DNA of 47,616 bases, taken from the NCBI GenBank assembly GCA_963702425.1, contig CAVPCQ010000013.1, positions 1 through 47,616 on the forward strand, written 5' to 3'. This DNA comes from an uncultured Acidobacteriota bacterium. Lineage in GTDB: Bacteria > Acidobacteriota > Polarisedimenticolia > J045. A model generated the notes under the pieces. That model did not search any database. It was given only the letters and a program-made list of their open reading frames with translations, and was not told where the DNA came from. This document shows positions 1 to 47,616 of this stretch, in pieces; positions within the stretch are counted from its first letter, which is position 1, and each line of letters starts with the position of its first letter. Position numbers and translations under genes: made by a program.

Positions 1-73
1 CGACGATCGGGCAGCCGCGGCAGTACTCGTCCTTCTTCTTGTACCGATCGCAGCACTTGTCCTTCTTGCCCAT
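1..73 (-). CDS. small Cys/Lys-rich protein (5' part; runs off the window edge)
   Basis: Hand translation from ATG at 73: MGKKDKCCDRYKKKDEYCRGCPIV; GGAG upstream; third codon positions nearly all G/C; absent from the ORF track. Confidence 0.65.
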   Translation of the reverse strand, partial: MGKKDKCCDRYKKKDEYCRGCPIV

Positions 74-132
74 CGTCGCGCTCCGGGGTCCGGTGCCCAT
101 GATGCCGAGGTGCGGTGCGGTCCGTCCAGTGC

Positions 133-3100
133 TCAGGGACACCGCGCCGTGGCGGCCTCGATCTCCGTGTCGCGGCTCGCGGCCTGGCCGCCTCCCGGTA
201 GCTCGTCGTAGGTCCCGCCGCGCGCGCAGGCGACGCCCCTCAGCACGTAGAAGCCGCTCGGCCCCGCGGCGCCGTCCGTCGCCTCGAGCATCGGCGCGTC
301 GTCGGCCAGGCAGCCGCTCACGGCTGCGGCGAAGTCGCCCCGGGTCGCCACCAGTGTCGCCAGGTCGCCCCGCACGATGTCGTAGGCTGCGGCCGCGGCG
401 AGCGCCGGCCAGGCGAGACGCGCCAGCGCCCCGTCGCGGACCAGCGTCACCCGGGCCGAGCCGTCCGGTCGCGGGACGTCGTCGACGGTACCGTCGCAGT
501 CGTTGTCGAGCCCGTCACAGGTCTCGGCGGACGGATCCTCGTCCACCGAGCCGTCGAGGTCGTTGTCGAACCCGTCGCAGACGTCGGGGCCGGGGCGTAC
601 GCGCGCTTCGGCGTCGTCGGGGTCACCGCCGCACTCGCTGAACCCGTCCCCGTCGTGGTCGTCGAACGCGGATGAGCCGAGGAACGGTCCGAAGACGACC
701 GCACCGATCGCCGCGTCCCCGGAGCCGGGGCCTGCTCCCGAGGGGCCATTCGCCGCCGCCCACCAGTTCCGGGATGCCTGGATCGGCTGAGCCGCCAGGT
801 TGACGAGGCCCTGCCCGTTTCCGGTGAGGTCCGACAGCTCGATCCGGTTCGCTGCTCCCTGCGGCTCGGCGACGAAGTCGGCCTGGAGGCCGATCGCGTT
901 CGTCTCGAGTTCCAGGCAGCGCAGCGTCGTTCCCGTCGGCACGCCCGGGTCGGTCGGGCCGCGGAAGAGGCGGACGGCCGCACCGCGGGCCCGCGTCACC
1001 GTCGCCCGGTCGACCGTCGTGCCGACCGAGTCCAGCATCTCGCTCGCGCAGTCACCGGCCGCGCGGCCGGCGATCCGGATCCCCTCGGACCCCGCCGTGG
1101 CATCGATCGTGAGTTCGCTCAGCGCGGTCGTCTCGGCCAGCTCGACGTGTACGCCCGCGGCCCATCCACCGCCGTACCAGGCCGGCGCCGCGTGCGGCAC
1201 GATCGTGGCCCGTTCGACCGTCGTCCCGCGGGCGAGTCGCACCGCGACGCCGCGGCTCACGCCCTCGATCACGGTGTCCTCGATCGCGTTATGTTCCGCG
1301 ATCGCGGCCGCGCCCCCTTCGCAGGCCGCGCGCCCGGCGACGAGCACGCCGTCGCGCGAGCGGTGACCGCAGGCATCCTGCCCGAAGGCGTCGCGCAGCA
1401 CGCCGTCGATCGTCAGCCGCGCCAGCCGGTTGCCATCGCTCTCGCCGGTAACCCGCAGTTCGCTCACCCCGTTCGAGGCGAGGCAGAGGTCGGTCAACGA
1501 CGAGGCGCGGACGTCCTGCAGGGACAGGCCGGCTTCGTTGCCCTGGTTGGTGCCGCAGGGCGTGCCGGCGCCGGCGTCGCGGAGCGTGAGGTTTGAGACC
1601 GTGACGCCGCTCACGCCGGAGAGTTCGAGCGCCGGGAGATGCGACCCGCCGGACTGCGTGCCGTCGAGCACGCTCGGCGAGCAGGCGTTCGGGGCGGCGA
1701 TCCCCTCGAGGTCGATCGGCCGGTTCAGCGCGAAGTGACCGAGGTAGTTCCCCTCGCCGATCAGCACCAGGTCGCCCGGCACCGCGGCGACGAGCGCGTC
1801 CTGCAACAGGTCGAAGCAGGCCGCGACGGGCGGGGCCCAGCCGGACGACATCGGTCGCCGCACGAGGAGCGGGGCCGTGCCGCGCGCGATGTAGCCCGAG
1901 ACATCGACCGGCCCGCGCACGCCGTCCGACGCGCTCGCGGGCCCGCCGGCTCCGCCCCACCACGAGTGGCGGGCGTCGAAGGTCGCGCTCCGGTCGTTCT
2001 CGACCGCAACCGCGTTGCCGGAAAAGAGGTTCTCGCGGACGGAAGAACCGTCGCCGGCCGTGGCCTCGACGGCGACCGCGGCGACGGTATTGGCCGTGAA
2101 CCGGTTCGAGACGATCGCGATCCCGGAGGTCTGGCCCGTGAGCCGCACGCCGACGCCGTTGTCCTCGACCCGGTTGCAGGCGAACTCGCCGCCCGACACG
2201 GCGCGGTAGACGGCCCCGTCGCCGTCGCGACCGGCGCCCGCCCCGACCTGGCCCTGGATCCAGTTCCCCTCGACGCGCAGCCGCGTCGCCTGCTCGACCT
2301 CGACCGCGGCGTGCGAGTCCGCTCCCGGCGCGAGGCCGTTACCGCGCAGCTGGTTCCCGACCACGAGGATCCAGTCGTTCTGCTTCCCCTCGGGCGGGGC
2401 CAGCACGCGAACCGCGGCCCCCTCGTTCTCGTCGATCAGGTTGCCGATGACCAGCAGCCGTCCGGTGCCGTTGAGTCCCAGCACGCCGCTGCCGCTCCCC
2501 GGCCGGCCGTCGGCCAGCATTCCGTGGAGGTGCACCGAGACGATCCGGTTCTGCGTGTCGGTGTCGGCCGGCGCTCCCGTGCTGTCGGCCACGACACCGA
2601 AGGCACAGCCGCTGATCCCCATGTTCTCGATCCGCGCGTGGCGCACGTCGGGGTGCGCGGGGTCGCCGATCCGCAGGCAGGCGTGACCCGGTGCGCCGGA
2701 GATCTCGATCCCGCCCACGGTCACGCGCGAGGCGCGGATCGAGACGACGTCGCCGGAGCCCGTACCGCGCAGCTCGGGGTTTGGCGGCGGACCCCAGCGC
2801 AGCAGCGACAGCGGCCGGTCGATGACCAGGTCCTCGACGTAGAGGCCGGCCCCGACCTGCACGGTCTCCTCGGTGCAGGCCGCACGGATCGCGCGCCCGA
2901 TCGTGGCGCACGGCACCGCGGAGTCGAGGCAGAGGTTGTCCGCGTCGCTCCCGCCCGGGGCCACGAACCGGGTGCCCCGCTCCTCGTCGACCGAGCCGTC
3001 GCCGTCGTTGTCGAGGCCGTCGCACCACTCGAGTGCCGCCTCGTCGGCGAGCCGGCGGAACCCGGCCGGCTGCGGCGCCGTCCTGGGACCGGCGGTCGCG

Positions 3101-3210
3101 CGCCCGGGGACGGGCCGCTCGGCCGGCGGGGGAGCCGCCAGGGAGGTCGGCTCCCCCAGGAGGAAGCAGACACCCAGGCCGAGAGCGAGGTGTGGGGCGG
3201 TGCGGGGCAT
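133..3210 (-). CDS. secreted right-handed beta-helix repeat protein with CDGxDNDxDG putative metal-binding repeats and a shared C-terminal domain
   Basis: ORF 133..3450; likely start MPRTAPHLALG at 3210 with GGAGG RBS; signal-like N-terminus; FVAPGGSD..PCATIGRAI, parallel beta-helix repeats, NWWG-type motifs and three CDGxDNDxDG motifs. Confidence 0.8.
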   Translation of the reverse strand: MPRTAPHLALGLGVCFLLGEPTSLAAPPPAERPVPGRATAGPRTAPQPAGFRRLADEAALEWCDGLDNDGDGSVDEERGTRFVAPGGSDADNLCLDSAVPCATIGRAIRAACTEETVQVGAGLYVEDLVIDRPLSLLRWGPPPNPELRGTGSGDVVSIRASRVTVGGIEISGAPGHACLRIGDPAHPDVRHARIENMGISGCAFGVVADSTGAPADTDTQNRIVSVHLHGMLADGRPGSGSGVLGLNGTGRLLVIGNLIDENEGAAVRVLAPPEGKQNDWILVVGNQLRGNGLAPGADSHAAVEVEQATRLRVEGNWIQGQVGAGAGRDGDGAVYRAVSGGEFACNRVEDNGVGVRLTGQTSGIAIVSNRFTANTVAAVAVEATAGDGSSVRENLFSGNAVAVENDRSATFDARHSWWGGAGGPASASDGVRGPVDVSGYIARGTAPLLVRRPMSSGWAPPVAACFDLLQDALVAAVPGDLVLIGEGNYLGHFALNRPIDLEGIAAPNACSPSVLDGTQSGGSHLPALELSGVSGVTVSNLTLRDAGAGTPCGTNQGNEAGLSLQDVRASSLTDLCLASNGVSELRVTGESDGNRLARLTIDGVLRDAFGQDACGHRSRDGVLVAGRAACEGGAAAIAEHNAIEDTVIEGVSRGVAVRLARGTTVERATIVPHAAPAWYGGGWAAGVHVELAETTALSELTIDATAGSEGIRIAGRAAGDCASEMLDSVGTTVDRATVTRARGAAVRLFRGPTDPGVPTGTTLRCLELETNAIGLQADFVAEPQGAANRIELSDLTGNGQGLVNLAAQPIQASRNWWAAANGPSGAGPGSGDAAIGAVVFGPFLGSSAFDDHDGDGFSECGGDPDDAEARVRPGPDVCDGFDNDLDGSVDEDPSAETCDGLDNDCDGTVDDVPRPDGSARVTLVRDGALARLAWPALAAAAAYDIVRGDLATLVATRGDFAAAVSGCLADDAPMLEATDGAAGPSGFYVLRGVACARGGTYDELPGGGQAASRDTEIEAATARCP

Positions 3211-3317
3211 GGGCGGGAACCTCCGGCTACGCCGTCCGGGACGGCGCGGCGCCGGGAAACGTCGGTTCCGCGGGCCGTTTCGAGCAACCCCGGGCTTCCG
3301 GGCCGCCCCGGCCCCGG

Positions 3318-3347
3318 CTGACTGATCAGGCAGGTCGGGCTTATGAT
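3318..3347 (+). promoter_or_regulatory. putative sigma70 promoter of maeB
   Basis: CTGACT-18 nt-TATGAT; AT-rich hexamer in a GC-rich divergent intergenic region. Confidence 0.4.
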
Positions 3348-3448
3348 CGTGCTTCCTCGGGGCCCTCCCACCCGCCGCCCCGGCCCGCCGCGGCCCAGGC
3401 CGCACCCCCGGCGCGCCTCCGGGCGCCTGCCGGCAGGAGATGGAATCC

Positions 3449-5731
3449 ATGGCGAAGTTCGTGAAGATCCGCGACGAGGAAGCCCTCGCCTACCACGAGT
3501 TCCCGCGCCCGGGGAAACTGGGTGTCTACTCGACCAAGCCCTGCAGCTCGCAGCGCGACCTGTCGCTCGCCTACACCCCGGGGGTCGCCGTGCCCTGCAA
3601 GGCGATCGAGGCCGACCCCGAAGCGGCCTACCGCTACACGAACAAGGGCAACCTCGTCGCCGTGATCAGCAACGGGACCGCGGTGCTGGGCCTCGGCGAC
3701 ATCGGGGCCCTGTCCGGCAAGCCGGTCATGGAGGGGAAAGGGGTCCTCTTCAACCGCTTCGCCGGGATCGACGTCTTCGACATCGAAGTCGATAGCCACG
3801 ACGTCGAGGAGGTCATCCGCACCGTCCAGCTGATCGCCCCGACCTTCGGTGGGATCAACCTCGAGGACATCAAGGCCCCCGAGTGCTTCGAGGTCGAGCA
3901 GCGGCTGATCAAGCTGCTCGACATCCCGGTCTTCCACGACGACCAGCACGGGACCGCGATCATCAGCACCGCGGGCATCCTCAACTCGCTGGAGATCCTC
4001 GGGAAGGGGCGCGACGCGTGCAAGGTGGTGATCCTCGGCGCCGGCGCCGCGGGGGTCGCGTGCGGCGACATGCTGGTCGCTTCCGGCTTCCCCAAGCGCA
4101 ACATCCTGATGCTCGACCGCTCCGGCGTGATCTACAAGGGGCGGACCGAGCACATGAACCCCTACAAGGAGGCCTGGGCCAACGACACCAAGGACCGCAC
4201 GCTGGCCGACGCGATGCGCGGTGCCGACATCTTCCTCGGCCTGTCCGGGCCGGACCTCGTCAGCGAGGAGATGGTCAAGTCGATGGGGTCGAAGCCGATC
4301 ATCTTCGCGATGTCGAACCCCAACCCGGAGATCAAGTACGAGCTGGCCCGCGCCGCGCGCCCGGACGCGATCCTCGCCACCGGCCGCTCGGACTATCCCA
4401 ACCAGGTCAACAACGTCCTCGGTTTCCCGTTCATCTTCCGCGGCGCACTCGACGTCGGGGCCCGGCAGATCAACATGCAGATGAAGCTCGCCGCGTCCAA
4501 GGCGCTGGCCGAGCTGGCGAACACCGACATCCCGGACGAAGTCCTGGCTGCGTACGGAGTCGACGAGCTGCGCTTCGGGCCGGAGTACATCATCCCCAAG
4601 CCGCTCGACCCGCGGGTGCTGCTGTGGGTCGCCCCGGCGGTGGCCCAGGCCGCGGTCGACAGCGGCGTCGCGCGCAAGGCCGACACGTGGCAGGGCAAGG
4701 AGGCCTACGCGAAGCACCTCGAGGTGACCTTCCTCGGGCCCGGCCGGCGCGTGATCCGCGGGTTCATGGACAAGGCCCGAAGCGTCCCCGCCCGGATCGT
4801 GCTGACCGAAGGCGACGAGCTGCACGTCATCCGCGCCGCGCAGCGGCTGGTCGAGGAGAAGATCGCGAGCCCGATCCTGCTCGGCGACGAGCAGAAGATC
4901 CGCGGCCTGGCCGAGACCCACGGCGCCGACCTCGCGGGGATGACGATCCTCGACCCCTACACGTACCCCGACCTGGACAAGCTCGCGGCGCGACTGTTCG
5001 AGAAGCGCCAGCGGCGCGGCGTGACGCCAGCCCGGGCCCGCCAGCTCGTGCTGCGCCCGACGACCTTCGGCCTGCTGCTGGTCGAGCTGGGGCTGGCCGA
5101 CGGCCTGGTCGGCGGGATCGGCAAGGCCTACGCCGACATGGTCAAGCCGTCGCTGCAGATCATCGGCCCGCGGCCGGGGGTCAAGCGGGTCTCGGCCGCG
5201 ATGGCCTGCATCCTCAAGGACCGGCTGCTGATCCTGTCGGACACCGCGATCAACATCGAGCCCGACGCCGAGACCCTGGCCGAGATGGCGATCCAGGCCG
5301 CCGAGACCGCGGAGTCGCTGTTCGACCTGCAGCCCAAGGTCGCGCTGATCTCGTTCTCCAACTTCGGGTCGGTCAACCACCCCGAGCCGGACAAGGTCGC
5401 GGCGGCGATGCGGATCGTGCGTGCGCGGCGCCCGGACCTGGTCGTCGACGGCGAGATGATGGTCGACACCGCGCTCAGTCCGGAGGTCGCCGCGGTCTGC
5501 CCTCAATCGCTGATCCAGGGCGACGCCAACGTGCTCGTCTTCCCCAGCCTCGACGCCGGCAACGCGGCCTACAAGCTGCTCCGGCACGCGGCCGGGGCGG
5601 AGATCGTCGGGCCGATCCTGTGCGGTCTGGCCAAGCCGGTGAACCTGCTCAACCACGTCGCGTCGACCGATGAAATCGTGCGCTCGGCGGCGATCACCGC
5701 GCTGCAGGCCGCGCGCCTCAAGAAAATGTAG
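3449..5731 (+). CDS. maeB: NADP-dependent malic enzyme with C-terminal phosphotransacetylase-like domain
   Basis: DLSLAYTPGVA, GKPVMEGK, FHDDQHGT, GAGAAG, GRSDYPNQVNN; PTA domain (DGEM..D.AL, GNAAYKLL); AGGAG RBS before ATG 3449. Confidence 0.95.
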   Translation: MAKFVKIRDEEALAYHEFPRPGKLGVYSTKPCSSQRDLSLAYTPGVAVPCKAIEADPEAAYRYTNKGNLVAVISNGTAVLGLGDIGALSGKPVMEGKGVLFNRFAGIDVFDIEVDSHDVEEVIRTVQLIAPTFGGINLEDIKAPECFEVEQRLIKLLDIPVFHDDQHGTAIISTAGILNSLEILGKGRDACKVVILGAGAAGVACGDMLVASGFPKRNILMLDRSGVIYKGRTEHMNPYKEAWANDTKDRTLADAMRGADIFLGLSGPDLVSEEMVKSMGSKPIIFAMSNPNPEIKYELARAARPDAILATGRSDYPNQVNNVLGFPFIFRGALDVGARQINMQMKLAASKALAELANTDIPDEVLAAYGVDELRFGPEYIIPKPLDPRVLLWVAPAVAQAAVDSGVARKADTWQGKEAYAKHLEVTFLGPGRRVIRGFMDKARSVPARIVLTEGDELHVIRAAQRLVEEKIASPILLGDEQKIRGLAETHGADLAGMTILDPYTYPDLDKLAARLFEKRQRRGVTPARARQLVLRPTTFGLLLVELGLADGLVGGIGKAYADMVKPSLQIIGPRPGVKRVSAAMACILKDRLLILSDTAINIEPDAETLAEMAIQAAETAESLFDLQPKVALISFSNFGSVNHPEPDKVAAAMRIVRARRPDLVVDGEMMVDTALSPEVAAVCPQSLIQGDANVLVFPSLDAGNAAYKLLRHAAGAEIVGPILCGLAKPVNLLNHVASTDEIVRSAAITALQAARLKKM

Positions 5732-5892
5732 GGGCCGGCCTCTGTGCCGGCCCGGAACGGCCTCTGGAAAGGCAGGGGCCGGCCTCTGTGCCGGCCCGGA
5801 ACGGCCTCTGGAAAGGCAGGGGCCGGCCTCTGTGCCGGCCCGGGTCGGCCTCCGTGCGGGCCCGAGCCAGCCTCCGTGCGGGCCCGGAACGG
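5730..5892. repeat. tandem array of 22-bp units (44-bp dimer) containing GGGCCGGC-N6-GCCGGCCC palindromes, REP/BIME-like
   Basis: 44-mer at 5730 and 5774, partial copy at 5818; 22-bp units beginning CCTC at 5739, 5761, 5783, 5805, 5827, 5849, 5871. Confidence 0.9.
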
Positions 5893-5935
5893 CAGGGGCT
5901 GCCCCCCGGGGCCGCCCCTGCGGTAGCCTCAGCCG

Positions 5936-7294
5936 ATGACGACCCGGATCCAGAAGGCGATCGTGGCCTCGTTCGCGGGGCTGATCGCTGCGGGTACTGC
6001 TCTCCTCATGCTCCCCGCCAGTGCGGCCGGGCAGCGCCTCGGCCTCGTCGAGGCGCTGTTCACTTCGACCTCCGCGGTCTGCGTCACCGGGCTGACCGTA
6101 TTCGACCCCGGGACGAGGCTCACCCCGACCGGGCAGTTCTTCCTGCTGGCCCTGATCCAGCTCGGCGGCCTCGGCATCCTGAGCCTGTCGGGGTTCGTCC
6201 TGGCGATGGTCCGGCAGCGCGACGAACTGTCCCAGCGGATGTACGTCGCCACGGCCCACGGCGACGTACGCGGCGTCACGCCGCGATCGGTCCTGCGCCA
6301 CGCCGTCGCGACCACCGCCCTGATCGAGGGGGTCGGTGCGCTGCTGCTCTTCGTCGCCTTCGGACTGCGGCGCGGCGGGTTCGGCCTGGAGGCAGCGTGG
6401 CTCGCGGCCTTCCACTCGATCTCGGCCTTCTGCAACGCCGGATTCTCCCTCTTCCCCGACAATCTCGAGAGCTACCGCGACGACCCGCTCGTCAACCTCA
6501 CCGTGGTGGGACTGATCGTGGTGGGCGGGATCGGCTTCACCGTGATTGCCGACGTCGTCCGGGTCCGGCGGATGCCGCGCAGGAATCGCGAGTGGTGGCG
6601 CCTCTCGCTGCACACGCGGATGGTCCTGCTCGTCACCGGGCTGCTGGTCGCGGCAGGAGCCGCCGTCTTCCTGTTCTGCGAATGGACCAACTCGCTACGC
6701 GATGCGCCGTGGCACGGGCGGGTCCTGGCCGCGCTGTTCCATTCCGTCACCTGCCGCACCGCCGGCTACGACACCGTCCCGACCGGAAACCTGACCAGCG
6801 TCACGCTGCTGTTCGGGATCCTCCTGATGGTCGTCGGGGCGTCGCCCGGCGGCACCGGCGGCGGCGTCAAGACGAGCACGGCCGGGATCCTGGCGTGCAG
6901 CGCGTGGTCGCGGATCCGGGGCCGCGCCGCGGCGGAGTTCCAAGGCCGTGCGATCCCCGAAAGTACCGTGGCCAAGGCGGTCGCGACGGTCGCCTCGTTC
7001 GTGGTCCTGCTGCTGGCGGCCAACACCGCGCTCGCGATCATCGAGGGCGGATTCGCCTCGCACGCCAGCCGGCCGGCGCCGCTGCTGGACTACGCTTTCG
7101 AGACCGCCTCCGCGATCGGCACGGTGGGCCTGTCGACCGGCATCACCGCCGGGCTGAGCGACGCGAGCAAGCTCGTGCTCGTCGTCCTGATGTACATCGG
7201 GCGTACGGGCCCGCTCGTCGTCGGCGCCTCGCTGATCGGCCTGCGCAAGCCCAAGGCCTACGCCTATCCTGAAGAGGATGTGCTGGTCGGCTGA
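5936..7294 (+). CDS. ktrB: Ktr/Trk potassium uptake membrane subunit (TrkH/KtrB family)
   Basis: Four pore-loop motifs TSAVCVTGL, SAFCNAGF, VTCRTAGY, SAIGTVGLS; GASPGGTGGGVK; MYIGRTGP; YPEEDVLVG C-terminus. Confidence 0.92.
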   Translation: MTTRIQKAIVASFAGLIAAGTALLMLPASAAGQRLGLVEALFTSTSAVCVTGLTVFDPGTRLTPTGQFFLLALIQLGGLGILSLSGFVLAMVRQRDELSQRMYVATAHGDVRGVTPRSVLRHAVATTALIEGVGALLLFVAFGLRRGGFGLEAAWLAAFHSISAFCNAGFSLFPDNLESYRDDPLVNLTVVGLIVVGGIGFTVIADVVRVRRMPRRNREWWRLSLHTRMVLLVTGLLVAAGAAVFLFCEWTNSLRDAPWHGRVLAALFHSVTCRTAGYDTVPTGNLTSVTLLFGILLMVVGASPGGTGGGVKTSTAGILACSAWSRIRGRAAAEFQGRAIPESTVAKAVATVASFVVLLLAANTALAIIEGGFASHASRPAPLLDYAFETASAIGTVGLSTGITAGLSDASKLVLVVLMYIGRTGPLVVGASLIGLRKPKAYAYPEEDVLVG

Positions 7295-7320
7295 CGGCTG
7301 GCCGGAAGGAAGGAGTGTCC

Positions 7321-8013
7321 GTGAAGCGCACGGTGGCCGTCCTGGGGCTCTCGGTCTTCGGCCGCGAGGTGGCGCTCGGCCTCGCCGACTCGCGGGACGT
7401 CGACGTCCTCGCCTTCGACTATCGGCCCGAGGAGGTCGAGACGGTTTCTGCCCGCGTCCGTCAGGCGGTGACGATGGACGTGCGCCAGACCGATCTCCTC
7501 GAGGAGTTCGGCGCCTCCTCCTGGTCGGCCGCGGTGATCGGGATCCGGCGCCACTTCGACGCCACGGTGCTTGTGACTCACTACCTCAAGGCCAGGGCCG
7601 GCGTGCCCCGGATCATCGTCCAGGTGAACAACCTCCAGGAGGAGGAGGCGATCCGCGTGATCGGGGCCGACGTGACGGTCTTTCCGGAACGCGACAGCGC
7701 GCGGCACATGGTGGCGGCGCTCGCCAACCCCCACCTGACCGACATCTTCGAGCTGGGAGGCGACGCGGAGATCGTCGAGATCGAGGTCCCGCCGTCGTTC
7801 GTCGGCCAGTCGCTGAAGAACCTGGACCTGCGGCGGCGCTTCCAGCTCCAGGTCGCGGCCATGCGCCGGCGGAAGGACGAGGCCGGGACGACCCTCCTCG
7901 TCACGGAAATCCCCCCGGATCCCGACCGCCCGCTGAAGCGCGACGAACGGATGCTGATCATCGGGGAGCACCGGTACCTGGCGGGGTTCATCGAACGGCT
8001 GCCCGGCCTGTAA
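7321..8013 (+). CDS. ktrA: Ktr/Trk potassium uptake regulatory RCK subunit (TrkA/KtrA family)
   Basis: Rossmann-like N-terminus, IGADVTVFPERD, TrkA-C domain (GQSLKNLDLRRRF); AGGAG RBS before GTG 7321; follows ktrB. Confidence 0.88.
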   Translation: MKRTVAVLGLSVFGREVALGLADSRDVDVLAFDYRPEEVETVSARVRQAVTMDVRQTDLLEEFGASSWSAAVIGIRRHFDATVLVTHYLKARAGVPRIIVQVNNLQEEEAIRVIGADVTVFPERDSARHMVAALANPHLTDIFELGGDAEIVEIEVPPSFVGQSLKNLDLRRRFQLQVAAMRRRKDEAGTTLLVTEIPPDPDRPLKRDERMLIIGEHRYLAGFIERLPGL

Positions 8014-8025
8014 GCCAGTCGAAGC

Positions 8026-8065
8026 CGGGCCGGCCCCCGGGCGGGCGACCGCGGGGGCCGGCCCG
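8026..8065 (+). terminator. GC-rich hairpin after ktrA
   Basis: CGGGCCGGCCCCCG...CGGGGGCCGGCCCG 14-bp inverted repeat; no U-tract. Confidence 0.45.
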
Positions 8066-8289
8066 AATCCTCGCCGCCCGCTCAAGTCCAGCTTTCACAG
8101 AATCTTGACTGGCGCCCCCCTGATTCGTCCCTATACTTCTGCCCGTCGCGCCAGTCGGGGGCCGGATTGTCTCGCCCCGCCGGGGATCCGAGGGCAACTC
8201 GGGCTGAGGTCAGGCTGGGCGGCACCCGTGCGGAGCCGGCCCTGGGCCGTTCCGCCCCACCGCGGCCGCGGCCGCGCAGGACAGGACCT

Positions 8290-10383
8290 ATGCACGCCGA
8301 TCTCGACAAGGTGCGGAACATCGGGATCTCCGCGCACATCGACTCCGGGAAGACGACGCTCTCCGAGCGGATCCTCTTCTACACGCGTCGCATCCACGCC
8401 ATCCACGACGTCAAGGGCAAGGACGGCGTGGGCGCGACGATGGACCACATGGAGCTCGAGCGCGAGCGCGGGATCACGATCACCTCCGCTGCCACCTCTG
8501 CCACCTGGAAGGATCACGACATCAATCTGATCGACACGCCCGGGCACGTCGACTTCACGATCGAGGTCGAACGATCGCTGCGGGTGCTCGACGGCGCCGT
8601 CCTCGTGCTCTGCTCGGTGGCCGGCGTCCAGTCGCAGTCGATCACGGTCGACCGCCAGATGCGGCGCTACAAGGTTCCCCGGCTCGCGTTCATCAACAAG
8701 CTCGACCGCTCCGGCGCCAACCCGGACCGCGTGGTGCAGCAGATCCGCGAGAAGCTGAAACTGCAGGCGGTCCCGCTGCAGCTGCCGATCGGCCTGGAGG
8801 CGAATCACGAGGGAGTGATCGACCTGGTCACGATGAAGGCCTACTTCTTCGAGGGCGCGAACGGTGAGAACGTCGTCGAGAAGGAGATCCCGGCCGCGAT
8901 GCGGGTCGAGGCCGAGAGCCGGCGCCACGAGATGCTGGACGCGCTGTCGATGTTCAGCGACGAGCTGATGGAGGCTGCACTCGAGGACCGCGCGACGCCG
9001 GAGCTGATCCGGCCCGCGATCCGCCGGGGTGTCCTGGCGCTCGAGCTGGTGCCGGTCCTGATGGGCTCGGCCTACAAGAACAAAGGGGTGCAGCTCCTGC
9101 TCGACGCGGTGAACAGCTATCTCCCCTCCCCCGCCGACGTGCCGATCGAAGCGGTCGACCTGGACAAGGACAACGCCCCGGTCGCACTGACCTCGGACCC
9201 CGCGGCGCAGACCGTGGTGTACGCCTTCAAGCTCGACGAGGGGCGCTACGGCCAGCTGACCTTCACGCGGATCTATCAGGGCTCGCTCGGCAAGGGCGAC
9301 ACGGTGGTCAACACCCGCACCGGGCGCAAGGTCAAGATCGGGCGCCTGGTCCGGATCCACGCCGACCAGATGGAGGACACCGATCGCGCACCGGCCGGCG
9401 ACATCGTCGGACTGTTCGGCATCGACTGCCACACCGGCGACACCTTCGTAAGCGAGAACGGTGCACGCCTGGCGATGACCTCGATGCACGTTCCCGACCC
9501 GGTGATCTCGCTCTCGATCAAGCCCGCTGACAACGCCAGCCAGAACAAGGTCTCCAAGGCGCTTCAGCGCTTTTCGAAGGAAGATCCGACCTTCCGGGTC
9601 CACGTCGACGAGGACTCGAACGAGACGATCATCTCCGGGATGGGCGAGCTCCACCTCGACGTCTACGTCGAGCGGATGCGGCGCGAGTACGGCGCCGACG
9701 TGACGACCGGCGCGCCGCAGGTCGCGTTCCGCGAGGCGATCACCAAGCGCTCCGACTTCAACTACCTGCACAAGAAGCAGACCGGCGGCTCGGGCCAGTA
9801 TGCCCGCATCGCGGGGTTCCTCGAGCCGTACGCCGAGGGGGAGTACGAGTTCGTCAACGCCATCCACGGCGGCTCGATCCCGACCGAGTACATCCCGTCC
9901 TGCGACAAGGGGTTCCGGGCCTCGATGGGCAAGGGGCCGATGATCGGCTTCCCGATCACGGGGATCCGGGCCACGATCAACGACGGCGCCTCGCATGCGG
10001 TCGATTCCTCGGACATGGCCTTCCAGGCCGCCGCGCGCAAGGCCTTCCGCGAGGCCTACAAGAAAGCCGGGCCGCAGATCCTCGAGCCGCTGATGAAGGT
10101 CTCGGTCGAGGGGCCGGGCGAGTTCCAGGGCGCGATCTACCGCACGCTCCTGCAGCGCCGCGGCGTCGTGATCGGCTCGCAGGAAGAGGACGGCTTCGCG
10201 CGGATCGACGCCGAGGTGCCGCTCTCGACGATGTTCGGCTACGCCACCGACCTCCGCTCGGCCACCCAGGGGAAGGCGGAGTTCACGATGGAGTTCGCCC
10301 GCTATGCGCCGGTGCCGCGCGAGGTTGGCGAGGAACTGCTGGCGAAGTACCGCGGCGTGGCCGCGGCGGAGGACGAGGAATGA
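8290..10383 (+). CDS. fusA: elongation factor G (spdEFG1/mitochondrial EF-G1-like, outside the str operon)
   Basis: [65 protein letters not shown]; start MHADLDKV at 8290. Confidence 0.95.
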
Positions 10384-11114
10384 CCGCGGAGATGAAGTCC
10401 CGGCTGCGCCGCTCGACCCGCACCCTGCTCGAGAAGGACGGCGCACCCGGGCCCGGCCCGGGGAAGATCGCGCTGGTCATGGCGCGCGCGGGCGTCGGCA
10501 AGACCGCCTTCATGGTGGGCGTGGGCCTCGACGCGATGCTCTCGGGCCAGAAGGTCCTGCACGTCACCGTCGATCGTCCGGTGGAGAAGGTCCGCACCTG
10601 GTACGACGACCTGCTGGCCGAGATGATGCGCGAGCAGCACGCCGACGTCTCACGGGTCGAAGTGCAGCTGGAGATCGAGCGGCTGCGGCACATCCGGACC
10701 TTCATGGGCCACTCCTTTTCGCCCGAACGGCTGGACGAGTTCGTGACCAAGCTCGGCGCCTTCGCCGACTTCAAGCCGGACGTGATCATCCTCGACCGGC
10801 TGGGGATGGAGAAGCCGGACGTCCGCGCGATGATTCCGGCGATCCGCGCGATCGCGGAGCGCTCGGGCGCGGAGGTCTGGATGTCGTCGCGCTGGCACCG
10901 CGAGGGGCCGCCCGAGAAACCGGGGCACCTCCCCCCGCCGGCGGACGAGATCGAGGAGTACGTCGACCTCGCTTTCCTGCTCAAGCACGACGGGACCGGC
11001 GTGCGCCTCACGCTGCTCAAGGACCGCGACCGGATCGGCCGCCAGAGCATGCACGCGCTGCTCGACCCGACGACTCTGCTGCTGGTCCCGGACCCGGCGG
11101 CCCCGAGCGCGTAG
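10380..11114 (+). CDS. RecA/KaiC/DnaB-like P-loop NTPase, function unknown
   Basis: Walker A ARAGVGKT, following strand KVLHVT, Walker B DVIILD; ATGA overlap with the fusA stop. Confidence 0.8.
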
Positions 11115-11387
11115 AGCCCCTGGCGCCGGCGCCGGCCCGCGGGAGACGGCGTTCTCCGGCGAGCCTCGACCCGTCCTTAATCCGAGACGATTCCTCGGCA
11201 GGTGTCCTGCCAGCAGGACGGTTCTCGCGTCCGTTCGCGAAGACGCGGGGACGATGCCCCATCTCTCCGACGATTCCCGTCGAACGGCCATTGCCGCGAC
11301 TCGTGCGGTACGAGTAGCTTTCCCCTGCATCGACCGGATCCGGCGACGCGCATAGGTCCGCGCGTCGCAGGGACGGGGGGGGAACTG

Positions 11388-14300
11388 ATGACTCGTCGCG
11401 CCGTTCCAGCGGGCTGCCCGTGGGCTTGGGGGTTCGTTTCGGCCACGCTCGCGCTTGCAGCGCTCGGCCATCCCGCGCGGGCCGCCGAGCGGCCATCCGA
11501 GCCGTCCGGGTGGCTGCGCCAGATCTCGACGGATCTGGCGGCACGCGAGTACCGCTTCGCACCCGACGGCGGCGAGCGTGTCGCCGCGCCGAACCGCGCA
11601 CAGGGTCTCTGCGTCGCCGCGACTCCCGACCGCGTGGAGCTCACGGCACGCTGCGCGGCGGGCGAACGCTCACCGATTGCCTTGCGCCTCGTTGGCTGGG
11701 GCCGCGCGGACGCTCCGGAGGCAGTCGCTCGCGGTCACCTGCCCCGGCTCGACGGCGCACGCATCTCGATCGAGCGCGGCCCGCTGGTCGAGTGGCTGTT
11801 CAACGACGCTCGCGGCGTCGAGCACGGCCTCACGATCGCGTCCGCGACGGCGGGCGACGGCCCGCTCGTGCTCGAGTTCGCGGTCGATGGCGCGCTGGTC
11901 GGTGCCGCGGGCGATGACGGCCGTGCGCTGATGTTCCTCGACCCGGCGGCCCGGCCGCTGGTGCGGTACGCCGGCCTCGCGGCGTCCGACGCGTCGGGCC
12001 GCGCGCTCCACGCACGGATGTTCCCGGTTCCCGGGGGTTTTCGGATCGAGGTCGACGACGCCGGCGCGAGCTACCCCGTCACGATCGACCCGCTCGCGAC
12101 CAGCGCCGCCTGGCAGGCCGAGTCGAATCAGGCGCTGGCCCGGTTCGGGCTGTCGGTCGCGACGGCCGGCGACGTCGACGGCGACGGCTTCAGCGACGTG
12201 ATCGTCGGCGCACCGTTCTTCGACGGCGACTTCAGCGACGAGGGAGCGGCTTTCCTCTATCGCGGCTCCGCGGCGGGGCCCGCGACCACGCCCTCCTGGT
12301 CGGCCCGCGGCGGCGAGGGCGGGGCCCGCTTCGGAATCTCGGTGGCCGGCGTGGGCGACCTGGACGGCGACGGGTTCGGCGACGTCGTCGTCGGCGCGGA
12401 CGGCTGCACCGGCTTGATCGCGCGGAGCGGGTGCGTGCATGTCTTCCGCGGCTCGGCTGCCGGGCTGGCGGTCGCCGCCGACGTGGTCCTCCAGGGGGGG
12501 CAGTCCGACGCCGCGTTCGGCCGCAGCGTGAGCGGGGCCGGCGACGTGGACGGCGACGGCTTCGCGGACGTCGCGGTCGGTGCACCGCTCCACGACGAGC
12601 CGGTGGCGGACGAGGGGCGAGCCTTCCTTTACCGCGGCTCGCCGACCGGCGTCCTCCCCACCCCGGCCTGGCAGGCGGGCTCCGGACAGGCCGGCGCCGA
12701 GCTGGGCGCGGTGGCCGGCGCGGGTGACGTCAACGGCGACGGCTACGCCGACCTGGTCGTCGGCGCCCCGCGCTTCAGCGCCGGCGAGAGCGAGGAAGGC
12801 CGGGCCTGGCTCTATCTCGGCTCCGGCGGGGGTCTCGAAACCAGCGCGGCTTGGGCGCTCGAAGGCAACCTCGCCGGTGCGCAGCTCGGCACGGCGGTGG
12901 CCACGGCGGGAGACGTCAACGGCGACGGCTACGCCGAGTTCGTCGTCGGCGCGCCGCGCTGGAGCAACCCCGAGGCCGAGGAGGGAGCGGCATTCGTCCA
13001 CTTCGGCTCGGCATCGGGCCCGGCGGGCGCGTGGACCTACGAGTCGAACCTCGTCGGCGCGCGGGTCGGCTTCACGGCCGCGACCGGCGGGGATCTGAAC
13101 GGGGACGGGCGGGCCGACCTGCTGCTCGGCATCGAGGGCTTCGGCGCGCCCGAACCCGCGGAAGGACGCGTCCTGGCGTTCGTCGGATCGGCTGCCGGCC
13201 TCTCGACCACGCCGTACTGGTCGCGTGAGATCGACCAGGCCGGCGCGCGCTTCGCGACCGTGGCGACCGCCGGCGACGTCAACGGCGACGGCTTCTCCGA
13301 CGTCATCGTCGGGGCGGACCTCTTCGACGCCGGCGAGAGCGACGAGGGCGCGGCCTTCGTGTACTACGGCAGCGGCGACGGCCCGGCGGCGACGCCCTCC
13401 TGGGCGCCACCGCCCGACGCGGGCTGGCAACTGTTCGGCTATTCGGTCGCGCCGGCCGGCGACGTCGACGGCGACGGTTTCTCCGACGTGATCGTCGGCG
13501 ACCCGTCGTTCCTCGGCGCGGGCGGGGCCGCGACCGGCCTGGCCGCGCTCTACGCCGGCGCCCCGGGCGGCCTCGCGCCGACGCCGACCTGGACCGCAAG
13601 CGGCCCGGGCGGTTCGGCGTTCGGCATCGCGGTCGCCGGCGCGGGCGACGTTGACGGAGACGGCTACGGCGACGTGGTGATCGGTGCCTCCGACTACCAG
13701 GCCGACTTCGCGCGCGAGGGCGCAGCCTTCGTGTACCGCGGCGGCCCGGGCGGCCTCGCCGCGACCGCCGCCTGGAGCATCGAAGGGGACCGCGCGAACG
13801 CGCGCCTCGGCGCCGCGGTGGCCGGGGCCGGAGACGTCAACGGCGACGGTTTCGGCGACGTCGCGGTGGCCGCGCCCGACTACACCGGCGGGCTGCTGTT
13901 CGCCGGCCGCGTGCTCGTCTTCCACGGCGCAGCGGCTGGGCTGGGGAGCGCCCCCGCCTGGTCCGTCGATGGCGACCAGGAAGCGGCCGACTTCGGTCAC
14001 CACCTGGCCCCGGCGGGCGACGTCGATCGCGACGGGTTCGACGACCTCCTGATCGGCGACCCGTTCTACCTGGGCGCCTTCCTCGGCGGAAAAGCGTGGC
14101 TCTTCCGCGGCGGACCGAGCGGCCTTGCGACGAGCCCCGGATGGGCGATGGAAGGCGAGGACGCCGGCGACGGCTTCGGGCGCTCCGTCGGCTCCGCCGA
14201 CGTCGACGGGGACGGCTTCACCGACCTGCTCGTCGGCGCTTCCGGCTCGAACGCCGCGTTCCGCGACGCGGGACGGGTCTACCTCTTTCCCGCCTCCGCC

Positions 14301-15539
14301 GCGGGACCGGCGAATGCGCCGGCCTGGACCTTTGACGGATCGAACGCGCTGGCGAAGCTCGGCTGGTCGATCGCCGCCGCGGGCGATGTCAACGGCGACG
14401 GGTTCGGCGACGTCGTCGTCGGCGCCCCCGACGGCACCAAGACAAGGGCCTACGAGGGACGGGCCTACCTCTTTCTCGGCGGCGGCTCGGGGCTCGCCTC
14501 TCTCCCGGCGTGGGACGTCGCCAGCGGGGTCGCCCGGTCCGACCTGGGCCTCTCGGTCGCCTCGGCGGGCGACGTCGACGGCGACGGGTTCTCCGACCTG
14601 CTGATCGGTGACCCCGACGCGGGAGAGATCGGCGCCGCGTTTCTCTTCCCGGGCGGAGGCGAGCGCGGTACGACGCGCGCGATCCGCCAGCGCCGCACCG
14701 ACGGCACGCCGATGGCACTGCACGACCTGACGCTCACCGACCGCGCGTTCGACGCCCTGCTCTTCGGGCGCACCCCCGCGGGACGCGGAGGGGTGAGGCT
14801 CGAGGTCGAGGCGAAGCCGCTCGGCGTCCCGTTCGACGGCACCGGACTGCTGGTCGGTCCGATGACCTCGACCGGCGATCCCGGCCCGGGCGGCAGCGCG
14901 GCCGGACTCGCTCTGCGGGTCTCCGGGCTTCCGCTCGCGACGCCCTTCATCTGGCGTGCGCGGCTCGTCTCGCAAGACCCGCTCTTCCCGCGCTCGCGCT
15001 GGTCCTCCATCCAGGGCAACGGCCCGCGCGAGGCGGACTTCGTCACCTGGTGCGGCGCCGCGGCCAGCTGGTACCTCGACGCCGACGGCGACGGGTTCGG
15101 AGACCCGGTTGCGCCGCGCCTGTCGGACTGCGCGCAGCCCGCGGGGTACGTCGCGAACGGGCTCGATTGCAACGACGCCGATCCCTCGTGTTTCGCGCTG
15201 CCCGCGGAGGTCGGAGCCCTGACGGTCGAGCGAATCGGCGCGACCGTGCGGATCTCGTGGTCTTCGCAGGACGCCACGGCGGGCGCCGGCACCGCCTACG
15301 ACCTCGTCGCCGGCGACCTGGCCGCGCTGCGCGCTTCGAGCGGCTTCGGAGCCGCCGCGTGCCGGGCCGACGCCGTGCCCGATTCGCCGTTCGACGACCC
15401 CTCACCGCTGCCGGCGGCGGGGGCGGGCGAGTACCTGCTGGGGCGTGCGCAGAACAGCTGCGCGGCCGGAACCTACGGAGCGGCGTCGATCGTGCCGGAT
15501 CCGCGCGACGCACTCGATTCCGGGGGGCCGTGCCCGTAG
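11388..15539 (+). CDS. secreted FG-GAP (integrin alpha-like) repeat protein, 14 repeats, with a shared C-terminal domain
   Basis: Signal-like MTRRAVP..ALAALGHPARA; 14 copies of the GD[VL][DN]GDGxxD[VL]x[VI]G-type motif; WYLDADGDGFGD..DCNDADP motif; ends in CP. Confidence 0.88.
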   Translation: MTRRAVPAGCPWAWGFVSATLALAALGHPARAAERPSEPSGWLRQISTDLAAREYRFAPDGGERVAAPNRAQGLCVAATPDRVELTARCAAGERSPIALRLVGWGRADAPEAVARGHLPRLDGARISIERGPLVEWLFNDARGVEHGLTIASATAGDGPLVLEFAVDGALVGAAGDDGRALMFLDPAARPLVRYAGLAASDASGRALHARMFPVPGGFRIEVDDAGASYPVTIDPLATSAAWQAESNQALARFGLSVATAGDVDGDGFSDVIVGAPFFDGDFSDEGAAFLYRGSAAGPATTPSWSARGGEGGARFGISVAGVGDLDGDGFGDVVVGADGCTGLIARSGCVHVFRGSAAGLAVAADVVLQGGQSDAAFGRSVSGAGDVDGDGFADVAVGAPLHDEPVADEGRAFLYRGSPTGVLPTPAWQAGSGQAGAELGAVAGAGDVNGDGYADLVVGAPRFSAGESEEGRAWLYLGSGGGLETSAAWALEGNLAGAQLGTAVATAGDVNGDGYAEFVVGAPRWSNPEAEEGAAFVHFGSASGPAGAWTYESNLVGARVGFTAATGGDLNGDGRADLLLGIEGFGAPEPAEGRVLAFVGSAAGLSTTPYWSREIDQAGARFATVATAGDVNGDGFSDVIVGADLFDAGESDEGAAFVYYGSGDGPAATPSWAPPPDAGWQLFGYSVAPAGDVDGDGFSDVIVGDPSFLGAGGAATGLAALYAGAPGGLAPTPTWTASGPGGSAFGIAVAGAGDVDGDGYGDVVIGASDYQADFAREGAAFVYRGGPGGLAATAAWSIEGDRANARLGAAVAGAGDVNGDGFGDVAVAAPDYTGGLLFAGRVLVFHGAAAGLGSAPAWSVDGDQEAADFGHHLAPAGDVDRDGFDDLLIGDPFYLGAFLGGKAWLFRGGPSGLATSPGWAMEGEDAGDGFGRSVGSADVDGDGFTDLLVGASGSNAAFRDAGRVYLFPASAAGPANAPAWTFDGSNALAKLGWSIAAAGDVNGDGFGDVVVGAPDGTKTRAYEGRAYLFLGGGSGLASLPAWDVASGVARSDLGLSVASAGDVDGDGFSDLLIGDPDAGEIGAAFLFPGGGERGTTRAIRQRRTDGTPMALHDLTLTDRAFDALLFGRTPAGRGGVRLEVEAKPLGVPFDGTGLLVGPMTSTGDPGPGGSAAGLALRVSGLPLATPFIWRARLVSQDPLFPRSRWSSIQGNGPREADFVTWCGAAASWYLDADGDGFGDPVAPRLSDCAQPAGYVANGLDCNDADPSCFALPAEVGALTVERIGATVRISWSSQDATAGAGTAYDLVAGDLAALRASSGFGAAACRADAVPDSPFDDPSPLPAAGAGEYLLGRAQNSCAAGTYGAASIVPDPRDALDSGGPCP

Positions 15540-15608
15540 GGCCCGCCCTCCGTGGCGGGTGCGGTGCGCCGGGCCCTGCCGAAGCCCCCGCCGGGACGGG
15601 GTCGGCCG

Positions 15609-16073
15609 CTACGACAGCTCGCCGCGGACGGCCTGCATCACGTCCCACTCGAAGAGATCGAAGGAGAGGATCCCCCCGGCCTCCTCGCGGATCAGGTCGT
15701 CGACGCTGTCGGCGGCCTCGCAGACCCGGCGCAGCTCGCCGTCGAGCGTCGCGTCGTCGGACCCCGCGGGAATGCGATGTTCGAGGACGATGTCCCCCTC
15801 GTCGTCGACGCGCAGCCGGCCGGCCGGGATCGCGGGCTGGTAGGTCTCGCAGACGCGCGCAGGGTCGGGGTGGGAGGGGCGCATCACGAGGAACGCACGC
15901 AGTGCGATCGAACCGTCTGGCTCGCCGGTCGCTTCGATCATCGTCGAGCCGAAGAGCCACAGCAGCACGGGCGGGCCGCCGGACAGCTCGCAGACGCCGT
16001 CTCCGCCCCAGTGGCGGGCGGCGCGACACAAGCGCTCCCAGCTCTCGCGCGCCCGGTCCTTTCGCTCCCCCAT
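15609..16073 (-). CDS. hypothetical protein, possible YbjN/T3SS-chaperone-like fold
   Basis: GGAGG RBS before ATG 16073; pattern GRLRVDDEGDIVLEHRI..LRRVCEAADSVDDLI..GG resembles YbjN/CesT-type proteins. Confidence 0.6.
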   Translation of the reverse strand: MGERKDRARESWERLCRAARHWGGDGVCELSGGPPVLLWLFGSTMIEATGEPDGSIALRAFLVMRPSHPDPARVCETYQPAIPAGRLRVDDEGDIVLEHRIPAGSDDATLDGELRRVCEAADSVDDLIREEAGGILSFDLFEWDVMQAVRGELS

Positions 16074-16245
16074 CGGTTCCTCCCCCGCCCGCAGCCCTGC
16101 GCCGCCTTCTTGTACGGCGAAGGCTGGCCCGCGGCCACGCGAATGCGTCGCTCGAAGTCCACCCGTTCCACCCCGATTCGCGGCCGCGCGGGGCTGCTTC
16201 CACCGTATATTCCCCGGTTGCGCAAGTCGTCCCCCGGGAGGCTCC

Positions 16246-18282
16246 ATGCTCACGGTTTTCTCGCGTCTTCGCGCGCGGTGCGCGGCTTTCCTCGTACTCG
16301 CCGGCGCGCTCACGGGAGCCGCTTTCGGCCAGGCACCGTTCCGCGACGTGACCGCGGAGAGCGGGATCGGCAGCGCGGTCTGGGGCCCGACCGCGAGCTG
16401 GGGCGATGTCAACAACGACGGCTACCCCGACCTCCTGGTCGGGTGCGGCCGGCTCTTCCGCAACGACGGCCCGCCCGCCTTCACCTTCACCGAGCTCGCG
16501 GCCGGGCTCGCCGGCGCGCACGGCGCCTTCGCCGACGTCGACAACGACGGCGACCTCGACGTCTACTGCCCTGCCGGGGGCAACGACGACCACCTGTTCC
16601 TGAACCAGGGCCCGCCTTCTTTCGCCTTCGTCGAACGGACCGACTTCAACGGCGACGGAACCCCCGACATGGTCGACGGCCGGAACTCGATCGCGACCGG
16701 CTGGGGTGACTACGACCTCGACGGCTCGGTCGACATCTACGTGGGCTCCTACGAGCGTCACTGCGGCGGCTCGCCGACCGTCTGCGCCGACTGCGAGCTG
16801 AACACGATGTGGCGCGGGCTGGGCGACGGCCGGTTCCAGAACGTCAGTGCGGCCTGGGGCCTCGAGGCCGTCGAGAAGTCGATGGGCAACCTCGGCTACT
16901 GCGTCGTCAACACCTCGAAGGCCTGCACGCGGGACGGCGACTGCCCGGCGGGCGACTTCTGCAAGACGGGGAACTGCGCGCGCGGGATCAACCCCGGCGA
17001 TTTCGACAACGATGGCGACCTCGACATCCACGTCTCGTCCTACCGGCTCGACCCGAACATGCTGATCCGCAACGACGGCGCCGGTCATTTCAGCAACGCG
17101 TCGTTCACGACCGGGGTCGCCGGCAATCCCGACGGGAGCACCTACGGCCACTCGCTCGGCGCCGACTGGGGCGACATGGACGGCGACGGCGACCTCGACC
17201 TGTACACGGCCAACCTGGCCCACTGGTGGGGGATCGCCGTCGGCGGGCACGACACCTCGTACCTCTGGAAGAACAACAACGCCGGCGCCACCTTCACCAA
17301 CGTCCGCGCCCAATCGGGGATGCGCGTCAGCTGGAACCCGGTGGCGCAGGTCGACTGCGAGGAGGGCTCTGCGGGGTGGGCCGATGCCGACAACGACGGC
17401 GACCTCGACGTCTACGTCACGGGCTTCTACCCGTTCGTGCAGCACTGGTCGACGATGTACCGGAACAACGGCGACACCGATGCCAACGGCGTACCGAACT
17501 TCGTTGACATGTCGGATCCCGGAGGAGGTGTCTGCGGCGCCCTCCCCGATCCGCCGAACACCACCGTCGGCCCGACCTGCATGAAGCGCTGGTACTCGTG
17601 GACCGCGGTCTGGGCCGACTACGACCGCGACGGCGACCTCGACCTGCTGACCTCGGGCAGCCGGCGCTTCAACCAGTGCGACGCGCTGCCGAAGCCGGCC
17701 GAATGCGGCTCGGCCGACCCGGGGAACCGCGACACCTGGCCGCAGCCGGCGTACCTCGTGCTGTTCCGCAACGAGACCGGCAGCGCGATCGGCCGATGGC
17801 TCGAACTGCGCCTGGTCGGGGGCAACGGCGCGAACCGCGCCGCGATCGGCGCGCGCGTCACGCTGACCGCCGACCTCAACGGCGACGGAACGAACGAGTC
17901 GCCGCTGATCCGGGAGGTCTCCGGCGGGGAGGGGTACGAGACCTCGCAGGACGCGCAGGTCCAGCACTTCGGTCTGAGGCACGCGCAGGCGGTGGCGCAG
18001 CTTCAGATCCGCTGGCCGGCGCTCGGCACCCCGTTCTCCACCTTCACGAACCTGCAGCCGGACACCTACTACGTCGCCTACCGCGCCGGGGCCGACCTGC
18101 GGCGCGGGACCTCGCCGGATAGTCTGCCGGTGCTCCGCGCCGCGGTTCCGCTCTACCCCGCGCGGGACGCGGTGCTGGGCGACGGAGCGAACTACTTCTA
18201 CCTGGTGGACGACCCGCAGGCGGTCATCGACGTGGGCAAGGACGCGGCGCGCGGCGAGGTGGTGATCGCCGTCCGGAACTGA
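16246..18282 (+). CDS. secreted CRTAC1/ASPIC-UnbV family FG-GAP-like protein
   Basis: Signal peptide ..GAAFG; repeated WGDxDxDGDLD; NRAAIGARVTL and REVSGGEGY..Q..QHFGL ASPIC/UnbV motif; GGAGG RBS, TATATT upstream. Confidence 0.9.
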   Translation: MLTVFSRLRARCAAFLVLAGALTGAAFGQAPFRDVTAESGIGSAVWGPTASWGDVNNDGYPDLLVGCGRLFRNDGPPAFTFTELAAGLAGAHGAFADVDNDGDLDVYCPAGGNDDHLFLNQGPPSFAFVERTDFNGDGTPDMVDGRNSIATGWGDYDLDGSVDIYVGSYERHCGGSPTVCADCELNTMWRGLGDGRFQNVSAAWGLEAVEKSMGNLGYCVVNTSKACTRDGDCPAGDFCKTGNCARGINPGDFDNDGDLDIHVSSYRLDPNMLIRNDGAGHFSNASFTTGVAGNPDGSTYGHSLGADWGDMDGDGDLDLYTANLAHWWGIAVGGHDTSYLWKNNNAGATFTNVRAQSGMRVSWNPVAQVDCEEGSAGWADADNDGDLDVYVTGFYPFVQHWSTMYRNNGDTDANGVPNFVDMSDPGGGVCGALPDPPNTTVGPTCMKRWYSWTAVWADYDRDGDLDLLTSGSRRFNQCDALPKPAECGSADPGNRDTWPQPAYLVLFRNETGSAIGRWLELRLVGGNGANRAAIGARVTLTADLNGDGTNESPLIREVSGGEGYETSQDAQVQHFGLRHAQAVAQLQIRWPALGTPFSTFTNLQPDTYYVAYRAGADLRRGTSPDSLPVLRAAVPLYPARDAVLGDGANYFYLVDDPQAVIDVGKDAARGEVVIAVRN

Positions 18283-18289
18283 CCTCGCG

Positions 18290-18559
18290 TCAGGGGACGC
18301 GCTGCCGCCGCCGGACCAGTTCGGCCTGCAGCGCCTCGACCGCGCGCGCCACGCAGTCGCGCGACGGCACCGGCGGTGGCGCGCGGCGGCAGGCGTCGAT
18401 CTGCTCTCTCAGGCCGTCCAGCAGGGTGCGGCAGTCGGCGCAACCGGCGAGGTGCCGCTCCAGCTCCTCGCGCTGCGGCACCGGCAGCGTCCCCTCCAGC
18501 AACTCCGAGAGCGTGACCGCCCCGGACTCGCACTGCGGGCACCGCGATCCCGAGCTCAC
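18290..18559 (-). CDS. zinc-finger (ZAS/zf-HC2) anti-sigma factor
   Basis: LSELLEGTL..LERHLAGCADC (HxxxCxxC); GTGA overlap with the sigma gene stop. Confidence 0.85.
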   Translation of the reverse strand: MSSGSRCPQCESGAVTLSELLEGTLPVPQREELERHLAGCADCRTLLDGLREQIDACRRAPPPVPSRDCVARAVEALQAELVRRRQRVP

Positions 18560-19188
18560 GCCGTCGTCCCTCCCTCGGCCTGCAGCCGCCGCCGCAGCGC
18601 CAGCCGCGCGCGGTGCAGCCGGACCTTCGCGTTGGCGACAGAGATCTGGAGCACCTCGGCCACCTCCTCCGTCGAGAGCTGCTCGAAATCCCTCAACAGC
18701 AGAATGATGCGGTAGTCGGGCGGAAGGTGACGGATCGCGGCCTCGATCCGCTCGCGGGCCTCCCCGGCCAGGACCGCGCGTTCGGGGTCGACGGCGCCCG
18801 CGTCGGGCAAGTCGGGCGCCTCACCGCGCTCGGCGGAGAGCGGGAACAGCTCGTCGAACGCCACCGTGCGTCCCGGGTCGCGCGGGCCGCGGCGGCTCAT
18901 CAGGCACTCGTTCGAGACCACGCGCCAGAACCAGGTCCGGAGCGCGCCGGGGTCTGCGAGGTCGGCTAGTCGCGTATAGACCTTGACCAGCGTCTCCTGG
19001 AAGACGTCCTCGGCGTCGGCCCGGTTGCCGCACATCCTGAGGCCGAAGGCCATGATCAGCGGCCCGAAGCGCTCGACGAAGCTTTCGAAGGCCTCCGGAT
19101 CCCCGGCCTGGACCGAGCGGACCAGCGCGAGGTCTCGAGGGCCGAGCCCCGGGCGCTCCGGGGTGGCGTGGGGAGGGCCGGATGGCAT
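18556..19188 (-). CDS. ECF RNA polymerase sigma factor
   Basis: GDPEAFESFV, DAEDVFQET, LRTWFWRV (region 2); LPPDYRIILLLRD..EVAEVL..NAKVRLHRAR (region 4); start 19188 or 19197. Confidence 0.92.
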   Translation of the reverse strand: MPSGPPHATPERPGLGPRDLALVRSVQAGDPEAFESFVERFGPLIMAFGLRMCGNRADAEDVFQETLVKVYTRLADLADPGALRTWFWRVVSNECLMSRRGPRDPGRTVAFDELFPLSAERGEAPDLPDAGAVDPERAVLAGEARERIEAAIRHLPPDYRIILLLRDFEQLSTEEVAEVLQISVANAKVRLHRARLALRRRLQAEGGTTA

Positions 19189-19328
19189 GGCGTGCATTCT
19201 AGCGTGCCCCGCCAGCGGCCCGTCGAAGCCCCCCGGGACGCCGTGGCATCGCCCATCCGGACTGATTAGAGTACCTCCCTGCCCACCCCCCGGCGCGGCC
19301 AGCGCGCCGCCATTCCGAGGTATCCGAC

Positions 19329-20378
19329 ATGATCGAGAAGATCCGCGAGACGCTCGGCCCACAGGCACCGCTCCTGGACTACGTTGCCAGGGGAATCCCC
19401 AAGGACTCGCTGCACCTCCCGGGGCCCGACTGCGTCGACCGGCTGCTGGTCCCGATGGACCGGCCGCCGCAGGTCCTGCGCAGCTTCCAGTCGCTGATCG
19501 GGAATGGGCGGCTCGCCGGAACCGGTTTCGTCTCGATTCTCCCGGTCGATCAGGGGATCGAGCACTCCGGGGCGGCCTCCTTCGCGCCGAATCCCGCGTT
19601 CTTCGACCCCGAGACGATCGTCCGGCTCGCGATCGAGGGAGGCTGCAACGGCGTGGCTTCGACGCTGGGAGCGCTCGGCGCGGTCGCGCGCCGCTATGCG
19701 CACCGGATCCCGTTCATCCTCAAGCTGAACCACAACGAGCTGATGACCTACCCGAACAAGTTCGACCAGGTGATGTTCGCGTCGGTCAAACAGGCCTGGG
19801 ACATGGGCTGTGCCGGGGTCGGCGCGACGATCTATTGGGGCTCGGATGGAGCGACGCGCCAGCTGCAGGAGGTCTCGGCCGCATTCCAGGCGGCGCACGA
19901 GATGGGGATGATCGCGATCCTCTGGTGCTACACGCGCAACCCGGCCTTCAAGAGCGACAAGGACTACCACGTGTCGGCCGACCTCACCGGCCAGGCGAAC
20001 CACCTCGGCGTCACGCTGGCGGCCGACATCATCAAGCAGAAGCTGCCGGAGAACAACGGCGGATACCTCGCGCTCGAGAACTACGGCAAGACGAGCAAGA
20101 AGGTCTACGGCGAGCTGGTCCCCGACCACCCGATCGAGTGGACGCGCTGGCAGGTCGTCAACTGCTACATGGGACGGATCGGTCTGATCAACTCGGGCGG
20201 CGCGTCCGGGAAGAACGATCTGCAGGACGCGGTCGCGACCGCAGTGATCAACAAGCGCGCCGGCGGGATGGGGCTGATCTCGGGGCGGAAGGCGTTCCAG
20301 AAGCCGTTCGCCGAGGGCGTGAAGCTCCTCCATGCGATCCAGGATGTCTACCTCTGCCCCGAGGTGACGGTCGCCTGA
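19329..20378 (+). CDS. fbaB: class I fructose-bisphosphate aldolase (DhnA type)
   Basis: [51 protein letters not shown]. Confidence 0.95.
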
Positions 20379-20409
20379 GGCACGCCGGGCGATCCCGGAC
20401 GGAGCGACG

Positions 20410-20916
20410 ATGGGCAGCCTGCGCGACCAGCTGGTGAAGACCGGGCTCGCCGACGACAAGCGGGCCCGGCAGCTCGCGCACGACGAGAAGGCGCGCAAGA
20501 ACAAGCTGGGGCACGACGCGATCGCGGCCGAGAAGCACGCCGAGGACGAGGTGCGGCGCAGCCGGGACGCCGCGCGGCGCGAGCAGGACCGCGCGCGCGA
20601 GGCGGAACGGGCCCGGGGGGAGAGCGCACGGGAAACCGCTGCGCGCTCCGCCCAGCTGCTCCGCGATCACGGGCTGCGCGACGGCGTCAAGGGACCGCGC
20701 CGCTTCCACTTCGTCACGCGGCAGGGGTCGATCCCCTTCCTCGAGCTTTCGGAGGACGCCGCCCGACGGCTCGAGGCCGGCGGCGCCGCGATCTGCGAGG
20801 TTCCGGGGGCGGCGTCCGAGGAGTTCGCGCTGGTGCCGGCCGACGTCGCCCGACGCCTCAGGGAGTCGCACGCCGCGTGGGTGCTCTTCTTCAACGAGGG
20901 TCGGACGGAGCCGTAA
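20410..20916 (+). CDS. DUF2058 family protein
   Basis: N-terminal SLRDQLVKTGL, charged helix, RLEAGGAAI..FALVPADVARRL. Confidence 0.75.
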   Translation: MGSLRDQLVKTGLADDKRARQLAHDEKARKNKLGHDAIAAEKHAEDEVRRSRDAARREQDRAREAERARGESARETAARSAQLLRDHGLRDGVKGPRRFHFVTRQGSIPFLELSEDAARRLEAGGAAICEVPGAASEEFALVPADVARRLRESHAAWVLFFNEGRTEP

Positions 20917-23174
20917 CCGCCAGCGCCGCCTGACCGAGCGCGATGCCGCCGTCGTTCGGCGGGACCTCGTGGTTGACCCAGACCGGGAGCGCGCCCGGCC
21001 GATCGACGCGGTCCCGAATCAGCTCCAGCAGCAGTGCGTTCTGGAAGACTCCGCCCGACAGGACCAGCGCCGCGGCCTTCGATTCCTCGCGCGCCCGGGC
21101 CGCGATGTCCGCCACCGCGGCTGCCAGCGCCTCGTGGGAAGCGCGCGCGATCTCGGCCGGGTCGCGGCCGCGCCGCCGGTCCTCGATCGCCGCGTCCAGC
21201 AGCGGTCGCCAGTCGAGCTGCGCGTCGCCCCACGGCAACGGGTAGGCCGCCACCCCGCGCGCTCCGCGCGCGAGCTGCTCGAGCGCCATCGCGGCCTGCC
21301 CCTCGAAGCTGATCTCCCGGGTGAAGCCGCAGAGCGCGGCCAGCGCGTCGAACAGCCGACCGACCGAGGTCGACTCGTGGACCCGCTCGCCGGCGCGCGC
21401 CAGGCCCAGCGCGGCGCCGTAGCGCGGCGGCATCGCGAACGGCGGCGCCTCCAGGTCGGGGGTACCGGCGGCGGCGGGGTGGAGCGATGCCACGAAGCCG
21501 GCCAGGCACTGCGGCGGGAAGAGCGCCGCCGCATCGCCGCCGGGGAGCCGCACCGGCCGGAGGTGCGCGCTGCGGGCGAGCCCGCCGGCGAGCGTGCCGA
21601 CGAAGACCTCGCCCCCCCAGATCGTCCCGTCGTCGCCGAAGCCCGTGCCGTCCCAAGCGACGCCGACGACCGCGGTCTCCCACGCGCCGCGCTCGGCCAG
21701 CACCGAGGCAACATGCGCGCGGTGGTGCTGGACCGCGACGTGGCGCGCCGCGGGCAGCGCCAGCGCCTCGCGCGTCGCGTGGTAGTCGGGGTGCAGATCG
21801 TGCGCGACGATCGCGTCGGCGGGGTCGACCTCCCACATCGCGCAGAGGTCGCGGATCGTCCCGGTGAAGGCCTCGCGCGCCGCCAGGTGGTCGAGGTCGC
21901 CGACGTGCTGGCTGATCGAACGCTTGGCCCCCGACGACCAGCGCGATCGCGTTCTTGAGGTCGGCGCCGGTCGCAATCACGGGCGGTCCGCCCGGAAACG
22001 TCGCTACGGCCGCCGGTGCATAGCCGCGCGAGCGGCGCAGGATCGTCGGCCCGAACGGCCCCGCGCGCACCACCGAGTCGTCGACCCGGCGAGCGATCGG
22101 GCGCTCGCCGGCCAGGAACAGGTCCGCGATCCCACCGAGCGTGACGAGCGCCTCGTCGTCGCGGTAGGCAATCGGCTCGGACGAGCGGTTGGCGCTCGTC
22201 AGGACCAGCGCCGGGGGTGCGCCCGCCGCGAACAGCAGGTCGTGGAGCGGCGCGTAGGGCAGCATCAGGCCCAGTTCGCGGTGGCCGGGCGCGACCTCGA
22301 GCAGCTCGACACGCGCCGGCGCGAGCACGATCGGCCGCGGGTTCGAGAGCAGCAGGGCCCGGCTCTGCGTGTCGAGCACGACCAGCGCCTCGGCCTCCGC
22401 CAGGTCGCGCGCCATCACCGCAAAGGGCCGTTCCTTCCGGAATTTCCGGGCCCGCAGCGCCGCGACCGCGCCGGGCTGCCGCGCGTCGCACGCCAGGTGG
22501 TAGCCCCCGATCCCCTTCGTCGCGACGATCGCGCCGGCCGCCAGCGCCGCCGCGGCCGCCGCGATCGGATCGGCGCCGCCCGCGGCATCGTTCCCGTCCG
22601 GGCGCAGCAGACGGAACCGCGGGCCGCACGCGGGGCAGGCGACGGGTTGCGCGTGAAAGCGTCGGTCGCGCGGGTCTTCATACTCGCGCGCGCAGTCCGG
22701 GCACAGCGGCCAGTCCTTCATCGTCGTGCGCTGGCGGTCGTACGGCAGGCCGAGCACGATCGAGAAGCGCGGGCCGCAGTCGGTGCAGTTGATGTACGGG
22801 TAGCCGGTGCGGCGATCGGCCGGATCGCCGAGCTCGGCGAGGCAGGCCGCACAGACCGGGAGATCCGCCGAAACGCGAACCGTCGGGGTTCCCTGGCGGG
22901 CACTCGCCCGGATCACGAAGCCGGAGTGACCTTCAACCGCCGCGGGCTGCGCATCGCAGGCGGCGATCTGCGCCGCCGGCGGTGGCGCCGCGAGCAGTTC
23001 GGCCCGGAACGCGGCCAGCGCCGCGGCGGACCCCTCGGCGTGAATCTCGACCCCCTGCTCGCCGTTCAGGACCCAGCCGGCGATCCCGTGGCGTTCCGCC
23101 AGACGGAAGACGAAGGGACGGAACCCGACTCCCTGCACGACTCCCTGGACGGAGATCCGCCGCGCCTCGATCAT
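20891..23174 (-). CDS. hypF: carbamoyltransferase HypF; +1 frameshift at ~21917 (assembly error or pseudogene)
   Basis: GVVQGVGFRPF acylphosphatase domain, two CxxC..CxxC zinc fingers, KGIGGYHL, RRSRGYAP; second frame continues SQHVGDL, HDLHPDY, VQHHRAH, DGTGFGDDGTIWGGE, PPNDGGIALGQA. Confidence 0.9.
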
Positions 23175-23242
23175 GGACGCATTGTACGGGCCGCCACGGA
23201 GGGCGGCCCCTACCGACGAAATCGCGCGCCCGGAGCAGGCCG

Positions 23243-24532
23243 TTACCGCGCCGGGAGCGCCTTCAGCAGGTCCCTCGCCTCGGCCGCGTCGGCGCTGCTG
23301 GAATCGAGCTCGAGAAACTTCTTGAACGAGTCGCGGGCCTTGCCGTACTCCCCCAGCCCGAGGTACGCGAGCCCGAGCTGGTTCCAAGCCTTCGCATACT
23401 TCGGATTGACCTCGACCGACTTCTCGAAGGCCGTGATCGCGCGCTTGCGGTCGTCGTTGGTGACCCCCTTCTTGTTCATGATCGAAACGCCGGCGTTGTA
23501 GAACATCCGGTCGGCGGCCTGCGGATCGGCCGCGGCCAGCTTGCGGAAGATCTCCTCCGCGCCGGCAAAGTCCCCTTTCCCGCTCAGGATGTCGGCCTTC
23601 GCCAGCAGCGCCTCGGAGTCGGACGGCGCGATCGACAGCCAGCGGTCGGCCTCCTTCGCGGCGTTTTCGGTCTGCCCGGCCTCGCCGTACGCCTCGAACA
23701 GCGCCTTGGCCACCAGCGCGTTCTGCGGCTGCAGCTCACGCTCCTTCTCGAGCAGCGGGACCGCGGCGGCGATCTGGCCGCGCTCGGCCATCCAGACGGC
23801 CATCTGCAGGCGGACCCCGATCCGGTCGGGAGCGACTTGGATCAACCGGTAGGCTTCGCGCACCGCCCCCTGCGTGTCGCCCGCCTTGGCCATGTAGGTC
23901 GCGCGCGCCCACATCAGGTCGGGATCGTTGGGCTTCTCGGTCAGGGCCTGCCCCAGGATCTCGATCGCCGCGGGGTAGTCCCCCAGCGCCGCCGCCTCGT
24001 CGGCCTTCTCCGCCGGCGTCAGGTCTTTCTTCGGCTGCCCCGGTGCGGCTCCGGCAGCCGGCGCGGACGCCGGCGCGACGTAGTCGGTCACCTTCGCCAC
24101 GACCAGCGAGATCGTCGTATTCGCGCCGCGATGCTTGACGATCGGCAGCTTGTCCTGGGCCTTCGGGTTGAGCGAGCCCGAGTCGTCCTGGAAGATCTCG
24201 CGCGTCCCGCGCCGCGTCCGGATCTGGTACTTGCGGATGTACCACTCCGGGCTGTCGACCGTCAGAAGGTAACCCGCCTCGAACAGCTCGACCTGCGGAA
24301 AGATGAACGTCCCCTTCTTCGTCGTCTTCATCACGAAACCGGGGTCGCCTTCGACGTTGCGGGCCAGCTTGATCGGCAGGTCGGGGACGGGGTTCCCCTG
24401 CTCGTCCGCCACCTCGCCCCACACGCCGGGCCGGGTCTCGTTCAGGACGCCCTGCGCTGCGGCCGGCAGTGCGCACGCTGCGAAGAGAACACCGGCTGCC
24501 GCGGCGAGCCGGCTCACGACACGAACATTCAT
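23243..24532 (-). CDS. exported tetratricopeptide-repeat protein with N-terminal carboxypeptidase-regulatory-like domain
   Basis: Start MNVRVVSRL with GAGGAG RBS; signal peptide; WGEVADEQGNPV; TPRs such as FEKSVEVNPKYAKAWNQLGLAY. Confidence 0.85.
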   Translation of the reverse strand: MNVRVVSRLAAAAGVLFAACALPAAAQGVLNETRPGVWGEVADEQGNPVPDLPIKLARNVEGDPGFVMKTTKKGTFIFPQVELFEAGYLLTVDSPEWYIRKYQIRTRRGTREIFQDDSGSLNPKAQDKLPIVKHRGANTTISLVVAKVTDYVAPASAPAAGAAPGQPKKDLTPAEKADEAAALGDYPAAIEILGQALTEKPNDPDLMWARATYMAKAGDTQGAVREAYRLIQVAPDRIGVRLQMAVWMAERGQIAAAVPLLEKERELQPQNALVAKALFEAYGEAGQTENAAKEADRWLSIAPSDSEALLAKADILSGKGDFAGAEEIFRKLAAADPQAADRMFYNAGVSIMNKKGVTNDDRKRAITAFEKSVEVNPKYAKAWNQLGLAYLGLGEYGKARDSFKKFLELDSSSADAAEARDLLKALPAR

Positions 24533-24591
24533 CGGACGGACTCCTCGTCCGGGCGGGTTGCCGGAATGATAGGCCCGACGCCTGCGGCGAT

Positions 24592-25554
24592 CTAGGCCTT
24601 GCCCGCGATCTGGTCCACCTCGGCGCAGGTCTTGGTGACGACGCCGACCGAGCGCTCGAGCGCAGCCTTCTCGGCATCGTTCAGCGGGACCTGGATCACC
24701 TTCTCGACACCGCTCTTGCCGAGCACCGCCGGCACGCCGACGAACAGCCCCTTGACGCCGTACTCCCCTTCGAGGAGCGCGCTGACCGCGAGGATCTGCT
24801 TGCGGTCGTAGATGATCGCCTCGGCCATCGTCAGCGCCGACCAGGCCGGCGAGACGAACGCGGAGCCCGAGCCGAGCAGCTTGACCACCTCGCCCCCCGC
24901 GCCGCGGGTGCGGGCTTCGATCGCGTCGAGCTTGGGGCCGTCGACGAACATCTCTACCGGCAGGCCGGCGACGCGCGTCGCGGAGCGGATCGGAACCATG
25001 TCGTCGCCGTGGCCGCCGAGCACGAGCGCGGTGACGTTGTCGACCGAAACCCCCGCTGCCTCCGCGATGAAGTAGCGGTAGCGGGCCGAGTCGAGCACAC
25101 CGGCCATTCCCATCAGCCGGCCCTTCGGCAGGTGCAGCAACTGGTGCAGCCGGTAGACGATCGCGTCGAGCGGATTGGCGATCGAGATCACGATCGCGCC
25201 CGGGGCATGGGCTTTGATCCCCTCGGCGACCTGGTCCGTGATCTTCAGGTTGGTCGCCAGCAGTTCCTCGCGCGACGGCAGCGTCCCGTCGGGCTTCGGC
25301 TTGCGCGGCACACCGGCGGTGTTGATCACCAGCTGCGAGCCCGCCAGGGCCTCGTAGGTCTTGGAGGCCTCGAAGCGGCAGTCGAAGCCCACGACCGGAC
25401 TCCCCTCGGCGATGTCGAGGCACTTCCCCTTGGCGAGGTCGGGCGGCATGATGTCGACCAGACCCACCGCTCGGGCCAGCCGACGACGGCCGATCTCCTG
25501 GACCAGAACGCCACCGATCATGCCCCCACCCACCACGCCGATCTTCTCGAGCAT
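24592..25554 (-). CDS. mdh: malate dehydrogenase (LDH-like), extended active-site loop
   Basis: VVGGGMIG, TAGVPRKP, NPLD, GMAGVLDSAR, LGGHGDDMVP, GGEVVKLLGSGSA; GGAGGAG RBS; TAAAAT -10 upstream. Confidence 0.9.
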   Translation of the reverse strand: MLEKIGVVGGGMIGGVLVQEIGRRRLARAVGLVDIMPPDLAKGKCLDIAEGSPVVGFDCRFEASKTYEALAGSQLVINTAGVPRKPKPDGTLPSREELLATNLKITDQVAEGIKAHAPGAIVISIANPLDAIVYRLHQLLHLPKGRLMGMAGVLDSARYRYFIAEAAGVSVDNVTALVLGGHGDDMVPIRSATRVAGLPVEMFVDGPKLDAIEARTRGAGGEVVKLLGSGSAFVSPAWSALTMAEAIIYDRKQILAVSALLEGEYGVKGLFVGVPAVLGKSGVEKVIQVPLNDAEKAALERSVGVVTKTCAEVDQIAGKA

Positions 25555-25701
25555 CGCTCTCCTCCGTGCGCCCGGCGCGCTCGGCGCGGGCTCGTGCCCG
25601 GCTCACCCGGGCGGGAAACAAAACAGCATTTTAGCCGACCCGCCGCCGGCGTCGCGCGACTTCCGGCGGCTTTCGGGGCCGTGCGTGACCCGGGTGGCGC
25701 G

Positions 25702-27009
25702 GTGAGGGGGCCTTCGGGCGCACCTCACCCCGGCCCCGCCCCCCCGGCCTGGGCCGGCACCCTTCCCGGATCGATCTACCGGCTGCTCGCCTACGGCGCG
25801 ATCGGCGCCGCCGGCCTCCTGCATCGCCTGTCACCGGACCCCGCAGCGCGGCGCGACCTGGCCGAGCGGTTGGCGACGGGAGAGGCCCTGGAGGAGCTGC
25901 CGCGCGGCGCGATCTGGGCCCACGCGGCGTCGATGGGCGAGGTCCGAGCCCTCGCGTCGCTGGCTCGGGCGCTGGTCGAGGCCGGCGAGACGCGTCCGTT
26001 CTTCGTGACCACCCAGTCGGGCACCGGACGCCGACTGGCCCGCGAGCTGGGATTCGCCTCGCAGCTCGCCCCGGCGGACCAGCCGACGGTCCTCAGGCGC
26101 TTCCTCGGGGCCCTGGAACCGCCGCTGCACCTGGTCGTCGAAACCGAGATCTGGCCGTGGCGGCTCTCACTGTTGCGCGGCCTGCGGGTGCCGACGGCGA
26201 TCGTCTCGGCCCGCCTCTCGTTGCGGCGGTGGCCGAGCTATCGCCGGCTGCGGGGGCTATACGGCGCCGCGCTGTCCGAGGTCACGCTGCTCTGCCCGGC
26301 CAGTGAGGGCGACCGCGACCGGTTCGCTGCTCTCGGAGTTCCCGCGGCGTGCTTCGGCCCGGTGGGAAACCTCAAGTGGGACGCCGCCCCACCCCCTCCC
26401 GACCCGCTCGCGATCCAGGCGCTCCGGTCCGAGCTGGGGCTCGATCCGGCGCTGGCGTGGATCGTTCTGGGGAGCTGTCACCCGGGCGAGGCGGCGCCGT
26501 TCGCGACACTCGCGGCCGGGCCGGAACGGTCGGCGCTGCTGGTCGCGCCACGGCACCCGGAGCGGTTCGACGAGCTGGCCGCCGAGCTGCAGGGCGCCGG
26601 GCTGTCGGTGCACCGGGCCGCGGCGGGCACGGCCCCGGCCGGCACCCGCGCGGTGCTGCTCGACCGGATGGGGGTGCTGCCGCGGGCCTACCCGCTGGCC
26701 GCGGCCGCGACCCTGGGAGGGACCTTCGCGCCGGTCGGCGGCCACTCGCCGCTGGAGGCCGCCGCCGCCGGCTGCCCCCTGGTTTCGGGCCCCCACGATC
26801 ACGCCCAGGCCGACCTGGTCGAGCCGCTGGCGGACGCGGGTGCCCTGGTCCGCTGCGCGAGCCCGGCCAGCGCCCTCGCGCAGCTTCGCGCTTGGCTGAA
26901 CGACCCCGCGGCGCGGCTGGCCGCCGGCGAGGCGGCGCAGCGCGCGGTCGCGTCGCACCGCGGCGTGGCGCGGATCCTCGCCGCTGCGGTACGGGGGCTC
27001 GAGGCGTGA
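25702..27009 (+). CDS. waaA: 3-deoxy-D-manno-octulosonic acid (Kdo) transferase
   Basis: IWAHAASMGE, VETEIWP, GNLKWD, VAPRHPERF, GGHSPLE; start codon uncertain (25681 or 25702). Confidence 0.88.
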   Translation: MRGPSGAPHPGPAPPAWAGTLPGSIYRLLAYGAIGAAGLLHRLSPDPAARRDLAERLATGEALEELPRGAIWAHAASMGEVRALASLARALVEAGETRPFFVTTQSGTGRRLARELGFASQLAPADQPTVLRRFLGALEPPLHLVVETEIWPWRLSLLRGLRVPTAIVSARLSLRRWPSYRRLRGLYGAALSEVTLLCPASEGDRDRFAALGVPAACFGPVGNLKWDAAPPPPDPLAIQALRSELGLDPALAWIVLGSCHPGEAAPFATLAAGPERSALLVAPRHPERFDELAAELQGAGLSVHRAAAGTAPAGTRAVLLDRMGVLPRAYPLAAAATLGGTFAPVGGHSPLEAAAAGCPLVSGPHDHAQADLVEPLADAGALVRCASPASALAQLRAWLNDPAARLAAGEAAQRAVASHRGVARILAAAVRGLEA

Positions 27010-28091
27010 GCCGGGTCCGTCCGATCCCGGCGCTGGCGCCGCTCGGAAGCCTCTACCTGCGGCTCGCGGCGCTGCGCAACCGGCTCTTCGACCGCGGTAC
27101 CTGGCGCGCCGTGCGCGCCGGCGCGCCGGTCCTCTCGATCGGCAACCTGGTCGCCGGTGGCACCGGCAAGACGCCGGCCGCGGCCTGGTTCTCGGCGCTC
27201 CTGGCCGACGAGAGCCGACGGGTCGCGATCGTCTCGCGCGGGCACGGCGGCGTGCGCGCCGTCGATCCGCTGCTGGTGCGCGACGGCGGCGCGCCGCTGG
27301 CCGCGGCGCGGGAAGCGGGTGACGAGCCCTACCTGCTGGCGCTCGAGGAGGCGGCTCCCATCGTCGTGGTCGGACGCGACCGCGTCGCCGCCGCCGCCCT
27401 GGCGTGCGCCCGCGGTGCGACGGCGATCGTGCTCGACGACGGCTTCCAGCACCGCTGGCTGGGACGCGATCTGGACGTCGTGCTGCTCGACGCCGGGGAC
27501 CCGCTGGGGGGCGGCCGCGGGCTTCCCGCGGGGCTGCTGCGTGAGCCCGCGTCCGGCCTCGGCCGGGCCGGGCTGATCCTGCTCACCCGCGCGCCGGGGG
27601 CGCTCCTCGTCCCGCGGCTGCTCGAACCGGCGGAGTGGCCCGAGACGCTCGCTGCCGCGCTCCACGACGCGTGCACCGCGCGCGGCGCACCGCTCCCGCC
27701 GGTCGCGGCCGCGAGGCACGCGCCCGTCGCGATCGCTCTTCCCGACGGGCGCAGCCTGCCCCCCGCGTCGCTCGCCGGGAGAGAAGTGGTCGCGGTCAGC
27801 GGGATCGCCCGGCCCGATGCCTTCGTGGCCACGCTGGAGGCGCTCGGCGCGCACCTCGCCGCCCGGCTCGACTTCGCAGACCACCATCATTACGACGACG
27901 ACGACGCGGGGGCGATCGCCGGCGCGGCGGGACGTGCACCCGGCGCGCTGCTGATCACGACCGCCAAGGACGCGATCCGCTGGCCGGGCGCGGCCCCTGT
28001 CCCGGCCGTGCTGAAGATCGCCTTCGGCGTGCCGGCAGCGGCGGACGTGCGGGCCATCGTGCGCCGCACGCTGTTCGCGGAGGCCGCGTGA
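27006..28091 (+). CDS. lpxK: tetraacyldisaccharide 4'-kinase
   Basis: SIGNLVAGGTGKTP, SRGHG, GDEP, LDDGFQH, PAGLLREP, FADHH, TTAKD. Confidence 0.92.
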   Translation: MSRVRPIPALAPLGSLYLRLAALRNRLFDRGTWRAVRAGAPVLSIGNLVAGGTGKTPAAAWFSALLADESRRVAIVSRGHGGVRAVDPLLVRDGGAPLAAAREAGDEPYLLALEEAAPIVVVGRDRVAAAALACARGATAIVLDDGFQHRWLGRDLDVVLLDAGDPLGGGRGLPAGLLREPASGLGRAGLILLTRAPGALLVPRLLEPAEWPETLAAALHDACTARGAPLPPVAAARHAPVAIALPDGRSLPPASLAGREVVAVSGIARPDAFVATLEALGAHLAARLDFADHHHYDDDDAGAIAGAAGRAPGALLITTAKDAIRWPGAAPVPAVLKIAFGVPAAADVRAIVRRTLFAEAA

Positions 28092-29002
28092 AGGACCAGG
28101 AAAACACGCTGGTGCGGCGGGTCGAGGCCTGGGCGGCATTGCCGCTGATCGGCCTCTCGCGGGCGCTGCCGCCGCGCGCGCGGGTCGCCCTCGGATACGG
28201 CCTCGGCCGGCTCGCGGCACGCCTCGACACCCGCCACCGCGCACTCGCGGCGCGCCAGGCGGAGGCCGCGCTGGGGCTCTCACCGGACGAGAGCGACCGG
28301 CTGGCCCGTGCCGCCTTCGCCCACTTCGGCCGCGTGCTGGTCGAGGTGCTGGCCTTGCCCCGTTATGCGCGGCCGGGGATGGAGCGGCTGTTCGCCGTCG
28401 ACGGGCTCGAACACCTTTCGTCGGCCCTGGCGCGAGGCCGGGGGGCCTTCGTCTTTTCGGCCCACTTCGGGAACTGGGAGCTGGTCGCGCTGCGCCAGGC
28501 GCTGGCGGGTCACCCGATGGACTTCGTCGCCCGGCCGCTCGACAACCCTTGGCTCGACGAGGACTTCAACCGCTGGCGCGCCGTCGGCGGCAACCGCGTG
28601 CTGGGAAAGCATGGCGCGCTGCGCGCGGTCGTCCGCTCGCTCAGGGAGGGGCGCGCGGTGGCGATTCTCGTCGACCAGGACATCCGCGGCACGCCCCAGG
28701 TCTTCGTCCCCTTCTTCGGGCGGCCCGCGGCGACGACCTCCACGATGGGCGAGCTGGCGGTCCGCACCGGGGCGGCCGTCGTACCCGTCGTATCCTTCCC
28801 GCGACCCGACGGAGGCTACCGGATCGTGTACCAGCCGGAGCTCGAGATCCCCGCCGGCGGCGATGACGCATCGCGCGCCCACGACGTGATGGCCCGGGCC
28901 ACGGCCTCGGTCGAGAGCTGGGTGCGCGAAGACCCCTCCGCGTGGCTGTGGCTGCACAACCGCTGGAAGTCACGACCGCCCGGGGAGCGGAGCGCCCGAT
29001 GA
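28088..29002 (+). CDS. lpxL: lipid A late acyltransferase (LpxL/HtrB family)
   Basis: HFGNWE, RPLDNP, LVDQD, VPFFG, WLWLHNRWK. Confidence 0.88.
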   Translation: MKDQENTLVRRVEAWAALPLIGLSRALPPRARVALGYGLGRLAARLDTRHRALAARQAEAALGLSPDESDRLARAAFAHFGRVLVEVLALPRYARPGMERLFAVDGLEHLSSALARGRGAFVFSAHFGNWELVALRQALAGHPMDFVARPLDNPWLDEDFNRWRAVGGNRVLGKHGALRAVVRSLREGRAVAILVDQDIRGTPQVFVPFFGRPAATTSTMGELAVRTGAAVVPVVSFPRPDGGYRIVYQPELEIPAGGDDASRAHDVMARATASVESWVREDPSAWLWLHNRWKSRPPGERSAR

Positions 29003-29589
29003 CCCGTCGCGCCGTCTTCTTCGACCGTGACGGCACGCTGTGCGCCGAGGTCGGTTACGTCAACCATCCCTCCCGCCTGACCCTCCTGCCGCGCACCGCG
29101 GAGGTGATCCGCCGCGTCAACGAACTCGGTTGGGCCGCGGTGATCGCGACCAACCAGGCCGGCGCCGCGCGCGGCTACTTCCCGTCCCACCTGCTGTTCG
29201 AGACCCACCGCCGCCTGCGAGCCCTGCTCGCCGCGGAAGGGGCGCAGCTCGACGGGATCTACGCCTGCACCCATCACCCCGAGCTTGGCCCGCCCGGCCT
29301 GAGAGGGCGCTGCTCCTGCCGCAAGCCGCGGCCCGGGATGCTGCTGCGCGCCGCGCGGGAACTCGACCTGGACCTGTCGCGCAGCTACATGGTGGGCGAC
29401 TCGTTCCGCGACGTCGGTGCGGGTCGGGCGGCGGGGGTCGCGGCGACCGTCCTGTTGCGCACCGGCTACGGGCGCGGCGAGATCCTCTGGAAGGGAGCCA
29501 CGCTCGCCGAGTGGCCGGACCACGTCGCCGACGACCTGCCGGCGGCCGTCCAGTGGATCATCAGTCACGCGGAGGCGAGCGAGCCATGA
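28999..29589 (+). CDS. gmhB: D-glycero-D-manno-heptose 1,7-bisphosphate phosphatase
   Basis: FFDRDGTL, TNQAG, CTHHP..CSCRKPRPGM, SYMVGD. Confidence 0.92.
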   Translation: MTRRAVFFDRDGTLCAEVGYVNHPSRLTLLPRTAEVIRRVNELGWAAVIATNQAGAARGYFPSHLLFETHRRLRALLAAEGAQLDGIYACTHHPELGPPGLRGRCSCRKPRPGMLLRAARELDLDLSRSYMVGDSFRDVGAGRAAGVAATVLLRTGYGRGEILWKGATLAEWPDHVADDLPAAVQWIISHAEASEP

Positions 29590-30614
29590 GAGGACACCCG
29601 GGAGAACGTCCGACGCGCTCCGCGCTGCTGGCGCTGGTCGACCGGCTGGACCGCGCGCGGGTCGCAGTCGTCGGTGACGCCGTGCTGGACGTGTTCGAGT
29701 ACGGGGTGATCGCGCGCGTCTCCCGCGAGGCGCCGGTGCTGATCCTCGAGCACCGGCAGTCGTCCTTCGTGCCGGGCGGCGCCGCGAACACCGCGGCCAA
29801 CCTGGCCGCGCTCGACGTCGCGACCGCGCTCGTCGGCCGGGTCGGCGACGACGACGACGGTGCGCGGCTGGGGCGGATCCTCGGCGAGCGCGGGATCGCG
29901 GTCGGCGGGCTGGTCCCCCAGCGCGGCTACGTCACGCCGACGAAGACCCGGATCCTCGCCGGCAGCCCGCACACCGCCAAGCAGCAGATCGTGCGCATGG
30001 ACCGCGGCAGCCGCGGCGTCGAGCTCACGACAGGGACCCGCTCACGGCTGCTCGGCGCGGCGCGGCGGGCACGGCGGCAGGGGGCGGCCGTCGTGTTGGC
30101 CGACTACGGCTACGGCACCGTCGACCCGGCGTGGCCGACGGAACTCGGCCCGGGCGCGGGGGCGCTGATGCTCGACAGCCGCTTCGCGCTCGAGCGGTTC
30201 CGCGGCGTCTCGGCGGCGACGCCGAACCTCGAGGAGGTCGAGCGTGCCGCCGGAGTCGACCTCGACGACGACGACGAGTCGGGGATCGAGGAGACGGCGC
30301 GGCAGATGCGGCGCGCGCTGCGCGCCGAAGCGCTGCTCGTGACGCGCGGCTCGCGCGGCATGACGCTGGTCGCGGAGCGCGGGCGCGCGATCCGGATCCC
30401 GGTCTTCGGCAGCGACGAGATCGCCGACGTCACCGGCGCCGGCGACACGGTGATCGCCGTGTTTACGGCGGTGCGCGCGGCCGGCGGATCGTGGCGCGAG
30501 GCGGCGGAGCTGGCGAACGTCGCCGGAGGTCTCGTGGTGATGAAGCGCGGCACGGCGACCGTCAGCCGGGACGAGCTGCGGGCCGCGCTGCGCGAGGGCT
30601 GGGGCGAAGGGTGA
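29586..30614 (+). CDS. rfaE1: heptose 7-phosphate kinase (RfaE domain I, PfkB family)
   Basis: GDAVLD..RVSREAPV, PGGAANTAANL, TPTKTRI, DVTGAGDTV. Confidence 0.9.
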   Translation: MRGHPGERPTRSALLALVDRLDRARVAVVGDAVLDVFEYGVIARVSREAPVLILEHRQSSFVPGGAANTAANLAALDVATALVGRVGDDDDGARLGRILGERGIAVGGLVPQRGYVTPTKTRILAGSPHTAKQQIVRMDRGSRGVELTTGTRSRLLGAARRARRQGAAVVLADYGYGTVDPAWPTELGPGAGALMLDSRFALERFRGVSAATPNLEEVERAAGVDLDDDDESGIEETARQMRRALRAEALLVTRGSRGMTLVAERGRAIRIPVFGSDEIADVTGAGDTVIAVFTAVRAAGGSWREAAELANVAGGLVVMKRGTATVSRDELRAALREGWGEG

Positions 30615-31123
30615 GGCCGCCCGAGTCGAAGATCGCGACGCGCGAGGCGCTGGCCGAACGGTTCCGGCGCGAGCCGCCGGCCCGGCTGGTGCTCGCCAAC
30701 GGGCTGTTCGACCTGGTCCACGTCGGTCACGCGCGCTACTTCGCCGACGCGCGCCGCGCCGGCGACGCGCTCGTCGTGGCGCTCAACGACGACGCCTCGG
30801 CGCGCCGCGCCAAGGGCCCGGAGCGCCCGCTGCTGCCGCTCGACGAGCGGCTGCTGGTCGTGGCCGCGTTCCGCTGCGTCGACTGGGTGACCTTCTTCCC
30901 CGAGCCGACCGTCGCCCCAACGCTGCGGCTGCTGCGTCCGGTGTTCCACGCGAAGGGGACCGACTACCGGCCTGAAACGCTCCCGGACGAGGAGCAGGCG
31001 GCCCACCGCGAGCTGGGGATCCGGGTCGCGATCGCCGGCGACCCCAAGGACCACGCGACCAGCGATCTGATCGTGGAGATCCTGCAGCGCGGAGACGAGC
31101 GGCGGCTCGGCGGCCGCCAGTAG
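30611..31123 (+). CDS. rfaE2: heptose 1-phosphate adenylyltransferase (RfaE domain II)
   Basis: ANGLFDLVHVGH, ALNDDASARRAKGPERP, KGTDY, GDPKDHATS. Confidence 0.9.
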   Translation: MRPPESKIATREALAERFRREPPARLVLANGLFDLVHVGHARYFADARRAGDALVVALNDDASARRAKGPERPLLPLDERLLVVAAFRCVDWVTFFPEPTVAPTLRLLRPVFHAKGTDYRPETLPDEEQAAHRELGIRVAIAGDPKDHATSDLIVEILQRGDERRLGGRQ

Positions 31124-31128
31124 CGGGC

Positions 31129-32073
31129 CTACGGCCTGAGTGCCAGCCGGTAGGCCATCTCGAGCCGGATCGGATCGTACGACGCCTTCGCCTGGCGGAG
31201 CCCGGGATCCCCGAGGTCCTCCTCGCGGTTCAGGAAGGCGTACCCCTCCCGGACCGCGGCCTCGGCGGCAGCCCGGTTCACGAGCTGATACAGCCCCTTC
31301 ACGTCGCGCCGCGCCCGCTCGAAGTGGATCACGAGCGTCTCCGGCGACTGCCGCTCGAAGAGCGCGAAGCCCGCCGGCCCGCCGTTGACCCGGACCAGCA
31401 CGCCCTCCTGGTGCAGCCGGTCGAAGTGCTGCAGCGTGCGGCGCAGCGCCTCGTTGTCCTGCTCCATCGACTCCGAGACGGGCGGCTCCTCGTCGGTCAT
31501 CTGCCGCAGCACCTCGCAGGCGTCACCGACGCGCTCGCCGGTCATCGGCTCGACACTCCAGTCGTAGGACTGGTCGGCCTGGGCGATCAGGTTGCGCTTC
31601 TTTGCGTAGCCTCGGCCCTTGAGCGTCGCCAGGTCCGCCGCGTCGTAGATGTAGTTCGCGTTCTCAGGCTCCTCGATCACCTCGAAATTCGAAACGAATT
31701 CCGGGTGCGCCTCGAGAAACGCGCGATCGACGCCGATGATCGCGAGCGGCTTGCTCAGCCGCCGGCCGGCCTCGACGATGCTCGCCGCGGTCGCGGTGTC
31801 GAGCGGCCCGATCGGCTGCATGAGGTGCAGCGGACCGTCGGGCGCGAAGCGAAACGCGACGAGCAGCGTGCCGGAGCCGGTGAAGGCCCAGCAGTAGTGG
31901 AAGACGTGGTCCCAGGCGACGAAGGTCGCGAAGGTGTACCCGGACAGCGCGTGCGGGTGACGCGCCAGGAACCGCTCGAGGTCGGGCTGGGCGTCGATGG
32001 TGAGCGGCGAGAAGTCGAGCCCCAGGAACGGGACGCACTCCGGCCGGTCACCTCGTGAGGCGCATGGCTGCAT
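31129..32073 (-). CDS. DUF2156 / phosphatidylglycerol lysyltransferase C-terminal-like protein
   Basis: NYIYDAADLATLKGRGYAKKRN, VIHFERA..GLYQLVN, LNREEDLGDPGLRQAKASYDP; start uncertain. Confidence 0.85.
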   Translation of the reverse strand: MQPCASRGDRPECVPFLGLDFSPLTIDAQPDLERFLARHPHALSGYTFATFVAWDHVFHYCWAFTGSGTLLVAFRFAPDGPLHLMQPIGPLDTATAASIVEAGRRLSKPLAIIGVDRAFLEAHPEFVSNFEVIEEPENANYIYDAADLATLKGRGYAKKRNLIAQADQSYDWSVEPMTGERVGDACEVLRQMTDEEPPVSESMEQDNEALRRTLQHFDRLHQEGVLVRVNGGPAGFALFERQSPETLVIHFERARRDVKGLYQLVNRAAAEAAVREGYAFLNREEDLGDPGLRQAKASYDPIRLEMAYRLALRP

Positions 32074-32482
32074 AGCCGTCCAGGACCTCGAAGCCGAGCT
32101 CCTCGTAGAACGGAGTGGTGCCCGGCTCGGCCACGAGCCCGATCCACTCCAGCTGCCGCTCCGCGCAGTAGTCCCGCACGCGGCGCACCAGCTCGCGACC
32201 GACTCCGCGGCCGCGGCATTCCTTCAGCACCACGACGTCCTGAATATAGGCGTCGCTCACGCCGTCCGAGATCGCGCGGGCCATTCCGACGATCCGGCCG
32301 TTCGTGGCGCGCGCGATCATGAAGCAGAAGCTCCCGGTCACGGTTCCCGGGACGATCGCCCGCGCGTGGGCCGATTCCACCCACCACCCGCCGGCCTGGT
32401 AGAGCGCGACGATCGCCTCGACGAGCTGCGGGGCCGGAGCCCCCCCGATCACCTCGAAATCGATTTCGTCCTTCGGCTCCAT
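32048..32482 (-). CDS. GNAT family N-acetyltransferase
   Basis: IVGMARAISDGVSDAYIQDVVV..RGRGVG, FYEELGF; start 32482 or 32506. Confidence 0.9.
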   Translation of the reverse strand: MEPKDEIDFEVIGGAPAPQLVEAIVALYQAGGWWVESAHARAIVPGTVTGSFCFMIARATNGRIVGMARAISDGVSDAYIQDVVVLKECRGRGVGRELVRRVRDYCAERQLEWIGLVAEPGTTPFYEELGFEVLDGYAAMRLTR

Positions 32483-32530
32483 CGGCTCCGCCCGCAGCTC
32501 CAGCATTATCCGGTGCCGCGCCCGCTGTCG

Positions 32531-35743
<3,213 letters not shown>

Positions 35744-35820
35744 GCGCCCTTCCTCCTCCGCTTCGGCCGCACCGGCCCCGGGGGCCGAGCGCGCCGCGGG
35801 ATTCTGTCACCGATGGGCAG

Positions 35821-35845
35821 AAAAAGGGCCGCCCGGAGGCGGCCC
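35821..35845 (-). terminator. intrinsic terminator of the alpha operon
   Basis: Minus strand GGGCCGCC-TCCG-GGCGGCCC followed by TTTTT, 24 nt after the rplQ stop. Confidence 0.85.
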
Positions 35846-35869
35846 CATGTCAGCTGCGTGCCCGCGCGC

Positions 35870-36349
35870 TCACTCCGCGCCGGCGGTCTTCTTCCTGCGG
35901 CCGCCCGTGATCCGCTTCGCGATCCCGGCGAGCCCGCCTTCCTTCTTGGCTGTCTTGGCCGCGGCAGGCTCCGCCCCACGCGACTCCTTCCCCTTGCGCA
36001 CGACCAGCTCGACGATCGCCATCTCGGCGGCGTCGCCGCGCCGGGGCATCGTGCGCAGCACCCGGGTGTAGCCCCCGGGGCGGTCGGAGAAGCGCGGCGC
36101 GATCTCGTCGAACAGGCGCTTGACGATGTCCCGGTCGTGCAGGTCGCGCGCCACGATGCGACGGGCGTGGACGGTATTCTGCTGCGCTTTGGAGATCAGC
36201 CGCTCCGCGTAGGGGCGCAACTCCTTGGCCTTGCCCATCGTCGTCGTGATCCGCTCGTGCTCGATGAGCGCGGTGGCGAGGTTCCTCAGGGTCGCGATGC
36301 GGTGCTCGCTCGTCCGTCCCAGTTTCCGATTGGCGCAGCGGTGTCTCAT
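35870..36349 (-). CDS. rplQ: 50S ribosomal protein L17
   Basis: MRHR..RKLGRTSEHR, ITTTMGKAKELR, GGYTR. Confidence 0.97.
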   Translation of the reverse strand: MRHRCANRKLGRTSEHRIATLRNLATALIEHERITTTMGKAKELRPYAERLISKAQQNTVHARRIVARDLHDRDIVKRLFDEIAPRFSDRPGGYTRVLRTMPRRGDAAEMAIVELVVRKGKESRGAEPAAAKTAKKEGGLAGIAKRITGGRRKKTAGAE

Positions 36350-36371
36350 GGCATCCTTCCTTCGCGGCGGC

Positions 36372-37349
36372 TCAGCGCTGCCCGGCGGCTCGACCGTCGA
36401 GGCGCATGCCGAGGGACAGCTTCATGTCGGCCAGCAGTTCCTTGATCTCGTTGAGCGACTTGCGGCCGAAGTTCTTCGTCTTGAGCAGTTCGGGCTCGGT
36501 GCGCTGGACCAGGTCCCGGACGTACTCGATCCCCGCGTTCCTCAGGCAGTTGTAGGACCGCACCGACAGTTCCAGTTCGTCGATCGAGCGGTCGAGGTAC
36601 TCGAGGACCTTGGCGTCCCCGATATCGACGGGCTCGGCCGGGATCTCCAGCGTGTCCTCGAAGTTCACGAAGATCGACAGGTGGTCGCGGAGCAGGCGGG
36701 CGGCAGTCGAGACCGCATCCTGCGCGGTGATCGACCCGTCCGTCCAGACATCCATGATCAGCTTGTCGAAGTCGGTCGAGCGGCCGACGCGGGCCGGCTC
36801 GATCGCGAAATTGACGCGCCGTACCGGGGAGTGCACGGAGTCGATGGGGATGTACCCCAACGCCAGGTCCTCGTCCATGTTCTGGTCGGCCGGAACGTAG
36901 CCGCGGCCCGGCTTGATCCTGAGCTCCATCTCGAGTGCGCCCTCGTCCGACAGCGTCGCGATGACGGCCGAGGGGTCGAGGATCTCGACATTCGAGTTGG
37001 TTTCGATGTCTCCGGCGCTCACCACCCGCGGCCCCTTGACGTTGATCCGAACCGTCTCGGTCCGTGGGACGTGGAGCTTCACCGGGACCTTCTTCAGGTT
37101 GAGGATGACGTCGGTGACGTCCTCGATCACGCCCGAGAGCGAGGAGAACTCGTGGAGTACCCCCTCGATCTTGATCGCGGTGATCGCCGCCCCCTCGACC
37201 GAGGACAGCAGGATCCGGCGCAGGGCGTTGCCAACCGTCGTGCCGAAGCCGCGCTCGTAGGGCTGCGCGGTGAAGCGGCCGTACTGCCCCGTCAAGGTGG
37301 CGCCGTCGACCTCGAGGAACTTCGGCTTCTGGAATCCCTTCTCGATCAT
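36372..37349 (-). CDS. rpoA: RNA polymerase alpha subunit
   Basis: [43 protein letters not shown]; AGGAGG RBS before ATG 37349. Confidence 0.98.
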
Positions 37350-37403
37350 GATCCCTCCTGGGCGCGGGGCCGGCGCGGGGCCGTTCCCCGGCGACCGGGA
37401 CAC

Positions 37404-38030
37404 TTACTTCGAGTACAGCTCGACGATCAGGCTTTCGGTGATCGGAAGCTGGATGTCGTCGCGTCGCGGCATGTTCACGACCCGGCCACGGAAGTTGGTC
37501 CCGTCGAGCTCGAGCCACGGCGGGATGCCGCGGCCCTGGGCGGTGTCGAGGTTCGCCTGGATCAGGGCGTTCTTGCGGCTGCCCTCGCGCAGCTCGACGA
37601 AGTCACCCTTCACGACCTGGAACGACGGCACGTCGACCTTCCGGCCGCCGACGTTGAAGTGACCGTGGCTCACCAGCTGACGCGCCTGGGAGCGCGACGC
37701 GGCGAAGCCGAGCCGGTACACCACGTTGTCGAGCCGGCGCTCGAGCAGCTGGAGCATGTTCTCGCCGGTCACTCCCTTCTTGCGCGACGCACGCTCGAAG
37801 TAGAGCCGGAACTGGCGCTCCAGCACTCCGTAGATGCGCTTCACCTTCTGCTTCTCGCGCAGCTGGAGGCCGTAGCCCTGCAGCTTGATCCGGCGCTTTC
37901 CGTGCTGCCCCGGCGCGTAGGAGCGGCGCTTGACGGCGCACTTGTCCTTGAAGCAGCGCTCGCCCTTGAGGAAGAGCTGCAATCCCTCGCGGCGGCAGAG
38001 CCGGCAAACAGATCCCGTGTAGCGTGCCAT
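37404..38030 (-). CDS. rpsD: 30S ribosomal protein S4
   Basis: [27 protein letters not shown]. Confidence 0.98.
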
Positions 38031-38045
38031 CGTCTCGTCCCTCGC

Positions 38046-38447
<402 letters not shown>

Positions 38448-38516
38448 CCTGCTTCTCCGGGCCGGCGGATTTCCGGCCTGTCATCCGTGCTGCACGGCAG
38501 GCCGCGAGGCCCACCG

Positions 38517-38540
38517 CGGGCCGGCCCGGAGGCCGGCCCC
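38517..38540 (-). repeat. single REP-like palindrome related to the 5730 array
   Basis: Minus strand GGGGCCGGCCTCCGGGCCGGCCCG, 22/24 identical to 5731-5754. Confidence 0.6.
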
Positions 38541-38545
38541 GACGG

Positions 38546-38923
38546 TTACTTCTTCACCTTCTTCTTGCCCGCCACCGCGACGCGCGGACCCTTCTTGGTG
38601 CGCGCGTTGGTGTGAGTCCGCTGGCCACGGCACGGCAGTCCCAGCCGGTGCCGGGTTCCGCGGTACGAACCGATTTCGATCAGGCGCTTGATGTCCATCT
38701 GGATGGCCTTGCGGAGGTCGCCCTCGACACGGCCCTCGTCCTGGATGATCTGCTGGATCCGGCGCACCTGGTCCTCGGTCAGGTCCTTGACGCGCACCTT
38801 CGGGTCGACGCCCGCGGTGCCGAGGATCCGGCCGGATCGGGCAGCGCCGATGCCGAAGATGTAGGTCAGGCCGACGTCGACCCGCTTGTTGAGGGGGAGA
38901 TCCACCCCGGCGATACGAGCCAT
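38546..38923 (-). CDS. rpsM: 30S ribosomal protein S13
   Basis: [21 protein letters not shown]. Confidence 0.98.
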
Positions 38924-38944
38924 CTCAGGACTCCTGCGCCCGGC

Positions 38945-39058
38945 TCAGCCCTGGCGCTGCTTGTGCTTGGGGTTCTCGCAGATGATCCGCAAGACCCCGT
39001 GCCGCCTGATCACCTTGCACTTCTCGCACATCTTCTTGACCGATGCCCTGACCTTCAT
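38945..39058 (-). CDS. rpmJ: 50S ribosomal protein L36
   Basis: Hand translation [37 protein letters not shown]; below the ORF-track size cutoff. Confidence 0.97.
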
Positions 39059-39075
39059 GTTCCACCTCGATCGCG

Positions 39076-39294
39076 CTACTTGTGGCGGTAGATGATCCGG
39101 CCCCGGGTCAGGTCGTACGGCGACAGCTCGACCAGCACCCGGTCTCCGGGAAGGATCCGGATGAAGTTCTTCCTCATCCGACCGGAGATGTGGGCCAGCA
39201 CCTTGTGGCCGTTGTCGAGCTCGACGCGGAACATCGCGTTCGGCAGCGTCTCGATCACGACCGCCTCGACCTGGATCGGTTCCTCCTTGGTCAA
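39076..39294 (-). CDS. infA: translation initiation factor IF-1
   Basis: [29 protein letters not shown]; TTG start. Confidence 0.97.
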
Positions 39295-39298
39295 GCCC

Positions 39299-40066
39299 TC
39301 ACTCCTTCCACGGCGCCGTCAGCCCGCCGCCCAGCACGCGGGGGCCGTCGTCCGTGGCCGCCACCACCAATTCCCAGTGAGCCGCCTTGGACCCGTCGCG
39401 GGTCACCGCAGTCCACCCGTCGCCGAGGACCTTCACCGCCGCGTCCCCGGCCACGACCATCGGCTCGATCGCCAGCACCATGCCGGCCTCGATCCGCGGA
39501 CCCTGCCCAGCAGGGCCGTAGTTCGGCACCTGCGGCTCCTCGTGGAGCCGCGTGCCGATGCCGTGCCCGACGAAGTCGCGCACGACGGAGTATCCGTTGG
39601 CCACAGCGGTCTTCTCGACCGCACTGCCGATGTCGCCGACCCGTCGGCCGGGGCGCACCTGCTCGATCGCGCGGAGCAGGCTCTCCCGGGTGACGTGGGA
39701 GAGCTTCTCGTCCTTCTCGGCCACCGGCGGAACGGCGCAGGTCACGGCGCCATCGCCGTAGTAGCCCTCCAGCAGGACGCCGAAATCGATGCTGACCAGG
39801 TCCCCGGGGCGCAGCGAGCGCTTGCCGGGAATGCCGTGGACCACTTCCTCGTTGACGGAGATGCAGAGGCAGGCGGGATAACCCATGTACCCCTTGAACG
39901 CGGGCTTGGCGCCCGCATCCTGCGTCTTGCGCTCCGCGATCATGTCCAACTCGCGGGTCTCGACCCCCTCCCGCACCGCTCCCGAGAGCTCGACGAGGAC
40001 CTCCCGCACGAGCGTGCAGGCCCGGTCGATCCTGTCGATCTCGGCCGGCGAGCGGCGCGAGATCAT
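39299..40066 (-). CDS. map: methionine aminopeptidase type I
   Basis: [35 protein letters not shown]. Confidence 0.96.
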
Positions 40067-40641
40067 GCCCGCGCTCCACCGAGGAGCCCGGCCACGAGCC
40101 CGAACACCTGGTCGATGTTACCCGTTCCGTCAACCTCCGCCAGCAGACCCTGCTCCCGGTAGACCTGCGCCACCGGTTCGGTCTGCTCCCGGTAGACCCG
40201 GAGCCGCTCGCGGATCGTCTCGATCCGATCGTCGGCCCGCACCGCCCCGCCCTCCCCGGCCTGCGCACGGCCGAGGATCCGGGCCTCGACCACCGCGTCC
40301 GGCACGACCAGCATCACGACCCGGTCGAGCCGCTTCTCCCCCAGCGCCCGCTGGAGGATCGCCACCTGCGGCACCGTTCGCGGGAAGCCGTCGAGCAGGA
40401 ACCCGGCCGCCGCGTCCGGCTCGGCGATCCGCTCGGCGATCACCCGCCCGATCATCTCGTCGGGCACGAGGTGGCCCCGCTCGAGGATCTCCTCGACCTG
40501 CCGGCCCAGTTCCGACTTCGCGGCGACAGCCTGGCGAAGCATGTCTCCCGTGGAGATGTGGGGGATCCCGTACGCCGCGGCGATGCGCTGCGCCTGGGTT
40601 CCCTTCCCCGCCCCGGGCGGGCCGAACAGGACGATCCGCAT
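40063..40641 (-). CDS. adk: adenylate kinase (short, LID-less type)
   Basis: MRIVLFGPPGAGKGTQA, HISTGDMLR, LDGFPRT, RADD. Confidence 0.95.
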   Translation of the reverse strand: MRIVLFGPPGAGKGTQAQRIAAAYGIPHISTGDMLRQAVAAKSELGRQVEEILERGHLVPDEMIGRVIAERIAEPDAAAGFLLDGFPRTVPQVAILQRALGEKRLDRVVMLVVPDAVVEARILGRAQAGEGGAVRADDRIETIRERLRVYREQTEPVAQVYREQGLLAEVDGTGNIDQVFGLVAGLLGGARA

Positions 40642-42042
40642 CAGCCGCGGCGCCCCCTGATCCGGGTCCCCTTGAGGAACCCGTCGTAGTGCCGCATGAC
40701 CAGCTGGCTCTCGATCTGCTGGATCGTGTCCATCGCGACGCCGATCACGATCAGGAGCGAGGTGCCGCCGAAGTAGAACTGGATCCCGGTCCCGTTGAGG
40801 ACCCATCCCGGCAGGATGCGGGCGAAGAACTCGCCGACCGCGGCCGGGCGCAGCTTGTCGAGCGGGAGGCCCGACAGCAGGAAGATCGGGAGGATCGAGA
40901 TCAGCGCCAGGTAGATCGCCCCGGAGGTCGTCAGCTTGGTCAGCACGCTGTCGATGTACTGGGCCGTCGACTTGCCCGGCCGGACGCCCGGGATGAACCC
41001 GCCGACCCGCTTCATGTTCTCGGCCGTGTCCATCGGATTGAACACGATCGAGGTGTAGAAGAAGCAGAAGAAGATGATCAGCAGGACGTAAGCGATGTCG
41101 TAGAGCGGCATCCGCCACTGCAGCTGCTCGTTGGCGACCCGGATCCAGTTGGCGTCGGGCCACAGCGAGCTGGCCCAGCTGAACAGCCCCATCGGCAGGG
41201 CCAGCAGCGAGGAGGCGAAGATGACCGGGATCACGCCCGCGGTGTTCACCCGCAGCGGCAGGTAGGTCTGGGTGCCGCGCATCATGCGGCGCCCCTGCAC
41301 GCGGCTGGCGTACTGGATCGGGATCCGGCGCTGACCCCGCTCGACGAAGACCACCGCGGCCGTGACCCCGACCATGACGGCGACGATCACGGCGATCGTC
41401 AGCAGGCCGATCTGACCGTTCATCAGCTCGCGCGACCGTGTTCAGCACCGACGGCAGGACGCCGGCCACGATCCCGGCGAAGATGATCAGCGAGATCCCG
41501 TTGCCGATCCCGCGGTCCGTGATCTGCTCGCCCAGCCACATGATGAAGGCGGTGCCGGTGGTGAGGGTGACCACGGTCGTCAGGAAGAACATGAAGCCGG
41601 CGTTGATCACGATCGGCTCGGCCGTGCCGCCGATCTTCGTGACCCAGATCGAGATCCCCAGCGACTGGACGATCGAGAGCACGATCGTCCCGTAGCGGGT
41701 GTACTGCGTGATCTTCCGCCGCCCGACCTCGCCCTCCTTCTGCAGCTTCTCGAGGTAGGGCCAGATCACGGCCAGGAGCTGCAGGATGATCGACGCTGAG
41801 ATGTACGGCATGATGCCGAGCGCGAAGATCGTCAGGTTCTGGAAGTTGCCCCCGGTGAAGAGGTTCACCAGGCCGACCAGCGAGTTCTGGCTCTGGGCGA
41901 AGAACTCGCGCAGCGCGGCGAGGTTGATCCCCGGGATCGGGATGAAGGCCCCGATCCGGTAGATCGCAAGCAGCCCCAACGTGAACAGGATCCGCCGGCG
42001 CAGGTCGGGGATCTTGAAGATGTTCTGCAGCGTCTGGATCAT
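40641..42042 (-). CDS. secY: preprotein translocase SecY; +1 frameshift at ~41433
   Basis: Frame 1: LGIMPYISASII, WLGEQITDRGIGNGISLIIF; frame 2: RRIPIQY, NTAGVIPVIFASS, GGFIPGVRPG, FGGTSLLIVIGV. Confidence 0.95.
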
Positions 42043-42044
42043 GC

Positions 42045-42503
42045 TCAGGCCTCGGCCCCGATGATCTCCAGCGATCCGCCCGCGGCCTCGACCCGGGTCC
42101 TGGCGCCCGCGCTCGCGGCGTGGACCCTCACCTTCAGCGCGATCCCCAGCTCACCCTTGCCCAGCAGCTTGACCCGCGCCGACTCGGTGCGGCTGATCAT
42201 CCCCATCGTGACCAGGGTCTCGGGGGTGATCTCGGTGCCGGGCGCGAGCTTGGCGAGCCGGCCGACGTTCACCTCGACGTAGCGCTCGGCGAAGATGTTG
42301 GTGAAGCCGCGCTTCGGAATGCGGCGCACCAGGGGCATCTGGCCGCCCTCGTGGCCGTAGCGGTGCGAGTAGCCCGAGCGGGACTGCTGGCCCTTGTGCC
42401 CGCGCGCGGCGGTCTTTCCCAGTCCCGAGCCGGGGCCCCGCCCCACCCGCTTGCGCGAGCGCGTGGCGCCCGGAGCCGGTCCGATCTCGTGCAGCCTGCT
42501 CAT
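42045..42503 (-). CDS. rplO: 50S ribosomal protein L15
   Basis: RVGRGPGSGLGKT, EGGQMPL.RRIPKRGF. Confidence 0.97.
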   Translation of the reverse strand: MSRLHEIGPAPGATRSRKRVGRGPGSGLGKTAARGHKGQQSRSGYSHRYGHEGGQMPLVRRIPKRGFTNIFAERYVEVNVGRLAKLAPGTEITPETLVTMGMISRTESARVKLLGKGELGIALKVRVHAASAGARTRVEAAGGSLEIIGAEA

Positions 42504-42507
42504 GAGG

Positions 42508-42696
42508 TCACTCCCCGTCCACGATCCGCACGAGGTGCGGGATCGTGTTCACCATGCCGCGCACGGCCGCATTGTCCGGACGCTCCACGACCCGGTTCAT
42601 GCGGCCGAGCCCGAGCGCCCGCAGCACGAGCTTGTGCTTCGTCGGCGCCTGGATGCCGCTGCGGTACTGCTCGATCTTGATCGTCCCGCCGCTCAT
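42508..42696 (-). CDS. rpmD: 50S ribosomal protein L30
   Basis: [22 protein letters not shown]. Confidence 0.95.
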
Positions 42697-43268
42697 GCCT
42701 CACCTCCGCGGATCTCCTCGGGCGGGCGCGACGACGCCGCGGCGGCGCCCGGATCGAGGAGCTCGAGCGAGACACCGCGCAGGCGCGCGATCTCGCGCAC
42801 GTCCTTCAGCGACGTCAGGCCTTCGATCGTGGCCCGGACGACGTTGTGCGGGTTCTGCGTTCCCATGCACTTGGTGAGCACGTCGTGCACGCCGACCGAC
42901 TCGAGGATCGCCCGCACCGCGCCACCCGCGATGACGCCGGTCCCGGGCGAGGCCGGGCGCATCAGCACCTTGGCCGAGCCGTGGTGCCCGATCACCAGGT
43001 GCGGGATCGTGCGGCCTTTGAGCGGGACCTTGATCATCTTGCGCTTGGCGCGCTCGATCCCCTTGGCGATCGCGGCCGGCACTTCCTTGGCCTTGCCGGT
43101 CCCGTAGCCGACGCGGCCCTTGCCGTCGCCCACGACGACCAGCGCGGAGAACGAGAAGTTCTTGCCGCCCTTCACCACCTTGGTGACGCGGTTGATGTAA
43201 ACGACCTGGTCCCGGAGGTCGGAGCCCTCGCGGTCGCGATCCCGGTCCCTGTCCCTATCGAACGCCAC
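42693..43268 (-). CDS. rpsE: 30S ribosomal protein S5
   Basis: [32 protein letters not shown]; GTG start. Confidence 0.97.
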
Positions 43269-43295
43269 GACGCCCTCCGTTCGGCCGGCCGGCCG

Positions 43296-43664
43296 TCAGA
43301 ACTTCAGACCGCCCTCGCGGGCGGCGTCGGCCAGTGCCTTGATCCGGCCGTGATAGCGGTACCCGCCCCGGTCGAAGGTGACACTCTCGATCCCCTTCGC
43401 CTTGAGACGCCCGGCGATCTCCGCGCCGACGACCTTCGCCGCCTCGAGGTTTCCGCCGCGCGCCGACTTCTCGCGGCACGCCGCGTCGAGCGACGAAGCG
43501 GCCGCGACCGTGTGCCCGCGGCTGTCGTCGATTGCCTGGACCGAGATGTTCTTGAGGCTGCGGTAGACCGCCAGCCTCGGGCGCTCGGCCGTGCCGGCGA
43601 CGCGCGCGCGGATGCGCTTGCGCACCTTCGTGCGGGCCGCTTCGCGGTTCTTCATCGTATACAT
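43296..43664 (-). CDS. rplR: 50S ribosomal protein L18
   Basis: [34 protein letters not shown]. Confidence 0.97.
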
Positions 43665-43686
43665 GCCTACCTCGCGTCCCTTGCCG

Positions 43687-44229
43687 CTACTTGCCGGCGG
43701 CCTTGCCCGGCTTGAGGTGGATGACCTCTCCACGGAATTTCACGCCCTTCCCCTTGTATGCATCGGGTGGGCGCAGGGCACGCAGCTCGGCGCACAACTG
43801 CCCGATCTGCTGCTTGTCGATCCCGTTGAGGATCAGCACCGTGTTCTTCTCTTCGACCTTCGCGGTCACGCCCTGGGGTAGCTTGTAGATCACCGGATGG
43901 CTGTAGCCGAGCGCGAACTTGAGATCGGAGCCCGCGCTCTCGACGCGGTAGCCCGTCCCGACGACCTCCATCTGCTTCTCGTAGCCCTGCGTGACGCCGA
44001 CCACCGCGTTCGCAAGGAGGGCGCGCGTCAGGCCATGCAGGGCCCGTCGCGGCTTGCTGTCGTCGGAGCGCTTGACGTTCGCCGACGGACCCTCGACCGC
44101 GACGGAGATCCCGCGCGGAACCGGCACGCTGAGGGTTCCCTTCGGGCCCTTCACCTCGACGTGGCCGTCCGTCTCCCGGAGGGTGACCCCCGCGGGGAGC
44201 GGTACGGGCTTGAGGCCGATGCGCGACAT
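43687..44229 (-). CDS. rplF: 50S ribosomal protein L6
   Basis: [19 protein letters not shown]. Confidence 0.97.
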
Positions 44230-44242
44230 CGCCGTTCTCCCT

Positions 44243-44641
44243 TTACCAGATGTTGCAGATCCACTCGCCGCCGATACCCAGCTGGCGAGCGGACCGGCCG
44301 TCGAGGACGCCCCGCGACGTCGACAGGATGGCGATTCCCATCCCACCGAGGACGTCCGGGATCTCCTCGCGGCCGATGTAAACGCGCCGCCCCGGCTTGC
44401 TCACCCGCTCGAGCCCGTTGATGACCCGCTCACCGTGCGGGCCGTACTTGAGCTCGATCGAGAGCGTGCCCTGCGGGCCGTCGTCCTCGTGCCGGAAACT
44501 CTTGATGTAGCCTTCTTCCTTCAGGATCTTGGCGATATCGCACTTGATCCGTGAGGAAGGCATGGTGACGCTGGCGTGATTGGCGAGCAGCCCGTTTCTC
44601 ACGCGCGTCAGCATGTCTGCGATGGGGTCCGTCATCGACAT
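44243..44641 (-). CDS. rpsH: 30S ribosomal protein S8
   Basis: TDPIADMLTRVRN, SKPGRRVY, ILSTSRG. Confidence 0.97.
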   Translation of the reverse strand: MSMTDPIADMLTRVRNGLLANHASVTMPSSRIKCDIAKILKEEGYIKSFRHEDDGPQGTLSIELKYGPHGERVINGLERVSKPGRRVYIGREEIPDVLGGMGIAILSTSRGVLDGRSARQLGIGGEWICNIW

Positions 44642-44663
44642 CGTGTTCGTCCTCTGTTACCGG

Positions 44664-44849
44664 CTACCAGCTGGCCTTGCGGACGCCGGGGATCAGGCCC
44701 TGAAGGCTCAGGTCGCGAAAGCAGATGCGGCACATCGCAAAGCGCCGCAGATAGGCCCGCGGGCGACCGCAGCGCTTGCAGCGGTTGCGGACCCGCACGC
44801 CGAACTTGAGCGTCTTGAGCTGGCGAGCCATCTTGGCGGTCGTGGCCAC
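44664..44849 (-). CDS. rpsN: 30S ribosomal protein S14 type Z
   Basis: [25 protein letters not shown]; 61 aa. Confidence 0.97.
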
Positions 44850-44887
44850 GGTCGTCTCCTTGACTCTCTCTTGCGTCGTTCCCGCGC

Positions 44888-45436
44888 TCAGCGCGTGAAC
44901 GGCATTCCCAGCCGGGCCAGCAGTTCCTTGGCCTCCGGGTCGGTCTTCGCGGAAGTGACGATCGTGATGTTCATGCCGATCGCCTTCTGCACCTTGGTGT
45001 AGTTGATCTCAGGGAAGATCAGCTGGTCCTTGATCCCGAACGTGTAGTTGCCGCGACCGTCGAACGCCCGCGACGGCACGCCGCGAAAGTCGCGGACGCG
45101 CGGCAGCGAGACGTTCACCAGGCGGTCGAGGAACTCCCACATCCGCGACTGGCGCAGCGTCACCGCGACGCCGATCGGCATCCCCTCGCGGAGCTTGAAG
45201 TTGGCGATCGACTTGCGCGATTTCCGCACGGTCGGCTTCTGGCCGGCGATCTCGGTCAGCTCCGCCAGCGCCTCTTCGAGCATCTTCGGGTCGCGGGACG
45301 CCTCGCCCACGCCCATGTTGAGGACGACCTTCTGCACGGTCGGCACGGCCATCCGGTTCGGATAGCCGAAGCGCTCGACCAGCGCGGGCCGGACCTCGTC
45401 CTCGAACATCTTCTTCAAACGCGGTACGTACGCCAT
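44888..45436 (-). CDS. rplE: 50S ribosomal protein L5
   Basis: [33 protein letters not shown]. Confidence 0.97.
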
Positions 45437-45444
45437 GGTGATCC

Positions 45445-45779
45445 TCAGCGATCGAGCTCGGCGCCGGAGCGCCGCGCGACGCGGACCTTGCGCTGGGTGC
45501 CATCGACACCGGCGAGAAGCTTGTGGCCGACCCGGGTCGACTTGCCGGTCTGCGGGTCGAGTTGCATCAGCTTGCTGGTGTGGATCGCGGCCTCACGCTC
45601 CACGATCCCGCCCTTCACGCCCAGCCGCGGGTTGGCTCGGGCGTGCTTCTTGATCATGTTCACGCCTTCGACGACGGCGCGGGATTTCTCGGTGTTCACG
45701 CTGAGCACCCGGCCGCGCTTCCCCTTGTATTTCCCGCTGATCACGACGACCTCGTCGCCCTTGCGAACGTGCGCCGCCA

Positions 45780-45780
<1 letters not shown>
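45445..45780 (-). CDS. rplX: 50S ribosomal protein L24
   Basis: [32 protein letters not shown]. Confidence 0.96.
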
Positions 45781-46144
<364 letters not shown>

Positions 46145-46148
<4 letters not shown>

Positions 46149-46474
46149 GGCGGCCTCCTACTCCCCGGCCTCCCGGCCTGGGGCGCGGCGACCGGCGTGA
46201 GGCCACTCTCGGCGCGGGCGATGATCTGCTTGACGCGCCAGCGCTTCCGGGCCGACAGCGGGCGGGTCTCCACGATCTCCACCTTGTCGCCGATTCCGCA
46301 GGCTTCGCGCTCGTCGTGGGCCATGAAGGACTTCGACCGGCGCACGTACCGCCGGTAGGTCGTGTGCTGGACGAGGCGTTCGACCTCGACCTTGACGGTC
46401 TTGGCCCCCGGCTTGCTCACGACGACGCCGACCTTGCGCTGGCCGGCCCCCCGGGTGGTCGTTTCCGCGGACAT
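46145..46474 (-). CDS. rpsQ: 30S ribosomal protein S17
   Basis: [26 protein letters not shown]. Confidence 0.95.
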
Positions 46475-46683
46475 CAGCGGCTCTCCTTGGACACGCTACC
46501 CCGCTTCTGGCGGAGCGCGGTCAGGATCTGCGCCAGGTCGCGACGCGTCTGGCGCAGCTTGTGCGGCTTCTCCAGCTGCCCGATGGCGTGCTGGACCCGC
46601 AGGTTGAAGAGCGCCTGGCGCAGCGACAGCTCCTCCCGGAGCAGGTCGTCGACGCCCATGTCGCGCAGCTTCGTAGTCTTCAT
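46474..46683 (-). CDS. rpmC: 50S ribosomal protein L29
   Basis: LFNLRVQHAIGQLEKPHKL..RRDLAQILT. Confidence 0.95.
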   Translation of the reverse strand: MKTTKLRDMGVDDLLREELSLRQALFNLRVQHAIGQLEKPHKLRQTRRDLAQILTALRQKRGSVSKESR

Positions 46684-46693
46684 CGTCCCATCC

Positions 46694-47107
46694 TCAGGCC
46701 GGCGTCCGGCGCACGAACTTCGAAGAGATCGGCAGCTTCGACGCCGCGAGTTGCATCGCCTGCGTGGCCACGTCCTCCGGGACCCCCTGCAGCTCGAACA
46801 GGATCTTGCCCGGCTTGACGACGGCCACCCAGTGATCCGGAGCCCCCTTGCCGGAGCCCATGCGCGTCTCGGCAGGCTTCTTGGTGATCGGCTTGTCCGG
46901 GAACAGCCGGATCCAGAGCTTGCCGCCGCGCTTGACGTGACGGGTGATCGCAACGCGGGCCGCCTCGATCTGGCGGGCCGTGATCCAGCCGCACTCCATC
47001 GCCTTCAGGCCGTAGTCGCCGAAGGCGATCGTGGCGCCGCGCGTGGCGATGCCCGACATCCGCCCCTTCATCATCTTGCGGTGCTTGGGCTTCTTTGGTT
47101 CCAGCAT
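46694..47107 (-). CDS. rplP: 50S ribosomal protein L16
   Basis: [27 protein letters not shown]. Confidence 0.97.
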
Positions 47108-47137
47108 CGTCGTGCTCCCGCCGAGGGCTCCTGGCCC

Positions 47138-47616
47138 TCAGCGCTGCATTCCCTGGCGCGGCACGATCTCGGTCTGCTCGCCGCGATAGATCCACACCTT
47201 CACGCCGATCACCCCGTAGGTCGTGCGGGCCTCGGCGAAGCCATAGTCGATGTCGGCCCGCAGCGTGTGCAGCGGAAGCCGTCCGTGCAGGTACCACTCC
47301 GCGCGCGCGATCTCGTGGCCGGCGAGCCGGCCGGCCAGTCGCACCTTGATCCCCTTGGCCCCGAAGCGCTGGGCCGATTCGACGGCCTTGCGCATGGCGC
47401 GCCGGAACGCGATGCGGCGTTCCAGCTGGCTGGCGATCCCCTCGCCGACCAGCTGCGCGTCGAGCTCGGGCTTCTCGACCTCGAGGATGTTCAGGAACAC
47501 CTCGCGGCCGGTACGCTTCTTCAGGTCCTCGCGCAGCTTGTCGACCTCCGTCCCCTTGCGGCCGATGATGATCCCCGGCCGCGCGGTGAAGAGATTGATC
47601 TTCAGCTTGTGCTCGC
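47138..47616 (-). CDS. rpsC: 30S ribosomal protein S3 (5' end outside window)
   Basis: [44 protein letters not shown]. Confidence 0.97.

Follow-up and report, generated by a model that had tools for sequence, protein, structure and literature searches.

The last ~110 residues of an FG-GAP repeat protein and of a beta-helix protein from an uncultured Acidobacteriota bacterium are copies of one uncatalogued domain of a divergent Fn3-like type, in which strand C is followed by a helix and the C-terminus is extended. Both genes lie in the window, i.e., the whole stretch of 47,616 nucleotides of DNA analyzed here. In a preliminary description the shared tail had been taken for a lineage-specific secretion or surface-attachment tag, whose odd Cys could be free for linkage. 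We favor another reading, at a probability of roughly 0.6, in which the tail is a modular, disulfide-clasped end domain of exported proteins that serves as a stabilizing end-cap or spacer and not as a sorting signal.

The two tails of the window and their fold

The window (72% G+C) is located on contig C13 of a 5.1 Mb assembly comprising 42 contigs (91% complete, 5.85% contamination). Housekeeping genes make up its own surroundings. The window also carries the lipid A genes for Kdo transferase, LpxK, and lipid A acyltransferase, and the cell therefore has an outer membrane. The FG-GAP gene is contained in an ORF at 11202..15539 (+), in which the ATG at 11388 is the likely start, and the N-terminus of its product, MTRRAVPAG...ALAALGHPARA, is signal-peptide-like by a heuristic. 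Pfam identified 14 FG-GAP stretches in this protein. The tail is a variant of the common FN3 fold (see below). No Pfam or NCBIfam model covers the last ~110 residues of the FG-GAP protein, NCBIfam gave no match on the tail of either window protein, and the tail corresponds to none of the catalogued sorting tags. The tail of the FG-GAP protein (15207-15536, +) reads EVGALTVERIGATVRISW...GGPCP and is followed by TAG, while the beta-helix protein ends with ...ATARCP followed by TGA.

Within an alignment of 42 paralogous tails (A1), from which a profile was also derived, the two window tails share 32% identity as one ~110-aa domain. Their three Cys residues are aligned, at positions 52, 85, and 109 in the FG-GAP tail and 51, 79, and 108 in the beta-helix tail, and both end in Cys-Pro-stop, as had been described. 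Sequence inspection likewise agreed that the tails have neither a transmembrane helix nor a basic cluster. The description had also placed both tails directly after an Asp/Cys metal-binding repeat. This is the case in the beta-helix protein (Pfam PF11617, residues 975-991); in the FG-GAP protein the corresponding DxDGDG...DCND was recognized by eye only, and a genome-wide regular expression located an Asp/Cys-type motif within 50 residues upstream of 25 of the 62 terminal copies. The features of the two genes and tails are collected in Table 1.

Table 1. Positions in the window of the two tail-bearing genes and of the parts of their tails.
Feature	Position	Strand	Basis or comment
FG-GAP repeat protein gene, 1383 aa from ATG at 11388	11388..15539	+	ORF list and translation
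FN3-fold core of FG-GAP tail (residues 1-92)	15207..15482	+	AlphaFold2 model; FN3 matches over model residues 1-92
Helix inserted after strand C of FG-GAP tail, YDLVAGDLAALRAS stretch (YDxVxGDLxxL)		+	AlphaFold2 model
C-terminal extension of FG-GAP tail, 18 residues, short helix at RDALD, ends Cys109-Pro110	15483..15536	+	Model secondary structure; outside FN3 matches
Mid-domain Cys52 of FG-GAP tail	15360..15362	+	Invariant column; putative disulfide partner of Cys109
Variable third Cys85 of FG-GAP tail (NSC, after strand F)	15459..15461	+	Putative partner is a Cys in the upstream linker
Cys109, Pro110, and TAG stop of FG-GAP gene	15531..15539	+	Translation
Beta-helix/NosD-like protein gene, MopE-type motifs	133..3210	-	Pfam PF13229, PF05048, PF11617; start MPRTAPHLALG
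Beta-helix protein tail, 109 aa, subtype A (...GQxxSRDxEIxAxxxxCP)	136..462	-	Alignment A2; AlphaFold2
Cys51, Cys79, and Cys108 of beta-helix tail	310-312, 226-228, 139-141	-	

The fold was predicted with AlphaFold2 both from A1 (pLDDT 88.6, pTM 0.82) and from A2, the subtype A alignment of the beta-helix tail and 12 paralogues (pLDDT 86.9, pTM 0.80). The order of strands and helices is the same in the two models; in the A1 model, the strand that follows F is short or irregular. In the Foldseek search of the predicted fold, which the preliminary description had suggested, FN3 domains rank first: the best PDB entries are the FN3 domains of titin, integrin beta4, and contactin (TM 0.59, rmsd 2.6, best E value 8.8e-3), and there was no PDB match at E <= 0.001. 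With VIA-align, which is independent of Foldseek, all 50 top entries are FN3 domains (Z 7.9-9.0, 75-88 residues aligned, rmsd 2.1-3.9), and the matches span model residues 1-92, leaving the last ~18 residues unmatched. A comparison of the A1 profile with PDB sequences gave 3mpc (E value 1.8e-5), 5g56 (E value 5.9e-4), and 1k85, the chitinase A1 FnIII (E value 0.015). The models, the structure searches, and the sequence profile thus all point to FN3, in keeping with the FN3-like pattern seen earlier in the letters alone. None of the 42 members matches any Pfam family at E < 0.01, fn3 being absent from the five families listed. The nearest ESM Atlas clusters (scores 0.96, 0.96, and 0.94) are labeled 'hypothetical protein', have no Pfam family in common, and are commonest in Acidobacteriota.

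The tail family shares its fold with the bacterial Fn3-like modules represented by 3mpc from Clostridium thermocellum and 5g56, the CtXyl5A Fn3 (profile positions 9-86; Z 8.3), which also occur in secreted multidomain enzymes. It differs from them by the helix after strand C, the invariant mid-domain Cys, an extension (14-29 residues) that closes with Cys(-Pro), and the strong preference for the last position.

Family size, domain boundary, and cysteines

A tblastn search of the genome with the tail revealed dozens of weaker copies, and the A1 profile detected 101 domains in 92 stop-to-stop ORFs, a count in which a few copies appear twice on account of the duplicated regions C13/C14 and C1/C25. 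The family is therefore far from limited to the two window copies, and a chance likeness of the two tails is excluded. The profile end is reached by 69 domains, of which 53 finish exactly at the end of the ORF, nine finish 1-11 residues earlier, and seven are internal. The earlier expectation that a profile of the tails would give many strictly C-terminal matches was correct as to their number, with 62 of 69 terminal, but not as to strictness: seven of 69 full-length copies, together with several in metagenome proteins, lie elsewhere, so that the position of the domain is in part variable. Stop-to-stop ORFs ending in Cys-Pro number 129, against 41.6 expected from the internal dipeptide frequency, and the domain is present in 66 of the 129. 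The remainder mostly look like Arg-rich out-of-frame ORFs, and at least four of them are missed family members.

The subtypes differ in the extension that follows the sandwich. The extension of subtype A, which includes the beta-helix tail and 12 paralogues at 32-47% identity, has the form ...YD-x-GQxGxRDAEIxASPxxCP; that of subtype B is ...G-xxSxGxxRxxxxxCP, while subtype C has two extra Cys, ...C-P-x6-CP. The FG-GAP tail is nearest to two paralogues on contig C18, with 55% and 50% identity in A1 (54% and 50% by tblastn), and paralogous FG-GAP passengers carry different tail subtypes. The stop codons after the 62 terminal copies are TGA in 30, TAG in 26, and TAA in six. Selenocysteine insertion or read-through after the Cys-Pro was considered and rejected, as the stops are mixed and no conserved peptide lies downstream.

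In the seven internal copies of the genome, GCP, SPC, RC, or VCP is followed directly by more protein, in most cases by DxDxDG repeats of the thrombospondin type, and two proteins with internal copies bear another copy at the C-terminus. A search of 1.84 billion representative proteins resulted in 15805 matches at E <= 0.001, which is not a family count because the top of the list consists of giant tandem generic-FN3 proteins matched at profile positions ~10-92. Nine metagenome proteins were picked from the 150 matches listed, and in eight of them (the exception is P0148) internal or tandem copies have the same boundary, e.g., in P0031 (...GCP-DADADG, three times) and P0083 (...PCP-IAPGD). Since internal and tandem copies keep this boundary, Cys(-Pro) marks the end of the domain, and Cys-Pro-stop means 'last domain' and is not a motif of the free C-terminus. 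Among 20 high-scoring loci from nine other genomes, chosen as matches that reach the profile end or nearly so (profile position 96-100), 17 end in CP-stop, two end in C-x-stop, and one continues. A terminal bias of this size (62 of 69 copies here and 19 of the 20 loci in the nine other genomes) is extreme for an ordinary FN3 module, and to that extent it speaks against an end-cap.

Across the 42 paralogues of A1, no columns other than C52, C109, and P110 are invariant; W18, P69, and G91, which are near-invariant, are typical FN3 core positions. When all FN3-like matches within 35 residues of an ORF end were classified, the mid-domain Cys and the tail Cys occurred together in 81 copies and were both missing in 21; the mid-domain Cys was present with no tail Cys in 0 copies, and the pattern was ambiguous in two. 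Endings other than Cys-Pro retain the Cys, followed by one to four other residues (CQ, CR, CAR, CLP, CAARK). Because neither the mid-domain nor the terminal Cys varies, and each is always accompanied by the other, we infer that they form a disulfide which would clasp the extension to the sandwich. The third Cys, located after strand F, is found in 36 of the 83 copies with a tail Cys. A Cys 8-32 residues upstream of the profile start accompanies 28 of 33 copies with the third Cys versus 20 of 45 without it, an odds ratio of 7 among paralogues that are non-independent. This association points to a further, optional disulfide between the third Cys and the linker, and it argues against a thiol that is free throughout the family.

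These patterns bear on the proposal that one tail Cys remains free and is linked covalently, through a thioester or an intermolecular disulfide, to another molecule. In its favor is the odd number of Cys, 11, that follow the predicted signal peptide of the FG-GAP protein. The beta-helix protein, however, has 22, and the odd count is thus a peculiarity of the FG-GAP protein and not a family trait; moreover, the two closest paralogues of the FG-GAP protein lack its extra Cys (PSCF). Among the 65 terminal copies ending in Cys-Pro, 22 have two Cys, namely the mid-domain and terminal ones, 29 have three, and nine have four, and where a third Cys is present it mostly has the upstream candidate partner described above. 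A covalent attachment through a free tail Cys is, in consequence, very improbable.

Passengers, neighboring genes, and distribution

As anticipated in the preliminary description, one domain is common to unrelated passengers: the 54 passengers with 120 residues or more form 40 BLAST clusters. Pfam families found among them include FG-GAP, beta-helix, Kelch propellers, PKD, PD40, BNR/sortilin, and cohesin, and the enzymes comprise a glucose/sorbosone dehydrogenase, a trypsin-like peptidase with P-domains, three subtilases, GH10, and GH39. By a strict home-made heuristic, a signal peptide is predicted in 26 of 51 tail proteins versus 344 of 1632 other genes, whereas a looser version, positive in 40 of 62 tail proteins and 232 of 500 controls, barely discriminates. 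A terminal FN3-like domain is present in only eight of 35 subtilase ORFs, and the domain is therefore not a general exoenzyme tag.

A true C-terminal secretion or sorting signal, comparable to the type IX CTD, would be read by undescribed outer-membrane machinery and possibly then removed. Such a role could account for at least 62 proteins having a beta-sandwich at their very C-terminus, for passengers that are exoenzymes and adhesin-like proteins, and for the enrichment of signal-peptide-like N-termini in the strict, crude heuristic; the near-even result of the looser version weakens the last of these points. The tail proteins appear to carry no known tag, in that PorV, EpsH, PEP-CTERM, and Por_Secre_tail are unmatched in the 91%-complete genome. 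Individually, PorV (NF033710) had no match there, and a Bacteroides thetaiotaomicron control matched below the cut-off; SprA (TIGR04189) had no match in the genome or in the control; Por_Secre_tail (TIGR04183) had no match in the genome or in the control genomes; exosortase EpsH had no match in the genome at E <= 0.001; and PEP-CTERM had none in the genome or in the control.

By Haft-type criteria, a C-terminal sorting domain co-occurs with, and adjoins, a dedicated processing enzyme. The neighbors of 72 tail genes are regulators and kinases, subtilases, AAA_14/DUF4143 ATPases, Uma2, and transposase-like genes, and among them we found no recurring candidate protease or outer-membrane partner. 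No processing enzyme was found around the small carriers described below, nor beside the tail gene of G033, a genome with few copies of the domain. The genome encodes two secretins, so that a type II route requiring no tag is at hand. With the internal and tandem copies sharing the Cys(-Pro) boundary, the invariant residues amounting to a structural pair and not to a cleavage or recognition motif, and the domain missing from most subtilase ORFs, we consider a sorting signal unlikely, and the earlier suggestion of a secretion or attachment tag is not upheld.

The domain was matched in all 31 relatives searched, which belong to 24 genera and 12 families of one class and include the unpublished genome G030; the 6 to 141 matches per genome are not copy numbers. 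When the phylum was sampled evenly, 24 of 151 genomes had a match at E <= 1e-8, that is, the window's genome, all 11 other genomes of the same class, and 12 of 139 genomes of other classes. The matches in other classes number 23 and 32 in family f16, 14 in f34, and one to seven in the rest (among at most 33 candidates scored per genome). In the same sample, six of ten genomes of family f32 are positive, as against one of five in f15. The domain is thus enriched in the lineage. Full-text searching, as far as the texts reached by it extend, yielded no literature on such a domain in Acidobacteria. The tens to ~140 matches per genome, with protease, glycoside hydrolase, and adhesin-like passengers, resemble the cargo of C-terminal-domain secretion, a likeness that is at odds with an end-cap.

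The best-conserved carriers are proteins of ~200 aa with a signal peptide, short SxSY repeats, and the putatively Cys-clasped FN3 domain. They adjoin genes for long fibre-like proteins of 560-1560 aa, ending in ...IRVLVMSR, in five or more of the phylum's families. These proteins match no Pfam family and have a weak likeness to the Bdellovibrio mosaic adhesive trimer N-domain (30.6 bits, below the cut-off of 60). The carrier-fibre pairing was seen in G004, G118, G033, G129, and G051, and by coordinates in further genomes. Three neighborhoods were fetched, and in G033, the only one with readable flanks, the pair lies between housekeeping genes. The fibre gene occurs in 20 of 151 genomes, a tally that includes the unpublished genome G052, versus 24 of 151 for the domain, and with the query used it was not found in five of the 11 same-class genomes nor in two tail-rich f16 genomes. 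The fibre was rejected as a general partner of the domain, since its distribution differs and several tail-rich genomes gave no match to the query.

The adjoining fibre genes, together with the terminal bias and the diversity of passengers, lend some weight to a non-covalent retention or docking module. A domain of this kind would bind a component of the envelope, such as LPS or exopolysaccharide, or a surface protein, and would explain the last position on varied passengers. No conserved surface patch stands out, however: beyond the Cys pair and the Pro, the near-invariant columns are those of the FN3 core, and the gaps in the distribution of the fibre gene given above weigh on the same side. 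We regard docking as a tentative alternative, somewhat ahead of a sorting signal in likelihood.

Comparison with sorting systems and proposed role

The closest parallel among sorting domains, the type IX CTD (type A, TIGR04183), is described (PMC4804311) as a beta-sandwich of ~80-100 residues that lacks a transmembrane helix and terminates many proteins with signal peptides and unrelated passengers. The tail family resembles it in being a C-terminal beta-sandwich on unrelated passengers that likewise lacks a transmembrane helix, and the sandwich nature of the CTD is a point in favor of a sorting role. In contrast to the CTD, the tail is not strictly C-terminal, seven of 69 copies being internal, and TIGR04183, PorV, and SprA are unmatched in the genome, as they also are in two of the three controls. 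We know of no counterpart of the conserved Cys pair in type IX CTDs. The PEP-CTERM/exosortase, LPXTG/sortase, and MYXO-CTERM systems are similar to the tail family in their C-terminal position, in the many paralogues per genome, and in their unrelated passengers. Their tags consist of a short motif followed by a transmembrane helix and a basic cluster, whereas the tail is a folded 110-residue domain that ends in Cys-Pro and has no hydrophobic stretch.

In the end-cap reading, the tail is a self-contained module consisting of a ~92-residue divergent bacterial Fn3-like beta-sandwich with a helix after strand C. The extension of 14-29 residues is predicted to fold back, its last Cys bonding to the invariant mid-sandwich Cys, and a second, optional disulfide would probably connect the loop after strand F with the linker that precedes the domain. 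The module would fold and oxidize in the periplasm, on exported proteins. In this lineage it is employed mostly as their last domain, with the reading frame stopping one residue, usually Pro, past the clasp Cys. The clasp and the terminal Pro may shield extracellular enzymes and adhesins from C-terminal unravelling and from trimming by carboxypeptidases. The module itself would be neither cleaved nor recognized as a sorting signal. An opposing view, in which the domain tags proteins for export or surface display by an undescribed outer-membrane pathway that belongs to one acidobacterial class and a few allied families, and is functionally analogous but unrelated to the type IX CTD, and in which the internal copies are relics or spacers, appears to us doubtful.

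Of the genes called in this genome, about 3000-4000, the domain ends 62 (~1.5%), and it also ends tens of proteins in the relatives searched. With a curated model, many C-termini now labeled 'hypothetical' in Acidobacteriota metagenomes would gain an annotation, and a coherent group of exported enzymes and adhesin-like proteins would stand out. Should the terminal bias be due to export or surface retention, the domain would give access to an unknown route of secretion or display in a major phylum of soils and sediments that is poorly cultured; if it is only a stabilizing cap, it would represent a naturally disulfide-stapled FN3 scaffold.

Small tail carriers and adjoining long-protein genes

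At six loci (L053–L056, L101 and L103), small carriers of about 200 aa, each comprising a signal peptide, SxSY repeats and the FN3 tail clasped by a predicted disulfide, are encoded beside genes for proteins of 560–1560 aa. Both the N- and C-ends of these long proteins are conserved, the latter reading ...IRVLVMSR. No Pfam family was found for them, and their resemblance to the Bdellovibrio mosaic adhesive trimer N-domain is sub-threshold. Five or more families of the phylum have this gene pair; in another genome, G033, which provides the sole neighbourhood with readable flanks, it is flanked by housekeeping genes.

Location of the features discussed (G000, the window's own genome; C, its contigs)
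Feature	Location	Loci
Small-carrier/long-protein pairs	G000 C21:60829-63618, C1:4331-10909, C17:135357-138976, C32:13156-15900	L053-L056; also L101, L103
Second FN3-like subtype, ORFs	G000 C16:91828-96840, C16:98654-100624, C18:179992-182304, C16:107246-107512, C35:39117-42626	
Surroundings of FG-GAP gene	window 16246-18279 (+), 18559-19368 (-), 24469-29002 (+)	
Subtype-A neighbourhood	G000 C18:192800-201400	L058; also L059, L060
Beta-helix ORF, two copies	window 136-3489 (-); G000 C14:5430-8783 (+)	

Other neighbours and a second terminal subtype

Genes for AAA_14/DUF4143 ATPases (five paralogues) and Uma2-family proteins repeatedly adjoin genes with subtype-A tails. The FG-GAP gene is adjoined by two genes, one encoding an FG-GAP_3/UnbV_ASPIC protein and the other an ECF-type sigma factor; farther along the window is a set of lipid A genes, those for Kdo transferase, LpxK and a lipid A acyltransferase.

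A second FN3-like subtype in G000, carried in some cases by subtilases, is as strictly terminal as the Cys-clasped tail, its ORFs stopping exactly after ...N-x-C-G-Q/T-E-G-P, but is without the clasp; mid-domain Cys and extension are both absent.

Duplicate copies and stop codons

The two copies of the beta-helix ORF, one at the start of the window and the other on contig C14, are equal in length and identical in tail sequence. They reflect either duplication of the region or an assembly repeat where the contigs end. In G000, 26 of the 62 terminal-tail genes stop with TAG, a larger share than among the other genes called (538 of 1975); common ancestry of the paralogues may explain the excess.
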